From the NCBI GenBank assembly GCA_963707025.1, contig CAVPOM010000015.1:64001-128000 (forward strand): DNA of 64,000 nt, given 5' to 3'. Each line of letters opens with the position of its first letter. The first letter of the stretch is position 1. This DNA comes from an uncultured Verrucomicrobiae bacterium. GTDB taxonomy: Bacteria > Verrucomicrobiota > Verrucomicrobiia > Limisphaerales > Palsa-1400. The notes below the pieces were generated by a model. The model was not told the origin of the DNA, made no database searches, and worked only from the letters and a program-made list of their open reading frames with translations. The translations under genes were made by a program, and so were the position numbers. Positions 1 to 64,000 of this stretch are shown here, piece after piece.

Positions 1-2928
1 CAGCCGCAGGATGGCCCCCTCCCGGACCGATTGGGCAATGCCGCCGCCGTTGCGGCGCAGTTCATTGACGTAAGAGATATAGACCACCGCCGTCTGCACG
101 GAAACGCCAAACAAGGCCAGAAAACCGATGCCGGAGGAGACGGAGAACGGCGTGTGCGTCAGCCAGAGCGCCACGATCCCCCCCACCGGCGCTGTCAATA
201 ATACTCCCAGCACCGTGATGAAGGGGAACTTCAAGTTGCTGTAGAGGGCGAACAGCAGCAGAAAAATCAGGGACAGCGTCAGGGGCAGGATGATGCGGAG
301 CTGGGCGCGCGACGAGGTGTATTCGGTGTATTCGCCGCCCCAATCCAGGTAGTAGCCCTCCGGCAAGGGCACCGCCGCCTTGACCTGTGCCCTGGCGTCG
401 TTGACCGCCCCGGCCAGGTCGCGGCCTTCCACGGAGAATTGCACGCCGATGTAGCGGGAATTGCTTTCGCGATAGATGAAGGCGGCGCTGTTCTCGACCT
501 GGATGTCGGCGAATTCCCGCAGCGGAATCTGCTGGCCGCCGGGCGTGGCAACCAGGATGCGGCCGATTTGTTCGGGTGTGCCGCGGTACGGCTCGGCCAG
601 CCGGACCACCAGATCAAACTGCTTTTCGCCCTGCACCACCTGCGTCGCCGCCGTGCCGCCGACAGCCGCCTGGATCAATCCGTTGATGTCGGCCACATTC
701 AAGCCGTAGCGGGCGATATTGGCGCGGTTAATGTTGACGGCCAGACTCGGCTGCCCCAACTCCTGCACCAGCGTGACTTCCTCGATGCCGCGCACTTGTT
801 CCACGATTTTCTTGATGGCTTTGCCCTTGCTTTCCAGCACGTGCAAGTCCGGCCCGAACACCTTCACCGCCAGCGAGCTTTTCAACCCGGTCTCCGCCTC
901 GTCCACCGCGTCCTCGGCGGGCTGGGTGTAATTGAAAATGATTCCCGGAAAGGCCTCGAGCTTTTGCTTGACGGCCTCGATCAATTGGGCCTTGGTCCGA
1001 TAGGCGCCCTTCCACTCGGAGTAGGGCTTGAGACCCACATAATATTCGCAGTTGAAAAAGCCCGTCGGGTCCGTGCCGTCGTCGGGGCGGCCGTGTTCGT
1101 CGGCAACGATGGTGACTTCGGGAAAGGAACGGAGGATATCGCGAATCTGCGGGGAAAGCTTGGACGATTCCTCGAACGAAATGGTGTAGGGCATGGTGGC
1201 GCGCACCCACAACGCGCCTTCGTCCAATTGGGGCATGAACTCGGCGCCGATGGAGGGGATGAGGAGGAGGGATGCGGCCAGGACAAGAGCGGACAGTAGC
1301 GCGGTAAACCACGGGTAAGCCAGGCATAAGTCCAGGCCGGCGACGTAGGCTTTCTTGACGGCCTCGAAGGCCGGGTTGCGCCGTTCTGTGACACCCTTGC
1401 GCAAGGCCCAGGAACAAACGACGGGCAACAAGATGAGCGTGACGACCAAGGAACCGATCAGGGCGTAAATCATGGTGTCGGCCATGGGGGTAAACAGTTT
1501 GCCGGACGGGCCGGACAAAACATAAATGGGGAGGAAGCCGGCCACGATCACGGCGACGGCGTAAAAAATCGGGCGGTCCACCTCCGCGGCGGCCTCGAGG
1601 ATGACTTCGCGGATGTGGAGTGGTTGGCCGGCGCGAGCCGCCACTTGGCGGAAGATGTTCTCGACCATGACGACCGCGCCATCCACCAGAATGCCGAAGT
1701 CCACGGCGCCGATGGAAAGGAGATTGGCGGAGACATTTTTCAGGTCGAGGCAGATAAAGGCGAACAACATGGCCAGCGGGATGGCGGTGGCGACGATCAG
1801 GCCGGCGCGAACATCATAGAGGAAAAGAATGAGGACGATGACGACCAGCGCCATGCCGCGCAACAAGTTGTCCTCAACGGTTCTGGTGGTCAGGGCGATC
1901 AGTTCGCTCCGGTCGTAGAAGGGGAGAATCTTGACATCCTTGGGCAGGATCTTCTCGTTCAGCTCCCTGGTTTTGGCCTCGACGGCCTTGAGGACACTTT
2001 GGGTTTTTTCGCCGGTGCGCATGAGGATGACGCCCTCCACCGCGTCATCCTGGCCCATGTAACCGAACTGGCCGAGGCGGGGCGCGCTGCCGATGACGAC
2101 CTTGCCGATGTCCTTGACCAGCACGGGGGTGCCGTTATGCACGGCCAAGACCACATTTTCGATGTCCTCCAGCGTGGCCAGCCGCCCCAAGCCGCGCACA
2201 TAATAGAACTGGCCGCCCTGGGAATAGAACCCGCCGCCGGCGTTGCCGTTGTTGGCGGCGAGAGAGGCGGCGATGGCGGTGACGGAAAGGCCCGCCCCGG
2301 CAATCTTCCCCGGGTCCAGCACGACTTGATACTGCATGGTTTCGCCGCCCAAGCCCGAATCATCGGCCACGCCGGGGACGGATTTGAACTGCCGTTCCAC
2401 CACCCAGTCATCTATAATTTTAAGCTCCATGGGCGAACGGTCGCGGCTTTGCATGACATAGCGGTAGATCAAACCGGAAGGCGAATACATGGGGGCGACC
2501 GACGGCGTGACCCCGCCGGGCAGGCTGAGGTCGGCAATGCGCTCGTAAACGCGCTGGCGCGCGAAATAAATATCCGTGCCGTCTTCATAGGTGAGGATGA
2601 CGTTGGACAAACCGTAAAGAGAAATGGAGCGGACCACGCTCATGTGCGGGATGCCGGTCATCTCCAGTTCGATGGGCACGGTGATGAGGCGTTCCACTTC
2701 CTCGGAGGCCTGGCCGGGCCATTGGGTGATGATCTCGACCATGGGCGGGGAAAGGTCGGGATACGCGTCCACGGGCAGCCGGTTGAGGGATCTGGCTCCG
2801 GCGCCGACGAGCAGCGCGGTGAGGAGGACGACCAGGAAACGCTGCCGCAGCGAGGAGGCGACGATGCGGTTAATGACCGAACCTGTGCGCGACGGGCCGC
2901 TTGGAATGGGCAGGTTTTCCCCGTTCAT
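1..2928 (-). CDS. CzcA/CusA-family heavy-metal efflux RND permease (runs off the left edge)
   Basis: Not in the ORF track because it has no stop in the window. Manual translation from ATG 2928 gives ...LPVDAYPDLSPPMVEIITQWPGQASEEVERLITVPIE..., the TM4 motif GAVDFGILVDGAVVMVEN (CzcA-type DFG) and EFMPQLDEG. ATGA overlap with the upstream MFP stop. Confidence 0.93.
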   Translation of the reverse strand, partial: MNGENLPIPSGPSRTGSVINRIVASSLRQRFLVVLLTALLVGAGARSLNRLPVDAYPDLSPPMVEIITQWPGQASEEVERLITVPIELEMTGIPHMSVVRSISLYGLSNVILTYEDGTDIYFARQRVYERIADLSLPGGVTPSVAPMYSPSGLIYRYVMQSRDRSPMELKIIDDWVVERQFKSVPGVADDSGLGGETMQYQVVLDPGKIAGAGLSVTAIAASLAANNGNAGGGFYSQGGQFYYVRGLGRLATLEDIENVVLAVHNGTPVLVKDIGKVVIGSAPRLGQFGYMGQDDAVEGVILMRTGEKTQSVLKAVEAKTRELNEKILPKDVKILPFYDRSELIALTTRTVEDNLLRGMALVVIVLILFLYDVRAGLIVATAIPLAMLFAFICLDLKNVSANLLSIGAVDFGILVDGAVVMVENIFRQVAARAGQPLHIREVILEAAAEVDRPIFYAVAVIVAGFLPIYVLSGPSGKLFTPMADTMIYALIGSLVVTLILLPVVCSWALRKGVTERRNPAFEAVKKAYVAGLDLCLAYPWFTALLSALVLAASLLLIPSIGAEFMPQLDEGALWVRATMPYTISFEESSKLSPQIRDILRSFPEVTIVADEHGRPDDGTDPTGFFNCEYYVGLKPYSEWKGAYRTKAQLIEAVKQKLEAFPGIIFNYTQPAEDAVDEAETGLKSSLAVKVFGPDLHVLESKGKAIKKIVEQVRGIEEVTLVQELGQPSLAVNINRANIARYGLNVADINGLIQAAVGGTAATQVVQGEKQFDLVVRLAEPYRGTPEQIGRILVATPGGQQIPLREFADIQVENSAAFIYRESNSRYIGVQFSVEGRDLAGAVNDARAQVKAAVPLPEGYYLDWGGEYTEYTSSRAQLRIILPLTLSLIFLLLFALYSNLKFPFITVLGVLLTAPVGGIVALWLTHTPFSVSSGIGFLALFGVSVQTAVVYISYVNELRRNGGGIAQSVREGAILRL

Positions 2929-4115
2929 TGGTCTTGTAAGAATTGAACAAACAGGCCGCCTTCAACCACGATTTGATTGCCGTCCTTGAGGCCGGAATTG
3001 ATTTGATACTGGTCGCCCACCCGGGCGCCGAGAACGACGCGGCCGCGCTGGAAGCTGCCGTCGGCCTGGGCGAGATAGACAAACGGCAGATTCTCAGAAT
3101 CGCGCAACACGGCGGAGACGGGAACGAGCACGCCGGAGGTTTGTGTTTGGGAATGGAGGAGGACGCGGACATACATTTGCTTTTTGAGGATGGCGTCGGG
3201 GTTTTTTACGACCACGCGCACGCCGATGGAGCGGGTGTTGGGGTCAACGATGGCGGAGATGTTGTCCACGACGCCGGGATAAGATCGGGTGGTGGCGCTG
3301 GTGATGACCTCGGCGGCGTCGCCCAAGGCGACGGAGGAGAGGTCCGATTCGTAGATATCGGCGAGGACCCAGACTTGGGAAAGGTCAGCGACGGTGAAGC
3401 AAGGGGTGGCGGCGGGCAACAAGAGCTCGCCGGGGGTGATGAGTTTTTCCACGACCGTGCCGGCCAGGGGCGAACGAATCAGACCCGGGACAGGCGAGGT
3501 GGCCCTGCCCTCTTGAATGGCCTTGATGGTCTCAGAGTCCACTTTGAGCGAGACGAGTTGTTGGAGGGCGGCATCGGCATCGGCGGCCGCATTGGTGGCA
3601 TCAATTCTGGCTTGCTCGGCTTCGCGCAGGCTGATGCCGTGATGCTCGATCAACTGCTGGTCTTGTTCGGCCAGTTCGAGAGTGATTTTTGCCGTGGCGA
3701 GCGCCTTCCGGTAAGTGGTGATGGCGGTGGCAAAGTCCGGCGAGTCCACCTCCGCCAACGGCTGCCCCGCCTTGACCTGATCTCCGAGGGAAACCAGCAG
3801 CCGGGAGACCGGTCCGGACATGGGCGCCAGAATGGTGGTGGCCTGGTCGTTGTCGAAGTCAACGGTGCCGGTCGTATCCACGGTCTTGTGGAAGTTGGAA
3901 AGCGCCACGGTGGACAGATGTATGTTCTGGTGTTGAGCTGCCGTCAGGGTGACATTGCTGGCGGTGATCGAGGATGTCTCCGCGTGGCTGTCCGTGCGGG
4001 GTGAACAGCCCGGGCAGAGGAGCGCCGTGAAGCCGGCGGCCAAAAGGGTCGAGACCGCGCGCGCGAGACCTTCGCAAAGTCGAGGCGGCATGGGACCCAA
4101 GAGTGTGTTTTTCAT
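2925..4115 (-). CDS. RND efflux periplasmic adaptor (membrane fusion protein, CzcB-like)
   Basis: C-terminal part of ORF 2925..5612 from MKNTLLG. Lipoyl-like motifs (APMSGPVSRLLVSLGDQVKAGQPLAEV, IRSPLAGTVVEK), TVADLSQVWV, VDPNTRS, VPVSAV. Confidence 0.9.
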   Translation of the reverse strand: MKNTLLGPMPPRLCEGLARAVSTLLAAGFTALLCPGCSPRTDSHAETSSITASNVTLTAAQHQNIHLSTVALSNFHKTVDTTGTVDFDNDQATTILAPMSGPVSRLLVSLGDQVKAGQPLAEVDSPDFATAITTYRKALATAKITLELAEQDQQLIEHHGISLREAEQARIDATNAAADADAALQQLVSLKVDSETIKAIQEGRATSPVPGLIRSPLAGTVVEKLITPGELLLPAATPCFTVADLSQVWVLADIYESDLSSVALGDAAEVITSATTRSYPGVVDNISAIVDPNTRSIGVRVVVKNPDAILKKQMYVRVLLHSQTQTSGVLVPVSAVLRDSENLPFVYLAQADGSFQRGRVVLGARVGDQYQINSGLKDGNQIVVEGGLFVQFLQDQ

Positions 4116-4117
4116 TC

Positions 4118-5612
4118 TCACTTTTCTTTCAGTTCGGCTTGATTCCACCATCCGCCGCCCAGAGCTTGGAACAACGCAGCGGTGTCGGCAAAACGATTGG
4201 CCTGGGCCTGAACAAGGTTGAGTTCGGCTTGCTGGTAGGTTTGCTCCGCGTTCAACAAAGCCAGGTAGCCGCCATAGCCGACCTGCCATTGCTGGCTGGA
4301 GAGATCCAGGGTCACTTTGGCGGCCGCGGCAGCCGCGGCGGACGTTCTGGAGAGCGGCGGCGTCCTGTTCGAGCGCGTTGAGGGTGTCGGCGACATTTTG
4401 GCAGGCCGTCAGGACTGTGCTGCGGTACTGTTGGGCGGCCTGAAGGTAGGCGGCCTTGGCGGCACGTTCCTGGCGGAGCAGAGTGCCTCCCTCAAAAATG
4501 GGTTGGGAGAGGGTGCCACCGATCCCCCAAATGCCGGAGCCGGAGGTGAACAACTGGTCCAGGCTCAGGGCGGTGCTGCCGGCGTTGGCGGTCAGGGTGA
4601 TGTTGGGAAACCGATTGGCGGTGGCAATTCCAATCTGCGCGCTCGCGGCGTGCAGGTTCTGCTCGGCCTGAAGAATATCAGGACGCTGTTCCACCAGCTT
4701 GGAAGGCAGGCTCAACGGGAGTTCGTCCGGCAGTTTCAGCTTGGAAAGATCGAAAACTTCGCCGTTCTGATCACTGGGGAAATCACCGGCCAAAACCGCC
4801 AGAAGGTCGTGTTGCAGGGCCAGTTGTTTGAGCAAGGGCGGGAGCGTGGCGGCGGCCTGGGCGAGTTGCGATTCCTGCGCGGCGATATCCAGTCCGCTGG
4901 CGTGCCCCTTGGCGTACTGGTATTGCACGATTTCCAGCATGTTGGAGTTAATGGCGATGATCTGGCGTGTCGTGGCAATCTGCGCCCGCAACGAGGCGTC
5001 CTGAATCGCCGCCACCACCACGTTGGCGCTCAAGCTGAGATAGGTCGCGATCATCTGAAAGCGCGAGCTTTGTTCCTGCGCCCGGGAGGACTCGACGGTG
5101 CGGCGGTTCAGGCCAAAAACATCGGGCACGTAGGACACGCTGACTTGAGGGGTGAACAGATTGTATTCAAACACATTGGCATTGGGCGTGGGAGCGAGAA
5201 AACCAGACTGCCTCTGGCGGCTGGCAGAGAAGGAAGCGTCCAAATGGGGAAAATAAGCGCCCCGCTGCGCCAGCAGATTTTCGTGCGCCATCAGCAAGGC
5301 CGCCTGCGCCGCCTGGAGGTCGGGATTGTTGGTCAGGGAACGTTTGATCAGCTCGTTGAGCGGCTCCGAGTGAAACAAGGCCCACCACTGTCCCGGAATT
5401 TCCAGTCCTGGAACGAAGCGCTGGGCTTCCCCACCGGCGACGTTGGTTGTAGCGGAGGTGCTGCTGAGCGGAAGGGCAGTATAACTTTTCACTGGCGGAG
5501 CCGCCGGCCGCTTGAAATCCGGCCCCACGGCGCAGCCCGCCACGACCCAGAAAGCCAGGCCGACAGAGGCCACGACCGGCAACTTGGCTGAAATATAAGT
5601 TTGACTGATCAT
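4118..5612 (-). CDS. NodT/TolC-family outer-membrane efflux lipoprotein (frameshift near 4345)
   Basis: Lipobox VAGC-AVGPDF, QWWALF, NNPDL, RPDILQAE. The natural C-terminus (LFQALGGGWW) lies in ORF 4118..4396, a different frame. Confidence 0.88.
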
Positions 5613-5770
5613 AATTGATTATTCTTGGTGTTCCGCAACCCGGCTTCGGAGACGCAAGACGGCATAAGGCACGACCCGTTGTTGGTGACTCGCTGGTCAA
5701 TCCGTCTTGTCGCGGGCCGCCTTGCGCCGTCGCCGGCGGCGGGCCGTCGCTGGTCAAAACCGGGACGAAA

Positions 5771-6088
5771 CTAGGAGATGGGCGGGGCGCGACTGGGAGC
5801 CAGCCGCAGGTCAACCTGGAGAACAGCCGCGGTTTGTCGGGCGGGAGTCAAAGCGATGAAAACCGGAGTGAAAGTGCCGGGGAGGGGAGCCGGCGATGGG
5901 CAATCGAGATGGCCTTGAGCCATCATGCAGAGCAGGCAGCCGTCGCCGGCGGGGTGGCTGTCGTTGTGCAGCCGTTGATGCAGGGCGGCAGAGGGCGCGG
6001 CGGAGGTCAGAAGCAAGAGGGCCGCAGCCAGGAACGCGGCGAATGCCGGCCGGGCGAGGCGTTTGATGCGATGCCGAAACCGCTGCAA
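5771..6088 (-). CDS. DUF2946-like leader protein with CxxC and C-terminal RAPP motif (putative ribosome-stalling uORF)
   Basis: From the probable TTG at 6088: basic N-terminus, hydrophobic signal-like helix, His-rich LHQRLHNDSH, CLLC, Pro-rich linker, ending SRAPPIS*. Lies directly upstream of the metal efflux operon. Confidence 0.72.
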   Translation of the reverse strand: MQRFRHRIKRLARPAFAAFLAAALLLLTSAAPSAALHQRLHNDSHPAGDGCLLCMMAQGHLDCPSPAPLPGTFTPVFIALTPARQTAAVLQVDLRLAPSRAPPIS

Positions 6089-6542
6089 GATTTGTTGAGA
6101 ATAACATCCGGCGGTCGGCGGCGCAAGGGTGAGTTTGGGGCAATGCTCGTCGCCGTTTCCAGTGGGACGCGCTTTCCAGCGGCGGAGGTCTCCCAACTGC
6201 CAAAAGCGGCAGATTGGCCTGGGGAGAACAAAAAGGGGGATTATTGAACAGGAAGGAAGGGAGATCAATGGAGCGGGTGAAGGAAATCGAAGCCCCGTTT
6301 CGATGATATTCTTTGTTATTGATAATGAGGCATGTTGCAAATTTCATGTGAAAGCGCGGTTTCGATTTGGTGTGGCCATCCATTCAAATGCATGGCCAAT
6401 AGTGCTAACAGCGGCTCGAGATTTCCGCTCTTTTTTAGCCTGACGGGACGGCTCAAAACGCACCTTGAAAATCTCTTAAAAACGCCTCGCTGGCCAACCA
6501 AAATCTACGATTCACGTGATTCGAGTTTTTGGACCTGATGGG

Positions 6543-8465
6543 TTACCGGCCCGGAACCGCCGCTGGCGCGGCCTCGTTCAATTCAAGGCGGAGGTAATCG
6601 TAGATCACGCCATTGTTGACAGGGCCGGCGGGGACGGTGAGCGTGAGGGTATTGGCGCCGGCCTGCATGAGTGCGGCATCGAAGGCCACTTCGCGCTCAT
6701 ACCAGATCCCCTGGATCGAGTGCCGGGTGATGGCGCCGTCGCCGATGAGGCGCTCCACCTGCCCGGCCGGCTTGTCATTCACCGAGACGTTGATACTCCG
6801 GGCACCCCCTCCGCAGATGGCCAGGCGCAAGGTCGCCGTGCCGTGTGGCGCGACCGGCAGGTCGAAGGTAATCTTGAACGGAGTGGCGCGGCCGGGGCCG
6901 CGGACTCCAAAGAAAGGCGCCGATTTGGCGTTGGGATCTTCGTTGTGCGGCACCTGCTGGAAGAACCAGTCTTTCCGGAAATCACTCTGGCCGATGACAT
7001 AGTTGACATCGTTGGGAAAGAGCTTGGCATACTGCAACGAAATCTCGGGATCGGCGCAGGCATCCGCCATGAAGAATTCCGAACCGTTGCGATTGGGAAT
7101 GCCGATGTCCCAAAGCTGGCGCCCGCGACGCACCGGTGTCCAGACGATCCGGCCCAGGTTGACGCGTTTGCCAGGTTCGACAACGATGTCCGCCCGGTTA
7201 AATTCCCCGAGCACTCCATCCGCCATCGCACGCAATGTGTAGCGGCCCGGGCGGACGTTGGGGATGACAAAAGCCCCGCGCTCGCCGCCGCGCACCCAAA
7301 ATTCGTAGTCCTTGGCGTCCGTCTGCCAGTCAATCATCCGCGAACCGCTTGGTCCGTTGGTCCTGGCGATTGGCGAGGGGTAAGCAGCGACGGTCAGTCC
7401 GACCAGCAGATTGGGGGTCGAGCCGCCCGTTGCCGCCGGGTCGCGCAAGTCCAGTTGGCCTTCGACCGTAGCGCGCTCGTTGTGCCTCGGGTAATCCACT
7501 CCAGCGACCCAATCATAGGGCCACTTCGCGCTCTCGGTCTGCTGGCGGGCTTGTGCGTCCTTCCAGAGTCCTTCCGTGTCGTGACCGGAGTTGATGTAGA
7601 GGAAGAACGGGCCGACAACTTTCGTCCAGTGTTCGCCTTCGCCTACCTCGACGGCCGCGCCGCCGTAGTGGCTGCTCCGCCAGTAATTGTGCAGGCACGG
7701 GGCGGCGACCGGCGTGGTGTCGCGATGGCAGAGAAACTCCACCTTGGTCGGGCCGCCGCTCAAATACTCCTCGCTGGGGTTGACCAGCCAGAAACCGGTC
7801 TGGTGGCCGGGACTGGACCAGCCATAAACCGGATGGTCGAATTGCACGGCTGTATAAATATACTTGTCACCTTCGTGAAGGCTCGCGGGGAAGGCCATGC
7901 TGCGTTTGGCGTCGAGGGTCATCCAATCGAACATGTCCGCCAACTTGGCGCAATAACGCGCTTCGGTCATCGTCGCCGCCGGGTAGCCGGGCAGGTGGTC
8001 GAAGGTGCAATAGGTATAGACGCCCGCACCGCCGCGCCCAACGGTGTAACGAATCTCGATATCGGCCGGAAAATCGCCGCCCTGGCCGGCGCCCGGCCCA
8101 TGCCCCATCCTCTTGCCGCCGGAGATGCCCTTGACGGAAACCTCTCCGCGTTCCCCGCCGTTGGTGGCCGGGTTGATCGTGATGGCGGTGAGGGTTTGTG
8201 TCCCGCCCGAGGTGTCGTGCGACCAATAACCGCCGGAATGGCCGGAATTAAAATTGAGGGTCTCGACGCCCTGGTATTGGAGCGAGAGCAAATCCCCTGA
8301 TTTTTTGTCCACGCGTGCCGTGACGATGCCGTTGGCCAGCGTGAACGAAGACGCGTTTTCCTGCACGGTCACAGGCGCGTCGGGAGCCGCCGCCGTCGCG
8401 GTGAAAGTGGCCAGCGCGACCAGGCCAACGCCGGCGGCGCGAGTGATGAAATGTATGGGACGCAT
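6543..8465 (-). CDS. Secreted rhamnogalacturonan lyase, polysaccharide lyase family 4
   Basis: Signal peptide from MRPIHF. PL4-like motifs SFTLANGIV, DKYIY, EYLSGGPTK, HYGG, IPNVRPGRYTL, LWDIGIPNR, IYDYLRLE. Confidence 0.85.
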   Translation of the reverse strand: MRPIHFITRAAGVGLVALATFTATAAAPDAPVTVQENASSFTLANGIVTARVDKKSGDLLSLQYQGVETLNFNSGHSGGYWSHDTSGGTQTLTAITINPATNGGERGEVSVKGISGGKRMGHGPGAGQGGDFPADIEIRYTVGRGGAGVYTYCTFDHLPGYPAATMTEARYCAKLADMFDWMTLDAKRSMAFPASLHEGDKYIYTAVQFDHPVYGWSSPGHQTGFWLVNPSEEYLSGGPTKVEFLCHRDTTPVAAPCLHNYWRSSHYGGAAVEVGEGEHWTKVVGPFFLYINSGHDTEGLWKDAQARQQTESAKWPYDWVAGVDYPRHNERATVEGQLDLRDPAATGGSTPNLLVGLTVAAYPSPIARTNGPSGSRMIDWQTDAKDYEFWVRGGERGAFVIPNVRPGRYTLRAMADGVLGEFNRADIVVEPGKRVNLGRIVWTPVRRGRQLWDIGIPNRNGSEFFMADACADPEISLQYAKLFPNDVNYVIGQSDFRKDWFFQQVPHNEDPNAKSAPFFGVRGPGRATPFKITFDLPVAPHGTATLRLAICGGGARSINVSVNDKPAGQVERLIGDGAITRHSIQGIWYEREVAFDAALMQAGANTLTLTVPAGPVNNGVIYDYLRLELNEAAPAAVPGR

Positions 8466-8538
8466 GGGTGTTTCCTCAGTGCAGGTGATAAACTGGTTCA
8501 AATATCGGTTGTCAGCGTATTGAAACCGGCGGCTCCGG

Positions 8539-10863
8539 TCAGCGCATGTTCGCGCCCATCCACTGGATGATCCGATCCTGCGTCACCTCGGGGAGGCGGT
8601 TGTAATCCCAAGGCTCATCCAGCACCAGCTTGTCCGTGGCGCTGTAAAACGAATAGACCTTCTTCGCCTGATTGACGGCGGTCTTTACGTCCGCCGGTGT
8701 GGCATCGCGGTCCAGTTCCGGTTGCAGCACGTAAACCGGCCGCGGCGCGATCGCCCCCAGCAATTCGTTGTAGTCATAAGGAAGCTGCGCTTCGTGCCCG
8801 ATGAAGAATCCCAGCCGGGGCAGCAGCGGCAGCTCCACACTGTAGCGAGCCAGGCCGCCGGTGCCTTTGGCGGCGGTGTCGGTCCGCATGGGCGTAAATC
8901 CGCAGATGGAAACCACGCCTTTGACGCGCGGGTCGAGCGCGGCGGTGTGCAGCGCGACGATCCCGCCCATCGAATAGCCGTAAAGATAGATTCGATTCGG
9001 GTCAATCATGCTGTCGTTTTGCAAGGCGTCAATGACCGCGCGCGTATCCGCGACCATCCGGCCCAATCGCGACCAGTGCGGGAAGCGATCAAAGAAAGTC
9101 TTGAACTCGTCGGTGCGGCTGCCGTGGCCGGTTTGATCAAATCCAACGACCGCATAGCCGGCCCGGACCAGCGCCAGGATGGGATGCAGGTCAGGGTTCT
9201 GGCGATAGACCCACATGTAACCCATCGGATAGCTGAACCCATGGAGCCAGATGACGGCCGGCAGCCTTGCATTCGTCGCCGTATTCGTTGGATAATACAC
9301 CTCGGCGCGCGTGCCTTCGCCAAAGGTGAAGCTGCGGTATTCGGTTCGACCCTTCTGCGGCTGGAGCCAGCCGAAGGAACTGCCCCGGCTGATGGCCCAA
9401 TCCACGACATCATCGCGCTTCCTTTGCAGGGGATCAGGCCCGGCTTTGCCACCGTCGCGGCTGCCCAGCATCCACTCCACTGATTTGCGAACCTCGGCGG
9501 ACTTCTTTTCCCAATCCGCCGCCGTTTTCACCATGCCCAGGATATCATTGTCGCCATGCGCGGGATACCCGCTCAGGTTAACCGCCTCCTGATGGTCGGT
9601 GCGCCATTTGTCGAAATCCCAAGGGAAGAGGAAATCGTTATGCCACGTTTCCTTGGACTTGCCGAACTGGATGTCCAGCCAGTTCATGGTGGCGTTCAGA
9701 TCGTTGGCGCCATGATGCCCGGGCGGGTGCAGGATGCTGTTGCGCTCCGCAACACCGAGCAATTGGTACACCTCCTCCGCCGAGTAGCAGCTCTGTTCGT
9801 TGCCGTAGATATTGCCGACCTCGTCGCTCAACCCATAGATGCTGAGAATCGAGCGGGGCGCGATGGCAGCGGCCAGCAGGTTGCCGTCAATCGGCAGGCG
9901 GTCTTCGCGGCCAGTGAAGAAGCGCAGGCGCGGAGTGAACCACGCAGGAAAGCTGCGGGTGGTGCTCTCAATCCCCTCCGCGCTGCCCCGCTCACTGGCG
10001 GATCGCCAGGGCAGCACGCCGCCCACGCCGGTGCTGCCGGCCACGCAAGCGGTGATGCGCTCATCCAGCATGGCGGCGATGGCGGCCATCTTGCCGGTGC
10101 GGGAATAGCCGGTGATGGCGATGCAGTGCCGGTCCACTTGCGGCAGCGTGTAAAGGTAATCTATGATCAATTGGGCGGTGAAGGCGGTCTGGCCCATCGT
10201 GCCAAAAGTGTAGCCGGGATAGTATTGGGCGATGTTGGGTGCGCTGGGCGGGTCCACGCTCTGGTTCATCGAGCATGCGATGTACCCGCGGCTGGTGATG
10301 CCGGGCGAACCACCAATGAGGACTGGAAATGGCCCGGTTCCGGGCGGAATGGTCAACGTGACTCGCGTTGTGATCTTGCTTTCCGGGCCATACTGCAAAT
10401 CAACGATGTTCGTGACCGATCCCGGTGCCGGTGCGCCGCCGCGTCCGCCGCCGCCGAAACCCCGTCTGCCGCCGGCGCCCGCGGTGGCGGGATCCACCGG
10501 CACAATCTTGTCGAGCTTGGGCTTGGGTGGGATTGTGCCGATGTCGTACGTTTCATATAGCTGGATGACCTCGGCGCGGCGCTCATTCCAGTCTTGCGGC
10601 GTCTTCACTTTTCGCCTTCCGTCCGCGAAGGTGAGCGGGTCCGGCAGACTGTTGAGGCGCGGCAGCGCGTCAAAATCCGGCGGCAACTCCCTGGTCTTCT
10701 CGATCCAATTGGTGAACGACTGGACTGGCGGCAGTATTTGCTGCAAGTGGTCGAGATACTGGCGGCGCTGCTCGAGGGTTGCGGACCAAAGGCAACCGGC
10801 AGACACCAGAATGGCCAGCAAGGTGCAAGAGAGTTGTTTTTGCATAACGACGAGGCGTTGCAT
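8539..10863 (-). CDS. Secreted two-domain esterase: CE15 (glucuronoyl esterase)-like plus a second alpha/beta hydrolase
   Basis: LPDPLTF...W..RRAE, nucleophile motif GYSRTGK and LPID...IAPR in the N-terminal half. Second nucleophile GYSMGG and a second IAPRP in the C-terminal half. Confidence 0.75.
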   Translation of the reverse strand: MQRLVVMQKQLSCTLLAILVSAGCLWSATLEQRRQYLDHLQQILPPVQSFTNWIEKTRELPPDFDALPRLNSLPDPLTFADGRRKVKTPQDWNERRAEVIQLYETYDIGTIPPKPKLDKIVPVDPATAGAGGRRGFGGGGRGGAPAPGSVTNIVDLQYGPESKITTRVTLTIPPGTGPFPVLIGGSPGITSRGYIACSMNQSVDPPSAPNIAQYYPGYTFGTMGQTAFTAQLIIDYLYTLPQVDRHCIAITGYSRTGKMAAIAAMLDERITACVAGSTGVGGVLPWRSASERGSAEGIESTTRSFPAWFTPRLRFFTGREDRLPIDGNLLAAAIAPRSILSIYGLSDEVGNIYGNEQSCYSAEEVYQLLGVAERNSILHPPGHHGANDLNATMNWLDIQFGKSKETWHNDFLFPWDFDKWRTDHQEAVNLSGYPAHGDNDILGMVKTAADWEKKSAEVRKSVEWMLGSRDGGKAGPDPLQRKRDDVVDWAISRGSSFGWLQPQKGRTEYRSFTFGEGTRAEVYYPTNTATNARLPAVIWLHGFSYPMGYMWVYRQNPDLHPILALVRAGYAVVGFDQTGHGSRTDEFKTFFDRFPHWSRLGRMVADTRAVIDALQNDSMIDPNRIYLYGYSMGGIVALHTAALDPRVKGVVSICGFTPMRTDTAAKGTGGLARYSVELPLLPRLGFFIGHEAQLPYDYNELLGAIAPRPVYVLQPELDRDATPADVKTAVNQAKKVYSFYSATDKLVLDEPWDYNRLPEVTQDRIIQWMGANMR

Positions 10864-11049
10864 CGGAGTCTATGCTTTCGGCAGCGCTCGTCAAGTCTCC
10901 TGCCCCGACAGTCTCCTGCTCCGTCTTCGGCGCTTGTGGCCACGCCGCTGTGCCCGCCTTGATTTGATTTGCGCGGCGCAGGCCGTCGTTCAGGGGGAGA
11001 GGCAACGGTTGAAAACATCCTCGCTGATGAAGTCCCCGGGAACGCGTAC

Positions 11050-11120
11050 GATCCATCAAGAGTTTCTTCATTTTCTCAAGCGTCTGGACGGCGAATTTCC
11101 CCACGAACCGGACCTGAATG
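11050..11120 (+). pseudogene. Very small IS630-like transposase fragment
   Basis: Peptide HQEFLHFLKRLDGEFPHEPDL resembles the IS630 DDE segment 'HQEFL.FL..LD...P'. No flanking IS sequence is recognisable. Confidence 0.35.
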
Positions 11121-11292
11121 CAGCCCTCCGCCTTTGACCAGACTTCTCGCCGCAAACGATGCGCTCGACAAACTTACGGGCAAGGGATCAACAACTTTGG
11201 ACTACCCTAAACAAGCTTGGTCATCGTTGGCTTTGTTGCCACGGCATGTTGTCACTGGCACATGATTTGACGCAAGTACTTGATAATCGAGA

Positions 11293-11327
11293 TGGCGACC
11301 CTAAGGAGAGTCGAACCCCTGCTACGG
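11293..11327 (-). mobile_element. tRNA 3'-end fragment (tRNA-Glu-like), probable att site
   Basis: Reverse complement reads GTAGC-AGGGG-TTCGACT-CTCCT-TAGGGTC-G-CCA (T-arm, acceptor strand, CCA). There is no D-arm or 5' acceptor strand. Flanked by IHF-like sites and an integrase N-terminus. Confidence 0.7.
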
Positions 11328-11428
11328 AGAAGGTGCTTTTGAAAGTCGTAAGTTGTTGATTTGCAGCATACTGAACAATAGTGAATAATAGTGATTTACA
11401 TACATTTTACATACAGTAGTATCGGGGC

Positions 11429-12412
11429 ATGGCGTGGCTTTACAAACGACCAGGATCGAAAATGTGGTGGATTGGTTGGCGCGATGGCGGCAGGCAATTC
11501 CTCCTGAGCACCAAAACCGCCGACAAATCCGCAGCCCTCAAAAAATTGCACGAGCAGGAACATCTGATGCAAATTCGCATTGATGGCCGGCTGACAGAGC
11601 AGTTCATTGAAGCGATATTGCTGAATTGCGGGGTACACTGCAAAGTTGCAAGTCTGTCGGTCTGCCAATTGGAAAGGATGGCCGTGTCCGGTGTGCGGTT
11701 CGGCCGTACCGGACGACCACAGGCCGCAACAACCCCCGGGCGCGAGACTTCATATTCGCACGGAGTGCGTGGTTTCGGCACACCACCAAAGGAAACGGCG
11801 TCGCCAGTTTTGCCGGAGAAACGGCGCCTGTATTGGTCGTGGAATTTTACGTTGGTGATCGGCGGGGAGGAATGGCCTCCCAATAAAGGGCACCACTTTG
11901 AGGATTTTCACAACGATCCCGACAAGGTTACAGCCTTGTTAAGGTGCTGCGATAGCTGGTTTAATTCAGCGATTCCAGAATATATTCAGGCCCACGTCAG
12001 GCGCAGCATCCTGGAAGAGGTGGAGAAGGTGGCTGGTCCTGGGGAAATCCCGAAGACGGAAGTGATGGTCGAACTCAATTACGAATTCAAAATATGGACG
12101 CCGGGTGAAAGGCCACTTGAATTGAAAGGCACAAAGGAACATGCGATCAAGCTGGACCGGCAACTGCGGGGTCATCTCATGGCAGTCAAATATTCTTTTG
12201 AACAAGGTATTTTCAGGTTCGCCAGAGCGCATTTCCGCCACTTGGCGGCCGGTTGGATCCAAAGACTGCCGCCGAGCGCAGCACGCGAAAATGCCTTGAG
12301 GCAAATCAAACAGGACCTGGGCCAGATAGTTGGACCAGACATGCTGGCGGAGGACGAACTCCCGCCGACCGTTCAAGACATTGAAATCGCCAATCCGGAC
12401 ATTGCTGACTAA
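11429..12412 (+). CDS. Chimeric ORF: tyrosine-integrase N-terminal arm-like segment fused to unknown sequence
   Basis: MAWLYKRPGSKMWWIGWRDGGRQFLLSTKTADKSAA resembles integrase N-termini. No R-H-R-Y catalytic motifs follow. Confidence 0.5.
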   Translation: MAWLYKRPGSKMWWIGWRDGGRQFLLSTKTADKSAALKKLHEQEHLMQIRIDGRLTEQFIEAILLNCGVHCKVASLSVCQLERMAVSGVRFGRTGRPQAATTPGRETSYSHGVRGFGTPPKETASPVLPEKRRLYWSWNFTLVIGGEEWPPNKGHHFEDFHNDPDKVTALLRCCDSWFNSAIPEYIQAHVRRSILEEVEKVAGPGEIPKTEVMVELNYEFKIWTPGERPLELKGTKEHAIKLDRQLRGHLMAVKYSFEQGIFRFARAHFRHLAAGWIQRLPPSAARENALRQIKQDLGQIVGPDMLAEDELPPTVQDIEIANPDIAD

Positions 12413-12441
12413 ACCAAATTTGTCCGCAAACCCTAATCGGC

Positions 12442-13326
12442 TTAAGCAGGGGTGGCTGGGCGGTCCTTTTTGTCGGCGTTTTGCTGGCTCAATCGGATCA
12501 TCCGGTCAATAGCGGGCTGCACCATTCGTTCGAGGGTTTCCATTACGGGATGGTATTTATAAATCTCGCCGAGAGCGTCGGCCACCGTATTGGGCTGGGG
12601 TTCCTCACGCTGTATTCGCTTATCTGCAATAACCAGAGCCTTGGCGCAAGCGACGACCGGTGCGGCAACGTCCTGATCCGCTCCATGCCGGACGCGGGTT
12701 GCTGCGGCCTCAAGTATTTCGCGTTCGAAATCCTCTCGCAATGCATCAAGGGATTGGCGGCCCCCGTTTGCCTTGACCCCGGCAAGCCGGATAACCTCCC
12801 GGGCGCCATGACGGAAACCCGCCCGCAGCAAGAGCAATCCTTCGTTATCGGTACCACTGTTGAGCCGGAGGCCATCAGGGTTCAGTAGTTGAGTGATGTA
12901 ACCAGGTTCATCCAGCCGATCCCTCGCATTGAAAAACAATTGGTCAAATATCCTGGCCGCGTCCAATGAGATCTTCATAAAGTTAGCGATACTCGCCAAG
13001 GTCACGTTTGCGGAGACCAGCAACCCCGTCAACACATTGCGCATCGTCGTATTTTGCGGCCCGGCCAAGGCCAACACCTCGTCCATTGATTCAATATAGC
13101 CTCCACGTAAATAAGCATTGGCTTCCTGAAATTCAATATTGTCAATGTCCAATGGCAGAGGTAAACCATCCTCATTGAGAGATTTGACCCAATTCCATCC
13201 AAACTTGGGGTCATTTAGGGCGAGGGCAAGCCGGCCGGCCCGGCTGCGGCCTACACCGTTCAGTCTAAAATACACAGAATCTTCCGGCAGGAATTCGACT
13301 AGCTGGGCGATATAGGCTTTGTTCAT
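12442..13326 (-). CDS. Hypothetical protein (island-associated, lower GC)
   Basis: 294-aa open frame with protein-like composition and no recognised motif. Confidence 0.6.
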   Translation of the reverse strand: MNKAYIAQLVEFLPEDSVYFRLNGVGRSRAGRLALALNDPKFGWNWVKSLNEDGLPLPLDIDNIEFQEANAYLRGGYIESMDEVLALAGPQNTTMRNVLTGLLVSANVTLASIANFMKISLDAARIFDQLFFNARDRLDEPGYITQLLNPDGLRLNSGTDNEGLLLLRAGFRHGAREVIRLAGVKANGGRQSLDALREDFEREILEAAATRVRHGADQDVAAPVVACAKALVIADKRIQREEPQPNTVADALGEIYKYHPVMETLERMVQPAIDRMIRLSQQNADKKDRPATPA

Positions 13327-13717
13327 GGATGGTAGTTTATTCTACTAGCGGATAATAGTCCAGCTACGAAGAGACTCACCTTTAAGCAGAAGGCGGTTGC
13401 ATGTGTAAACATTCTTTTATAGAAGGATTAAGTGCAGACGGACTTACTTGGGATATACCTTAGCGGACCCTGACCCGGCATTAATGTGCCAACCGGGAGC
13501 CAAAAGCGTGCTATAAACGATCCTAGCGCCAAATAGGGGCATTTTAAGGGACGGTTGGCAGATGGATGTGCCCCGGGCGGGCCATTAGGTCGAACCTCCC
13601 GGCTTTCGGACCGAACTATCCATGCTGCTTCCTCCAGCGCCTTTCGGCCGAACGCTGAGGGTCTCGGCCACTTTGATTTCGACTTGGCGCATGAATTTGA
13701 TTACCTTTCAAGCTGGC

Positions 13718-15622
13718 ATGTCCACCATCCTCGCCGCCACCGATTTGGTCATCCGCTACAACGAGCGGACGATCTTGGACGGTGCCACGCTGGGCCTGGA
13801 CGAAGGCGACCGCATCGGGTTGGTCGGACGCAACGGCTGCGGCAAGACGACGTTCCTGAGAATCCTTGCCGGCCTGCAAGCGCCAGATAGTGGGGAAGTG
13901 ACGGCCCGGGGCGAATTGGTGGTGAGTTATTTGCCGCAGGATTTCACACTGGAGGCGTCGCTGGACGTGCGTGACAATGTTCGCCGGGGGGCCTGGCGCA
14001 CGCTGGATTTGATCGCGGAATTTGAATCCTTGCCCGTCGCCTCCAAACGGCACGAGGAACTGGAGCGCCGCATTCAGGCGCTGGACGGCTGGACGCTGGA
14101 TCAACGAGTCGAAACGGCGATGTCGCATCTGAACTGCCCGCCGGGGGAACGGCGGATGGATTCCCTGTCGGGCGGCGAGCAGCGGCGTGTGGCGTTGGCC
14201 CGGGCCATTGTGTCGCGGCCGGAACTGCTCTTGCTGGACGAGCCGACGAATCATCTGGACCCGGAGTCCATCGAATGGTTGGCCGGATTTCTGGAAACTT
14301 TCCGCGGCGCGTTTCTCGTCGTCACGCACGACCGCTATTTCCTGGACCGGGTGGCCAACCGCATTGTGGAATTGTGCGAGGGAAAGTTCTTCGGCCACGC
14401 CGGCAACTATACGGATTACTTGTTGGACAAGGCCGAGCGGCAGGTGGCGGACGCGGCCATTGAGCACAAGCGCCAGATGTTCCTGAAGAAGGAACTGGCC
14501 TGGGTGCGCCAGGGTCCTCGCGCGCAGCGGAGCAAACAGAAGAACCGTTTCGAGCGTTACTACGAAACGGCTGCACAGGAGGCAACGCCTGTCGAGGAGG
14601 ACATGGAACTGGTCATTCCGCCGCCGCCGCCGCTGGGCAACCGCGTGGTGGAGTTAACGAACATTGGCATGGAACTCGGAGGCCGGAGGCTGTTCCACGG
14701 ATTCAACTTCGAGTTTGAAACTGGCCAGCGCGTGGGCGTCTGCGGAACAAACGGTGCCGGCAAAACGACTTTGCTCAAACTCATCGTCGGCCAACTTGCG
14801 CCGACCGAAGGCACGGTGAAGGCGGGCCAGCTTACCAAATTCAACTACGTGGACCAGGGACGGTTGCAATTGGACGACGAACGCACCGTTCTGGACGAGG
14901 CCGCCGATGGCACGGAGTGGGTGCAGTGGGGCCAGGCCAAAATCTCTTTGCGGAGCTACCTCAAGCGGTTTCTCTTCGCCGATGATCGCATTACAACGCA
15001 GGTGAAACATCTGTCCGGCGGCGAACGCAGCCGGCTCCTCCTGGCACGCATTTTAAAGTGCGGTGGCAACTTTCTCATTCTGGACGAGCCGACCAACGAT
15101 CTGGACCTGCCGACCTTGCGCGTGCTGGAGGAGGCGTTGATGGCGTTCCCGGGTGTGGTGTGTGTCGTGAGCCACGACCGTTATTTCCTCAACCGTGTCT
15201 GCACGGACATACTTGCGTTCGAGGGCGGCGCTATCCAGCACAGCGCTGGGGACTACGATTACTACCTGGAGAAAAAGCGGCGGGAGGCGGAGAAGGCCGC
15301 GCGCTGGACAACGGACGCAACGCCGGCAAAAGCAGCGGTGATTTCAGCTCGCCGCGCCGAACCGGGGCCCAAACCGTCCAGGCCGGGGAAGCTCTCCTTC
15401 AAGCAAACGCGTGAATTGGAAGGCATCGAGCCGCAGATTCTTGCCCTGGAGGAGAAGATTGCGCGGATTGAAAGCTTGTTTGTGTCGCCGGATTTTCATC
15501 GCACCCATGCCACCCAAACCAAAGAACTGCTCGCGGAACTGGCCGCAGCGAAAGAACAGCTGTCGCGGCTTTATGCCCGGTGGGAGGAGTTGGAGGCGCT
15601 CATGTCTGCCAACGCCAAGTGA
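13718..15622 (+). CDS. ABC-F family ATPase (Uup-like)
   Basis: Two ABC domains (GRNGCGKTT/LSGGEQRR/LLLLDEPTNHLD and GTNGAGKTT/LSGGERSR/LILDEPTNDLD), no TM segments, C-terminal coiled coil KLSFKQ...RWEELE. Probable start MSTILAA. Confidence 0.93.
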   Translation: MSTILAATDLVIRYNERTILDGATLGLDEGDRIGLVGRNGCGKTTFLRILAGLQAPDSGEVTARGELVVSYLPQDFTLEASLDVRDNVRRGAWRTLDLIAEFESLPVASKRHEELERRIQALDGWTLDQRVETAMSHLNCPPGERRMDSLSGGEQRRVALARAIVSRPELLLLDEPTNHLDPESIEWLAGFLETFRGAFLVVTHDRYFLDRVANRIVELCEGKFFGHAGNYTDYLLDKAERQVADAAIEHKRQMFLKKELAWVRQGPRAQRSKQKNRFERYYETAAQEATPVEEDMELVIPPPPPLGNRVVELTNIGMELGGRRLFHGFNFEFETGQRVGVCGTNGAGKTTLLKLIVGQLAPTEGTVKAGQLTKFNYVDQGRLQLDDERTVLDEAADGTEWVQWGQAKISLRSYLKRFLFADDRITTQVKHLSGGERSRLLLARILKCGGNFLILDEPTNDLDLPTLRVLEEALMAFPGVVCVVSHDRYFLNRVCTDILAFEGGAIQHSAGDYDYYLEKKRREAEKAARWTTDATPAKAAVISARRAEPGPKPSRPGKLSFKQTRELEGIEPQILALEEKIARIESLFVSPDFHRTHATQTKELLAELAAAKEQLSRLYARWEELEALMSANAK

Positions 15623-15828
15623 GGCAGTTGTGATATTTCCATAATGTAAAGCCCGCGCACGGGCTGGAACTAAAAGGACCATTATGGGTTGACTGGATTG
15701 GCGTTGATTGGGGCGGTTTGCGCAGCGCAGTTGATGTGGGCGGTGTGGTTGGAAGCGGCGGCGGAGTGTGCGCATTTAATGCCGGGCTGGCAATTTCATT
15801 GGAATTTAATTCGAGCGTTTATTGAAAT

Positions 15829-16382
15829 GTAAATGACTGTCCTACAGCTACTTCTGAATTAAACATTAAATCTCCAGGCGCAATTTAATTCATTATTGCC
15901 AGCATGAAATAATAATCCCCGGAAATTCGATCAAATTACAACCGTTTGCAGGGCAAAGCTTTACATTTAGATTCCATAATTAAATAAGCGCCCGGATATT
16001 CAACATTTCCCCCGGGAATGAATTCGATAAGAACCAGAAATAATAAATGTAAGGCTTTGCAGACCAGTGCTTTGCAATTAAATGCAATTCAATATGGTGG
16101 GCTGGATATTATTAGAAGTTTTTAGTGGGTGGAGAGCGGGATAAAACGAGCAGCGGGGCGGCTTGCGAGCCTCGCACTCGCGCCGTTAATCTGTCGGAAA
16201 CGCCTACAGATCACCGCAGCATGATGTATCATGTTTACAATGAGGCACTTACATATACAACGCGTCCAAAGTCGCCATCTTCTGTCGGAAATCACTACAG
16301 TTGTGGCTATTCTGCCCTGCCCGCAACCAAATTGAAATGCACGGTTATTTATTTCATAACAACCTTATCATCAATTACTTGC
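15829..16382. promoter_or_regulatory. Cluster of five 27-bp quasi-palindromic IHF-like sites (GTAA-N4-TTG-N5-CAR-N4-TTRC) in an AT-rich intergenic region
   Basis: Copies start at 15829, 15938, 16049, 16226 and 16356. Each half resembles the IHF consensus WATCAA-N4-TTR. Confidence 0.55.
16191..16300. promoter_or_regulatory. Two enhancer-like (bEBP UAS) boxes CTGTCGGAAA-N3-CTACAG
   Basis: Direct repeats at 16191-16209 and 16282-16300, both TGT-N11-ACA, upstream of a sigma54 promoter. Confidence 0.65.
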
Positions 16383-16421
16383 AAACACAATGGCCGATAA
16401 ATACATAAATAATGCTAATTA

Positions 16422-16437
16422 TGGCACACTGATTGCA
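16422..16437 (+). promoter_or_regulatory. Sigma54 (-24/-12) promoter
   Basis: TGGCAC-ACTGA-TTGCA matches the consensus and sits about 60 bp upstream of the VPDSG-CTERM gene. Confidence 0.85.
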
Positions 16438-16495
16438 TTAGATGTAGCCGTTAAAGGAGACCGCTTAACAGGCAAAGTGAGCATCATGGAAAATT

Positions 16496-17020
16496 ATGAA
16501 AATATTAAAACTTGCGTTGGTGGTTTCTGCACTGTGTGTGGCGCCTCAGGTCCGGGCGGAAGAATATAATCTAACCTATACCGGGGAATACGGCATTGAT
16601 GCGTTCGGGAACCTCGTCGTCGTCGGTGATCAAGCCGTTGGAGGATGGCTTAACGTTGCCTCGGGGGATGATGCGGGGAATTACAACTTGGTCCCCGGCA
16701 GTGGAAGCGATGCGAGCTTCATTTGGGATAGTGTCATTTATACGGGCTCCACGCCTTTCCTCGATACGACGGGTGGTCTGCAGTTTACTGATGCGGCCAC
16801 CGGTAGCGAGGTGAACATGTTCTACAATGATGGATCATGGGGTCCCGCAGGAACCTACGCCCTGTGGGGCGCTCCGCCCAGTTGGAACATGGAATCCTAT
16901 GGGACGGCCACGTTGACGCCTATGATCAGCGATCCAGTTCCAGATGGCGGCTTTACTGTTGTCCTCTTGGGCGGCGCGCTGGTCGCTCTGCAATCATTCC
17001 GACGCAAGCTGTTCTGCTGA
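16496..17020 (+). CDS. VPDSG-CTERM (PEP-CTERM-type) exosortase-sorted surface protein
   Basis: N-terminal signal peptide. C-terminal VPDGG, hydrophobic helix and RRK. Confidence 0.9.
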   Translation: MKILKLALVVSALCVAPQVRAEEYNLTYTGEYGIDAFGNLVVVGDQAVGGWLNVASGDDAGNYNLVPGSGSDASFIWDSVIYTGSTPFLDTTGGLQFTDAATGSEVNMFYNDGSWGPAGTYALWGAPPSWNMESYGTATLTPMISDPVPDGGFTVVLLGGALVALQSFRRKLFC

Positions 17021-17083
17021 AAACGCAGCCAGTCAAAGGTGAAACCGTCATTGAAATTGAATCGATAAAACTGGAGATTTCCC

Positions 17084-17467
17084 ATGAAAACTTTGAAAAG
17101 TCTGTCTCTTGACGAATCGGCAGAAAAGTGCAGGTCCGGACGCTGCATCGCCACGAATTGGCCCAACCTCATCAAGGCGGCAATGTGGCTGGAACGGCAA
17201 CGCGCTCCTGCGCGCCATTTAAAGGAACCCGATGGCCTTTCGTTCAGTGTCGGAAGGGAGAACGGGAGCATCCCCTGGGAGAAAGATGCGAAAACGGTGG
17301 AAGCATATCTTCAATCGGATTCTAGGCCGCGTACTACGAACTCGAAAGAACAGATTGCCTTCTTTTGTTTTCTGGGAGCAGCATTCGGCGCCTTGTTGTG
17401 GCTTGCATTCAATTTCCACTTCTGGGGCTCGGCATCGCCATCGGCGGCGCTTCCGGTTTCGGAGTAA
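17084..17467 (+). CDS. Hypothetical protein with C-terminal TM helix
   Basis: GGAGA RBS before ATG. Hydrophobic segment IAFFCFLGAAFGALLWLAF. Confidence 0.45.
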   Translation: MKTLKSLSLDESAEKCRSGRCIATNWPNLIKAAMWLERQRAPARHLKEPDGLSFSVGRENGSIPWEKDAKTVEAYLQSDSRPRTTNSKEQIAFFCFLGAAFGALLWLAFNFHFWGSASPSAALPVSE

Positions 17468-17719
17468 ACTGGATCAGGGCGGATCTCGCTTGGGACAAAT
17501 ATGAGTAGCCCCGGCTAGAGTAGTGGACGAATAGCACTCATGATTCTCGTTCAACTGCTATTGTGCGATGCCGCTTTCGGTTATTGAAACACAAATTTCC
17601 CGTCGCTCCAGGCGGTGCCGTCGGATCCATGCGCATTTTCAAAGCAGCGCAAACACTAAAACACCAGATCCATTGTCAACCGCCCGGATTGCATCCCGTC
17701 CTCGCCGCCGTTCACGGTC

Positions 17720-18082
17720 GTGGGCAAGAACCCAAATGGGAAATCCCGAATGACAATTAAAAATATGCCATCTCTATCTTCCGAAGACAAGAAAGAGACC
17801 CGGGGATTACTCGTGGGTGCCATGTCTCCCGAGAAGTTTATGAAGCTAATGCAGCGCTGTCCTAATCGAAAAGAATGGGGATTCTGCGGGCAGTGCAGAG
17901 TCACTGTCTGTGTTACCGAGACAGACGGGCAGACCACACAAGGAATTCTCGACAAGACCATTCTGGATTCGATTCAACTCGAAGGACATGTGCCCTTTGA
18001 TACCAAGTCTATCAGGTCAATCGAGATTGTCCCGCCCCATAATAGAGGAGTGCCCTGTTTACAGTCGTCTCTGAAATCGTAA
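17720..18082 (+). CDS. Hypothetical protein
   Basis: Open frame of about 110-120 aa with a CxxC and no recognised family. Confidence 0.4.
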   Translation: MGKNPNGKSRMTIKNMPSLSSEDKKETRGLLVGAMSPEKFMKLMQRCPNRKEWGFCGQCRVTVCVTETDGQTTQGILDKTILDSIQLEGHVPFDTKSIRSIEIVPPHNRGVPCLQSSLKS

Positions 18083-18254
18083 TCGGTATGTACCGGGACC
18101 TCTGCAAAGCGCGCGTCCACCATTGTAGCGGCGGTCTATGGCCGCCGCAATTAGGCGCGGGGCGTGCAGTTGGTCCAGGCACGTTTGGGACATCTTTAGC
18201 CAGTGTGAGGACACACAATCGTAACATTTCATCCGCGCGCGCCGAACCATGTTC

Positions 18255-19064
18255 TCAGATCGGTTCGAGGTCCGTCGCCTCCATTTTGACGGCGGCGGCC
18301 TGGCCAATGAAGTCCAACCTCAGCAACACCACGTTCATGCCGTAGCGGGCGTCCACGCAGCCTTCCAGGCCGCGCAAGGGGCCGCATTTGATCTTCACGC
18401 GCATGCCCGCCCCGATCGTTGGGGCCACCCGCACGGTGATGGCTGTTCCCTGCTTGGGATTGGAAACCACTTCACACGTTCCTCCCAAAGCGGCGGCCCG
18501 TTCCCGGAGGCTGGACAGGCCGATCCCGCCTTCCATCCCTTTCGCCACTTTCGTGGCTGCGGGGTCAAATCCGCGCCCATCATCTTGGATCTTGAGCACA
18601 ATGGCCTGACGCTGGATCGCGATTCGCAGTCGGACCAATTTGGCGTTGGCGTGTTTCTCCACATTGTTGAGGGCCTCCTGAATTATGCGGAAAAGGCCAA
18701 GATCAACCTTTGGCGGGAGGCGACGGTCAAATCGAGCAAGCCCGCATTTCACCACCAGCCCGGTGCGGGCTTGAAGTTCCTTGCACAAGTTGCGGCAGGC
18801 GGCGTTCAAACCTAGCTCATCGAGGTCGTTGGGGCGGAGGTTGCGCGCAATGCGGCGGGTTTCTTCCAGCGCCTGCACAAGCAGCCTGTGGCAGCGTGAG
18901 AGAAGCTCGCTGGCCGCAGGGTTTTGCACGGAGAGTGTATCCTGGACCCGGTGCAACCTCATCGTGGCCGAGGCAATCACCTGGTTTACACCGTCGTGAA
19001 GTTCACGCGCCACCCGCAAACGTTCGGCCTCCTGCGCCTCAGTGAGCGGCTTCGCCAGCAACAT
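18255..19064 (-). CDS. Sensorless NarX-type histidine kinase core (HisKA_3 + HATPase) fused to a NusG/RfaH-type KOW C-terminal domain
   Basis: QEAERLRVARELHDGVNQ, LRPNDLDELGL, FRIIQEALNNVEKHA, DDGRGFD, GIGLSSLRER, then GMRVKIKCGPLRGLEGCV...VLLRLDFIGQAAAVKMEATDLEPI. Confidence 0.8.
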   Translation of the reverse strand: MLLAKPLTEAQEAERLRVARELHDGVNQVIASATMRLHRVQDTLSVQNPAASELLSRCHRLLVQALEETRRIARNLRPNDLDELGLNAACRNLCKELQARTGLVVKCGLARFDRRLPPKVDLGLFRIIQEALNNVEKHANAKLVRLRIAIQRQAIVLKIQDDGRGFDPAATKVAKGMEGGIGLSSLRERAAALGGTCEVVSNPKQGTAITVRVAPTIGAGMRVKIKCGPLRGLEGCVDARYGMNVVLLRLDFIGQAAAVKMEATDLEPI

Positions 19065-19240
19065 GATCCACCCCAATCTGCCACCCAATATAATAGAATA
19101 GAATTGCACTCCCATTTCGGGCCCTCTAGCCACTTTGCAACATCTTCTGTCCCAATCACTTGCATCTTCTTGCTGGGGGTGCGGCGCCCACAAACCATCA
19201 CCTGCACTGCTTCCGCCCATCACGCCTAAATCCCTACAAC

Positions 19241-20287
19241 TTACGAACCATCATTGGTACCGGTGAAGGAATACAAACTGGTCAGCCCCCCATAGCCAGC
19301 TTGGAACACCGTGCCGTTGCTGTAGATGCCCCCGCCGGAAGTCGTGCCATAGAAATTGCCGTCGCTGCCCTGCACCAGAGCGGCATTTGGATGAAAACCA
19401 GTATCGCCGCCGATGAAACCATAAATAGTGTGCAACTGACCATTGGTGGTGAGTGCGAAGACCGCGCCATAGCCAGCCTTACTGTATGTAGTCGTGCCCC
19501 AAAAATTGCCGTCGCTGCCCTGGACCAGCCCAGCAGCCGGATTTGAGCCGTAATCTAACGGACCGTCCTGCCCGAAAACATACAGTGTCTGAAACACCCC
19601 GCCGGTGCTGATTTCAAATGTGGTGCCACGGCCATAATAGTAGGGCGGAAGATAGTCGCCGCCTCCGAAAGTTGTGCCGTATAAAAGGCCGTCGATCCCC
19701 TGAACCAGCGCACCCCGGGGATCCTTGCCCTGGCGGAAGTCTCCGAATTGATGCAAACTGATCAGCGTACCATTGATGGTGATTCGGAACACCGTTCCCA
19801 GGTTGTTCGTGCCGCCGGGTCCAGTCGTGCCATAGAAATTGCCGTCGCTGCCCTGCAACAGGCCGGCGACCGGATTGGCGCCATCGTTGGTGCCACTGAA
19901 CGAATACAAACTGGTCAGCGTACCATTGGTGGTGATTCGGAACACCGTTCCCAGGTTGTTCGTGCCGCCGGATTCAGTCGTGCCATAGAAAATGCCATCG
20001 CTGCCTTTGACCAGGCCGGCGACCGGATTGGCGCCATCGTTGGTGCCACTGAATGAATACAAACTGGTCAGCGTACCATTGGTGGTGATTTGGAACACCG
20101 TTCCCAGGTTGTTCGTGCCGCCGGATTCAGTCGTGCCATAGAAACTGCCGTCGCTGCCTTGGACCAGGCCGGCGACCGGATTGGCGCCATCATTGGTACC
20201 GGTGAATGAATAAAGACTGGTGAAGACCACTCCGGCCTGGGCGCCAAAAGCTGGCAGAACGAGAGCGGCTGCCAGGAGCAGTCGCAT
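19241..20287 (-). CDS. Secreted GloVer (Gloeo_Verruco) tandem-repeat protein, apparently C-terminally truncated
   Basis: Signal peptide and about six repeats of LYSF.GTNDGANP.AGLVQGSDG.FYGTT..GG....GTVF. Stops at the start of a new repeat. Confidence 0.85.
   Translation of the reverse strand: MRLLLAAALVLPAFGAQAGVVFTSLYSFTGTNDGANPVAGLVQGSDGSFYGTTESGGTNNLGTVFQITTNGTLTSLYSFSGTNDGANPVAGLVKGSDGIFYGTTESGGTNNLGTVFRITTNGTLTSLYSFSGTNDGANPVAGLLQGSDGNFYGTTGPGGTNNLGTVFRITINGTLISLHQFGDFRQGKDPRGALVQGIDGLLYGTTFGGGDYLPPYYYGRGTTFEISTGGVFQTLYVFGQDGPLDYGSNPAAGLVQGSDGNFWGTTTYSKAGYGAVFALTTNGQLHTIYGFIGGDTGFHPNAALVQGSDGNFYGTTSGGGIYSNGTVFQAGYGGLTSLYSFTGTNDGS
19770..20220. repeat. Three near-identical 153-bp coding tandem repeats
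   Basis: For example gaatacaaactggtcagcgtaccattggtggtgatt recurs at 19902 and 20055. Confidence 0.85.
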
Positions 20288-20476
20288 GAGCAGAGGAAAA
20301 ACCGGCTTCCTGCCAGGTACCGAGCTCGGTCATTGCGGAGGATTACTTTCGTCATTGAGTATCGTGATCTGGGCTTTCATATGTGTGAATTCGGATTTCA
20401 TCAGTTCTTATTCAAACCGTCGGACCCTGTTGGAGTCGCTTCCTTGCGAGCCATGAACAGCATTTGAACTGACCAC

Positions 20477-21874
20477 TCATGGCATTCGGAGGCGGTAGAA
20501 GCGTCCAGAAGTGTTCGACTGAAAAGGTTCGCTGAAATAAAACGAACCGTTGCTGAGCGTGTTGGTTTGGAGCGAAGTCCAAACAGGGTTGGTCAGATAG
20601 GTGCTGGCTTCCACGACGATAACCTGACCGCTGGCCCAAGAGATGTTGAACCCAAACTGATTGCTCTGCACGCCAAAGCTTCCGTCGCCAGTCCGGATCG
20701 TTGGGTACCACACGGAGGCAAAACGCTCGCCCCAAGAACTAACTCCGTAGCCGGGCAAAAAATAGGGTTGATAGAACCGGGGGTTCGTTCCTTGCCAAAA
20801 GGTCGCCTGAAAAATGGGAGGACCTCCTTCGAAATAAAGGTTTAGGTGGTAGCAGAACCAGAAGCTGTCTTGGATGTAGACCATGCTGGCGGGAATTGTA
20901 AGGCTGTGAAGGTTGTAGCAGTAATTGAAAGCGCGCTGGCCGATGAACTGGACGCCGTCGCCCATCGTGACGTTTGTCAGGCTCCAGCAGTCATAAAACG
21001 CATAAGGGCCAATGCCGAGGACGCTGCCGGGAATTGTGACGTTGGTCAAGTTGGTGCATCCAGTGAATGAACCACCCCCAATGCTGGTGACGCTCGCGGG
21101 AATCGTCACGCTGGTCAGGCTGGTGCATCCAGAGAAGGCAGAAGCACCGATGTAGTTGACACTGTTAGGGATCGCGTAAGCCCCACCTAAGCCGCCGGGA
21201 TATTGAATGAGCGCGGTTAGGTTCTTATCGAACAGCACGCCATTCACGCTGCTATAAAAGGAATTTTGTGCAGGCACAGCTATCGCAGTCAGGCTTGAGC
21301 AGCCAGAGAACGGTCCATCTCCGATGTAGGTGACCCTCTCGGGAATTGTGACGCTGGTCAGGGGGGTTCCACCGAAGGCTTCGTCTCCGATGGTGCTCAA
21401 GTTGGTGCCGAGCGTCAGATTCGCGAGGCTGCAAGCATAGAATGCATACTCTCCAATGTTCGTGACGCTATTGGGAATGGTGACGCTGGTCAGGTTGGTG
21501 CATCCAGAGAATGAACCATCCCCAATGTTGGCAACGCTGTCGGGAATCGTCACGCTGGTCAGCGCGGTTAGGCCATTGAAGGCACTTTCCCCAATGCCGG
21601 TCACTGAAAGGCTGCCTATGGTTGCGGGAATGATCACAGCACCGCCAGAACCGGAATAACCGGTGATGGTGATGGAAATGCCGTCGGCGTTGGTGGTGTA
21701 ATCGAATTGGGCTTGTGCCACTGCGGGCAGCATGAACAACAACAGCAGTCTCAAGGCGGGGAAATTTCTAACATGCCTCGCTATGATCGGGGTTTTGTAT
21801 TTAAGGATTGTCCTGATGGTTTGGTAACGTCGATTTTTCCGCTTTTTGCCTTCATAATTTTTTCTTCGGTTCAC
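20477..21874 (-). CDS. BspA-type leucine-rich repeat (LRR_5) surface protein (true start probably downstream of 21874)
   Basis: Repeats LTSVTIP.SV..IG..AF.GC, signal-like LLLLFMLPAVAQA, and a C-terminal Verrucomicrobia-type domain (VVEAST.L..P.W...FYRL). Confidence 0.88.
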   Translation of the reverse strand: MNRRKNYEGKKRKNRRYQTIRTILKYKTPIIARHVRNFPALRLLLLFMLPAVAQAQFDYTTNADGISITITGYSGSGGAVIIPATIGSLSVTGIGESAFNGLTALTSVTIPDSVANIGDGSFSGCTNLTSVTIPNSVTNIGEYAFYACSLANLTLGTNLSTIGDEAFGGTPLTSVTIPERVTYIGDGPFSGCSSLTAIAVPAQNSFYSSVNGVLFDKNLTALIQYPGGLGGAYAIPNSVNYIGASAFSGCTSLTSVTIPASVTSIGGGSFTGCTNLTNVTIPGSVLGIGPYAFYDCWSLTNVTMGDGVQFIGQRAFNYCYNLHSLTIPASMVYIQDSFWFCYHLNLYFEGGPPIFQATFWQGTNPRFYQPYFLPGYGVSSWGERFASVWYPTIRTGDGSFGVQSNQFGFNISWASGQVIVVEASTYLTNPVWTSLQTNTLSNGSFYFSEPFQSNTSGRFYRLRMP

Positions 21875-24800
21875 GGGCCCACAGGCGCGGAAGGACCCGC
21901 AATGAGCGCCTTGGCTTCTTTATTGGCCAGCCACCAAATCAGCACGTCGTGGTTGCTCTCATCGTTGGCCAACGGGGGCATTTGTGCGTCGGCTTGGATG
22001 AAGAGTTTTCGGGCTTCCTCCGGCTTTCCCTGCCGGAATAGGCTCATGGCGCGGAACAAGCGCGCGGTACCCTGAATTTCGTGCTTTCCATTCCCCCCAG
22101 CAGTCTGATCCGCGACGGTAAGGGCTCCTTCGGCGGCGGCGTATTGGCCATTCCGATATTCAGCCAGGCCGAGGCTAAGTTGATACCACGGCAAGTCCGG
22201 ATTGCCTTTCCCCAGTTCCACAGCTCGCTGCGCAAGGCTGAGGGCCTTAGCCAACAGAGTGGCGTCGGTGGAAGGCCGCAGGCATGCAACCTTGGCGGCG
22301 CGCTCCGCCGTAGTGGTTTGGTCCGTTCCTTCCGCCTGTTGGACCAGGCGACGGCGGGTGGCTTCATACTCGGAGTCCTGGCCGAACCATGTTTGCCAAG
22401 TGGCAAACGTGAGAGAGGCATCAGTCCTCTTTGGGTCCAATGCGCCAGCCTGCCCCATAAGGGCGATCGCCTCACTGATGCGGCCGGCCCTGAAGTAGGA
22501 ATTTGCCAGGTCGTTCATCGCGCCGAGCGTGTCGGGGTGTTCCGCGCCGAGCACTTTACGGCGGAGTTCCAGCACCTGCTCGCGCAGCTTGAGACCCTCC
22601 TCCTGACGGCCGGCCTCGAAGTAGGAATCCGCCAGAGATTGAATCGCATTGACCATGTCGGGGTGTTCCGGGCCGAGTACCTTGCGGCGAAGCGCAAGCA
22701 CCTGCTCTCGCAGCTTGAGCGCTTCGTCCCGGTAGCCGGCCTGGTCATAGGAATCATAGGAATCCGCCAAATTGCGCATTGCTCTGAGGGTGTCGGGATG
22801 TTCCGGGCCGTTCACCCTGCTGCGGAGCACCAGCACCTGCTCCCGCAGCTTGAGCGCCTCGTCGTGGCGACCGGCCCCGTTGTACGAGTTCGCCAGGTTG
22901 TTCATCGCCCCAATGGTGTCGGGACGTTCCGGGCCGAGCACCTTGCGACGAAACGCGAGCACCTCTTCCTGCAGTTTGAGGGCATCCTCCCAGCGGCCAA
23001 CCTGGTCATAGGAATTCCCCAGATTGTTCATCGCCCCGAAGGTGTCGGGATGTTCCGGGCCGAGCACCTCGCGACGAAGCGCCAACACCTGCTCCCGTAG
23101 CTTGAGGGCCTCGTCCCGGCGTCCGGCGTAATCGTAGAAATTCGCCAGATTGTTCATTGTCCTAAGCGTGTCGCGATGTTGCGGGCCGAGCACTTTGCGG
23201 CGGAGCGCCAGCACCTGTTCCCCCAGGTTGATTGCCTTATCCCGTTCACCGGCGTCGCCATACGAGCTGGCCAGGTTGTGCATCGCACTGAGCGTGTCGG
23301 GACGTTCCGGGCCGGAGGTGGCCAGATAGTAGTCACGAACTTTTTCTCGCAGCGAGATGGCCTCGCGGTAGAGACCCAGCGCGTAGTAGGTATCGCCGAG
23401 AGTGGCTTGGAGTTTTGCGCGCTGCGCGGGCTGGTTAGTCAAATCGGTGTCTAGCTTCTTCACCGCATTACTAAGAGTTTCGACGACAGTGATGGTGCGG
23501 CCATCGTGCGCAGGGTCGGGACTTTGGAACACTTCGGTCAGGAATTTGGAGATGGCTTCAGCTTCCTTGCGAGCGTTCTCCGACTCGATCAATCGCCCAG
23601 CCGCCAGCTTCTCCGCCCGCGTCGCCCGGACAGCCTGCCAGGCACTGACACCAGTGGCGGTCACAAGCACTCCGGCCATCAGCGCGGTGGCGACGAAAGC
23701 TGTCTTGTTGCGCCGCCAGGCTTTTTGCAACCGGTAGGCGGCGCTCGGCGGCCGGGCCACGACCGGTTCGTTGTCCAGATGCCGCTTGAGATCGGCGGCC
23801 AGACCGTTGGCCGTTTCGTATCGGCGCGCCCGGTCCTTTTCCAGACATTTCATCACGATCCAGTCAAGGTCAATTGAGAATTGAGAATTAAGAATTAAGA
23901 ATTGAGAATTAGGGCGCGAGGCGGTGATGGACGCTCGACGTAGGCGCGTGGAGGGGCGTTCGGGTTCCTCCTCCAGGATAATCCGTTGCATCTCCTTGTA
24001 ACTCGCGCTGCGCAATCGCTTCTCTGGGAAGGGCGTCGATCCCGTCAACAATTCGTAGAGCAGCACTCCCAGGCCGTAGATGTCGCTGCGTGTATCCACA
24101 TCCAGGCGGCTCATTTCGGCCTGCTCCGGGCTCATGTAGGCGGGTGTGCCGATCATCGTCGCGTAATTGGTGAAGACCGTCTTCTCGGTCAGCTTTTGCT
24201 GGGTGGCTTTGGCTACGCCGAAATCAATCACCATCGGCACGGGCACGCCGGCGTTGAGGGTGACCAGGATGTTGGTGGGCTTGATGTCCCGATGAATGAT
24301 CCCTTTTTGGTGCGCGCTTTGGATGGCTTGGCAGACCTGAATGAAGAGCTTGATGCGCTCCTGGGTCGGAAGGTGGTTTTTGTCGCAAAACTCGGTGATG
24401 GGGACACCCTGAACCAGTTCCATGACGAAGTAAGGCCGTCCGGTCTCGGTAGCGCCGCCATCGAGCACCTTGGCGATATTGGGATGGTCCATCAAGGCCA
24501 GGGCCTGGCGCTCGGCCTCGAAGTGGGCGATGACCGATTCGGTATCCATCCCCAGCTTGATAATTTTGAGGGCCACGCGGCGACGGACTGGCTCCTCCTG
24601 CTCGGCCATATACACCACGCCCATGCCGCCTTCGCCGATTTTTTCGAGCAGCTTGTAGCGGCCTATCATGGTGCCCGCCTGCTCGGTGACTTGAGCGGTC
24701 GCCACTAAAGGATGGCGTTCCGGGTCCGCCAGAAAACCGCCCGCCGACTCCTTGGTTCGCAGGAGTTCCTCGATATTCGCCCGCAAGGCCGTGTCGCCGC

Positions 24801-24897
24801 CACAAGCCTGGTCCAGGTAGGCTTGGCGTTGTTCTCCCGGCGCCATCTCCGACACTTCGTCGAAGATCGCGCGCAAGGATTGTCGGGCTTCAGCCAT
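21871..24897 (-). CDS. Hanks-type Ser/Thr protein kinase with TM helix and kinesin-light-chain-like TPR repeats
   Basis: IGEGGMGVVY, VALKIIK, HRDIKPTN, DFG, GTPAYMSPEQ, a TM segment, and 42-aa repeats LGPEHPDTL.AM.NLA.SY. Confidence 0.95.
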   Translation of the reverse strand: MAEARQSLRAIFDEVSEMAPGEQRQAYLDQACGGDTALRANIEELLRTKESAGGFLADPERHPLVATAQVTEQAGTMIGRYKLLEKIGEGGMGVVYMAEQEEPVRRRVALKIIKLGMDTESVIAHFEAERQALALMDHPNIAKVLDGGATETGRPYFVMELVQGVPITEFCDKNHLPTQERIKLFIQVCQAIQSAHQKGIIHRDIKPTNILVTLNAGVPVPMVIDFGVAKATQQKLTEKTVFTNYATMIGTPAYMSPEQAEMSRLDVDTRSDIYGLGVLLYELLTGSTPFPEKRLRSASYKEMQRIILEEEPERPSTRLRRASITASRPNSQFLILNSQFSIDLDWIVMKCLEKDRARRYETANGLAADLKRHLDNEPVVARPPSAAYRLQKAWRRNKTAFVATALMAGVLVTATGVSAWQAVRATRAEKLAAGRLIESENARKEAEAISKFLTEVFQSPDPAHDGRTITVVETLSNAVKKLDTDLTNQPAQRAKLQATLGDTYYALGLYREAISLREKVRDYYLATSGPERPDTLSAMHNLASSYGDAGERDKAINLGEQVLALRRKVLGPQHRDTLRTMNNLANFYDYAGRRDEALKLREQVLALRREVLGPEHPDTFGAMNNLGNSYDQVGRWEDALKLQEEVLAFRRKVLGPERPDTIGAMNNLANSYNGAGRHDEALKLREQVLVLRSRVNGPEHPDTLRAMRNLADSYDSYDQAGYRDEALKLREQVLALRRKVLGPEHPDMVNAIQSLADSYFEAGRQEEGLKLREQVLELRRKVLGAEHPDTLGAMNDLANSYFRAGRISEAIALMGQAGALDPKRTDASLTFATWQTWFGQDSEYEATRRRLVQQAEGTDQTTTAERAAKVACLRPSTDATLLAKALSLAQRAVELGKGNPDLPWYQLSLGLAEYRNGQYAAAEGALTVADQTAGGNGKHEIQGTARLFRAMSLFRQGKPEEARKLFIQADAQMPPLANDESNHDVLIWWLANKEAKALIAGPSAPVGP
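23872..23913. repeat. Heptamer tandem repeat (AATTRAG)x6 in frame within the kinase gene
   Basis: AATTGAG AATTGAG AATTAAG AATTAAG AATTGAG AATTAGG, 42 bp, encoding PNSQFLILNSQFSI. Confidence 0.9.
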
Positions 24898-24942
24898 ATC
24901 TACTCATGCGTAAAATCAAGTTGAAACTGGCCAAAATAGTTT

Positions 24943-25506
24943 TCACTCACCGAATTGCTTCCGAATTTCGCGATGTAACCAGGCCCGCGCAAAGCTCCAG
25001 TGCCGCCGCGCCGTTCGTTCGGGGATGCCTAATGCCTGCGCCGCCTCGTCATTCGTAAGTCCGACGAAAAATCGGAGTTTGATAAATTCAGCGGAGTCCG
25101 GGTCTTCCTTCGTGAGTTTCGACAGTGCCTCATCCACCTGTAGCAGCGTGTCGTCGTCCGCCGCGACGGCGACTTCCAGTTCATCCAAGTTCACCCGCTC
25201 GGCTCCCGCGCCGCGCTTGAGGGAAAGCTTCTGACGCGCCCGGTCGATCAGGATGCGGCGCATGGCCTCGGCGGCTGCGGCAAAGAAATGCCCGCGCCCT
25301 TCGAAGCGGGTGCTCGGGTCTCCCACCAATCGCAGCCACGCCTCGTGAACTAGCGCAGTCGGTTGCAGCGTGTGGCCCGGCGGCTCTTGCGCCATCCGAT
25401 GCGCCGCGAGTTTGCGCAACTCGTCATACACCAGCGGCAATAATTCCTCGGCGGCCTTGTGGTTGCCACCATCAATCGCGCTGAGTATTTGGGTGACGTT
25501 GGACAT
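24943..25506 (-). CDS. ECF sigma factor (Planctomycete/Verrucomicrobia kinase-associated type, TIGR02999-like)
   Basis: MSNVTQIL...LLPLVYDELRKLA...TLQPTALVHEAWLRL...AAEAMRRILIDRAR...LRFFVGLT..EAA. Directly upstream of the kinase. Confidence 0.93.
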   Translation of the reverse strand: MSNVTQILSAIDGGNHKAAEELLPLVYDELRKLAAHRMAQEPPGHTLQPTALVHEAWLRLVGDPSTRFEGRGHFFAAAAEAMRRILIDRARQKLSLKRGAGAERVNLDELEVAVAADDDTLLQVDEALSKLTKEDPDSAEFIKLRFFVGLTNDEAAQALGIPERTARRHWSFARAWLHREIRKQFGE

Positions 25507-26435
25507 GGCTTTGATGGTAGCTGGGAACGCCACCTTTTGCAATGCAGAGGCCCATATCCCCGCCGGAACACCAAAACGCTTTTCCCCTTCACCCTCTAAA
25601 AAGCGTTCTCGTGTCACGGCCCCAGGCCGGACTGTTTTCAATTCTCCACGCGCGCGCCCTTTTACCCCCGCGCTCCGTTCCGAATTGCAAACAGACCGGC
25701 ATTGGAAAAGGCGGTGCAGTCGCGCCACCCAATTCCGTTGAGCAGGCGCTACTCAACAGTTGGCCGCGATTCTCGCCGGTTTACCCGAAAGCCAAACCCT
25801 CAAGAAATTCCTCGTCTCCAAAATCCGCCCCGGCCACTGTGGCTGCGCAGCTATCCTCGAACTGGAAGAAGCGGCATAAACGTCCACTTTCCAGTATCTG
25901 AAAAAAAGTGGCGATTTTCCGGTTGACTTAATGAACAGGCATATAATGGAGGTATGTTTGATTTTGCGATTACAATGTGGCTTGGAGGGAAAGACGCCGG
26001 CGCTTACGTTGGCCCTTCCCGCGATTGGGTAGAGACCTACGCGGCTCCTCCTGTCCCCGCTTCTAGTCTTGGTGCCGATCCAAACACGGGGCGCGAGATC
26101 AACCTACCCCGTCTTTCTCCAAAGGAGACATCCCGAAAGGACTCCTACGACGGTAGCGGACCATGGCGGTTGATTCAGTGCCCTGCGGGGAGAATTGCGG
26201 GGAAAGTTTCAGGCGTTGACGACAAAAACGCCCAAATCAGCTTTGTTTTGAGAGAACAGCCTGATGTAAAGGAAGACTTTCACCAAGCGGATAATTACGC
26301 CAAACAGAATTGTAATATGTTGTGGCAAAGCATGTTACAAAGTTGCGCTGAACCCATGAAACGCATACAAACCATCGCGATTGACCCGAACCATCGCGTC
26401 TGCGGGGTGATTTGCCGGGACAAAAGGAGGCTTTT

Positions 26436-27680
26436 ATGGCGTGGGTAGAAAAGGGTCCATCAGGGACTTACATCGGGAGAGGCCGGGACAAATATCAGAT
26501 CGGCTTCGAATTTGATACCAAGGTGCCCATCGAACCCGAAAACGCAGACCCGCAGGATCTCCCGGCGGCGCGAAAGGAGAACCACGAACGAGCCCAGGAA
26601 TCCGCAACGATCATGGAACGCTGGGTTCGAGGGAAAATCCCCAAAGAGGAGTTCCTGGCTAAGATGGGCTACGTCGCCGACCGGGTCACAGGTCAGGCCA
26701 CCAAAACAGCCATATCGCTGTACCTGGTCCGCTGGCTTTGGGAGTGGTGCGTCAGGAATCGGCTGCATCACAGCAAAGTCCTGAAGCTCTGCCGCCTCTT
26801 CAACAGCCTGCTTGATAACCTGGGCGGCCTCGCTCACAAAGACGCGAAGACTCTCAACGCCAAACACCTGGGTAATTTCATCTTCACCCGCCGGGCCGAG
26901 GGTTATTCCCCTGCGGTCATCAATGACGACATCAATTATCTGAAGACCATGGCTCGAGACCTCGAACGCCTTACCGGCATCAATGTGGCCGAGTTGTTGG
27001 AAGTAGAAGCCCAAGAGACGCAAGAAAGGCTTCCCTACAAGTGGTCTGAGATTTTGAGGATATTTGAAGCGCTTGATTCTCTTGGACAACTTGGCCGTGA
27101 ATGGAAGACCCTGCTCATGATCATGTTGTATACGGGTCTTCGCCCCTGCGATGCCGCCTTGGTCACGCGGAAGCAGATTGATATCGAGATGCAGTTGATT
27201 CTGGTTGATCCCAGCAAGGTGCGCCGCTACAAAAATGGCAAGAGTCCTCCCAAACCGCTTCACGATGCACTTTTTGTTTACCTGGACGACCTGCTGAAGA
27301 GATTTCCGCTGGAGCCTGACGAGTTCCTCTGCCTCAATTGTGCAAACCGCAGCACAAAGTCGATCACCTACTCCTTCAATCAAATTCTCAAAGCTGCCGG
27401 CGTGTCCCAGTCCGTAATCAAAACGGATTATCTTCAAGGAAAGTTCAGCCAAAAAACACTCTACTCATTTCGTCATACTTTCAACCTCTTAATGACCGCC
27501 GTCGGCGCGGACAGAAAGGAACGCAAGACAGAAATGGGTCAGAAAACGGATGAAGCACAGGGTTACTATGAGCATGACCAGGAACCCGAAGTCATTGCGA
27601 CGCGCCGCAAATTGCTCAACCTGTTGCCGCGCGTGCCCATATCCGTTGGGGACGATACTCGGATTTCCGAAAAAACATGA
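26436..27680 (+). CDS. Tyrosine recombinase/integrase with non-canonical catalytic box II
   Basis: GGAGG RBS, YTGLRPCD (Arg I), LYSFRHTF (Tyr at the usual His), MGQ...AQGYYEH (catalytic Tyr region). Confidence 0.85.
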   Translation: MAWVEKGPSGTYIGRGRDKYQIGFEFDTKVPIEPENADPQDLPAARKENHERAQESATIMERWVRGKIPKEEFLAKMGYVADRVTGQATKTAISLYLVRWLWEWCVRNRLHHSKVLKLCRLFNSLLDNLGGLAHKDAKTLNAKHLGNFIFTRRAEGYSPAVINDDINYLKTMARDLERLTGINVAELLEVEAQETQERLPYKWSEILRIFEALDSLGQLGREWKTLLMIMLYTGLRPCDAALVTRKQIDIEMQLILVDPSKVRRYKNGKSPPKPLHDALFVYLDDLLKRFPLEPDEFLCLNCANRSTKSITYSFNQILKAAGVSQSVIKTDYLQGKFSQKTLYSFRHTFNLLMTAVGADRKERKTEMGQKTDEAQGYYEHDQEPEVIATRRKLLNLLPRVPISVGDDTRISEKT

Positions 27681-28259
27681 AATACTTCGTTGAAAAAATG
27701 CCCGATGATGACCTCTATAAGGCGCTGCTAACTGGGGCACCCGAGGTGGATTCCGAGTGGGCGACAGTAGTGCGCCTGGCTTACAGAGCCGGGGTCAAAG
27801 CGGGCACAACTCGTCATCTGCAACGTCCTGATTTTGAGGAGGGTTATGTGAATCTGGGTCACCGCCTCAGCAAAGCAGTCGTGAGGAGAAGGCTCCCTGC
27901 GGAACGTCCTCGAGAGTATTCAATCGTTGCCCGAAGATCAGTTGTATATCTGTCCGCGCCTCCATGAGATGACGACCCTGCAGTTTGGAACTAAATGGCG
28001 GGATGTATGCCAGGCCGCCGGCGTGAAGGTGCCGATGATTGCGCTGACTTGGCGTTATCGCATCGAAAACAGGGATTCTCTCAAGCTGGAGAGGGCCATG
28101 TCCTATCTTGAAAAACTGGCCAAAGACTGGCTCGAGGAAGATCAGGTCAAGCAGCTATGGCTAGATGCAAAAGACTGGATATTGCTCCCTCCGAAACGGG
28201 ACACCCGGGGTCAACGGCGTACCAGGAAAGAATTGCTGGCCAGATCGGGTGGTCTTTAA
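27677..28259 (+). CDS. Degenerate recombinase-catalytic-domain-like paralog (frameshift near 27930)
   Basis: ATGA-coupled to the integrase. EWATVVRLAYRAG parallels EWKTLLMIMLYTG, and YICPRL...CQAAGV parallels FLCLNC...LKAAGV. Catalytic motifs are absent. Confidence 0.5.
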
Positions 28260-28404
28260 GAGAGCCATTATACATATGACTGAAGATTCAAAAACAAGAT
28301 TGACCACATGTTCAAACCTGCCCCATAATCTGGCACTCCGCGGTCAGTCTAATGCTGTGCTGGCACCTCGGAAATGTGGGGTCTCGATTCTCGTCGCCAA
28401 TAAA

Positions 28405-29330
28405 CAATAACAGGCGATGTTCCACTTTGTTCCATTTGCTGGTTCCGGGAGGGAAGTGCCAGACCGCAATCGCCAGACCGGTCTGGTCGGCCAAGCGGTG
28501 CAACTCCCATTTCCACAAGCGCAAGCGATATTCATTGCTGCCGCCTCCGTCAGCCGTGATCAGCAAGCGGGTCGCCGTAGGATACAACTGGCGTCCTTCG
28601 TGGCGCTTCCATCCGCGGATGGAAGCCACCGCAAAGGCGGCGGTGCCGTGATCGGTCCCCACATTGACACAGCCGGTGTTGTGCCCAAATCATAGATGCC
28701 GTAGGGATAGGCGCACGGCAATGATGGCTCTTGGAAATCGTGGCCCTTGACCCGTTCGGCGGCCTTCTTCCTGCGCCCCTGGCGCCCTTCATTCTCGAAG
28801 TTGCCCACCAGTTCCTTTTTCTTGGTGTCCACCGAAATCACCGGCCAACCCTGCCCAAGCGCCCGCCGCACTTCCTTGTTGATGTGCCGGAACTGCGCAT
28901 TCCGGTCAGGATGATCCTACCCCTCTTCGGTCTTGCGGTTGCCCTGCAAACCATGGTCCATGTCCCGAAGCAGTTGCGCTACCTTCTGGTGGCTGATCGG
29001 GTGTTGGTGACCGGTCAGTTCGTAGGCCAGCGCCCGGGTGCTTTTGCACTTCCAGCACAGCGGCGATTCCAGATCGCACGCGTCAGCGGCTCCACCAGAG
29101 ATGCCAGCAGGCTTGGCAGCGCGAGATTCCGCACCGTCAGTCGCCAACGCCCGCCTCCCCAATGACGGGTGCGGTCGTCAGGCAACGGTGGCGCGGCCAG
29201 TTCGTTGATCCCTTTGGTAATCGTGACCCGATACAAGCCGCAGGCACGGCTGATTGCCGCCTTGGCGACTGTCCGAGACTCGAATGTCCACCGGGATCGT
29301 CGCCATCTTTTATCGAGCGCCCGCGGCCAG
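28405..29330 (-). pseudogene. ISAzo13-family transposase, fragmented
   Basis: ESPLCWKCKSTRALA, LQGNRKTEEG, PVISVDTKKKELVGNF, LLITADGGGSN, HFPPGTSKWNKVEHRL spread over several frames with stops. Confidence 0.88.
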
Positions 29331-29426
29331 TACGCTGACGGGCGCATTTCTTTTTATCTCGCGCAACTGTTTTGACTGCTGGCGGTCTATTTTCGTTGCC
29401 GAAAGGCAGTCAAACAAAATCTCCTT

Positions 29427-29750
29427 ATGAAGACAAAAACTCTGGAAATTGCGGTCGATGAACCGCAGAACATTGATTATCCGAATTGCTACGCGGCGAT
29501 TCCGCCCAACGGCAAGGTGTGCGGTCACACCGGATTGAGGCACACGCACTTGTACACAATGCTCGCGGTAGGAGGTGCTGCGCGACCTTACGTCCGTGTC
29601 GTGAACCTGCGGGAACCCGGCGCGAGCAAGGGCAAAACTATATTCCATGTCGGCGATTTTTTCCGCTACCTGGATTGGAATGCCCGGCAACAGGGTTCTG
29701 GCGAGCAACGCTCCGTCATCCAGGATCAGGACGTCCCCAAAAGCCCGTAG
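29427..29750 (+). CDS. Small excisionase/AlpA-like DNA-binding protein
   Basis: TGLRHTHLYTML...VRVVNLREPGASKGKTIFHVGDFFRYLD resembles winged-HTH excisionase-like proteins. Located in the integrase island. Confidence 0.5.
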   Translation: MKTKTLEIAVDEPQNIDYPNCYAAIPPNGKVCGHTGLRHTHLYTMLAVGGAARPYVRVVNLREPGASKGKTIFHVGDFFRYLDWNARQQGSGEQRSVIQDQDVPKSP

Positions 29751-29799
29751 ACCGTCCTCGATGACTTTCCAAGTTTCGCCAGCCGGATCCAAGGACGTT

Positions 29800-30045
29800 G
29801 GGGGACGAGACGCCAAGGCGATCCTCATGGCCGCCAAGGGCCTGCGGAAGGACCAGATTGCCGACCGGGTTTCGCTGCCACGACAGATTATCAGCAAGTG
29901 GCGCAAACGCTTCATCGAGGAACGCCTGGACGGTTTGAAAAATCTTCCCCGTCCCGGGCGTCCACCCGTTTTTCCCCCTGAACTGGTCATGCAGGTCAAA
30001 GCCCTGGCGTGCGAGCTGCCCCATCAACACGGCCTGCCTCCGTCC
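29800..30045 (+). pseudogene. IS630-family transposase N-terminal HTH fragment
   Basis: AILMAAKG...IA.RV...ISKWRKRFIEERLDGLKNLPRPGRPPVF...VKALACELP. Confidence 0.8.
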
Positions 30046-30412
30046 GGCGCCTTCACTCATTACGTGCATCGAGAGAAGGTTTTTCCCGATTCGTCGTTCC
30101 GTTCGGCTTAAGATCGTCTGATCCATGATCACGGTTTGCGGGCCGGTCAAATCGAATATCTGCACCTGCTCAAACTGGCGGCCGAACTGGGCGAGTCGGC
30201 CCTCAGCGCCCTGGTCAGCGAATAGGCTGGGCCGAGCCGATCGGGCCGATGGCGCGCGGCGGATTTGCGGCGTTACTTGAACTTGGACACCGACCCCCGC
30301 TGGGGGGAGATGACGCTGGAGCCGGAACTGAGCGGCTACGACGCGTTGCTGGAAAGGCAGGTGTCCCATGAATAGCGACCCGCTGGCCTTGCTCCTAAAA
30401 TCCTTTCGCCTA
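30045..30412 (+). pseudogene. IS21-family IstA C-terminal / IstB N-terminal remnant
   Basis: PGAF.HY.HRE..FP...FR, EYLHLLKLAA, ELSGYDALL, followed by overlapping MNSDPLALLLKSFRL. Contains stops. Confidence 0.6.
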
Positions 30413-30740
30413 GCTGGCCGTCCGCGTCGAGGTCCCTTGGGGGATGAAGCCGGGAAATGAACGACCCCGTTGCAGCGCACCCTACTGATCAAGTGACGGC
30501 CCTGAGCGAGCAAGCGCCGGGCGAATTTGGCGGCGGCGTAATAGGCGTCGGCCACCACCGTCACCGGCTAGTCCCAGGGCAAGCCCACGAGCAAGGCCGC
30601 CAATTTATCCAGCAAGGTGCGCCGGTCGCGATTGCTCCAGACCACCCCCTTGTGAAGAATGCGGACGGCCATGGGGACGGCCAGATTAACCCCCGCCGCC
30701 TGCGCCAAGTCCGCAACGGCCTGTATGGAATGGCTCATGA
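30413..30740 (-). pseudogene. IS4/IS701-like DDE transposase fragment
   Basis: VVADAYYAAAKF...HLISRVRCNGV...KGPRRGRP. Confidence 0.65.
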
Positions 30741-31209
30741 TAAAGGAAGCATTGGCGTTGTTTTTTCTTCGATTGGCGGCTCCTCATCCTCTCGAAAACG
30801 GAGTCAAACACAAATTTCGAAGCCGACTCGAGAAAGGACCGGGCAGTAAAATGAAACAATCAACCAGAAAGAAAAAGCATGTCGAATCCGAACGCCACTG
30901 TGCTGATGGGGCGCCTTGTACGCAACCCCATCATTCGAAACAATGGCTCCAAGATGTCACAGAACCGCGACCGCAGAATCCGTCGAAGCCCAACGACGGC
31001 GACGAGCACGAACACGCGACGCCTGTTGGCGGCTGGGAAGCCGACGGCAGGCCGCCGTTTTGAACGTCGAACCCGCAGGCGGCACAGCCAACTCGTGTGA
31101 GCCGAACGCGGTTACCTCCACACCTGGAGCGCGAAATCTGACACGCACGGCAGGATCTATGCGCTGACTTGTTTCGCTGGCCAATCTGGCCGGCAGTCCA
31201 AAAACGAGG

Positions 31210-31662
31210 TTGGGAGAAACCCACCGGCCTTCAACAGTACCTCTCAACCACGATTCCCGAGTTATGCCCCAAAATCGAATCTTCGAGCGCCCGGACTGCC
31301 AGCGGCGTTCTTTATCAGCATCCTTGACAGACGTCACTAAAACCGCCCGGCAGTGGGACGCCGTCTTCGCCATGCGCGTTCATCCGGAACTGCTTGGAAG
31401 ATACACTGCGCCGAATATTGCCGATGATGATGAGGGATATTATCTGGTCGGCGCCTTGGTGCAGGAGATTGATGCTGCCCTCGACGGTCGAAGACCGAGC
31501 CGGCTTGTGAGTTGCGGCAACTTTCTTGCCATTGATTTCACATTCCTGGCGCGACGCCGCCGGACATCAAGTGAGGAAGTTCTGAACCTGCGGGCTGTCC
31601 TTGGCCCTTGCGACGGCAGCCACCCCTTTGTGTGCGTGGTAAGGCAAGCCCCGCCGTTCTGA
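31210..31662 (+). CDS. Hypothetical protein
   Basis: Open frame with plausible composition inside the island. Confidence 0.4.
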   Translation: MGETHRPSTVPLNHDSRVMPQNRIFERPDCQRRSLSASLTDVTKTARQWDAVFAMRVHPELLGRYTAPNIADDDEGYYLVGALVQEIDAALDGRRPSRLVSCGNFLAIDFTFLARRRRTSSEEVLNLRAVLGPCDGSHPFVCVVRQAPPF

Positions 31663-31825
31663 ACGTGCTGGAAGTGCATCGATTACGATCCAAGTTAATT
31701 CCGGACCAGAAACTGGACAATTCAGCCCAACGCGGCGCCGCGCGAAGTGTGTTTTTCCCGGCTGCTTTTGCCTTTTTCCATCTAGCCCTGACCGCTACGG
31801 CGAGTTTGCTGGCAAACCAAAAGGC

Positions 31826-32673
31826 ATGAACAAGCAAACTCGGAAAACAAGACTTCCCGAGGACGGATTTATGACCGCTCCGGGCTATCCGTTTTCGGCC
31901 CGCGACATCTTCGGCGATTTGCGCTCCAGGCTTGCCGCAGAGCACCGGCGCCCGATGAGCTTCGAGCGATTAGCCAAATTGCTCGGCCGGTCCAAGAGCA
32001 CCACTTACAATTGGTTCGACATCTTTCACCACCCGCATGTGCTCGGCTTTTTATGCCTGTTGGAGCGCTTGCCACCGGCAGAACGCCAAACTTTCATCGA
32101 GACCCACTGTCGGGCTTACCCGACTTTGGATGACCCACGCCTGGCCCATGCCCCTGGAAAAACAGCCAAATTGCTGGAGTTGCTGGATCAGCATGCGGGT
32201 CTGACCATCATCACCGGCGGCACGGATTTCTCACGCACCTTCGTGTTTACCGCCCTGGCCCATGCCGCCAGCCGGGCTTACGGAAAGCTGCCTGCGGCGG
32301 CGGGAATCGATCTCCATCGCTCCAACCTTTTCGTTCCGGTGGAATCGCTGATTTACATCAATGAAGATCTGGCCCGGATCATGCCCGCCGACTCACGCAG
32401 AGAATATGGCCCAGGGTTCTGACGTCGGGGGCGCCGCGTTTGTTTTTTAACCGCGTGTGGTCCTCCGTGCCAGAGGTTCGCGATGATCTGTTGCGCTGCG
32501 CCGGGTTCAAGCACGTCGTCATCGCCGAAGAGGGGACGTTGGACGTGGGTGACCTGAAGACCATGGTCTCCACCCCTATTCATGTAATGACGCTTTCAAC
32601 CGCCCAATCCGTTCCGGAGGGGAACCTGGTGGATTGCCGGCGCGTGCAGCGCGCAAAACGCCCGGGAAATTGA
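31826..32673 (+). CDS. HTH-containing hypothetical protein (probable frameshift near 32380)
   Basis: HTH-like MSFERLAKLLGRSKSTTYNWF. ORF 32440..32673 appears to continue it in another frame. Confidence 0.5.
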
Positions 32674-32775
32674 GGTTTTGGAAAGAAAGGCCGTCCAATG
32701 GATTGGACATTCCTTGCCTTGGCATCAAGAACCAAGCACAGTGACGGCGCTGTGTGCCAGATTTAGAGGCCCAGC

Positions 32776-33708
32776 TTGATGAATAATTTGGTCCGCACGC
32801 AAACCATGCACCACAACCAAATCATAGCCGTCCTTCGGGAACATGGTTTTGCCGAGGGACGCCTGATCGCGAATTCAAAAAGCGGCTATTGCAAGCGGCA
32901 CCGCAGCCACTTTGTTGTGTTCAACGCCCAGGTTTGCAACCTCCGCGGTCGGCTGCTCAAACAGGCCGACTTGGACCTGACGTTGGACGGGGAGAAGCTC
33001 ACGCAGGCAGCGCGCGCTACGGGAGAGAACTTTTACGTGCTCTACGAGAGCGATCCGAGCCCTTTTTGGAAACCCGGTTCGATACCGATGCCCCGGGTCC
33101 TGCGGGACGCGGTCTGGAGGACGCGGATCCATCGGGAGGACGAGGACCTCTTTCTCCCCATGAATTCCGGTCCCCTGGAGAGGAAGCGGGTTCGATTGCG
33201 TTGCAGCCTGGGCCGTTGGCAAAACCAGCCAGCCTACTCTGTGGACTTGTGGGACAAGCTGGCCTGGGGGAGCGGTCGCAACCTGTCCGGAGCGGTCGTT
33301 CAGGTGCTGGGACACCCGCCCAGGGGTCTCAGGCCGACGGAGAAAGCTGAGGTTTTCGCGGCTGAAGTCTCCAAAACCCGGGGGTGCCCTGTGCGTCCTG
33401 TGTTTTACCACCGCGTCGGATTGCTGAACTATGTTTGGTTCAGTCACGGCGCCGCCGTTCCGGCGATCTTGTATGACCACATCGTCCGACGATTGGATTC
33501 GGTCAGGTTCACATGGCACAGGGACAGTTCGGCCATCCATTTGCGCCAGGCGGGCGAAGTGGTGGGACTGTTTTGGCCATGTTGCATTTCTGCGCCGGAA
33601 GTTCTTGCCAATGCGCGTCGGCGGTTGTTCGGACTTTTGCAAAAAGCACAGAGGCCGAGGAGAATCCTCGCTGAGTTGTGGACGAGATGCCAACAGGAGA
33701 AGCTATGA
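32776..33708 (+). CDS. Hypothetical protein
   Basis: 310-aa open frame with no recognised family. Confidence 0.5.
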   Translation: MMNNLVRTQTMHHNQIIAVLREHGFAEGRLIANSKSGYCKRHRSHFVVFNAQVCNLRGRLLKQADLDLTLDGEKLTQAARATGENFYVLYESDPSPFWKPGSIPMPRVLRDAVWRTRIHREDEDLFLPMNSGPLERKRVRLRCSLGRWQNQPAYSVDLWDKLAWGSGRNLSGAVVQVLGHPPRGLRPTEKAEVFAAEVSKTRGCPVRPVFYHRVGLLNYVWFSHGAAVPAILYDHIVRRLDSVRFTWHRDSSAIHLRQAGEVVGLFWPCCISAPEVLANARRRLFGLLQKAQRPRRILAELWTRCQQEKL

Positions 33709-33738
33709 TGCGATTCCACAAACCAAAAATCGGGCAGG

Positions 33739-33999
33739 GTGAAAAGCCCGCCAGGCAAGGTCGTCTCGCGACGAACCGGCCAGAGGGCCTGGGTCTTCAA
33801 GGGTTCAACAGTGCCGCTGCGCGCTCTGTTCGAAGCTCTGGCCGATGGGGGGAGCGTTGGAGGGTTCGTCAAACGGTTCCTCGATCTAAAGGCGGAGGAA
33901 ATCAAAAATGTGCTTCGCGGTGTGGGTCTTCTGGTTGATTACCATGGCGCCGAATGGGATGACTTTTGCACTGACCAAGAGACGCGACAAAATCCATGA
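33739..33999 (+). CDS. DUF433-like protein
   Basis: PGKV...AWVFKGSTVPLRALFEALADGGSV..F...F..L..EEI..VL matches the DUF433 pattern. Confidence 0.7.
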   Translation: MKSPPGKVVSRRTGQRAWVFKGSTVPLRALFEALADGGSVGGFVKRFLDLKAEEIKNVLRGVGLLVDYHGAEWDDFCTDQETRQNP

Positions 34000-34438
34000 C
34001 TGAAAACTCAAACCGACTGAACGATCAAAGCTTCCCGCCGGCGCCCGCCGACCAAGGGGCTGTCGCTAGAGGAAATTCTAAGACAGCGATGGCGGGCGAT
34101 GGGGAATCGGCATCGCGCTTGTCGTGGCGCGATCCGGAGCAGCCGACGGTCGCCAATTCGCCTGGCCGTGGTGCGAACCCTGGTGGGCGCGCCCGCAGGA
34201 AGGCATGGCGGCGGCGCTTGGTTCAGGAACTTAAAGCCAAAGGCCAAAGCCAGCGGGGAATCAGGCGCAGAGGCTGGTGGAGCTTGCCCAACAGTTGCGA
34301 CTGGGGGCGCGCTGGTATTATTGACTCCATCATACCACCATCATACCAGCACTTTCCCGACGCAGCGGGCCGCACGGAGCCGCAGGGATTGACGCTACGA
34401 GGGAGACGGGGTATCCTCCGAGGGAAATGTTGCGTCAG

Positions 34439-34490
34439 GTACTGCCTTCTAAGCAGTCGGTCGCGCGTTCGAATCGCGCCGGGAGCGCCA
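34439..34490 (+). mobile_element. 3' fragment of tRNA-Arg(UCU), probable attR of the integrated element
   Basis: ACTGC-CTTCTAA-GCAGT anticodon arm, GCGCG-TTCGAAT-CGCGC T-arm, CGGGAGC-G-CCA. No 5' acceptor strand or D-arm upstream. Direct repeat TCATACCA(C/G)CA at 34330-34351. Confidence 0.85.
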
Positions 34491-34533
34491 TTGCACTTGA
34501 CCGTGACCTCAAAGCAGGCTAACTACATGGGCC

Positions 34534-35067
34534 ATGAAAACGACATTCCGCCAGCTCGCCCTCGGCCTTTTCATCCTGCTTCCGTTGGTCGCGCGGGCCG
34601 AAGACCCCCCCAACCCGGCCATCGCGCCCCATGCGCCGGATCTGGTCGCATTGCAGGGCGATCAATTCGCGCCCTTCAAAGCGGATGAGTTTCTCAAGGC
34701 CCGTTACACCATCCTCTATTTCAGCGCCGGCTGGTGCCCCGACTGCCGGCTCTTTTCCCCGGCTCTCGTCCGGGCCTACGACGCCCAGCCGAAAGGCGCC
34801 GGCCGTTTCGAGGTCTTGTTGTTGACACGGGATAAAACCGAAAAGGACCTGCTGCAATACATGCGCAGTGAAAAGATGAAGTGGCCGGCCCTGGCCTTCG
34901 ACAAAGTGGCGGCGGCCGATGATTTGAAGAAGTTTTATTCGGGCGCCGGCATCCCCTGCCTGACGATTCTGGATCAAAAGGGCGCCGTGGTTTTGCAAAG
35001 CAAGAGCGACAAGGATGCGGTCCGGGTCTTAAAGCAATTGCAGGACTTGCTCGCCGCCAAGGGCTGA
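34534..35067 (+). CDS. Secreted thioredoxin-like protein (nucleoredoxin/tryparedoxin type)
   Basis: Signal peptide, LYFSAGWCPDCR, M.WPAL, GIPCL. Confidence 0.88.
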   Translation: MKTTFRQLALGLFILLPLVARAEDPPNPAIAPHAPDLVALQGDQFAPFKADEFLKARYTILYFSAGWCPDCRLFSPALVRAYDAQPKGAGRFEVLLLTRDKTEKDLLQYMRSEKMKWPALAFDKVAAADDLKKFYSGAGIPCLTILDQKGAVVLQSKSDKDAVRVLKQLQDLLAAKG

Positions 35068-35113
35068 CGCGCCCGGCCCGTTCCAACCCGCCTTGGCCTG
35101 CCCCGGCGATGTT

Positions 35114-36340
35114 CTAGCGTCCGGCCGCAGAGGTCTTTCCGCAATTCTCCAAAACCACGGCGATGCCTTGCCCGACCCCGATGCACATGGTGCAGAGGGC
35201 GTAGCGTCCGCCGGTTCCGGACAGTTGATGGGCTGCGGTGGTGAGCAGGCGCGCCCCGCTCATCCCCAGGGGATGGCCCAGGGCAATGGCGCCGCCTTGC
35301 GGATTGATGCGCGCATCGTTGTCGGCCAGGCCCAATTGGCGGGAGCAGGCCAGCGCTTGTGCGGCGAAGGCCTCGTTCAACTCAAGGATGGCCATGTCGC
35401 CCAGCGCAAGTCCGAGTCGCTCCAGCAGTTTGCGGGTGGCCGGCACCGGGCCGATCCCCATGATGGTCGGCGCTACTCCGGCGACGGCCGCCCCTAAAAT
35501 GCGCGCGCGCGGAGTCAGTCCATGCCGGGTTACCGCGCTTTCGGAGGCGATCAGCAACGCGGCGGCCCCGTCGTTGATGCCGGAGGCATTGCCGGCGGTG
35601 ACCGTTCCTTGCGGGCGGACGATGGGCTTCAATTGCGAGAGTTTTTCCAGGCTGGTGGCGCGGGGATGTTCGTCCTTCGCCACGAGGATGGGATCCCCTT
35701 TGCGCCGGGGGACCGCGACCGGGATGATTTCCGCGGAGAGACGGCCATCGGCCTGGGCGGCGGCGGTTTTTTCCTGGCTCCACAGGGCGAAGCGATCCTG
35801 GTCTTGCCGGCTGATGGAAAACTGGCCGGCCAGATTTTCCGCCGTTTCCGGCATGGTTTCGATGCCGTAGCGTTCCCGCATCCGTTGATTGACAAACCGC
35901 CAGCCGATGGTGGTATCGTAAATCTCCGGCTGTCGCGCAAACGCGGCCGTGGCCTTGGCCATCACGAAGGGCGCGCGGGACATGCTTTCCACACCGCCGG
36001 CGATGAGAAGCTCGGCCTCTCCCGCGACAATGGCGCGGGCGGCGCCGGCCACGGCTTCCATCCCCGATCCGCACAACCGGTTGACGGTGCAGCCGGAAAC
36101 CGTTTCCGGCAACCCGCAAAGGAGCGCGGCCATGCGCGCGACATTGCGGTTGTCTTCACCCGCCTGGTTGGCGCATCCCAGAATGACGTCATCCACCGCG
36201 GCCCAGTCCACGGCCGGGTTGCGCTCCATGAGCGCTTTGATCGGGAGGGTGGCCAAATCATCCGCCCGGATGGCGGCCAGGGCTTCCCCGTAGCGGCCGA
36301 CCGGGGTGCGGATGGCGTCGCAGATAAAGGCGTGTTTCAT
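35114..36340 (-). CDS. pcaF: 3-oxoadipyl-CoA thiolase
   Basis: AFICDAIRTP, GCANQAGEDNRNVARM, NRLCGSG, DTTIGWRF, NEAF, GHPLG, CIGVGQG. These fit the PcaF/PaaJ subfamily. Confidence 0.9.
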   Translation of the reverse strand: MKHAFICDAIRTPVGRYGEALAAIRADDLATLPIKALMERNPAVDWAAVDDVILGCANQAGEDNRNVARMAALLCGLPETVSGCTVNRLCGSGMEAVAGAARAIVAGEAELLIAGGVESMSRAPFVMAKATAAFARQPEIYDTTIGWRFVNQRMRERYGIETMPETAENLAGQFSISRQDQDRFALWSQEKTAAAQADGRLSAEIIPVAVPRRKGDPILVAKDEHPRATSLEKLSQLKPIVRPQGTVTAGNASGINDGAAALLIASESAVTRHGLTPRARILGAAVAGVAPTIMGIGPVPATRKLLERLGLALGDMAILELNEAFAAQALACSRQLGLADNDARINPQGGAIALGHPLGMSGARLLTTAAHQLSGTGGRYALCTMCIGVGQGIAVVLENCGKTSAAGR

Positions 36341-37695
36341 GCTTTTTTGCCGGTGAGTTGCTCCGCGGCGGCCAGCTCGGCTGGCATCGCTTTGATCTTG
36401 CGGAAACCAGAGAGCAAGACCTCGGTCAGGCGGTCAATTTCCGGCTGGTTCATTGGGGTGGAAAGTGTCCCGGAACAGGTGCTGATCAAAATGATCCCTT
36501 CCTCCAGCGCGTGTTCGATCAGCGCCCGGACCAGCCGGGCCTCCCCGGCGGTGACATAGCTTTCCCGATAGTTTCTCGGAGGCCTGGTCTTCATGTGAAT
36601 GCGGAAAATGGAGCCGCCTCCCGTAACGCACGCCGGAATCCCGGCGCTGCGGATGGCCTCGCCGATTTGACGGCGCGCCACTGCCCCAAGGCGATTGAGG
36701 TTGGCAACTCGTTCGCGGTCGAAGTATTCCATGGCGGCCAGTCCCGCCGTCATCGTGATGGGGTTGGCGGAGAATGTCCCAGAGTGGGGAAAGAGAACCT
36801 TTTCCGCAAGCGGATTAAAAACCTCCATCACCTCCTTGCGGCCGGTGACCGCCCCGACCGGGAAGCCGCCTCCGATCATTTTGCCCAACGCGGTCAGGTC
36901 GGGCCCCTCCGGGAACCACTCCTGTGCCCCCCCATAGGCCGAGCGGTAGGTGATCACTTCGTCGAAAACCAGGAGCGCGCCGTGCTGTTGCGTCCAATTC
37001 CGCAGCGCCTCGATAAACGGCGCCCCCGCCGGGATGAATCCAACCCGATGGGGCATGGGATCCACCAGCACGCAGGCCAGCTCCCCGGCGTGGCGGTCCA
37101 GAATGGCCAGCGCGACTTCCGGATTGTTGAATGGGATGACGATGACCTCATCCAAGGCGGAACGCGGCGTGCCTTGCGCCACCGCAATGCTGCGCGGTTG
37201 TTTGGCCTCGCCCCAATTGGCCGGCTGCGCGGTCTGGCTTACCTCCGCATAATCATACAGACCGTGATAGGCGCCCTCCACCTTGGCGATCTTGGGCCGC
37301 CCCGTGTAGGCGCGCGCCGCCTTGAGGCAGCACATGACAGCCTCCGTGCCTGAATTGACGAAACGGATCTTCTCGAAACCCTTCGTGCGCCGGGTCATGT
37401 GCTCGGCCAGTTCAACTTCAACTTCCGTGGCGAAGGTGTAGCCGGTACCTTTCTGCAATTGCCGGGTCACTGCCTCCACAATCACCGGGTGAGCATGGCC
37501 GTGGATGAGCGAAGCCATGTTGTTGGCGAAGTCAATCCGGCGATGGCCTTCCACGTCGGTCAGATAGCATCCCTCGCCCTTGGACGCGTAGAGCGGATAA
37601 GGACGCCGCAACACCGTGTTGCGGCTCACGCCGCCGGGCAGAACGCCCAGGGCCCGTTCATAAATCTGCCGGCTGCGTGAATAATCGTGCGTCAT
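36337..37695 (-). CDS. Class III PLP aminotransferase (GSA-aminomutase-like; putative beta-amino acid aminotransferase)
   Basis: From MTHDYS: PGGVSR, RFVNSGTEA, YHG, FDEVIT, LGKMIGGGFPVGA, HSGTFSANP. ATGA-coupled on both sides. Confidence 0.9.
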   Translation of the reverse strand: MTHDYSRSRQIYERALGVLPGGVSRNTVLRRPYPLYASKGEGCYLTDVEGHRRIDFANNMASLIHGHAHPVIVEAVTRQLQKGTGYTFATEVEVELAEHMTRRTKGFEKIRFVNSGTEAVMCCLKAARAYTGRPKIAKVEGAYHGLYDYAEVSQTAQPANWGEAKQPRSIAVAQGTPRSALDEVIVIPFNNPEVALAILDRHAGELACVLVDPMPHRVGFIPAGAPFIEALRNWTQQHGALLVFDEVITYRSAYGGAQEWFPEGPDLTALGKMIGGGFPVGAVTGRKEVMEVFNPLAEKVLFPHSGTFSANPITMTAGLAAMEYFDRERVANLNRLGAVARRQIGEAIRSAGIPACVTGGGSIFRIHMKTRPPRNYRESYVTAGEARLVRALIEHALEEGIILISTCSGTLSTPMNQPEIDRLTEVLLSGFRKIKAMPAELAAAEQLTGKKA

Positions 37696-38411
37696 AGACT
37701 GGGAACGGTTCCCGCCGCCGATCGTTCCGCGAGTGCCGCGGTCCGCCCATCCATCAAGGGTGCGGCGGTCTTTTCCTGCACGGCGCCAAACTCCAGGCCC
37801 GGCGCAATCCTGCGCGCCACCAGCCCGGCGGGGGTCACGTCTATGATGGCCAGGTTGGTGTAGATTCGGTCCACCACGCCTTTGCCGGTCAAGGGATAGG
37901 TGCAGGCGGCCACGATCTTTGGTTCGCCATTTCGGGTGGTGTGTTCGGTCAGGACGAAAATCTTTTTCACCCCCGCCACCAAGTCCATGGCCCCGCCCAC
38001 TGCCGGAATGGCATCGGCGGCGCCGGTGGACCAGTTGGCCAGATCGCCTTGGGCGGAGACTTGCATGGCGCCCAGCACGCAAAGATCAATGTGCCCGCCG
38101 CGAATCATGGCAAAGCTGTCGGCGTGATGAAAATAGGCGGCCCCGGCAATGGCCGTCACCATCTTTTTGCCGGCATTGATCAACTCAGGGTCTTCCTGGC
38201 CGGGCGCCGGCGCCGGTCCCATGCCGAGCAGTCCGTTCTCCGTTTGGAATATCACCTCGCGTCCGGCCGGCACGAATTGGGCCACCAATTCCGGCAGGCC
38301 GATGCCCAGATTCACGCACGCCCCATCCGGAATGTCCTCCGCCACCAGGCGGGCCATTTCCTCCCGGCCCCACTCGGGGCGACATTTGCCGGGTGCCGTT
38401 ACGGGTAGCAT
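37692..38411 (-). CDS. pcaJ: 3-oxoacid (3-oxoadipate) CoA-transferase subunit B
   Basis: VNLGIGLP, TENG (catalytic Glu), SFAMIRGGHID, GDLANW, IPAVGGAMDL. Confidence 0.88.
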   Translation of the reverse strand: MLPVTAPGKCRPEWGREEMARLVAEDIPDGACVNLGIGLPELVAQFVPAGREVIFQTENGLLGMGPAPAPGQEDPELINAGKKMVTAIAGAAYFHHADSFAMIRGGHIDLCVLGAMQVSAQGDLANWSTGAADAIPAVGGAMDLVAGVKKIFVLTEHTTRNGEPKIVAACTYPLTGKGVVDRIYTNLAIIDVTPAGLVARRIAPGLEFGAVQEKTAAPLMDGRTAALAERSAAGTVPSL

Positions 38412-39109
38412 GGGCCCTCCTTGACCAGTTGGGATTCCTGGACCGGGCTGGCTACGACGACCAGACGGCTGACAAAAATTCCGGGTGTGACCACCGTTTC
38501 GGGATCTATTTCACCCGCCTCGACCAACTCCTTGACCTGCGCGATCGCCGTTTTTGCGGCCATGCACATAATGGGGGCAAAATTGCGCGCCGTTTTGTTG
38601 TAAACCAGATTGCCATAGCGATCCGCCCGGGCGGCCTTGACCAGTGCGAAGTCCGCGCACAGGCCATGCTCCATCACATATTCCTGGCCTTGGAATCGGC
38701 GCGATTCCTTGCCGGCCGCCAGCAGTGTGCCGACGGAGGAAGGGGTGTAAAAGGCCGGGATGCCCGCCCCGCCGGCCCGGATGCGTTCGGCCAGGGTTCC
38801 TTGCGGCACCAGCTCCAGCTCGATTTCTCCACGCCGGTAAAGTTCGGGAAAGACCGTCGAATTAGCGCTGCGCGGATAGGAGCAGATCATCTTGCGAACC
38901 TGCCCGTGGGCGATCAACGCCGCCAAGCCCACCCGCCCGCTGCCGGTATTGTTGCTGATCACCGTCAGATGGCGCGCCCCGTGGTCGTACAAGGCGTGAA
39001 TCAGCTCAATCGGGCTGCCAGCTTCGCCAAAGCCGCCAATCATCACCGTCGCCCCATCCGGAATGTCGGCGACGGCGGCGGCCAGCGATTCAACCCGCTT
39101 GTTGATCAT
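38399..39109 (-). CDS. pcaI: 3-oxoacid (3-oxoadipate) CoA-transferase subunit A
   Basis: MINK, GGFGEAGSP, SNN.G, ICSYPRS, PQGTLAERIRAGGAGIPAF, ARNFAP. Confidence 0.88.
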   Translation of the reverse strand: MINKRVESLAAAVADIPDGATVMIGGFGEAGSPIELIHALYDHGARHLTVISNNTGSGRVGLAALIAHGQVRKMICSYPRSANSTVFPELYRRGEIELELVPQGTLAERIRAGGAGIPAFYTPSSVGTLLAAGKESRRFQGQEYVMEHGLCADFALVKAARADRYGNLVYNKTARNFAPIMCMAAKTAIAQVKELVEAGEIDPETVVTPGIFVSRLVVVASPVQESQLVKEGPCYP

Positions 39110-40767
39110 CGTCCTGCCTTTGCGGCGTGGGCGGTTGCCCTGGCCCGCCCGGCCCGGGGAAAGTGTTTGCGATGAATGCCGCTCAATTCACTCTCAATCC
39201 CTTTCAACTCGTTTTCGAAAAAGAATTTCGGCGTGTCCAGCGGAACCAGTTTGTCCACCCGCGTTTCCTTCGCGTCGTACTTCGCCAGAAAAACCCGGTC
39301 CATCCAGGCCATGTTGCGGCTTTCGTTGAATTTCAAGGCAAAGACTTTCTCCCCGCCGACTTCGGCGGTGCCCAGAAGGGAGACCTTGCCCGCCGAGCTG
39401 GTCATCGTGATATAGCGCGACGGGCGGTGCAGCGAGGCCAGCGAACGGTAGATGAGGTTGAACACCTTTTCAATATCCGCCAGCGGCGCGGCGAAGTAAT
39501 GTTGCTCGCCGGTGGGGCGCGCGCAGTACATGGCATGAAAACGAACCGAGAGCGCGGCCAGAATGTGGGCCAAATCAATCCAATTCCGCGCCGACCGTTC
39601 CACGTTCACCCGGCCGTTCTTGTCCATGAACAAGCTGACATGGTTCATGATGGGACTTTGGCTGCGCACCACCACGCCGTGGTTTTGCAGCCGGCGCAGG
39701 GCGGCCAGGGTGCTCGGATTGAGCACTTCGCGCGGAGTCGAAAAGTGAGCCATCCAGCAAAGCTGCACCCCGTTGTCGCGGAGCGTATCGAACAAGGCCA
39801 GCATCGGGTCATACTCGTGGCTGAGGATCAGCCCGGGCTGGTAAGTCAGCAGGCGTGAGCCGAGCCGGACGGCCCGGATGTGGAGCAATTCGGGATCTTC
39901 GAGGATGGGCCTCACATATTGGCGCAGGCGTTCCACCGGCAGATAACCCGCGTCCCCCCCGGTGATCAGGATGTCGGTCACCTCCGGATGCGCCCTCAGA
40001 TATTTATGGACCTGGGCGATGTCCTCCTGGATGAACATGTCGTGATCGCCCCGCACCTGCGCATGGCGGAAACAATAGGTGCAATAGGCGAAACAATTCT
40101 GCGTGGTCTGATCGAAAATGAGTTGGCACTGGGGGTATTTGTGCTGGCTGCCATCAAGAATTTCTATGCCCCCTTCTGCCGCCTCCAGCCACGGCTTGTT
40201 CAGCAACTGTTTGCCATCGTGCGGATTAGTCTCCTCCATGTAATCCTCCACCACCTGCTGTCGTTGCTCCTCCGTCCTGGCCGCCACGTAGGCCTCCGTC
40301 ACTTTCTTCCCCATCATGCCCGGCTGGGGGAAGACGAGCTGATACATGGAATCCTGTTCATACTGGTCCCAGTTGATGCTGTTCAAAATGTGCCGGGAGG
40401 CCTTGAACCGATAGACTTCCACGAAAAGCTCCCGTTCCGGGATGTGGCCGGGCTGGATGCCGTTTTTTGCCAGAAGCCTGACCACTTCCCTGAACCCCTC
40501 CAAGCCGGAGTATTGTTCCCGGTCGTGGAAGAGAAAGGGCCGTGATTCGAGAAGCCCGGAGTGCTCCGGGTAGGTGGCCTGCAAACGGCTCAAGACCCCG
40601 GCAGGCAGGAGCCTTTCGGATTGGATGATCTGACGGGTTTCCTCCGGGTAGCCGTAGCGATCCAGCATCTTGGCGACATCGGCTGCCGTCACCGTGTCCG
40701 TGACTTTGGCCGGGATCGTCCCGGCCTTGCGGGAGTCGGATCTGTTTCCGTTCAACGCCATCTTCAT
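39106..40767 (-). CDS. KamA/lysine-2,3-aminomutase-family radical SAM + PLP enzyme
   Basis: QHKYP, CFAYCTYCFR (CxxxCxxC), DILITGGD, RLGSR, MAHF..PRE, RSQSP, SAGKV (probable PLP Lys). Probable start MKMALNG. Confidence 0.9.
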   Translation of the reverse strand: MKMALNGNRSDSRKAGTIPAKVTDTVTAADVAKMLDRYGYPEETRQIIQSERLLPAGVLSRLQATYPEHSGLLESRPFLFHDREQYSGLEGFREVVRLLAKNGIQPGHIPERELFVEVYRFKASRHILNSINWDQYEQDSMYQLVFPQPGMMGKKVTEAYVAARTEEQRQQVVEDYMEETNPHDGKQLLNKPWLEAAEGGIEILDGSQHKYPQCQLIFDQTTQNCFAYCTYCFRHAQVRGDHDMFIQEDIAQVHKYLRAHPEVTDILITGGDAGYLPVERLRQYVRPILEDPELLHIRAVRLGSRLLTYQPGLILSHEYDPMLALFDTLRDNGVQLCWMAHFSTPREVLNPSTLAALRRLQNHGVVVRSQSPIMNHVSLFMDKNGRVNVERSARNWIDLAHILAALSVRFHAMYCARPTGEQHYFAAPLADIEKVFNLIYRSLASLHRPSRYITMTSSAGKVSLLGTAEVGGEKVFALKFNESRNMAWMDRVFLAKYDAKETRVDKLVPLDTPKFFFENELKGIESELSGIHRKHFPRAGRARATAHAAKAGR

Positions 40768-41190
40768 AGCTTGTGTTTTGTGTCTGGCAACTGCCCGATT
40801 TTGCTCACGCGGGGCCAGCCGATTTGCCCCGCGGCACTCACCTTGCACGGGGCGGGCGCAGTATCAGGTTGGATCAAATATACGCAGCCTGAGCCGAATC
40901 ACTTGCCCTCGGTTGGCAAAAGCCTACCATTTTTTGGCAGGCCGGAAAATCCTGATTTCAATCCCATTCCCAAGCTCAATCCCAATGCCAATCCCGTTAA
41001 ACTATTCCCCCGGAACGCCGATGATTATCCATGGCGACGACCATCATGGCTCAATGGACCATGTCGTTGCTAAAACAGCGGGCGATATGAACGTTAAAAC
41101 GAGCGAAGAGGGCTTGGGTTCATTGGAACGAAGTGTTTGGACGGTCGAGGCGGTTGCCTCCCGGTGCCGAGAGACTTGCCCATCATTCCC

Positions 41191-42108
41191 ATGAACTCGC
41201 CCAGCCCAACGAGAGACTATCTGGATGACGTGGTGCGAAAGATTCACAATTCGCGTCAAGTCATTCTCAATCCAGCCGAACGCTACTTGAATGGCGTTGC
41301 CAGTCTGCCTCCGGCCCCGATGCTCATGACCGAATTGCTGGCTCTGTTCCAGGACCCTGACCGCGATGTGGACCACGCTGTGGAACTGATCAGTTACGAG
41401 CCTGTCTTAACGGCCCAGATTCTTCGCACCTGCAACAGCGCCTGTTTCGCCGGCGAGCAGCGCCCCGGGGACATCTTTGAGGCCGTTTCCAGAATTGGGT
41501 TTTACCAGGTTTACTCCCTGGTGGTTTCCATTTTTGGCGCCAGGGCAAAATCCATGGAGGGAGCCGACCAGGGGGTGAAGGTGGACGAGTTATGGCGTCA
41601 TTCCGTGGCGGTCGCCGTGTCGGCTGCCGCGGTGGCGGAGGAAACCGGGCAGGCCAAGACGGTCGCTTTCACGGCGGGGTTGTTGCACGACATTGGCAAG
41701 CTGGTGCTGGCTTCGGCTGAGCGCGAGCGTTACGCCCGATTAATTCAAAGCGCGAAAGACCAGGGCCTGGCCTTGAGCGCGTTGGAACGCTCCGCCTTGG
41801 GAACGGACCATGCCGAACTGGGCGGTGAATTGATGAGCCGCTGGAAATTGCCGCCGGATGTCGTCGCCGCCGTCCGCCATCACCACGACCTTGAGGCCCC
41901 GCCGCCCTACGGCGAGTTGACCGCGGCCGTGCAGGTCGGGGACATGATCGGGCATCAACTTTTCGCCGATGATCTGGCCAACACCGCCTTTTTGCCAACC
42001 TCGCCAGCCTCCCTGGAGGCGCTCCAACTCAGTCCCGGCGCAGTTCCCCGCCTCCTGGCCAAAACGCAAGCCGAGATGGAAAAAGTCAAGGGCATGCTGG
42101 AGATATAA
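41191..42108 (+). CDS. HDOD-domain signalling protein
   Basis: LPPAP, EPVLTAQILRTCNS, LWRHSVAVA, AFTAGLLHDIGKL, HAELG..L..WKLP, HHH. Confidence 0.92.
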   Translation: MNSPSPTRDYLDDVVRKIHNSRQVILNPAERYLNGVASLPPAPMLMTELLALFQDPDRDVDHAVELISYEPVLTAQILRTCNSACFAGEQRPGDIFEAVSRIGFYQVYSLVVSIFGARAKSMEGADQGVKVDELWRHSVAVAVSAAAVAEETGQAKTVAFTAGLLHDIGKLVLASAERERYARLIQSAKDQGLALSALERSALGTDHAELGGELMSRWKLPPDVVAAVRHHHDLEAPPPYGELTAAVQVGDMIGHQLFADDLANTAFLPTSPASLEALQLSPGAVPRLLAKTQAEMEKVKGMLEI

Positions 42109-42201
42109 CCGGGCTTAGGCTCCGTGCAAAAACAACTTCGGATATTCAAGCGCAATTCGAACATGATCGAAGTGGCGCCTCGGAGCGCCCCCCTTGAAAG
42201 C

Positions 42202-42302
42202 AATTGAGAATTGAAAATTGACAATTTGTCATCGGTCATTGCGCGGTCCGGGAGGTGGTTTTCAATTGCCAATGACCAATTTTCAATGATCAATTCTCAA
42301 TC
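42202..42302. repeat. Inverted pair of heptamer arrays (AATTGAN / NTCAATT) between convergent genes
   Basis: AATTGAG AATTGAA AATTGAC ... TTCAATT GCCAATG ACCAATT TTCAATG ATCAATT CTCAAT. Confidence 0.75.
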
Positions 42303-42354
42303 CGAATCGGCCTTGCTCCAAAAGCAAAATCGGAGGTTATTCTTGCACGCATCC

Positions 42355-43408
42355 TTACCTGGCCCAGCCGCAGGTTTGGGCCAGACAGATCAGGCCGTAG
42401 GCCAGCAGAGCGGTGGCCGGAATGGTCATCACCCAGGCCCATAAGATGCGTTCGACTAATTCCCAGTTCAGGGCATTGAATCGGCGGGCGCAGCCCACAC
42501 CCATGATGGCCGTGGTGATGGAATGGGTGGTGGAGATGGGCAGGCCCAGCTCGCCGGTCACCAGCAGCAGGGTCGCGGCGGTGGTCTCGGCGGCGAAGCC
42601 ATGCACGGGACGCAAACGGACCATTTTGCGGCCCAGCGTTTGAATGATGCGCCAGCCCCCGATGTAGGTGCCCAGGGCCATGGCCAAACCGCAGGACCAT
42701 TTCATCCAGGTTTTGATTTCGAAATCCGGGCAGGAGAGAAAATTCAGCCAATGGGGCAGTTGCCGCAGGCCGCCGTTTCTGCTGGCGACAAAGCAGGCCA
42801 GGGCCACGATGCCCATGGTCTTCTGGCCGTCGGCGAAGCCGTGCGACCAGCCCATGTAGGAAGCGCTGACCAGTTGCAGCTTGCCAAAAAGCGCATCCAC
42901 CAGACGCGGACGCATGGAGCGAATGATGACAAACAGCAGAGTCATGACCAGCATGCCGCCGGCGAACCCGATGAGCGGGGACGCCAGCATGGGCACGACG
43001 ACCTTGTGATAGAAAAGCCGGCCATTTAATCACTTGCCAGTGGTTGTGGGCGGAGGCCAGGGCGGCGCCGATCAGTCCGCCGAAGACCGCATGGCTGGAA
43101 CTGGAAGGCAGTCCAAAATACCAAGTCAGAACGTTCCAGGCGATGCCGGCCAGCATGGCGCAAAAGATGGTGTCGGTGGTGATGAACTGGGAATCCATCA
43201 AATCGGCTCCGATCGTGGTGGCCACGGCCACGCCGCACAGGGCGCCGAGAAAATTGGTGATCGCGCCCAGGGTCACGGCCTGGCGCGGGGTCAGGACCCG
43301 GGTGCCCACCACGGTGGCGATGGCGTTGGCGGCATCGTGAAAGCCGTTGGTGAAGGTGAACCCCAGCACGGTCAGGTTGACCAGCAGGAGGAGAATAACC
43401 GGTTCCAT
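42355..43408 (-). CDS. pit: PiT-family inorganic phosphate transporter (frameshift near 43010)
   Basis: NGFHDAANAIATVV and GLPSSSSHA in one frame. HGFADGQKTMG, GGWRII and PISTTH in the next. Confidence 0.9.
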
Positions 43409-43414
43409 GAGGGC

Positions 43415-44041
43415 CTAGGAATGCTTGAGGACCACATTGTCAACCACGTTTCCGGCGTCGCGGCAGCGGTCCACCACCTTCTCCAGCAACTCGTAAAGAT
43501 CCTTGGCCATGATGACGGTCAAGGTCGGATGGGCCGCGCTGTAGAGTTCGGTCAACAACTGGAGCACCAGCTTGTCGGCTTCGCCTTCGATGGTCTGGAG
43601 CTTTTCATTGGCTTGATTGACCGCTTCAAAATGGGACTCTTCCAGCTCTTTGATCATGAAGGCGACGGTATCGGTGGCTTGCTCGACCAGGGCGATCTGA
43701 CGGGAAAAATCAATGGAACCCAAATGCGGCGCGCAGATCAGATAGCGGCCGGCAAATTTTTCGACCGTCTTGGGCACGCGGTAAAGCGAGCGGGAAATGG
43801 CCTCGATGTCCTCCCGGTCCAGTCCGGTGATGGAGGCGCGGGCCAGCAGTTCGGTGATTTGCACGGTGATCTGTTTGTCCTTGCGGCGGGCGGCGGCGAA
43901 TTGCGCCAGGCTGGCGTCCGGCGCGGCCTTTTGCATGATTTGCTGGAGCGCCTGCACGCTGGCCCGCCCCTCCTCGGCGCTGGCCTGGAGCAGCCGAAAA
44001 AACTGGTCATCCCTGGCAAACCACTTTTGAATGGAAAACAT
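43415..44041 (-). CDS. DUF47 (PhoU-like) phosphate transport regulator
   Basis: ITGLDREDI, IEGEAD, KDLYELLEKVVDRC.D. Directly upstream of pit. Confidence 0.9.
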   Translation of the reverse strand: MFSIQKWFARDDQFFRLLQASAEEGRASVQALQQIMQKAAPDASLAQFAAARRKDKQITVQITELLARASITGLDREDIEAISRSLYRVPKTVEKFAGRYLICAPHLGSIDFSRQIALVEQATDTVAFMIKELEESHFEAVNQANEKLQTIEGEADKLVLQLLTELYSAAHPTLTVIMAKDLYELLEKVVDRCRDAGNVVDNVVLKHS

Positions 44042-44064
44042 CGCGCCGCCTTGTATAACTAATC

Positions 44065-44091
44065 GTCACCTGATTGTCACATTGTATTAAT
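44065..44091. promoter_or_regulatory. Pho-box-like 11-bp-period direct repeat
   Basis: GTCAC at 44065 and 44076 and TTAAT at 44087, in the 51-bp divergent gap upstream of DUF47-pit. Confidence 0.4.
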
Positions 44092-44092
44092 T

Positions 44093-44992
44093 ATGCTCAC
44101 GCTCGAATTCCTGGCCCAATTGGCCCAAACCCACCGCCCGGCCCTCGCCGCCCGCGTGCGCGAGTTTTCCCTTGACGGCCAGGCCTTCCGCTTCAACTCC
44201 GCACCGGCCATCATGGGCGTGATCAATCTTTCGCCCGACTCCTGGTACCGCGAGAGTGTTTGCCTGACGGCGGAAAAGGCCGTCGCGCGCGGCCAGGTTC
44301 TCCGCGCCCAGGGGGCGCGCCTCATTGATGTGGGGGCGGAATCCACCCTGGGCCAGGCGGCCCGCCTCGGCCCCGCTGAACAGAAAAGGAAGCTGCTGCC
44401 GGTCATCCGCGGGCTGGCGGCGGAGAAGATTCTCGTCTCGGTGGAAACTTACCAGCCCGGCGTGGCCCGCGCCTGCCTGGAGGCCGGCGCCCGCGTGCTC
44501 AATTTCACCGGAACAGAAAAGGCGGCGGAAGTTTTCCGCATGGCCGCCCACCATGGCGCCGCCGTGATTATCTGTTACGTGCAGGGACGCCATGTGCGCG
44601 CGGTGGGTGATTTTGCCTTCGGCGCGGACCCCGCCGCCGCCCTGCACAACTATTTTTCGCGCCTGACCGAACTGGCTGTCAAAAACGGGGTGGATAAAAT
44701 TGTGATTGACCCCGGCCTCGGCTTTTATTATCGGAACTTGCAGGACAGCGCGCTTCGTGTCCGGCATCAGATGCGGGTTTTTTTGAACACGTTCCGTCTG
44801 CGGACGCTGGGATTTCCGGTTTGTCACGCCCTGCCCCACGCCTTTGCCTGCTTTGGGGAGGAGGTGCGCGCCGCCGAACCGTTTTTTGCCGTGCTGGCGG
44901 CGCTGGGCAAGACCGATCTCTTCCGAACCCACGAAGTCCCGCGCGTCAAGGCGGTGCTTGATACCTTGAGCATTTTTCCCACAAAACCATGA
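44093..44992 (+). CDS. Dihydropteroate synthase-like pterin-binding protein (atypical)
   Basis: IMGVINLSPDS, IDVGAEST, SVET, IDPGLGF, RTHEV. The usual SRK motif is missing. Confidence 0.8.
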   Translation: MLTLEFLAQLAQTHRPALAARVREFSLDGQAFRFNSAPAIMGVINLSPDSWYRESVCLTAEKAVARGQVLRAQGARLIDVGAESTLGQAARLGPAEQKRKLLPVIRGLAAEKILVSVETYQPGVARACLEAGARVLNFTGTEKAAEVFRMAAHHGAAVIICYVQGRHVRAVGDFAFGADPAAALHNYFSRLTELAVKNGVDKIVIDPGLGFYYRNLQDSALRVRHQMRVFLNTFRLRTLGFPVCHALPHAFACFGEEVRAAEPFFAVLAALGKTDLFRTHEVPRVKAVLDTLSIFPTKP

Positions 44993-45115
44993 GCTGCGCC
45001 GTGATGCAAACCGATTTGGAAGACCCCGTTTTACCGGGAAATTACCTGGCTGCTGTGGATGATTTCCTCCGGCCGCGTGCCGCGCCAAAGAGGGGTCAAT
45101 CATAATAATACTTGA

Positions 45116-46117
45116 TTAGTCCTGAGCCGCCCGCCCCGGCCCGCTTTTCCGGCAAAGGAACACGCCCTCCTCCCCGGACGGGGCCACCCATTGTTCCCGC
45201 GCCTCCAGCCGGTGCAGCCGGAGCAGGTCGCAAATCCGCTCCGGCGTGTAGCGATAGGAAAAGAAGAGGCGGATTTCATCCCCGGCGCCAAATGCAAAAG
45301 GTTCGCCCTGGACGGTGAGCGAGCGGCGTCGTGTCAAGTGGAAATACGCCGCCACCCTTTTGCAGCCGGCCGCGGAATCCTCAATGGCAAAACGCACCGC
45401 GCCGTCTCCGCGCTCGAACCCCAGGTCGAACAGAAAGGTCGTCAGCCAGTCGCGGGTGGGCGGATTGTCGTAACCGGGGAGGATGCGCTCCATGCCGGCG
45501 GCGTAATCGGGGCCGGGGGCCAGATTCGCGCTGAAAAGCAGCCAATCCTCGCCCCCCACCAGGCCGGCCAGGCGCTGCAAAATCAGTTCCGGCTCAAAAT
45601 TGGGAATCATGCCGAAAAAGGTCAGCAAGCGCGCGGCGCCGGCGGCGCCGGGCGGGCCGAAAATTTCAGCCAGATCATCGGCCGCGGCCAGATCGCAAAC
45701 CAGGGGAGCGCACGGCACATCTGCCACCGCCTCCCGGGCGGCCTGGCGGGCGGTCAACGCCAGCGCCAGGCTGACATCGCAGGGCCGGTAGGACACTTTC
45801 CTCCCCTGGCCGGCCAGCAGGCGCAGCAAGCGGGCGTCTTTCTGGCCGCCGCCGCAGCCCAATCCGATGACTTGAACCTCCGGCGCCGGCACCCGCTCCG
45901 CCGCGGCGGCGCAGGCGCTGTCGTACATCGCCCGGCAAGCGGGATCGGTGCGCGAGGGCGAACAGGCTTCGTGCAGGGCCAGCCACTTTTGCGCCTGTTT
46001 CCAGGATTCGTAGTGGAACTTGGGATTGACAGAGCGCGCCCGCAGGGAATCGAGCAGGTCGCGCCGGACATTTTCCGGGAACTGGCTGGAATGAATGGTG
46101 ACGCTGGCCAAGGCCAT
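45116..46117 (-). CDS. EgtD-like SAM-dependent methyltransferase (Methyltransf_33)
   Basis: PKFHY, IGLGCGGGQKD, PCDVS, FFGMIPNFEP, GYDNP, FFSYRY. Confidence 0.78.
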   Translation of the reverse strand: MALASVTIHSSQFPENVRRDLLDSLRARSVNPKFHYESWKQAQKWLALHEACSPSRTDPACRAMYDSACAAAAERVPAPEVQVIGLGCGGGQKDARLLRLLAGQGRKVSYRPCDVSLALALTARQAAREAVADVPCAPLVCDLAAADDLAEIFGPPGAAGAARLLTFFGMIPNFEPELILQRLAGLVGGEDWLLFSANLAPGPDYAAGMERILPGYDNPPTRDWLTTFLFDLGFERGDGAVRFAIEDSAAGCKRVAAYFHLTRRRSLTVQGEPFAFGAGDEIRLFFSYRYTPERICDLLRLHRLEAREQWVAPSGEEGVFLCRKSGPGRAAQD

Positions 46118-46157
46118 AAGTTTTAAGCAATGAACACAAAAAACGGTTTGAAGGGAA

Positions 46158-46290
46158 GATTAGGATTAAGATTAGGATTCGGAAAGGGATTCTGGATTGA
46201 GATCAGAGTTGCGGTTGGCTCCCCCCCGTGGGGGCGGGAACTGAAACCAGGTGAAACCAGGTGAAACTAGGTGAAATTAACTGAAATTGA
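46158..46290. repeat. Short tandem repeats: GATTAR x3-4 (46158-46179) and 10-bp STGAAAYYRR x5 (46241-46290)
   Basis: gattag gattaa gattag gatt; ctgaaaccag gtgaaaccag gtgaaactag gtgaaattaa ctgaaattga. Confidence 0.85.
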
Positions 46291-46489
46291 TGTGAAAATA
46301 ACCGGGCCGGTTTTGCGCCACGAAACCCGAAAAACGGGGGACATCCCCTCCCGGGCCTTTCGCCGTCCGATTCCGCAGTTGCCGTTCCCATGCTCACTAT
46401 GGCAGTCTATCATTTACTGAGTAATTGTCAACGGGAAAAATGAAAAAAAGCGATGGAACAGCAGCCAAGAATTTTTACCGCGGATTACG

Positions 46490-47796
46490 GTAGAGTAGGC
46501 GGGGTGCGCATGGCAGCCCCGCCCCTCGTCGAACCGGACGTGCGGCTTTTCCGCATCCGGCTCTCATGCAGTCTGTCGCCTCTGGCATTCACAGGCTGAT
46601 TAACCCCATTCGATTGAGATGTTCATAGAAGCTCATCCCCGCCGGGGGACGATAGCCGCGCTGGCTCCTGCGTTGGAGATGATACGTCAGCCGTTGCCGA
46701 ACGTACGAGTTGATCTGCCGATACGCCTTGCGCGGATACCCCAGACTGAAATACTTCCCCCATCCGCGCAGATGCCGGTTGATCGTCCTGGTCAGTTCGG
46801 GCAGGGGCGTGTGGCACTGTTCCGGCCCGGTCATCCGCCGCAACGCTTCCCGCTCGCGGGCCAATGCTTTGGCCGATGGTTCCAGGTTCAGATACCGGTA
46901 GTTGCCGCCGTGGAGGTCTCGATCAAACCGAAAGGTGTAGCCCAGAAAGTCCAGGCTCGCCTTGGGTTCTTTGAGTTCCACCACCCGCGTCTTTTCCCGG
47001 TTCACCGTCAGGCCCAACCACCCTTCCAGCTTGGCCTCAAGGAAGCCCCGCAGCCGCTGGCTTTGATACCGCGCCAGCACCACAAAATCGTCCGCATACC
47101 GCACCAGCTTGGCTTTGGCCCATTGGGCCGGCCCGTCGGCGCGTTGAAACGCTTTGTCGAACCAGTGCAGGTAGATGTTCGCCAGCAGCGGCGAGATCAC
47201 CCCGCCCTGCGGGGTGCCCCGCTCGTTGCGCTGGACTGTGGGCGACCCTCCCTCCTTCTTCTCCACTACCGGAGCTTGCAGCCACATCCGTATCAGGCGC
47301 AGCACCGCCCGGTCCACCACTCGCATCCGCACACAGGCCATGAGCTTGTCATGCGGAATGGAATCGAAGTAGCCCTTGAGGTCGGCATCATACACCGCGC
47401 AGTATCCGGCCTTCAGATGTTCTTGGATTTCCCGCAACGCCAGATGCGCCGAGCGCCCCGGCCGAAATCCGTAGGAACATTCTTCAAAGTCCGCTTCAAA
47501 GATCGGCTCCAGAATCAGCCATGTGGCCGTCTGGACGACCCGGTCGCGTACCGTCGGAATGCCCAGCGGCCTCAGTTTCCCGTTGGCTTTGGGGATATAC
47601 ATCCGATAAGTTGGCCACCTTCGTTTACGTGTAACGAGGCTCATTTCGGTTCGCTTTCGCTACAGCTCGGCGCGCGCTTCCCGCAGCTTCCGCGCCGGTG
47701 TTGCCACCGCCGCGGTGCGGGTCGCTTCATGTTTCATGGACTCTTACATGGCTCACCTCTCAGTTCGCACGATCAACCAGACTTCGCCTGGCGCAC
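46490..47796 (-). mobile_element. Group II intron (class IIC-like), internally deleted
   Basis: 5' end GTGCGCCAGGC at 47796. Domain V/VI GAGAGCCGGATGCGGAAAAGCCGCACGTCCGGTTCGACGAGGGG...CTACTCTAC ends at 46490. Total length is only about 1.3 kb. Confidence 0.9.
46589..47606 (-). pseudogene. Group II intron reverse transcriptase/maturase, N-terminally truncated, no endonuclease domain
   Basis: [77 protein letters not shown]. Confidence 0.92.
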
Positions 47797-48155
47797 CGGA
47801 TGGCACGGATACAAACACGGGAGGGCGAGAATCCCTGCCCGCCATAGGCTTGGCGGCGGCGGGCGTCGAGCCGCGACTCGATTCCAAAAGGGCCTGCCTC
47901 GAGACAAAACCTCGAGCTAGAACGGACTTGGGGCGCGGTTTCCCCGCCCGCTTTCATCCCACGGGCGACATGGTGTGAGGCTGGCTCGGAGCCGTTTAGA
48001 TTCATCTATAACACAATGATTTAGAGGATCTTAGGACTTTTCTAGGACAAACCCACTTTGGACGGTGACCCTCTTTGAGGCGTCCTGGTTGGTTCTGGAT
48101 GACGCAAAGTTGACACTGTTTGTCGTCCGCGTGTCATATTGTTGCTTTTATTGAT

Positions 48156-48169
48156 TGACATTTTGTCAT
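48156..48169. promoter_or_regulatory. Palindromic operator-like site TGACA-TTT-TGTCA overlapping a TTGACA -35 box
   Basis: Perfect palindrome about 20 bp upstream of the repressor start, with related half-sites at 48100-48136. Confidence 0.5.
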
Positions 48170-48190
48170 CTTCCGACTAAATGTCTGAAC

Positions 48191-48787
48191 ATGTCAGTGG
48201 CTCTCGAACCGCTTGCAAAAATTCGGGGCAAGTTGGGAATAACCCAACATGACCTCGCAGAGAAACTCGGAATCTCGCGCCAGCATCTGTCGAAGCTGGA
48301 GAATTCCCCAGGTCCGTTGACTCCAAAACTGGCGCGCCGCGTGGCGGAGGTGTTTCGGAATTTGGGCATGCCACAGGCGGGACCGCGCAGTGGAATTCGA
48401 GCGATTCCAGTTCGATCTTGGGCACAGGCCGGTATTGGAGTTGATTTTGAGGAACTTCCGCTCGATTGGCAAAAGCAAATAGCAACGGATTGTCCCGACG
48501 AACAGGCCTTTGCGGTTGAAATCCAAGGGGATTCAATGGAGCCCAAATACTTGCAGGGAGATATCGCCGTGTTAATGCCGGCTCACCAACCGCGAAATGG
48601 CAGCTTGGTGGTCGCCCGATTAGAGGAGGGAGTTGTGTTCAAAGTGTTCACCGTGCGCGACCAATCGCCGATAAGAATTTGCTCCTTTACGAGTTACAAT
48701 CCAGTATTTCAACCAATTGAGGTGTCGGAGAGCAAGGTCATTTGGAATTATCCGGTGTATCAAATCGTGCGTCAGGTCTGGCGCTGA
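48191..48787 (+). CDS. XRE-HTH + S24 peptidase repressor (CI/LexA-like)
   Basis: ITQHDLAEKLGISRQHLSKLE, AQAG cleavage-like site, GDSMEP (Ser), VFK (Lys). Confidence 0.92.
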   Translation: MSVALEPLAKIRGKLGITQHDLAEKLGISRQHLSKLENSPGPLTPKLARRVAEVFRNLGMPQAGPRSGIRAIPVRSWAQAGIGVDFEELPLDWQKQIATDCPDEQAFAVEIQGDSMEPKYLQGDIAVLMPAHQPRNGSLVVARLEEGVVFKVFTVRDQSPIRICSFTSYNPVFQPIEVSESKVIWNYPVYQIVRQVWR

Positions 48788-48792
48788 ATTGT

Positions 48793-50365
48793 ATGCATCT
48801 CTCAACCCTCCTCGACACACTCGGCTACACCGGTTCTAGAAATTTTCTCCAGCGAGGAACGGCTGCCTTTGATCGTGCGCCGGATATTGGGCATATCCTT
48901 CGGACGGCTGCGCGGCGCCGGGCATGCCGGCTTGAAGGTGTTTATTCGCTGCGTCCATTCAACGACGAAGGATCGCCAGTTCCGGTTGTTTATGTCTGCG
49001 AAGCTGATGACAGCGCAGCAGCGGACAAAATTCATGCCCTTGTCTGGAACCAAGATATCGTTCCCTTCGTCCTTGTTCGTACGCCTGCTGGCTTGCGGCT
49101 TTATTCCGGGTTCGAGTGCAAGCACGCAGGGACTCACGAACGCCAGGGCATCCTCGAACCTTTGATTCAGTTCAATGAAGTTGCCGACCGGCTTGCCGAA
49201 TTCCATGCGAGCGCAATTGATTCCGGAGAACTCTGGCGCAGGCGTGGAGACGACGTTCAGCCCGACAAACGTGTTTATTGGAGCCTGCTGGACAACCTTA
49301 AACAGCTCGCCAAGAAATTCGCTGCCGAGTTCGGAGCAGCAAAGGCGAAAGCGGTTATCCATCCCCTCATCGGGAAATACGTCTATCTCTATTATCTGAA
49401 GGACCGCGGATTTCTCTCTCGGCGGCGGCTGGTGGAATGGGAAATCGAACATGACTCCGTTTACGGTCGCAACGCTACTTTGGCCGGACTTCGTGCCGTC
49501 TGCGGTAAACTGGACGGCTTCCTCAACGGTCGCGTCTTCCCGCTAAAGCTCCATGGCGAAAGCGCGCCTACGGAAGAGCAAATCCAGCGTATTGCTGGGG
49601 CTTTTGCTGGCGATACGTTCGCTGGCAGTTGGCAATTTCATCTTCCATTCACTGCATTCAAGTTCGATTTCATCCCCATCGAGACACTTTCGATGATTTA
49701 CGAGCAGTTCCTCCATCTCCCGGACAAACCTGACGCGGACGACGAGGACGAGCACAGCGAGGGGCGCAAGGCCGGCGCATATTATACGCCCATCCCGGTA
49801 GTCAACTACATGCTCGCCGAAATGGACCGGCGACGGCGCCTTCTGCGTGGTGTCCGAGTGTTCGATCCCAGTTGTGGATCGGGCGCGTTTCTCGTGCAGT
49901 GCTACCGGCGACTTATTGAGCGCGAGTTTATTGCGCACAAAAAGAAGCCTGCTCCGCATGAACTCGCCACGTTGCTGAAGCGCCACATCTTTGGCGTCGA
50001 TATGGATGAGGATGCCTGTAGCGTCGCCGAATTCAGCCTTTATCTGACGCTGCTCGACTACGTGGAACCCAAGGACCTCATTGACCATCCGCGTTTCCGC
50101 CTTCCAACTCTGCGGAAAAACAACATCTTCTGCTCCGACTTCTTCAAGGTGCTGCCTTTCAAGACGAAGTTCCACTGGATTGTAGGAAATCCACCCTGGA
50201 AAAAGCTCATTCCGCATAAATTGGAAAAGCGCGATAAAGGTGCATTGCAATGGATGAAGAAAAACGCCGCCCTTATGCCGGTGGGTGACAATTCTCTTCT
50301 ACAGGCCTTCGCATGGCGCTGCCGCGAGTTTGTGACCGCAGATGGTGGCTGCGCATTGCTTGTCC
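48793..50365 (+). pseudogene. N6-adenine DNA methyltransferase (type IIG/Eco57I-like R-M protein), truncated by an IS3 element
   Basis: IPIETLSMIYEQFL, GAYYTP, FDPSCGSGAFL, IFGVD, VGNPPW. Runs directly into IS3 orfB sequence. Confidence 0.88.
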
Positions 50366-51178
50366 ATCCCAGCACGTAACGACTCCACCAATCCATCACC
50401 GCCACCAAATACATAAACCCAGTTGCCATAGGCACATACGTAATGTCCGAACACCAAACCTGATCCGGTCCCGTCACTGCCAAATTGCGTAACAGATACG
50501 GATAAATCTGGTGCCCCATCTCCCGCAGACTCGTCTTGGGCTTGGCGTAAATCGCCTCGATCCCCATCAACCGCAGCAGCCGCACCACCCGTTTGCGATT
50601 GATGGTCAAACCCTCCCGGCGCAACAGCACGGTCAGTTTGCGGCTGCCATAAACCGGGTGGTCCAAATGCATCTGGTCCAACCGCCGCATCAGCGCCAGG
50701 TTCTCCTCTGTCTCCGGACAGCACTGGTAATAATAACTGCCACGGCACACCGCCAGCAGCTCGCACTGGCGCCGCACGCTGAGCTGCGGATCGGGAGCGA
50801 TTAAACATGTTAAAGCCCCAGTTGCCTGGACTTTTTTTTAAGCCAGTCCAAGTCCACCGTCAGTTGGCCAATCTTCTCATGCAGTTGGGCAATCAACTGT
50901 TCCTGATCCTCCGTGCGGGGTTGCCCGGGCTCAAACAATTCGGGCATGTGATCCCGAATCGTCGCCCGCCACTGCGTGACCTGCGCCGGATGCACCGCAT
51001 ACTCTCGCGCCAATTGCGCGACCGTCTTCAGCCCCACCAGGGCTTCGAATCCCACTTTGGCCTTGAAGGCCGCACTGTGTCTTTTCCGTTTTGCTTTCAT
51101 AAGTCTGCTCTTTCTTATCTACAGCAAACCGGCAAAAATCGAAACTTACCTGTGGTCTAAAAATAGGGGTCCAGCTCA
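50366..51178 (-). mobile_element. IS3-family element, partial (left end, orfA 50810-51100, truncated orfB)
   Basis: Terminus TGAGCTGGACCCCTATTTTTAGACCACAGG at 51178. orfA has RKRHSAAFKAKV...LDWLKKK. orfB has YGSRK, NRKRVVRL, WCSDITY, YLVAVMDWWSRYVLGW and then breaks off. Confidence 0.92.
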
Positions 51179-51179
51179 A

Positions 51180-51615
51180 ACTGCCTCTGTCAGAGCAGCC
51201 TCCTGCAAAGCGACGAAAACTGCCCGACTTGAAATTTCGCTACGGAGGGCAGAGAGAGGCTCTCTACTTCCGCTTCGAGGCAAAGAAACTCGCGGGGACT
51301 GGCGACTTTGCCGACCTGATCAGCCACGAGGATGGATTGGGCCGTTTTTTGCGTAGGGTGTATGGCCGCGAGGATGAAGCGGGCGGTTTGCTCGGATACG
51401 TTCAGACCGAATCACCGGAAGAGCACGCAGAGCGCGTGAGGACGGCTTTGGTAACGGACCCGAAGAAATATCGAGTAAGTGCAAACGGGGAGTGGACCGC
51501 CGCGAGTTGGAAGAACGGTCCTAAATGCAGTTTCCGAGCTGTCCATTCACGGGAGTGCGCATCTGTGATTGTGATTTTCTATTCTTTTCTGTCTTTCCGC
51601 CCACTGCTTTATTGA
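51180..51615 (+). pseudogene. C-terminal fragment of a hypothetical, possibly PD-(D/E)xK-like, protein
   Basis: YFRFEAKKL...GLGRFL...Y...GGLLGYVQ. The 5' end is replaced by IS3. Confidence 0.45.
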
Positions 51616-51702
51616 TCGAGGGCCGTAGTAGGTAGCGGAAGGTGCGCGGCCAGGGAACGATGGTTTATGAAGATAATGCGGCGGTCGCAGACCGCCGCTA
51701 CA

Positions 51703-54564
51703 TTATTGGCCGGGGGCCAGGGCGGAGGCCAGGAGTTCGGCCATGTGCCGGGGATGCGCGGAGGTGAGATGGGCGATTTGATGGCGACAACTGGTGCCGG
51801 AGGCTACCAGGATGGCATCGGCGGGCTGGGTTTGGATTTTCTCAATGAGCGGTTGGGCGATTTTCAGGGAGAGTTCGTACTTGGAGGCAAGCGCGCCAAA
51901 GGCGCCAGCCATGCCGCAGCAGCCGGTGTCCAGCAGGGTGACGCGGCGCCCGGGCAAACGCCGCGCCAGCCGGGCCATGAAGACCGGATCGGCCAGGGAC
52001 TTGGCGTGGCAATGGGCGTGGATGGCAACGGCGCCAGGCTGTTCGTTGAAGCGCAGGGCCTGCGCCTCGCGCGCCAGGAGGTCTTCAATGAATTGCTCGA
52101 AAAGAAAGCAGCGGGCGGCGATTTTCTCCGCGCCGGCCAGGTTCAATTCGCGATAGTCTTCGGCGAACATGGAATAGCAGGAGGGTTCGAGAAAAAGCAC
52201 GGGCGGATTGGCGGGGTCGGCGAGGATTTGCAGGTTGTGGCGGCCCAGGCTGGCGGCTTCGTCGAGATTGCCCTGGCTGAAGGCGGGCCGGCCGCAGCAA
52301 TGGCGGTCGCGCGGCAGGACCACTTCAAACCCGGCCGCTTGGAGCACCGCCACCGCCGCGATGCCAATGTGCGGCTCGTGGTAGCGCACGAAGGTGTCGT
52401 CCCACAGGATGACACGGCCGCGGGCGGGCTGGGCTGGATCGCGCCCCGGGCGCGGCGCTGCATCGCCACGGGCGTGTTGGGCGAACCAATGGTCGAAGCG
52501 TTGCGCGGCGTAAGGCGGGAAGGGGCGCCGGGCGGCCAGGCCGAGGGTTTTTTCGAGCGCGGCGCGCAACCAGCGCCAGCGGAGAGCCGGGTTGGCCAAG
52601 CCGGGCATAAGACAGCCCAAGCGGCCCAGGAGATCCACGGAACTGATGAGGCGTTCGCGCCAGGGCAAGCCGTCGCGCTGATGGCGGGCATGGAGCAGTT
52701 CGGCTCTGAGCAGGGCGAGATTGACGTTGGAGGGGCATTCGCCGGAACAGGCTTTGCAGGAGAGGCAGTTGCCCAGGGCGGCTTCCAATTCGGCCGAGCG
52801 CAGAGGGTCGCCGCTGACGCCGCGCAATTCCAGGGCGGCGCGAATGGCGTTGGCGCGGCCGCGGGTGGACATGATTTCCTCGCCGGTGACGACAAAGGTG
52901 GGGCACATGGTGGGCGCGTCCTTGCGACAACCGCCGCAGCCGTTGCATTGTTCCAGGTTGGCGACGAAAGAGCCGTCCTTGGCGGCGAAAACCAGGACGG
53001 GCTGGAAGGGGAGTTGGAGGGGAGGGCCGGTTTGGCGCAGGCAGGTGTCAATGCGGTAACGGCCGTCGGGAATGATTTTGCCGGGGTTGAAAGCGTTTTT
53101 GGGATCGAAGGCGGCTTTGATTTGGCGGGTCAGTTGCATCAACTCCGGCCCGAGATGATCGGGCACGTACTCGGTGTGGGCCATGCCGACGCCATGTTCG
53201 CCGGCGATGGAGCCTTTGAACTGGCGGACGAGGGCGGAAACCTGATCGCTGATCTGGCGCAGTTTAAGGCGGTCGGGAGCGCAATGGAGATCGAGCACGG
53301 GGCGGACATGGAGGAGACCGGAAGCAGCGTGGCCGTAAAAGGAGCCGCGCAAGCCCAGAGGTTGGAGCAGGGATTGCAGGCCGGCCACGTAGGCGGGCAG
53401 ATCGGCCGGACGCACCGCGGTGTCCTCGATGCAGGTCACCGGCTTGGCGTCGCCCTTGCAGCCGGTCAGGAGGGACAAACCGGCTTTGCGCATGGCCCAA
53501 ACGAGGTTCATCCGGGCGGGATTGTCAAGAATGGCGGTGCGGAGGCCGAGGCGTTTCTGCGCGAGCAACGCGAGGCGTTCGGCAACATTCTCATCGAAGA
53601 ATTCCACCAGGAGGATGGCTTCGCAGGGTTGGAGGTCCAGTTGGAGCAGATCGCGCGCGGCCTGGAATTGAAGCTGGCCCCGGGTTTGATCGAGGAGCAG
53701 GCGGTCCATGTGTTCGATGGCGGCGGGTTTCAAGTCGAGCAGTTCGACGGTGGCCTGCATGGCGTCGGCCACGGAGGCGAAAAAAATCAGGCCCACGCCC
53801 CTAGACTTGGGGAGGGGCACGATTTTCAGTTCGGCGGAGGTGATGGCGGCCAGAGTCCCTTCGCTGCCGGCCAGGAGATGGCTGAGATTATCCGGATCGC
53901 GCCGGAAGCGGTCCAAGTCGTAGCCTGGTCGGCGTTTCAACAAGCCGGGGGCAAAATGTTCCTGAATGGCCGGGGCGTGGTCGCGCATCAATTGGGCGAG
54001 CAACCGGCGCTGGGCCGCCAGGGAATCGTGCGGGGCGGCGGTTTGGGCGATGCGGCCGTCGGCCAGGACGATTTCGAGGGAGAGGACGTGATCGGCCGTC
54101 AGGCCGTAGAAGGGCACATGGGAGCCGGAGGAGTTGTTGGCGATCATGCCGCCCAAAGTGGCGCGGGAGCTGGTGGCCACGTCCGGCCCGAAACAAAAAC
54201 CGTGCGGTTTAAGGAAAGCGTTGAGTTGGTCCAGGATCACGCCGGCGCCGACGCGAACGGCGCGGCGTTCCAGGTCCAGTGCGGTGATCTGACGGTTATG
54301 GCGCGAGAAATCAACGACCAGGCCCGCGCCAATCGCGCCGCCGGCCAGGCCGGTGCCGGCGCCGCGCGGGATGATGTCCAGGCCCGCCTCCGCCGCGGCG
54401 CGGATCAGGGCCGCGGCCTGAAGGGCGTTGCGGGGGAAGGCGACGGCCAGCGGCTCGATCTGATAAAGGGAGGCGTCGGTGGCGTAAAGCTGGCGCGTCA
54501 GGTTGTCGAACGCGACATCACCATTGGCGGCGGCGAGCAGCGAATTTTGTTGGGCCGAAGTCAT
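51703..54564 (-). CDS. FAD-binding and Fe-S-binding oxidoreductase (YdiJ/GlcD-GlcF-like 2-hydroxyacid dehydrogenase)
   Basis: YATDASLY, PRGAGTGLAG, TLGGMIANN, GEHGVG, FNPGK, CNGCGGC, CLSCKAC..ECP, and two CCG motifs. Confidence 0.92.
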   Translation of the reverse strand: MTSAQQNSLLAAANGDVAFDNLTRQLYATDASLYQIEPLAVAFPRNALQAAALIRAAAEAGLDIIPRGAGTGLAGGAIGAGLVVDFSRHNRQITALDLERRAVRVGAGVILDQLNAFLKPHGFCFGPDVATSSRATLGGMIANNSSGSHVPFYGLTADHVLSLEIVLADGRIAQTAAPHDSLAAQRRLLAQLMRDHAPAIQEHFAPGLLKRRPGYDLDRFRRDPDNLSHLLAGSEGTLAAITSAELKIVPLPKSRGVGLIFFASVADAMQATVELLDLKPAAIEHMDRLLLDQTRGQLQFQAARDLLQLDLQPCEAILLVEFFDENVAERLALLAQKRLGLRTAILDNPARMNLVWAMRKAGLSLLTGCKGDAKPVTCIEDTAVRPADLPAYVAGLQSLLQPLGLRGSFYGHAASGLLHVRPVLDLHCAPDRLKLRQISDQVSALVRQFKGSIAGEHGVGMAHTEYVPDHLGPELMQLTRQIKAAFDPKNAFNPGKIIPDGRYRIDTCLRQTGPPLQLPFQPVLVFAAKDGSFVANLEQCNGCGGCRKDAPTMCPTFVVTGEEIMSTRGRANAIRAALELRGVSGDPLRSAELEAALGNCLSCKACSGECPSNVNLALLRAELLHARHQRDGLPWRERLISSVDLLGRLGCLMPGLANPALRWRWLRAALEKTLGLAARRPFPPYAAQRFDHWFAQHARGDAAPRPGRDPAQPARGRVILWDDTFVRYHEPHIGIAAVAVLQAAGFEVVLPRDRHCCGRPAFSQGNLDEAASLGRHNLQILADPANPPVLFLEPSCYSMFAEDYRELNLAGAEKIAARCFLFEQFIEDLLAREAQALRFNEQPGAVAIHAHCHAKSLADPVFMARLARRLPGRRVTLLDTGCCGMAGAFGALASKYELSLKIAQPLIEKIQTQPADAILVASGTSCRHQIAHLTSAHPRHMAELLASALAPGQ

Positions 54565-54727
54565 GCCGATGGGTTCGATGTGGAGAAGCTAGCGGCGGAG
54601 TGTGAGGATGACAAGCCGACAAGCGTTTGCCCGCGAGCCACGCGCCAGCTTTCAGGATTCGCACGGAGTGGGCCGGTCGCGTCGCGAATTCTTGCGCCGG
54701 GCGGCGCGTGGATGCATATTGATCTGC

Positions 54728-55837
54728 ATGAGAACGCACCGCCAGACCCGTCGTGAATTCATCCGCACAACCTCGCTGGCCGTCGCCGCCGCGCCGTGGC
54801 TGGCCGCCGGGCCGTCCCAAGCCGGCGCGCTTGACCCCGACCGCAAGATCGGGTTCGCCCTGTGCGGCCTGGGCGGATTGAGCACCGGCCAGCTCGCTCC
54901 CGCCTTGCAAGCGACCAAACATTGCCGCCTGGCTGGCATCATCACCGGCACACCGGCCAAGGCGGTCGCCTGGAAGGCAAAATACAACATCCCGGATCGG
55001 AACATCTACAACTACGAGACGATGAGCAACCTGGCGGACAACCCGGACATTGACGTCGTCTATGTGGTCACGCCCAATGCCTTGCACGGCGACCTGGCCA
55101 TCAAGGCGGCCCAGGCGGGCAAACATGTGCTGAGCGAAAAGCCGATGGAAGTGTCGGTGGAAAAATGCCAAAAAATGATTGACGCATGCAAGGCGGCCCA
55201 CCGGATGCTGGCCATCGGCTATCGCAACCGCTTCGAGCCGCACACCCTGGAATGCATCCGGCTGGCGCGGGAAAAGGTCTTCGGCCCGGTCAAAACGATC
55301 GAGGCCTCTTTCGGTTTCGCCATCGGCGATCCCAACCAATGGCGTCTCAAGCACGCGCTCTCCGGCGGCGGGGCGCTGATGGATGTGGGCATCTACGCGT
55401 TGCAAACCGCCCGCTACATCAGCGGCCAGGAGCCCGTCGAGGTTTCGGCCAGAGAAGTCAAAACCGACCCGGTGAAATTCAAGGAAGTGGACGAAACGAT
55501 GGCCTTTCAACTCAAATTCCCCGACGGCGTAACCGCTTCCTGCCAGACGACATTCAAATCTTTCGGCATGAACAGCTACATTGTCCACGCGGAGAAGGGG
55601 TGGTTTGGGCTGGGTCCGGCCTATGGCTACAACGGGGTGCAGGGGCGGCGGAGCGACGGCCAGGCGATTGACTTACCGGAGGTGGATCAATTTGCCGCCG
55701 AGATGGACGATTTCTCGCAATGCATCCTGAACAACAAACCGACCATCGTGCCGGGCGAAGAGGGATTGCGCGACGTGAAAATCATGATGGCGATCTACGA
55801 GTCGGCCAAAACGGGCCAGCCGGTGAAGCTGGGTTAG
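54728..55837 (+). CDS. Tat-exported Gfo/Idh/MocA oxidoreductase (glucose-fructose oxidoreductase-like)
   Basis: TRREFI Tat motif, GLGGLS, VVTPNALH, HVLSEKPM, GGGALMDVGIY. Confidence 0.92.
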   Translation: MRTHRQTRREFIRTTSLAVAAAPWLAAGPSQAGALDPDRKIGFALCGLGGLSTGQLAPALQATKHCRLAGIITGTPAKAVAWKAKYNIPDRNIYNYETMSNLADNPDIDVVYVVTPNALHGDLAIKAAQAGKHVLSEKPMEVSVEKCQKMIDACKAAHRMLAIGYRNRFEPHTLECIRLAREKVFGPVKTIEASFGFAIGDPNQWRLKHALSGGGALMDVGIYALQTARYISGQEPVEVSAREVKTDPVKFKEVDETMAFQLKFPDGVTASCQTTFKSFGMNSYIVHAEKGWFGLGPAYGYNGVQGRRSDGQAIDLPEVDQFAAEMDDFSQCILNNKPTIVPGEEGLRDVKIMMAIYESAKTGQPVKLG

Positions 55838-56132
55838 GAGGCCGTTTCAAATTGCGGAATGCGGATGGTTCACCCTCCGGGGCGGTCCGGCCGGGAAGGA
55901 GGGCGGCTTTCCCTTTACCCGCTCCATTGAATATCAAGGACTTATGAATGGGTGCAGCAACGGTGCGGTAAAAGTAACCCCTCAAAAAATTGGCTGGTCG
56001 TGACGTCGCTGGATTCCGGCTTGCGCCCGGTAGTCGCCCGCCGCGCCAAGATTAAGGACTTGCTGGCGGTCGGATGCCTCGAAATCTGGCAACGGCAAAA
56101 GCGAACGCCCGTGAGGGTGGGGAAAATCCCGG

Positions 56133-57317
56133 TTATTCGACCCAGGAATAATCCTGGATGGCGTGCCACGGAAGGTAGGTCACACCGTTACGCTCCTGCT
56201 TTTCGGTTCCGCCATAGACCACCAGGGAAGACACCGCCTGCTTCGTTTTGGCGAACAGTTCGGTTATCTTCCGCGAACTGGCAGCCCAGTCGGAGGAAAT
56301 TGTCTGCCCGGCCTTGACCTCGACAATTTTCAAGCTCTTGCGCCCCTGCACCAGCGCATCCCCTTCCAAGCCGGCCTTGTCGCGGAAGAAATAAACGCCG
56401 TCGCTTTCGCCACGGTTAAACCGTTGCTTGATGATTTCTGAAACCACCCAGCATTCAAAAATCGCCCCCCGCAGCGGATGCAGGTCCAATTGCGCCGCCT
56501 CGCGAATGCCCAACAGCCAGCAGGCCAGCCCGGTGTCGTAGAAATGCAGCTTTGGCATTTTAATCAGCCGCTTGGAAATATTTCCGTGATAGCTGGGCAG
56601 CCGAAAGGCAATGAAGCTCGCCTCCAATACTGAGGACCAGGCTTTGGCCGTCGGTTGCGACACCCCGCAGTCGGCCGCCAAGGAGGAAAAATTGAGCAGT
56701 TGCGCCAGGCGGCCGGCGCTGAGTTGCACCAATCGCTGGAAGGCCGCCAAATCACCCACATTGGAGATTGAGCGAACATCCCGCTCCAAATACGTCGCCA
56801 CATACGAGGCCAGCCAGTCCGCAGGTCTCAACCTGCGGTCTAATATGCGGGGGTAGCCCCCGGTTAAAAGCGTTTCATTCAGGGTCTTTGGATGATGGGA
56901 AAACCCAACCACTTCATGCCGTGACAAGGGCAGCAGATACACCACCGCCGAACGTCCCGCCAGCGACTGGCTGGTTGATTCCATCACGGAAAGATTATGT
57001 GAGCCAGTCAAAATCCACCGCCCCGGAGCTGGCTCCCGATCAATTACTTCCTGTAAATAGGAGACAAGCTGCGGTGTCTTTTGAATCTCATCCAAAACCG
57101 CCCCCTTCGGAAATTGCTTGAGGAAGCCTCTCGGATCTTCGGAGGCAAACGCCCGCACGTCCGGAGACTCCAGGGTTGCATAGGGCAAATTGGCAAAAAC
57201 CTTTTGACAAACGGTTGATTTGCCGCTTTGGCGTGGGCCGGTTAAAACGATGGCCGGGAATAGCCTGGCCAGCGTTTTTAGCCGGGGTTCGACATCACGA
57301 TCTATCATCACAGCCAC
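56133..57317 (-). CDS. AAA_14 ATPase with DUF4143 domain
   Basis: GPRQSGKST, LDEIQK, ILTGS, SLAGR, GGYP, YLERDV, KLHFYDTGL, EVK. Confidence 0.92.
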   Translation of the reverse strand: MAVMIDRDVEPRLKTLARLFPAIVLTGPRQSGKSTVCQKVFANLPYATLESPDVRAFASEDPRGFLKQFPKGAVLDEIQKTPQLVSYLQEVIDREPAPGRWILTGSHNLSVMESTSQSLAGRSAVVYLLPLSRHEVVGFSHHPKTLNETLLTGGYPRILDRRLRPADWLASYVATYLERDVRSISNVGDLAAFQRLVQLSAGRLAQLLNFSSLAADCGVSQPTAKAWSSVLEASFIAFRLPSYHGNISKRLIKMPKLHFYDTGLACWLLGIREAAQLDLHPLRGAIFECWVVSEIIKQRFNRGESDGVYFFRDKAGLEGDALVQGRKSLKIVEVKAGQTISSDWAASSRKITELFAKTKQAVSSLVVYGGTEKQERNGVTYLPWHAIQDYSWVE

Positions 57318-57415
57318 AAATATAGGCTGTTGTCTGCTTCAAAGTCAAACTTTGAAATGGACAGGGCGGCCAGCAGGCATCCCATCGCCATTCCTGCCGT
57401 TTTTCTCAGATCTCA

Positions 57416-57473
57416 CCCAGGGCAGCTCGTTCCTCGCAACCCTGGGCTGCAAGATTCAATCCCGTTGGGATTG
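57416..57473. repeat. REP-like double hairpin
   Basis: CCCAGGG...CCCTGGG followed by CAATCCC-GTT-GGGATTG in an intergenic region. Confidence 0.55.
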
Positions 57474-57544
57474 ATCAAACCAATGATGACGCTCCAAACG
57501 CCGCTTATCATTCCGCTGAGAACGTCGAGGAACGAGAATACTTT

Positions 57545-60500
57545 TTACTGTCTGCTGAACCAGACGCTGGAACTGCCGCCGCGATTGAGCCGGGCGTAGT
57601 TGGGAATGGCCAGGAGCGGGCTGCCGTTGGTGTAAGCGCCGGTGATTTCCCAGAAACCGCCCAGCAGGCTGGTGTGCTGGAGGGACAAAGGGGCGTTGGA
57701 GCCAAGCACCAGGCCGGTATTTTGATCCACGCTCTCGATATTGTAGATCAGCGGCCCATACTGCAAAGCGACCAACCCCACATTGGCGGCCACCTTGGTG
57801 GAACATCTGATTTGTTGAATGGCCATCGGCAACGCCAGGTCCACCCGGTCCCCCGCCGTCCACGTCCGGGTGATGACGGCATATCCATTGGTGACCCCCG
57901 GCGAAATGGGCGACCCATTCAACCGGAGGGAGGCCAGGCCGCTGATCGGCGGCGTGGGAGTATAAAGGGCGCTCAGGGTCCGGTTCGGCGCGCGGATGAA
58001 CAGGGTGAAAAGCGCCGGGGTGGAAGGGTTGACGGTGATGGCCACCGTGTTGGTCCAAGGATAATCGGTGGCTTGAACCATCGTCACCGTGGCGCCGGAG
58101 ATGTTGGAAATGGTGACGCTGCCGCCGATGAACAGATTGAGGTAAATGGCATTGGAGGAGCGGGCATACATCCAAGTGGGCAGTTGGAAAAGCGTTCTGG
58201 CGGCGTTGCCATAACAGCAGGGAACACCCGTCCAGGAAACGCGCGCCGCGCTGGAATTGAGCGGGTTGGGATAGAAGATATTGCTGGCCTGGTCGTCGAG
58301 GGAGCCGAGGACTTCATTATAGAGGACGTTCTCCATCAGGTCGGCATATTTGGCATCCTGACAGGCGAGGTTCATCTTGTGGAAGAAAAACAGAGAGCCG
58401 CAACCGGCGCAGGTTTCGCAATAGGATGCATTGGGCAGCGAATAGTTGTTGCCAAAGCCCTCGGAGGTCTCGCCGCTGCCCGCCCCGCCCGTCAGGTAGT
58501 ATTTTTTATTGACGAAATTATCGAAGAACGACAGCGCCGCGCTTTGATAGTCCGGAGTCTGGGTTTCGATGGCCACATCGGCCACGCCGGAACAGAGGTA
58601 TTGGCTGCGCACGGCGTGGCCCACGACCTCATATTGCTGTTTGACCGGCAACTGGCTCTGGTCGTAGTCGGCGCCGTCGTTTTCCGCCGCGTTGGCGGCG
58701 GGAGTGCCCCGGCAATCCATCAGGAACTTGGCCAAGTTGATATACTTCTGGCCGTTGGTCGGTCCCTCGAATTCATTGACGAAGCGTCCCAGATGCACCA
58801 GGGCCTGTTCCATGTTCTCATGTCCGTCGAACCAGCTCTTGACGCCCGGCCCCAGATGGGCGCACCAGCAATCGGCCAGCTTTTTGGCGGCGTTGTAGAA
58901 GGTGGGATCGGTCCGGCCCGTGCTCAGAAAATGCGCCAGACCGGCTTCGATAAAATAACCGCCCACGTAGCCTTCGTGATCGGTGTTAATGGTCCAGCGG
59001 CCCAGACCCCGCAGGGTCGTATAGGTGTGCAGATAGCCGTCGGACTCCTGGGCGCTGAGAATGAGCGGAATCCAATAAGCCAGATTGGTCTGGAAGGCGG
59101 CCTGGGCGGCGAGGATGGCAGGATCACCCTGCGCATTATAGGTCAGCGCATAGCTCATGGCTTCGACGGTGTTCAAGGTGTAGGCGTCCGCCCACGGGTC
59201 CACATTGGGCACCGCATAGGCCCGTCCCGCCAGTTTGTTGCCGGCCTGAATGAAACTGTAGATGTTGCCCTGCGCCAGATTGGTGTTGTTCAGTTGTGCG
59301 TAAAGGTGGGGAATCCAATGGACGAGGGTGTTTTTCAACCGGTAATTCCAGAGCGAACTGTTGATGAGGTAGGAATTCTTTTCCACATACACCGGCAGGG
59401 CATGGGCCGCCGGAAACGGAGGCGCCACGGTCAGGTTCAGCGTGTTGCTGCTGTAGTATTGACCATCAAAGGCCGTCAATTGAATCACCGCCGGGCCGGA
59501 AGGCCCGCCCACGGCGGCGCTGGTGACCAAGGCGCTGGCATTGCTGAAAGCGACGGTGTTCGCGCCGGAGGCCAGACTCCACGCCACAACCGGGTGGAGG
59601 TAAAGCTTGCCGTCGTCCTGCACGGTTCCTGTCAAATAAGTGTTTCCGCCCACCACCACCTCGCGATCCACGCCGCCGCCCACGCTGGGGGGAAAGTTGG
59701 CCGAAGCGCCCGTGTCATAAACCTTCCATTGCAAGATGCCGGTGGACTGGGTCCCGGCGGAAGTGAACAAGAGCCGGAGCGCCGTGGTGGTAACGGGTGT
59801 AAAAGTGGTGGTGTTAAACTGGTTGGAGGACACTCCCAGCCCGACCGGGTTGCCCACCAAATCCCAGTTGGTCCCGTCCCAGTATTCGAGGCTGCAGGAG
59901 CTTGGGGCGGAGATGCCGGCGCCATCCTCCCACCAATAAACGTCCATCCTGGCGGTGTTGATGGGCTGGCTCCAATCGTATTCCACCCATTGCGTCCCGG
60001 TTTGCGGCCAATTGCCGTAGGCTCCCTGGCTGTCGTCGGCGGAGCTGGATGGATTGTCACCATTCTGGATGACGCCGAGGGTTTGCCACGCGGATACATA
60101 GGAGGTGGCCGGCGTGGCCAACGGGCCGAGATTGATGCCGGGCGGCAACGAATCAAACTGCGCAATGCGATAAAATCCCGCCGGCGCCATCGCCCCGCCC
60201 CGCTGGAGATACGACATCAGGGAGTTGGTGGCCTGAACGGGGATCGGGAAAAGATTCTCCCAGTTCGCCGGCGCCAAGGAAGCGGCGTATTGCACCAGGT
60301 AATACTGGGTTGGATTGCCGTTGAAAGTAATATTCACATTGGTCCCTTGCACGGCCGCCTGCGCCAAAAGCGGAGGGGGCGGCGGGCCGAGTTGGACCAG
60401 AAAAACGCGGTCGCCCACCAGGATGTTGCACGCATTGTCCGGCCCGCCACTTTCGCCCAACGTGCTGCCATTGTAGGCCGCGCCGCCGGCATAGACATCG

Positions 60501-61114
60501 TTGGAAGTGCCGAGGCACTCGAAGTAAGCCGTGACGGTGGGACTGCTGACATCAAATCCGTAAGTCTTGCCAGGGGCCAGTGTGAAGGGATTGGCGAAGG
60601 CGAATCGCAACCACATCCCGTCGCCGTTGGTCGAACTGTGCGCGCCTGACCAGCCCTCTGTCCCCGTCGTGGTGTAAGTTTCGCTATAGAGGACAAAGCC
60701 CGCCGTGCCGGCCTGGGCCGGATCGGTCACGCGGATGGAGAGGGTGATGCCGCTGTTCATTTCCCAGTAAGTGAGCGCGGTATTGGCCGTATAGCCGGCG
60801 TGTTGCAGCCAGACCGACGCCATCGCGTAGCCGCCGGGATTATTGCCGGTGGTGAAGGTCTGGCCCTGGTCGGGACGGTCGCCGGCCACATAGGTGAAGG
60901 CATCGTTGGCCTGGCCGTCGGCGAAAGCGGAGCCGTTGCCCACGTTGGCGCCGTCGTGACTGGCGCCAACAAAGTTGCAGATATCATTGGGTCCCGGTGT
61001 TGGGGCGGTGGTGGAAAAGGTGAGTGTGGCCGCCCAACCGGACCACGCCAGGCCCAGCAGCGCCCAGGCCAGCCATGCCCCGGTGGAAATCGGATGTGGC
61101 GTGCGCAATTTCAT
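57545..61114 (-). CDS. Secreted multidomain GH127 (beta-L-arabinofuranosidase-like) protein
   Basis: Signal peptide and beta-rich accessory domains. GH127 motifs QESDGYL, HEGY, GHENMEQAL, GHAVR, YCETC, CCYGN, TDYPW, GPLIY. Confidence 0.88.
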   Translation of the reverse strand: MKLRTPHPISTGAWLAWALLGLAWSGWAATLTFSTTAPTPGPNDICNFVGASHDGANVGNGSAFADGQANDAFTYVAGDRPDQGQTFTTGNNPGGYAMASVWLQHAGYTANTALTYWEMNSGITLSIRVTDPAQAGTAGFVLYSETYTTTGTEGWSGAHSSTNGDGMWLRFAFANPFTLAPGKTYGFDVSSPTVTAYFECLGTSNDVYAGGAAYNGSTLGESGGPDNACNILVGDRVFLVQLGPPPPPLLAQAAVQGTNVNITFNGNPTQYYLVQYAASLAPANWENLFPIPVQATNSLMSYLQRGGAMAPAGFYRIAQFDSLPPGINLGPLATPATSYVSAWQTLGVIQNGDNPSSSADDSQGAYGNWPQTGTQWVEYDWSQPINTARMDVYWWEDGAGISAPSSCSLEYWDGTNWDLVGNPVGLGVSSNQFNTTTFTPVTTTALRLLFTSAGTQSTGILQWKVYDTGASANFPPSVGGGVDREVVVGGNTYLTGTVQDDGKLYLHPVVAWSLASGANTVAFSNASALVTSAAVGGPSGPAVIQLTAFDGQYYSSNTLNLTVAPPFPAAHALPVYVEKNSYLINSSLWNYRLKNTLVHWIPHLYAQLNNTNLAQGNIYSFIQAGNKLAGRAYAVPNVDPWADAYTLNTVEAMSYALTYNAQGDPAILAAQAAFQTNLAYWIPLILSAQESDGYLHTYTTLRGLGRWTINTDHEGYVGGYFIEAGLAHFLSTGRTDPTFYNAAKKLADCWCAHLGPGVKSWFDGHENMEQALVHLGRFVNEFEGPTNGQKYINLAKFLMDCRGTPAANAAENDGADYDQSQLPVKQQYEVVGHAVRSQYLCSGVADVAIETQTPDYQSAALSFFDNFVNKKYYLTGGAGSGETSEGFGNNYSLPNASYCETCAGCGSLFFFHKMNLACQDAKYADLMENVLYNEVLGSLDDQASNIFYPNPLNSSAARVSWTGVPCCYGNAARTLFQLPTWMYARSSNAIYLNLFIGGSVTISNISGATVTMVQATDYPWTNTVAITVNPSTPALFTLFIRAPNRTLSALYTPTPPISGLASLRLNGSPISPGVTNGYAVITRTWTAGDRVDLALPMAIQQIRCSTKVAANVGLVALQYGPLIYNIESVDQNTGLVLGSNAPLSLQHTSLLGGFWEITGAYTNGSPLLAIPNYARLNRGGSSSVWFSRQ

Positions 61115-61232
61115 GGGCTCCTTGGTTGTCGCTTAATGGTCCCAGAGAATACCCCTGGCGCTCACAAAAGGCAAATGAAGCTGAGATTTCCAGTATTGCG
61201 CCGGGGCGCGGCGATGTCAAATATGCGGGCTG

Positions 61233-62814
61233 GTGATCCTTTTTGAAGACGAACACTTGCTGGTGGCCAACAGGCCGGCCTGAACACGCATGCGCCCTCG
61301 CCTTATGCCGGCGAGGGTTTGTATGAGTGGCTGAAAAACAGCGGCCCGCGCCGGGCCGCCCTGGCCATTATCCACCGGCTGGACAAGGAAACCTCCGGCC
61401 TGATCGTTTTCGGCAAAACCACCCCGGCCAACCGCACTCTCACCCGGCAGTTCGAGGAGCGGGCCGTGCAAAAAAAATATGTTTTACTCACCGACCGGAA
61501 GACGGCTTTTGCCCGGCTGACCGCGCAGTCGTGGCTGAGGCGGGTGGGGGAAAGATACGCGGGCCTGCCCACCGGGGCGAAAGGCGGGGCCGCCAGGACC
61601 GCCTTCCGCCTGGTCCAGCCGCCGCCGCCGCGGCCCGGCGGCCTGGAGGGCTGCTTTGTCTGGGAGGCCGAACCCGCCACCGGCCGCACGCACCAGATCC
61701 GCGTCCACGCCGCCGCGCATGGGTTCCCGATTTTGGGCGACACGCTTTACGGCGGGACGCCGGCGGCGCGGGTTTATCTGCACGCGGCGCAACTGGGCTT
61801 TCGCCATCCCGCCAGCGGGGAAAACGTTTTGTTTGACGCGCCGCCGGATTTTTCCGCCGATCCGCGCGCGGCGCTGCGCGCGGCCCTCATTGATCCGGGC
61901 GCCACCGACGCCTTCCGCCTCCTGCACGGCGCGGCGGACGGCTGGCCCGGTTTGTACGCGGACCGGCTGGGCGGATACCTGCTGGCGCAATCGGCGGGAG
62001 TGATGACCGGGGAGGAGCGCGCCTGGGTGGAGGAATTGGGGCGGCGGTTTGCCGCGCGCGGCCTTTATCACAAAATCCTCCGGCGCCAGCCGGTCGGCGG
62101 CCAGGGGCGGGAAACCGCGCCGCAATGGCTGGCGGGGGAAAAGGCGCCGGAGGAAATTCTGGCGCGGGAAAACGGCCTGCGCTTCGCCCTGCGCCTGGCC
62201 GAAGGTTATTCGGCCGGGCTGTTCCTCGATCAGCGGGAAAACCGGCGGCGGTTGTTGACAGGTTGGATCGCGCCGGATTTCAGCCTCGCCCGGCCGGCCC
62301 GGGTCCTCAACGCCTTTGCCTACACCTGCGCCTTTTCGGTTTGCGCGGCGGCGGGCGGCGCGCAGGTGGCCAGCCTGGATCTTTCCAAAAAATACCTGGA
62401 ATGGGGAAAACGCAATTTTGCCCTCAATGGCCTGGAACCCTCCGCCCACGAATTCATTTTTGGCGAGGCCTTTGGCTGGTTGCGGCGCCTGGCCAAAAAG
62501 GGACGTCTGTTCGACGCCATCATTTTGGACCCGCCCACCTTTTCGCGCTCCAAGGAACACGGCGTTTTCCAGGCGGAAAAAGATTACGGAACGCTCGTCG
62601 CCGCCGCGCTGCCCTTGCTGGCGCGCGACGGCATTCTCCTGGCTTCGACCAACGCCGCGACTTTGCAACCGGAGCGATTCCTGGAAATGGTGGCGGCGGC
62701 CATCACCGGCAGGCCGCCGCGTTACGCAGCAGCATTACGTTCCGCAGCCCCCGGATTTTCCGGTGCATCGCCAGAGCCGCCTACTTGAAGACGGTCTGGC
62801 TGCGCGTCGCCTGA
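61233..62814 (+). CDS. RluA-family pseudouridine synthase fused to an RlmI/RlmK-like SAM methyltransferase (frameshifts near 61275 and 62710-62780)
   Basis: ILFEDEHLLVAN, HRLDKETSG, TGRTHQIRVH, PILGD.LYG, then GLFLDQRENR, VLNAFAYT, IILDPPTF and YLKTVWL in shifted frames. Confidence 0.88.
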
Positions 62815-63302
62815 GTGATTTCCATCTCGTAGCGGGAAACAAAGTAAGGCCCGACCTCCCGGTCACTATGATGCCTGAAGCCAAATTCCTCGTAGAAGGC
62901 GCGCAACCTCGGACGCGAAGCTTCGCAGTCCAGCCGGAGCCAGCGCCTGCCTAGAAAGCGCGCCCGCGCCACCGCCCAGTCCAGCAAGGCGCGCGACACG
63001 CCCGTTCCGGCAAAGCGCAGGCGCACGGCCAGGCGATGCACGAAGGCCGATTCCCCGGCCGGCACATCCGGCCAGAAGAGCGCATCGTCAAGTTGAAATT
63101 TCACGGTGCCGGCGGCTTCCCCGCCGCATTCAGCCAGGTAAATCAGGCCGGCTTCCACATCGGCGGCCAGGCGGGCGGGAACCAACTCGCTGTCGCGCCA
63201 CATCACCCGTCCGCTCTCTTCGACCCAGCGCGCCGCCTCCCGCAATATGGCCACCACCGAGTCGGTGTCTCGCGCGGTCGCCTGGCGGATGAAAGGCCGC
63301 AT
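62781..63302 (-). CDS. GNAT-family N-acetyltransferase
   Basis: FVHRLAVR..FAGTGV...LRLDC...LRAFYEEFGF. Confidence 0.88.
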   Translation of the reverse strand: MRPFIRQATARDTDSVVAILREAARWVEESGRVMWRDSELVPARLAADVEAGLIYLAECGGEAAGTVKFQLDDALFWPDVPAGESAFVHRLAVRLRFAGTGVSRALLDWAVARARFLGRRWLRLDCEASRPRLRAFYEEFGFRHHSDREVGPYFVSRYEMEITQATRSQTVFK

Positions 63303-63561
63303 GGGAACTGGTGCAAGGCTCATAGCAGATCTGGCGTAAAGGAGCGGCGGGCTGTTACTGCAGGATTGAAGTCCCGGAGCAAAGCTAGGCGCGCAGGTTT
63401 CATTAGCAGGCAGGCGGAAAAGTTGCCCTGGAGCGGGCGGTTGTCAACTTATTGTGAAAGGCCGCTGCCATGAGTGGCCTGTCGTAAGATTGATAATTGA
63501 TAAAAAGGCCAAAATCTTTCCTTGACAGCGCGCCCGTTGCTATACAAGACTGGCCGCTTAT

Positions 63562-63920
63562 ATGACTAACCTTCACAACCTGACCGTTGCCCAACTGCGC
63601 AAAGTGGTGGCAATCAAAGAAAGAATAGAAGCCTGGCAAAGCAAGCTGGACTCCATTGCCGGCGGTGCGGCGGCCCCTGAGCCATCGGGCCCGGCAGGCG
63701 CAAGAAGCGCCGCATGTCGGCCGCGGCGCGCGCCCGCATCGGCGCGGCCCAGAGGGCGCGCTGGGCCAAAGCCAGGAGAGGCAGGAAAGCTTCCGCCCGG
63801 GCCGCCGCTCCTGTAAAGAAGAAGAAACGGAAAGTCAGCGCGGCCGCCCGGGCCAAGCTTTCCGCCATAGCCAAAGCCCGTTGGGCGAAAGTCAAGGCTT
63901 CAGGCAAATCAACGCTTTGA
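63562..63920 (+). CDS. Small basic histone-like/nucleoid-associated protein (frameshift near 63695)
   Basis: Coiled-coil-like N-terminus (LTVAQLRKVVAIKERIE) joined across a frameshift to two repeats of K..(M/V)SAAARA......ARWAK. TTGACA lies upstream at 63522. Confidence 0.7.
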
Positions 63921-64000
63921 TTCCCCGCCGGGACGCCTGGCGCCGGAGTGAAAAGAGCTGAAGGTTTCCTTTGAAACTCCGGGGATGCATTGTCTTGCCC

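Follow-up and report, generated by a model that had tools for sequence, protein, structure and literature searches.

A five-gene operon in the 64,000-nucleotide stretch of DNA analyzed here (the window) probably encodes an oxygen-independent, redox-neutral breakdown of L-2-aminoadipate made from lysine, judging from its genomic context. The genes lie on the minus strand at positions 35114 to 40767, as located by open reading frame listing and translation, with the gene for a Kam-like radical-SAM protein first, followed by those for PcaI, PcaJ, a class III aminotransferase, and a PcaF-type thiolase.

39106..40767, minus strand: Kam-like radical-SAM/PLP protein of 553 aa, the proposed 2-aminoadipate 2,3-aminomutase
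38399..39109, minus strand: 3-oxoacid CoA-transferase subunit A, PcaI type (TIGR02429, S. meliloti identity)
37692..38411, minus strand: 3-oxoacid CoA-transferase subunit B, PcaJ type (TIGR02428, S. meliloti identity)
36337..37695, minus strand: class III aminotransferase (GSAM/beta-transaminase group), the proposed aminotransferase for 3-aminoadipate (Aminotran_3, PDB matches)
35114..36340, minus strand: 3-oxoadipyl-CoA thiolase, PcaF type (TIGR02430, PRK09050, PDB matches)
40768..41136, unstranded: intergenic region of 369 bp separating the operon from a divergent HDOD-domain gene, the presumed promoter region

Operon structure and conservation

The products belong to the Radical_SAM/KamA-like, CoA_trans (two proteins), Aminotran_3, and Thiolase_N plus Thiolase_C families. 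Reading the junctions from the sequence reproduced the gene order and overlaps described in the first-pass annotation: ATGA junctions at Kam/pcaI, pcaJ/aminotransferase, and aminotransferase/thiolase and a 13-bp overlap, ATGCTACCCGTAA, between pcaI and pcaJ. These overlapping stops and starts support the view that the five genes most likely form one operon. The ATG at 40767 gives a Kam-like protein of 553 aa, and the open frame extends to a GTG at 40848; the true start of pcaJ could be further in by a few codons, since alignments with distant homologs begin only at residue 14. A consensus scan of positions 34600 to 41300 found no sigma-70-type or terminator signals above chance. The claim that ring-cleavage and lysine-fermentation genes are absent held in Pfam scans of the 23 neighboring open reading frames between 25.9 and 54.8 kb, where none was found. 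The same scans identified an integrase and transposase fragments 5 to 9 kb downstream of the operon and the HDOD protein upstream.

The survey of gene neighborhoods suggested in the first-pass annotation was carried out and indicates that the linkage is not unique to this genome. The order Kam-I-J-AT-Thl was kept in 73 of 73 related loci from other organisms, and all five genes were present in 41 of the 47 loci whose sequence is long enough to contain them; because the same order recurs throughout, it is, on this comparison, beyond chance. Carriers belong to at least 8 named phyla, going by record titles, with Photobacterium or Shewanella species among the cultured ones, and the cassette looks sporadic and seemingly horizontally spread. 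Flanking genes vary. A BCCT-type transporter gene, accompanied by a thioesterase gene, lies near the cassette in three of the four gammaproteobacterial hosts (L031 to L033; the contig of the fourth is too short to show this), and another is found in one further Pseudomonadota locus (L009), where it may be part of a neighboring module, since an MttB-family methyltransferase gene and a GcvT-like gene sit with it; the flank survey found no BCCT gene near the cassette in other lineages. Upstream of the cassette, L009 also carries an acetate-CoA ligase gene and L008 another member of that flank family, and the Marinisomatota loci carry genes for a homoaconitase (over the cut-off) and a homoisocitrate-dehydrogenase-like protein.

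The Kam-like radical-SAM protein

The Kam-like protein scores 24.7 bits against Pfam Radical_SAM, under the gathering score, and its best NCBIfam matches are KamA-family models at 47 to 65 bits, all far under their cut-offs, including the KamA family itself (TIGR00238; 63 bits, cut-off 199) and the glutamate 2,3-aminomutase equivalog (53.8 bits, cut-off 650). It is about 30% identical to KamA over 173 residues only, the C-terminal half being left unaligned by BLASTP alone, and it has an N-terminal extension of about 200 residues and an altered C-terminal half. Outside the tight family, its closest relatives are at most 39% identical and all unnamed. The AF2 model (pLDDT 90) had KamA (2A5H) as its top Foldseek match (E value, 9.5e-16), which was also the sole strong structural match. 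The Fe-S cysteines C225, C229, and C232 are conserved, as are R234 and K461, which align with the alpha-carboxylate arginine (R134) and the PLP lysine (K337) of KamA.

The positions of KamA D293 and D330, the two aspartates that hold the side-chain (epsilon) amine of lysine, are occupied by R417 and T454 (T or S across the family), and MAFFT and hhalign (99.85% probability) gave the same register. R417 might not be substrate specific, because a broader, unnamed clade of KamA-like proteins with 30 to 38% identity conserves it too. The genome from which the window comes (the source genome) encodes elsewhere a separate canonical KamA with both aspartates. By these computational comparisons, the mutase would be unlike a lysine-only enzyme, which would have spoken against the first-pass proposal.

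The CoA-transferase, thiolase, and aminotransferase

The PcaI-type subunit A scored 352 against TIGR02429 (cut-off 128.5) and shares 63.8% identity with its counterpart from the S. meliloti pRM41A pcaIJF-pcaDCHG locus, and the PcaJ-type subunit B scored 294 against TIGR02428 (cut-off 243.6) and is 54% identical to its counterpart in the same locus, where the two CoA-transferase genes stand ahead of pcaF. CoA-transferase subfamily models fail to separate PcaIJ from the acetoacetate-type ScoAB. The PcaIJ assignment is best read at the family level and that of PcaF at the orthologue level. The thiolase passed both TIGR02430, the NCBI PcaF equivalog (682.5, cut-off 597), and PRK09050 (703, cut-off 605), and its PDB matches were 8GQH (568 bits) and the beta-ketoadipyl-CoA thiolase 6PCA (564 bits). 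With the annotated pcaF product of a genuine S. meliloti pcaDCHG-pcaIJF locus it shares 67% identity, which agrees with the earlier PcaF identification. It is the sole PcaF-grade thiolase found in the source genome, and the TIGR02430 cut-off was passed by 0 of 14 control genomes. No PcaD was found in the source genome (88% complete) and no PcaH over the cut-off, so that PcaIJF appears there without a visible aromatic feeder.

The aminotransferase scored 208 bits against Aminotran_3. Its identity as a true HemL, which would have counted against the first-pass proposal, was rejected (TIGR00713, 324; cut-off 527). The best PDB matches were 6K8H (411 bits) and ForI 6SSD (348 bits); GSAMs and the beta-transaminases 2YKU and 4AO9 came next. 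The nearest of these solved relatives, 6K8H, is a Sphaerobacter beta/gamma-amino-acid transaminase.

Association with lysine degradation

In the closest genomic relative (L001), whose Kam protein is 85% identical, genes for lysine 6-transaminase (LAT; 564, cut-off 520.8) and piperideine-6-carboxylate (P6C) dehydrogenase (792, cut-off 730) lie directly upstream of the cassette in divergent orientation. This adjacency was seen in 1 of the 73 loci only. The source genome carries the pair on contig C7, away from the cassette, where both genes are interrupted in the assembly by frameshifts or a stop and could be either pseudogenes or assembly errors. Among the 37 host genomes, 11 had LAT over the cut-off, compared with 2 in a sample of 300 genomes from the phylum, an association within the phylum that common descent may explain, the hosts being related to one another. 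P6C dehydrogenase was found at an E value of ≤1e-100 in 29 of the 37 host genomes and was not found at that threshold in the other 8, including all four gammaproteobacterial hosts, none of which had LAT over the cut-off. The BCCT transporters near the cassette do not suggest a dicarboxylic amino acid substrate. Taken as genomic context, the adjacency in L001 and the co-occurrence in many host genomes point to the C6 lysine product, 2-aminoadipate, in support of the substrate first put forward.

Proposed pathway

In the source genome and its relatives, LAT and P6C dehydrogenase would supply 2-aminoadipate from lysine. The Kam-like enzyme, using SAM, a [4Fe-4S] cluster, and PLP, would then shift the C2 amino group to C3 to give 3-aminoadipate, from which the beta-type class III aminotransferase would form 3-oxoadipate with a 2-oxo acid as the acceptor; transamination after CoA transfer is equally possible. 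PcaIJ, assigned at the family level, would use succinyl-CoA as the CoA donor to produce 3-oxoadipyl-CoA and succinate, and PcaF, assigned at the orthologue level, would cleave 3-oxoadipyl-CoA to acetyl-CoA and succinyl-CoA, the latter reentering the CoA transfer step. The predicted net reaction converts 2-aminoadipate, a 2-oxo acid, and CoA to succinate, acetyl-CoA, and an amino acid, with zero carbon lost as CO2. A literature search found no paper describing this route, and none of the papers searched gave 3-aminoadipate as a known metabolite of any pathway; an operon for 2-aminoadipate breakdown of this kind is probably new.

Alternative substrates and chemistries

Glutamate could enter an analogous route through a glutamate 2,3-aminomutase, with beta-glutamate transaminated to 3-oxoglutarate and CoA transfer and thiolysis yielding malonyl-CoA and acetyl-CoA. 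An Arg and a Thr in place of the lysine 2,3-aminomutase Asp pair would suit any acidic side chain, the known glutamate 2,3-aminomutase presumably likewise lacks those aspartates, and beta-glutamate is a known osmolyte, in keeping with the osmolyte-type BCCT transporter of some loci. Against this stand the very low score on the glutamate 2,3-aminomutase equivalog, a thiolase of the orthologue-grade 3-oxoadipyl-CoA (C6) type, and the LAT and P6C dehydrogenase associations with a C6 lysine product. Free 3-oxoglutarate is, moreover, unstable. Glutamate is therefore disfavored and is an improbable substrate. A cationic side chain is very unlikely, whether that of lysine (via beta-lysine and 3-oxo-6-aminohexanoate) or of N6-trimethyllysine (to gamma-butyrobetainyl-CoA and acetyl-CoA): lysine 2,3-aminomutase is the nearest characterized family and BCCT transporters typically carry quaternary amines, but neither of the aspartates that bind the side chain is kept, an arginine taking the place of one, a canonical KamA is already encoded in the source genome, the transporters are confined to the few loci described above, with that of L009 perhaps belonging to another module, and the literature search found no paper tying trimethyllysine to an aminomutase.

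The unseparated PcaIJ and ScoAB models would also allow a neutral amino acid to follow a beta-keto route, for instance from leucine through beta-leucine and beta-ketoisocaproate, ending in isobutyryl-CoA plus acetyl-CoA, or from 2-aminobutyrate, ending in acetoacetate. The nearest solved aminotransferase takes beta-leucine along with further beta-amino acids, both aliphatic and aromatic, and the ligase-family genes upstream in L008 and L009 fit as well; the thiolase, however, is a PcaF equivalog of neither the acetoacetyl-CoA nor the branched-chain type, the transferase subunits share 64% and 54% identity with those of a genuine pca operon, and the cassette has links to genes that turn lysine into aminoadipate, which makes such a substrate highly improbable. 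It is also quite improbable that the Kam-like protein performs other radical-SAM/PLP chemistry (such as epimerization or another kind of 1,2-shift) on some substrate that is nevertheless converted to 3-oxoadipate in the end. The wide margin by which every KamA-family cut-off is missed, the N-terminal extension and changed C-terminal half, and the unnamed nearest relatives would be compatible with this, but the KamA anchors (the Cys triad, R234, and K461) are all kept, KamA is the only strong structural match, and feeding an alpha-amino acid into a beta-transaminase and a pathway for 3-oxoacids calls for exactly an alpha-to-beta shift. Breakdown of 2-aminoadipate through a 2,3-aminomutase thus remains the preferred reading.

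Comparison with known systems

The Kam-like protein shares the CxxxCxxC motif, the carboxylate arginine, and the PLP lysine with KamA of Clostridium subterminale (PDB 2A5H) and its family (TIGR00238; AblA, EpmB, and the glutamate and arginine 2,3-aminomutases) and differs from KamA in its N-terminal extension, in the Arg and Thr that replace the two aspartates, and in having PcaIJF as partners in place of kamDE, kdd, kce, and kal. The PcaF and transferase subunits resemble those of the lower beta-ketoadipate pathway (S. meliloti pcaDCHG-pcaIJF; P. putida PcaF, 6PCA), whereas here an aminotransferase gene is interleaved in pcaIJF and an aminomutase gene stands in front; given that the source genome showed no PcaD and no PcaH over the cut-off, the feeder would not be aromatic ring cleavage. 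Among GSAM-like class III transaminases, the closest solved enzymes are those of Sphaerobacter thermophilus (6K8H) and ForI (6SSD), followed by those of Mesorhizobium (2YKU, 217 bits) and Variovorax (4AO9, 213 bits). The known substrates of characterized beta-amino-acid transaminases are monocarboxylic beta-amino acids, either aromatic or aliphatic, whereas the dicarboxylic 3-aminoadipate is undescribed as a substrate in the papers searched.

Canonical 2-aminoadipate catabolism has the same entry, from lysine via LAT or the saccharopine enzymes and P6C dehydrogenase. The canonical routes proceed from 2-oxoadipate through glutaryl-CoA to crotonyl-CoA, or through DUF1338/HglS, and yield two acetyl-CoA and two CO2. 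In contrast to these routes, the proposed pathway would yield succinate (via succinyl-CoA) and acetyl-CoA without oxidative decarboxylation. The proposed pathway would resemble clostridial lysine fermentation in placing an aminomutase ahead of a beta-keto cleavage, here without a B12 enzyme.

Organization and surroundings of the operon

The first-pass annotation placed five end-to-end minus-strand genes at positions 35114 to 40767, encoding a KamA-like radical-SAM protein (here termed Kam), the CoA-transferase subunits PcaI and PcaJ, a class III aminotransferase, and a PcaF-type thiolase, and the ORF listing and translation bear this arrangement out, with families assigned by Pfam and NCBIfam models; the proteins translated from the starts proposed there have 553, 236, 239, 452, and 408 residues, respectively. 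Its reading of the junctions is also correct, with three ATGA overlaps and 13 bp shared by the pcaI and pcaJ frames. As to its claim that ring-cleavage and lysine fermentation genes are lacking from the window, none is present among the 23 neighboring ORFs of the operon. The genes kamDE, kdd, kce, and kal are absent from the five genes themselves, from these 23 ORFs, and from the flanks of the related loci described below. A scan for promoter and terminator consensus sequences gave no signal exceeding chance. The window's own copy of the cassette has no adjacent regulator gene.

Other features of the window
26412-27680: phage-type integrase
28312-28662, minus strand: ISAzo13-type DDE transposase fragment
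29716-30564, minus strand: DDE_5 fragment
45116-46117, minus strand: EgtD-like SAM methyltransferase (Methyltransf_33, weak match)
48155-50379: LexA-like HTH/S24 protein, followed by an MmeI/Eco57I-type methylase gene

The integrase and the two transposase fragments lie 5 to 9 kb downstream of the operon, and the stretch between these mobile elements and the operon (window positions 30 to 35 kb) contains only ORFs without family matches. Such a neighborhood fits acquisition of the operon region by transfer. The EgtD-like, LexA-like, and MmeI/Eco57I-type genes have, as far as can be seen, no visible relation to the operon.

Conservation and distribution of the cassette

The linkage of the Kam gene with pcaIJF and the aminotransferase gene, for which the first-pass annotation had suggested a survey of gene neighborhoods, is not unique to this genome. 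In tblastn searches with the five window proteins, the order Kam, PcaI, PcaJ, aminotransferase, thiolase was seen in all 73 related loci, of which 37 were found by scanning a single genome for each species and 36 in a metagenome scan, some of the latter being duplicates of genome loci (e.g., L075 and L022), so that the 73 are not all independent. The complete five-gene set is present in 41 loci, including one (L081) that holds only the last residues of Kam; 26 further loci are cut off by a contig edge, and six (four from Bacteroidota, according to their record titles, and two metagenome contigs) have no adjacent thiolase gene within the 1.6 kb or more available beyond the aminotransferase. All four of the thiolase-less genomes that were searched encode a PcaF-type thiolase elsewhere (590 to 606 bits). 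Kam itself belongs to a tight family of more than 120 cluster representatives that are 65 to 90% identical over nearly their full length; a library clustered at 50% identity contained a single full-length Kam representative, the next relative being 39% identical.

The record titles of the loci name Verrucomicrobiota, Bacteroidota, Pseudomonadota, Neomarinimicrobiota, Sumerlaeota, Eisenbacteria, Planctomycetota, and Fibrobacteraceae, and no Kam-like gene was found in any of 300 other sampled genomes of the window's own phylum. Because of this rarity within the phylum and the mobile-element debris nearby, the distribution of the cassette fits horizontal spread.

The genes flanking the cassette differ between lineages. 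In 15 loci, all from Bacteroidota and Neomarinimicrobiota or from similar metagenome contigs, the Kam-like gene is immediately preceded, on its own strand, by a gene for an XRE-type HTH and cupin regulator (~185 amino acids). In five loci, comprising gammaproteobacterial and Fibrobacteraceae loci and L035, a LysR-type regulator gene adjoins the cassette instead. Apart from these regulators and the flanking genes described below, the flanks, annotated on both strands, contain unrelated or unnamed genes.

Examples of the XRE-cupin regulator gene
L011, 7428-7982
L014, 7351-7911
L060, 9333-9965

Thiolase and CoA-transferase

The identification of the thiolase as PcaF holds, as the window protein exceeds the cut-off of the PcaF equivalog model TIGR02430 (682.5 versus 597 bits) and shares 67% identity across 398 residues with the annotated pcaF product of Sinorhizobium meliloti pRM41A, where the locus is laid out as pcaDCHG, an IclR gene, CoA-transferase A and B genes, and pcaF. 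The model is strict, being passed by none of 14 control genomes, and the best solved relatives of the thiolase are 8GQH (568 bits) and the beta-ketoadipyl-CoA thiolase 6PCA (564 bits).

Both CoA-transferase subunits also exceed their model cut-offs (subunit A, TIGR02429, 352.4 versus 128.5; subunit B, TIGR02428, 294.3 versus 243.55), although these are subfamily models that cover PcaIJ and ScoAB alike. Because the models do not split the two, the probable specificity for 3-oxoadipate is deduced from the identity of the subunits to the transferase of the S. meliloti pca locus (63.8% for A and 54% for B) and from the partner gene. The best solved relatives are of the ScoA type since no PcaIJ structure was among the matches. 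In the window's own genome (88% complete), PcaD was not found, no PcaH reaches its cut-off, and the window thiolase is the only one of PcaF grade seen, and thus no aromatic feeder is seen.

The closest plasmid homolog of the transferase (71% identity) is located as follows.

Tistrella mobilis plasmid pTM2, 336828-351532 (locus L082): CoA-transferase homolog

This homolog lies outside a pca operon, beside genes for a GcvA-type regulator, a DUF1338 protein, an aldehyde dehydrogenase, and a PLP aminotransferase. DUF1338 is the family of the 2-oxoadipate-converting HglS, and this clade of transferases thus seems to have a further setting linked to lysine or 2-aminoadipate.

Aminotransferase

The best model for the aminotransferase is HemL (TIGR00713), whose cut-off it does not reach (324.1 versus 527.3 bits). 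Its best solved relative is 6K8H (411 bits), followed by ForI, and lower matches comprise solved glutamate-1-semialdehyde aminomutases (~204 to 237 bits) and the beta-transaminases 2YKU and 4AO9. 6K8H is described as an omega-transaminase from Sphaerobacter thermophilus whose substrates include beta-amino acids of the aromatic, branched, and aliphatic types as well as a gamma-amino acid (PMC10589169). With the HemL cut-off missed and a beta/gamma-transaminase as the nearest structure, the window protein is not a true HemL, in keeping with the beta-aminotransferase role first proposed for it.

The radical-SAM protein

Kam is a distant relative of the KamA family. Its only family matches are six KamA-type models at 47 to 65 bits, against cut-offs of 199 to 650; TIGR00238, for example, gives 63.4 bits versus a curated cut-off of 199.2, and BLASTP aligns only residues 206 to 378 with KamA. 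Residues were placed by using as an alignment bridge the canonical KamA encoded in the same genome; a MAFFT alignment of 61 sequences and a separate hhalign comparison (99.85% probability) agree in register.

Contig C3 of the window's genome, 122084-123331, plus strand (locus L038, 1396-2634): canonical KamA-family gene

This canonical protein scores 324 bits against TIGR00238 (cut-off 199) and 492 against the AblA model (cut-off 525). Its gene adjoins a fucose isomerase gene, and neither an acetyltransferase nor an EF-P partner was found in the 4-kb locus.

The CxxxCxxC motif is present in Kam (C225, C229, C232) and aligns with that of KamA; among 60 sequences, at least 90% share C225 and C229, and all have C232. 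K461, also invariant across the 60, aligns in both MAFFT and hhalign with the lysine of the GGGGK motif of the canonical KamA, presumably the PLP lysine K337 in Clostridium subterminale numbering, and R234 takes the position of the arginine that follows the KamA motif. In KamA, R134 and K337 are taken here to bind the alpha-carboxylate and PLP, respectively. An AlphaFold2 model of Kam built from the 60-sequence alignment has a mean pLDDT of 90, and its sole strong Foldseek match is the lysine 2,3-aminomutase 2A5H (E value of 9.5e-16, TM score of 0.66 normalized by target), with the next matches at E values of 3.7e-5 or higher.

The residues predicted to face the far end of the substrate differ from those of KamA. 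The positions of KamA D293 and D330, which we take to bind the epsilon-ammonium group of lysine, are occupied in Kam by R417 and T454 (S454 in some members), whereas the canonical KamA on contig C3 has aspartate at both (in QCD and IDAPGGGGK). These aligned residues are in keeping with a 2,3-aminomutase for an alpha-amino acid whose far end is anionic rather than cationic. As a caveat, R417 is retained as well in a wider KamA-like radical-SAM clade, at 30 to 38% identity to the window's Kam.

The wider clade (P0129 to P0214) consists of proteins of 400 to 610 amino acids, 24 to 39% identical to the window's Kam, all of them below every KamA-family cut-off and none of them named. Most carry an R-D-T-G motif at the position of KamA D293.

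Genomic context of the substrate

The decisive new evidence on the substrate is genomic context. In a related Verrucomicrobiae locus (L001), whose Kam is 85% identical to that of the window, genes encoding L-lysine 6-transaminase (LAT; 564 versus 520.8 bits) and L-piperideine-6-carboxylate (P6C) dehydrogenase (792 versus 730 bits) are located directly upstream of the cassette in divergent orientation. These two enzymes together convert lysine to 2-aminoadipate. The window's own genome carries the same pair away from the operon, and in two Neomarinimicrobiota loci the cassette is preceded by genes of the homocitrate branch.

Contig C7 of the window's genome, 263.9-266.8 kb, minus strand (locus L045, 5899-8800): adjacent LAT and P6C dehydrogenase genes
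L011, 1513-7164, and L012 (Neomarinimicrobiota/Marinisomatota), same strand, upstream of the cassette: fused homoaconitase gene and homoisocitrate-dehydrogenase-like gene

On contig C7, the LAT and P6C dehydrogenase genes are each broken by frameshifts or a stop. An RND permease gene nearby is likewise split (308 plus 828 amino acids), which suggests assembly indels rather than decay, pseudogenes being the less likely reading. Neither saccharopine dehydrogenase (PF03435) nor homoaconitase was found in this genome. The homoaconitase of L011 and L012 is of the fused, fungal type (TIGR00139, 801 versus 530). Homoaconitase and homoisocitrate dehydrogenase are enzymes that make 2-oxoadipate. The three Neomarinimicrobiota genomes of this group have homoaconitase over cut-off, and none has LysX over cut-off.

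Since the absence of Kam from the phylum sample precludes a correlation within it, co-occurrence was computed on the genomes hosting the 37 genome-scan loci. LAT exceeds its cut-off in 11 of the 37 and is present in two fragments in one more, all seven Verrucomicrobiota hosts being among these; the corresponding figure for the sample of the window's phylum is 2/300, a comparison confounded by kinship. P6C dehydrogenase is detected at an E value of 1e-100 or below in 29 hosts (over cut-off in 15) and is missing at that threshold from 8, and in two hosts (G308 and G319) a weaker match lies ~300 bp or less from LAT. Both enzymes are missing from all four gammaproteobacterial hosts, and the LAT and P6C dehydrogenase genes adjoin the cassette in only 1 of the 73 loci.

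A proposed route from 2-aminoadipate to central metabolism

The C6-specific thiolase, the link to LAT and P6C dehydrogenase, and the homocitrate-branch genes together point to 2-aminoadipate breakdown as the probable function of the cassette, and the reading of a 2-aminoadipate to beta-ketoadipate route offered by the first-pass annotation is thereby strengthened. Kam, as a predicted 2,3-aminomutase, would convert 2-aminoadipate to 3-aminoadipate; the aminotransferase, acting before or after CoA transfer, would yield 3-oxoadipate or its CoA ester; and 3-oxoadipyl-CoA would be cleaved to succinyl-CoA and acetyl-CoA. The route is directly testable because there are cultured carriers, namely, Photobacterium and Shewanella species.

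Two other readings arise from the flanking genes. Upstream of the cassette in three of the four gammaproteobacterial loci (L031 to L033; L034 is too short) are genes for a BCCT transporter, a hotdog thioesterase, and a LysR regulator, with a class I/II aminotransferase gene also present downstream in L032 and L033. The transporter and thioesterase raised trimethyllysine or another quaternary amine as the substrate, which we set aside: the aspartate pair of KamA is replaced by Arg and Thr, no BCCT gene occurs near the cassette in the other lineages, and in the one further locus that has such a gene (L009) it lies among MttB-like and GcvT-like genes, which belong to a separate module.

L009, 28-4993: GcvT-like aminomethyltransferase gene, MttB-family gene, and BCCT transporter gene

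This set is a quaternary-amine demethylation module, and the BCCT gene may be part of it and not of the cassette. The MttB-family (trimethylamine methyltransferase-like) gene is in two pieces of 327 and 150 amino acids (model positions 2 to 313 and 330 to 469), and the in-frame interruption may reflect either a break or a pyrrolysine-type stop.

The other reading, which we regard as highly improbable, comes from the homoaconitase and homoisocitrate-dehydrogenase-like genes adjoining the cassette in Marinisomatota and would make the cassette part of a shunt from 2-oxoglutarate to succinyl-CoA that skips 2-oxoglutarate dehydrogenase, a novel TCA cycle variant. Through the homocitrate branch, 2-oxoglutarate would be lengthened with acetyl-CoA to 2-oxoadipate and then transaminated to 2-aminoadipate, from which the cassette would release succinyl-CoA and give back the acetyl-CoA first spent; acetyl-CoA would then be catalytic, and the net change would be only one CO2 and one NADH. 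The shunt, if true, would itself rest on a new radical-SAM 2-aminoadipate 2,3-aminomutase.

If the catabolic route from 2-aminoadipate is correct, the radical-SAM aminomutases would gain a 2-aminoadipate 2,3-aminomutase activity, 3-aminoadipate would be a new beta-transaminase substrate, and the lower beta-ketoadipate pathway would have its first nonaromatic entry. Lysine and 2-aminoadipate could be broken down independently of O2 to succinate and acetyl-CoA, with no redox step and no carbon lost as CO2. A function would also be given to a gene block now annotated just as "lysine 2,3-aminomutase" or "hypothetical" in Verrucomicrobiota, Planctomycetota, Bacteroidota, Marinisomatota, Sumerlaeota, Eisenbacteria, Fibrobacterota, and marine Gammaproteobacteria, and the enzymes would be of interest for biocatalysis, toward beta-aminoadipate and routes linking lysine and adipate-type C6 diacids.

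Comparison with known systems

Each enzyme of the cassette is of a known kind: a KamA-like radical-SAM/PLP mutase, a beta-transaminase similar to glutamate-1-semialdehyde aminomutase, PcaIJ, and PcaF. The gene combination, 2-aminoadipate as a mutase substrate, and 3-aminoadipate as an intermediate are undescribed in the literature searched, which lay mostly outside subscription journals; titles and abstracts on 3-aminoadipic or beta-aminoadipic acid contain no such route, and nothing relevant came up on aminomutases in connection with 3-oxoadipate, lysine catabolism, trimethyllysine, or radical SAM. The cassette differs from the clostridial lysine fermentation cluster (kamA, kamDE, kdd, kce, and kal), whose partner genes are not beside the window's Kam, and Kam differs from lysine 2,3-aminomutase (TIGR03820), whose lysine-binding aspartate pair it has not kept. 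Although Kam does not reach the cut-off of the KamA family, it has the Cys triad, the PLP lysine, and the fold in common with that family.

Follow-up and report, generated by a model that had tools for sequence, protein, structure and literature searches.

An arginine in the side-chain pocket of a radical-SAM aminomutase encoded with PcaIJF-like enzymes: a predicted 2-aminoadipate 2,3-aminomutase in an uncultured Verrucomicrobiae bacterium

Introduction

In the lysine 2,3-aminomutase (LAM) of C. subterminale, we take the aspartates D293 and D330 to be the ligands of the side-chain amine of lysine, and R134 is presumably the ligand of its alpha-carboxylate. The window, that is, the whole stretch of 64,000 nucleotides of DNA from an uncultured Verrucomicrobiae bacterium analysed here, codes for an apparent distant relative of this enzyme, with an arginine at the first of these aspartates and no acidic residue at the second. 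The question raised by this locus is which amino acid such an enzyme would act on. An earlier reading made from the letters of the DNA (the sequence-only reading) proposed that the substrate has an acidic side chain, and that the pocket thereby supports 2-aminoadipate or glutamate independently of the gene context. The features of the locus are collected in Table 1.

Table 1. Coordinates in the window of the aminomutase gene, its motifs and the genes that follow it.
Feature	Position	Strand	Remarks
KamA-fold radical-SAM/PLP 2,3-aminomutase, predicted 2-aminoadipate 2,3-aminomutase	39106..40767	-	~553 aa
CxxxCxxC cluster motif (C223, C227, C230) and R232	40066..40095	-	R232 is the counterpart of LAM R134
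MYCARPTGEQHYF	39493..39531	-	R415 (codon 39517-39519) in the LAM Asp293 column
YITMTSSAGK	39385..39414	-	T452 (39406-39408) in the LAM Asp330 column; K459 (39385-39387) in the K337 column
3-oxoacid CoA-transferase subunit A, PcaI-like	38399..39109	-	TIGR02429, 352 against a cut-off of 128.5
3-oxoacid CoA-transferase subunit B, PcaJ-like	37692..38411	-	TIGR02428, 294 against 243.55
Class III aminotransferase, beta-amino-acid type	36337..37695	-	HemL models below cut-off; best solved match 6K8H
3-oxoadipyl-CoA thiolase PcaF	35114..36340	-	TIGR02430, 682.5 against a cut-off of 597

Results and discussion

The aminomutase gene and its fold

The longest form of the aminomutase reading frame (39106-40848, minus strand) opens at a GTG at 40848, and the likely start is the ATG at 40767 or that at 40761; for this choice, homologues at 90% identity have a length of 553 residues. 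Residues are numbered here from the ATG at 40761 (551 aa). The nearest named genome loci are those of Verrucomicrobiota. All six KamA-type NCBIfam models match the protein weakly, each below its own cut-off: the broad KamA model TIGR00238 at 63.3 bits (cut-off 199.2), the LAM model TIGR03820 at 59.5 bits (525.4), the EpmB model TIGR03821 at 46.9 bits (369.3) and the glutamate 2,3-aminomutase (EAM) model TIGR04368 at 53.7 bits (650), with the score for the BlsG model TIGR04468 likewise below its cut-off of 600. Judged by these scores, the protein is too divergent for the curated model TIGR00238.

An AlphaFold model built with 108 sequences as input (pLDDT 86.6) matches LAM (2A5H) with a Z of 27.3 and an rmsd of 3.8 over 329 aligned residues at 18% identity, and the next entry has a Z of 11.5. 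On this model, the protein is a KamA-fold radical-SAM/PLP protein and a distant relative of LAM, for which a 2,3-amino shift is predicted. The residues C223, C227, C230, R232 and K459 are each found in 108 of 108 aligned proteins. This set consists of the protein of the window and 107 of the best 120 of 1909 matches, with 13 near-duplicate or short matches left out, and all of its members are at least 63% identical. Shewanella atlantica and Photobacterium atrarenae are among the organisms named in these matches.

The register of the pocket residues

Both pocket motifs, MYCARPTGEQHYF and YITMTSSAGK, lie where the sequence-only reading had placed them, in a single minus-strand reading frame. Its alignment by eye, which set an arginine at the first aspartate of LAM, concerns a region where direct comparison is difficult: phmmer and hmmsearch alignments to 2A5H end short of the pocket, and hhalign of the aminomutase family against the LAM and EAM profiles slips by one residue, placing A414 on D293 and R415 on L294. 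Despite this slip, R415 is assigned to the D293 column because the profiles of a bridging, methanogen-type clade align without gaps on both sides (with the aminomutase family, Arg on Arg, at a profile-profile probability of 99.95; with LAM, Arg on Asp), and because the secondary-structure offsets are identical. Indeed, in the models of this protein and of a control, a LAM-like protein of the same genome, R415 and the control aspartate are both preceded by a helix that ends 12 residues before and a strand from 8 to 2 residues before, and are followed by a helix 12 residues after. The spacing of Y412, R415, T452 and K459 is the same as that of Y290, D293, D330 and K337 of 2A5H (taken from its alignment to the Bacillus-type AblA), the pocket region is gapless in a 25-row alignment, and H230 and Q258 of LAM also have counterparts. 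In these alignments, the register of R415 with Asp293 is thus settled by the bridging clade, in agreement with the placement made by eye. A one-residue indel between the bridging clade and the family lies near the D330 column, which leaves T452 or M453 in that column; neither is acidic, as had been claimed for the second motif. The accompanying statement that EAM lacks both aspartates is correct as to their absence and needs the addition that lysine and asparagine occupy those columns.

Pocket charge and substrate

Asp293 is retained in 2A5H, in E. coli EpmB, in BlsG and in 16 of 16 LAM-like proteins, which comprise four references and 12 of 30 loci of the phylum, with one of them, L054, shown to exceed the TIGR03820 cut-off. 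It is also retained in the enzymes of a streptothricin-type cluster (L051, so called from its neighbours vioC, vioD, a carbamoyltransferase and a glycosyltransferase) and of a hydrazine-type cluster (L050). LAM-like genes with both aspartates are common across the phylum; the one in the genome of the window, L039 (C3:122198-123277), has both and scores 491.6 bits with TIGR03820, whose cut-off is 525.4.

The EAM references come from a pattern scan of metagenomes, with a motif that stops short of the 293 column. Lysine, asparagine and lysine occupy the 293, 330 and 337 columns in 60 of the 80 metagenome loci listed, and all 12 of the EAM-like proteins that were scanned (of 55 full-length ones) pass the TIGR04368 cut-off and have lysine in the 293 column. 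In 151 genomes of the phylum, no protein exceeded the TIGR04368 cut-off, and the loci that scored highest were LAM-like. An arginine in the 293 column is found in L042, the enzyme of a macrolactam cluster that is called IdnL4-like from its neighbours; in excerpts of PMC11284099, feeding and knock-out experiments connect IdnL4 with the conversion of glutamate to beta-glutamate, without in vitro activity. The reference set was assembled without VioP, CmnP, IdnL4 itself and the methanogen EAM of Tunckanat 2022.

Given that arginine replaces Asp293, and that the charge at this position follows the substrate in the references (aspartate with lysine or arginine, lysine or arginine with glutamate), the substrate of the aminomutase is likely to have an acidic side chain, as the sequence-only reading had proposed. 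Every lysine reference examined has Asp293, so that the arginine, which would have spoken against this proposal had it occurred in verified lysine enzymes, was found in none of them. The second motif is not diagnostic, since BlsG, with a basic substrate (arginine), keeps Asp293 and has lost Asp330, with a threonine in the region of the second motif; for this reason, an acidic substrate cannot be deduced from a missing Asp330.

Two otherwise similar gene clusters, L047 (9004-18991) and L050 (3949-17896), carry an Arg-type and an Asp-type aminomutase, respectively, and have in common genes for a lysine N-hydroxylase, a tRNA-ligase-like protein, an ATP-grasp protein, a GNAT protein and an MFS protein. 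From this likeness, lysine could be the substrate of some Arg-type enzymes, and the pair is a case in nature against which the charge rule can be tested.

Distribution of the arginine

Within the 108 proteins, R415 and K459 are invariant, and column 452 has threonine in 93 and serine in 15. Of 38 genome loci, 36 have the R-(T/S)-K pattern, and two are truncated at contig ends. Outside the family, arginine is common to 42 of 68 relatives (61 of 150 representatives with a length of 380-620 aa, and seven plasmid proteins), and among the methanogen-type KamA proteins, whose named matches are all of Methanomicrobiales type, QCRPxxG is found in 118 of 120 and the arginine in 119 of 120. The notion that the arginine is special to the operon family is ruled out by these counts. 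In a quick tree, the aminomutase family falls inside the Arg clade, apart from the branch of LAM, EpmB, BlsG and EAM, and the 37-row group that holds the IdnL4-like L042 has an SH-aLRT of 100; the family shares with this clade the arginine in the 293 column, RxTG, R449, M453 and GK. By this distribution, the arginine is ancestral to a wide clade and inherited, and is not an adaptation of the aminomutase family. Because it is inherited by so wide a clade, the pocket cannot name the acid and, as aligned here, does not tell glutamate from 2-aminoadipate. What stands of the sequence-only reading is therefore the acidic substrate; its claim of support for 2-aminoadipate independently of the neighbouring genes does not, since the arginine is widely shared.

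Against 39 Arg-bearing sisters, the family has invariant private changes near the arginine (F408, H409, S410, Y412, H233 and R303), as expected if its substrate differs from that of the sisters, and these residues are candidates for setting the chain length. Within the Arg group, one subclade with good support (P0146, P0170, P0171, P0189, P0191, P0198, P0205 and P0222) has a third type of pocket, perhaps for a neutral or aromatic substrate: its 293 column holds serine, aspartate or phenylalanine, and its QHKY and GK motifs are both altered.

The operon

The four genes downstream of the aminomutase are joined by overlapping stop and start codons, with the start of CoA-transferase subunit A overlapping the stop of the aminomutase gene. 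Of the 27 loci whose downstream sequence extends for 4.2 kb or more, 23 have all four partners, and in the other four, which belong to Bacteroidota, pcaF alone is missing. Among the taxa in which the loci are found are Verrucomicrobiota, Bacteroidota, Planctomycetota, Gammaproteobacteria, Marinimicrobia, Sumerlaeota, Eisenbacteria and Fibrobacterota. The CoA-transferase models are subfamily-level only, and subunit A is 64% identical to the subunit of a Rhizobium IclR-A-B-pcaF cluster and 41% to a Bacillus Yod-type subunit. The thiolase scores above the cut-off of the PcaF equivalog, which points to a six-carbon 3-oxo diacid, and falls short of the acetoacetyl-CoA thiolase models.

The best solved match of the aminotransferase is StoTA (6K8H, E 3e-122), and its R25 aligns with R36 of that enzyme; this arginine is kept in 25 of the 25 loci (of 38) caught by the pattern. 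In excerpts of PMC10589169, StoTA is described as active on beta-amino acids, with R36 as a possible ligand of the carboxylate of the substrate. A HemL identity was ruled out, given that the HemL models remain below cut-off, and excerpts of PMC3149608 report earlier cases of HemL-like genes that are misannotated beta-transaminases.

Across the 38 loci, neither a lysine acetyltransferase gene nor ring-cleavage genes recur, and four loci are flanked by BCCT transporter genes. In scans for promoters and terminators, the matches did not exceed the number expected by chance. Head-to-head with the operon is a gene for an HD-domain (HDOD-like) protein (41137-42108, plus strand), which is also found in L019 only, at 82%. 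Further along are a PiT-family phosphate transporter gene, apparently split over two frames (42290-43408 and 42355-42996, minus strand), and an adjoining PhoU-like gene (TIGR00153, 43415-44041). The flanks at 46589-47644 (minus strand), 26412-27680 (plus strand), 28300-30600 and 50058-51100 were seen by eye to hold a reverse transcriptase of the group II intron type, a tyrosine integrase and several fragments of transposases.

A Mesorhizobium plasmid (L220:5157-10008) carries the closest plasmid transaminase (59%), followed by a CoA-transferase gene and preceded by a ferredoxin and a 476-aa 'hypothetical protein' with CxxxCxxC and a weak likeness to the aminomutase (E 7e-9, 20%). By its gene content, this stretch reads as another and more distant instance of the logic of the operon.

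Genes leading from lysine to 2-aminoadipate

In the closest fully flanked relative (L001), whose aminomutase is 85% identical, genes for a lysine 6-transaminase (564 against a cut-off of 521) and a P6C dehydrogenase (792 against 730) lie head-to-head with the operon, 551 bp upstream of it and facing away. Such adjacency is found in this one of the 38 loci only. The genome of the window, which is 88% complete, has a lat-pcd pair in tandem at C7:263904-266798, split over several frames through either assembly error or decay.

P6C dehydrogenase is matched in seven of seven related carrier genomes (five over the cut-off, two partial); of the non-carriers, 8 of the 17 within their family have a match, and 0 of the 16 outside it. 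These carriers are kin and not independent. Among all 37 carrier genomes, 15 have a P6C dehydrogenase over the cut-off and 29 a match at E 1e-100, five of which (350-390 bits) are probably other dehydrogenases; eight carriers, including all four gammaproteobacterial ones, gave no match at that threshold. For HglS, one of the 37 carriers has a full-length match and eight have split matches, which alone is not informative. The best plasmid match of the CoA-transferase (71%) is on a Tistrella plasmid (L218:1-7391), beside a P6C dehydrogenase, a DUF1338 protein and an aminotransferase; no aminomutase or thiolase is listed in that stretch.

The proposed route and its alternatives

It is the pocket that says acidic, and it is from the neighbouring genes that the chain length comes. 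2-aminoadipate is favoured because of the conserved operon with PcaF and the lysine genes of L001, and not because of the pocket. By analogy with known enzymes, we regard it as probable that the protein is a 2-aminoadipate 2,3-aminomutase that feeds 3-oxoadipate to the formation of succinyl-CoA and acetyl-CoA. Its substrate would be derived from lysine by the preceding action of lysine 6-transaminase and P6C dehydrogenase. As in LAM, SAM cleavage would give the 5'-deoxyadenosyl radical, which would take the C3 hydrogen from the substrate-PLP aldimine, and the amino group of L-2-aminoadipate would move to C3 to give 3-aminoadipate, with Arg415 expected, by the same analogy, to hold the side-chain (C6) carboxylate. 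The transaminase of the operon would then convert 3-aminoadipate to 3-oxoadipate, which the PcaIJ-like transferase would activate with succinyl-CoA, and PcaF would split 3-oxoadipyl-CoA into succinyl-CoA and acetyl-CoA, closing the CoA cycle.

Certain observations speak against 2-aminoadipate: the long arginine might suit the shorter glutamate better, lat and pcd are adjacent in 1 of 38 loci and are frameshifted in the genome of the window, P6C dehydrogenase exceeds the cut-off in only 15 of 37 carriers and is unmatched at E 1e-100 in 8, and pcaF is missing in 4 of 27 loci. Glutamate is the sole acidic substrate with evidence in the aminomutase family at large, and the nesting of the operon family in the Arg clade with the IdnL4-like L042 (SH-aLRT 100 in the quick tree) would be in line with a glutamate 2,3-aminomutase, from which beta-glutamate would pass to 3-oxoglutarate and on to malonyl-CoA and acetyl-CoA, or to acetoacetate by decarboxylation. 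We consider this unlikely, given that the thiolase matches the PcaF equivalog and fails the acetoacetyl-CoA thiolase models, that lat and pcd adjoin the operon in L001, that TIGR04368 scores 53.7 against 650, and that the changes around the arginine are private to the family. If the substrate were another acidic amino acid, such as 2-aminopimelate or an aminoadipate with a modification, the Pca-like enzymes would be adapted to a 3-oxo diacid of a related kind. We hold this to be rather improbable in view of the match to PcaF and of the lysine-to-aminoadipate genes, which adjoin the operon in L001 and have matches in most of the carriers; what favours such a substrate is that arginine fits any carboxylate, that the CoA-transferase models stop at the subfamily, that eight of 37 carriers gave no aminoadipate source and that BCCT transporter genes are found at four loci.

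As in the Bacillus-type cluster of KamA, class III aminotransferase and CoA-transferase, which has the same gene logic, the substrate could still be lysine or an N6-acyl-lysine, if the arginine were structural. Family members are labelled 'lysine 2,3-aminomutase' in the sources, and the likeness of the L047 and L050 clusters points the same way. Nonetheless, the presence of Asp293 in every lysine reference, the absence of a recurring lysine acetyltransferase gene in the 38 loci and a separate LAM-like gene with both aspartates in the same genome make this very unlikely. The same 2-aminoadipate chemistry could also run biosynthetically, from succinyl-CoA and acetyl-CoA through 3-oxoadipate and 3-aminoadipate to 2-aminoadipate, given that sequence fixes no direction and that all four reactions of the route are reversible in principle. 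The condensation by the thiolase is unfavourable and the linked genes of L001 are catabolic lysine genes, and we hold this direction to be highly improbable.

Significance

Were the catabolic route from 2-aminoadipate correct, it would give radical-SAM aminomutases a new substrate, 3-aminoadipate a metabolic origin, PcaIJF a role outside aromatic degradation and lysine carbon an anaerobic exit. The link between lysine and 3-oxoadipyl-CoA would be of interest for bio-based adipic acid, a use for which excerpts of PMC7241714 report no known enzymes deaminating lysine, beta-lysine or 2-aminoadipate. The charge swap is already precedented in glutamate aminomutases and is thus less surprising, and the 293 column would provide a simple marker for correcting annotations. 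In the literature searched, which is largely open-access, no description of a 2-aminoadipate 2,3-aminomutase was found. We lean, if only slightly, towards the broader proposal that this is the first such enzyme and catalyses the central step of a so far undescribed route that needs no oxygen, leads from lysine-derived 2-aminoadipate by way of 3-aminoadipate and 3-oxoadipate to succinyl-CoA and acetyl-CoA and is present in many bacterial phyla, and that thousands of 'lysine 2,3-aminomutases' with an Arg pocket are mutases of acidic amino acids, in which the residues before the arginine set the chain length.

Comparison with known systems

With LAM (C. subterminale, 2A5H) and E. coli EpmB, the aminomutase shares the fold, CxxxCxxC and the counterparts of R134, K337, H230 and Q258; it differs from both in having arginine and threonine for Asp293 and Asp330 and a longer N-terminus, and its family has F-H-S/A in place of P286-Y287-Y288 of LAM. 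The clostridial EAM (TIGR04368) has, as here, a basic residue in the 293 column and a neutral one in the 330 column, although these are lysine and asparagine in EAM and arginine and threonine in the aminomutase; because the quick tree places EAM with LAM in one branch, its charge swap looks separately acquired. The IdnL4-like L042, whose likeness to IdnL4 is drawn from neighbouring genes and not from comparison with IdnL4 itself, belongs to the same Arg clade (about 33% identical) and shares R415, T417, G418, R449, M453, G458 and K459; unlike the aminomutase, it stands in a biosynthetic PKS context, has about 440 aa and carries PYYxF where the aminomutase has FHSMY before the arginine. BlsG (TIGR04468) resembles the aminomutase in the lost second aspartate and the threonine in that region, whereas it keeps Asp293 and has a basic substrate.

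The Bacillus yodT-yodS-yodR-yodQ-ablB-kamA cluster and the route of N6-acetyl-beta-lysine degradation follow the same logic of beta-shift, class III/HemL-like beta-transamination, CoA transfer and thiolysis; excerpts of PMC6522883 list the function of the KamA of this cluster as undetermined. The Kat variant of lysine fermentation, as described in excerpts of PMC3149608, also joins a beta-shift with transamination, CoA transfer and thiolysis. Those systems use an Asp-type LAM on lysine, whereas here an Arg-type enzyme is found with PcaF and with no acetyltransferase. With the beta-ketoadipate pathway, the locus shares PcaIJ and PcaF, as its CoA-transferase subunits A and B and pcaF are 64%, 55% and 65% identical to the Rhizobium A-B-pcaF set; in contrast to that pathway, ring-cleavage genes do not recur at these loci, and it is the aminomutase and the transaminase that would feed PcaIJ and PcaF.
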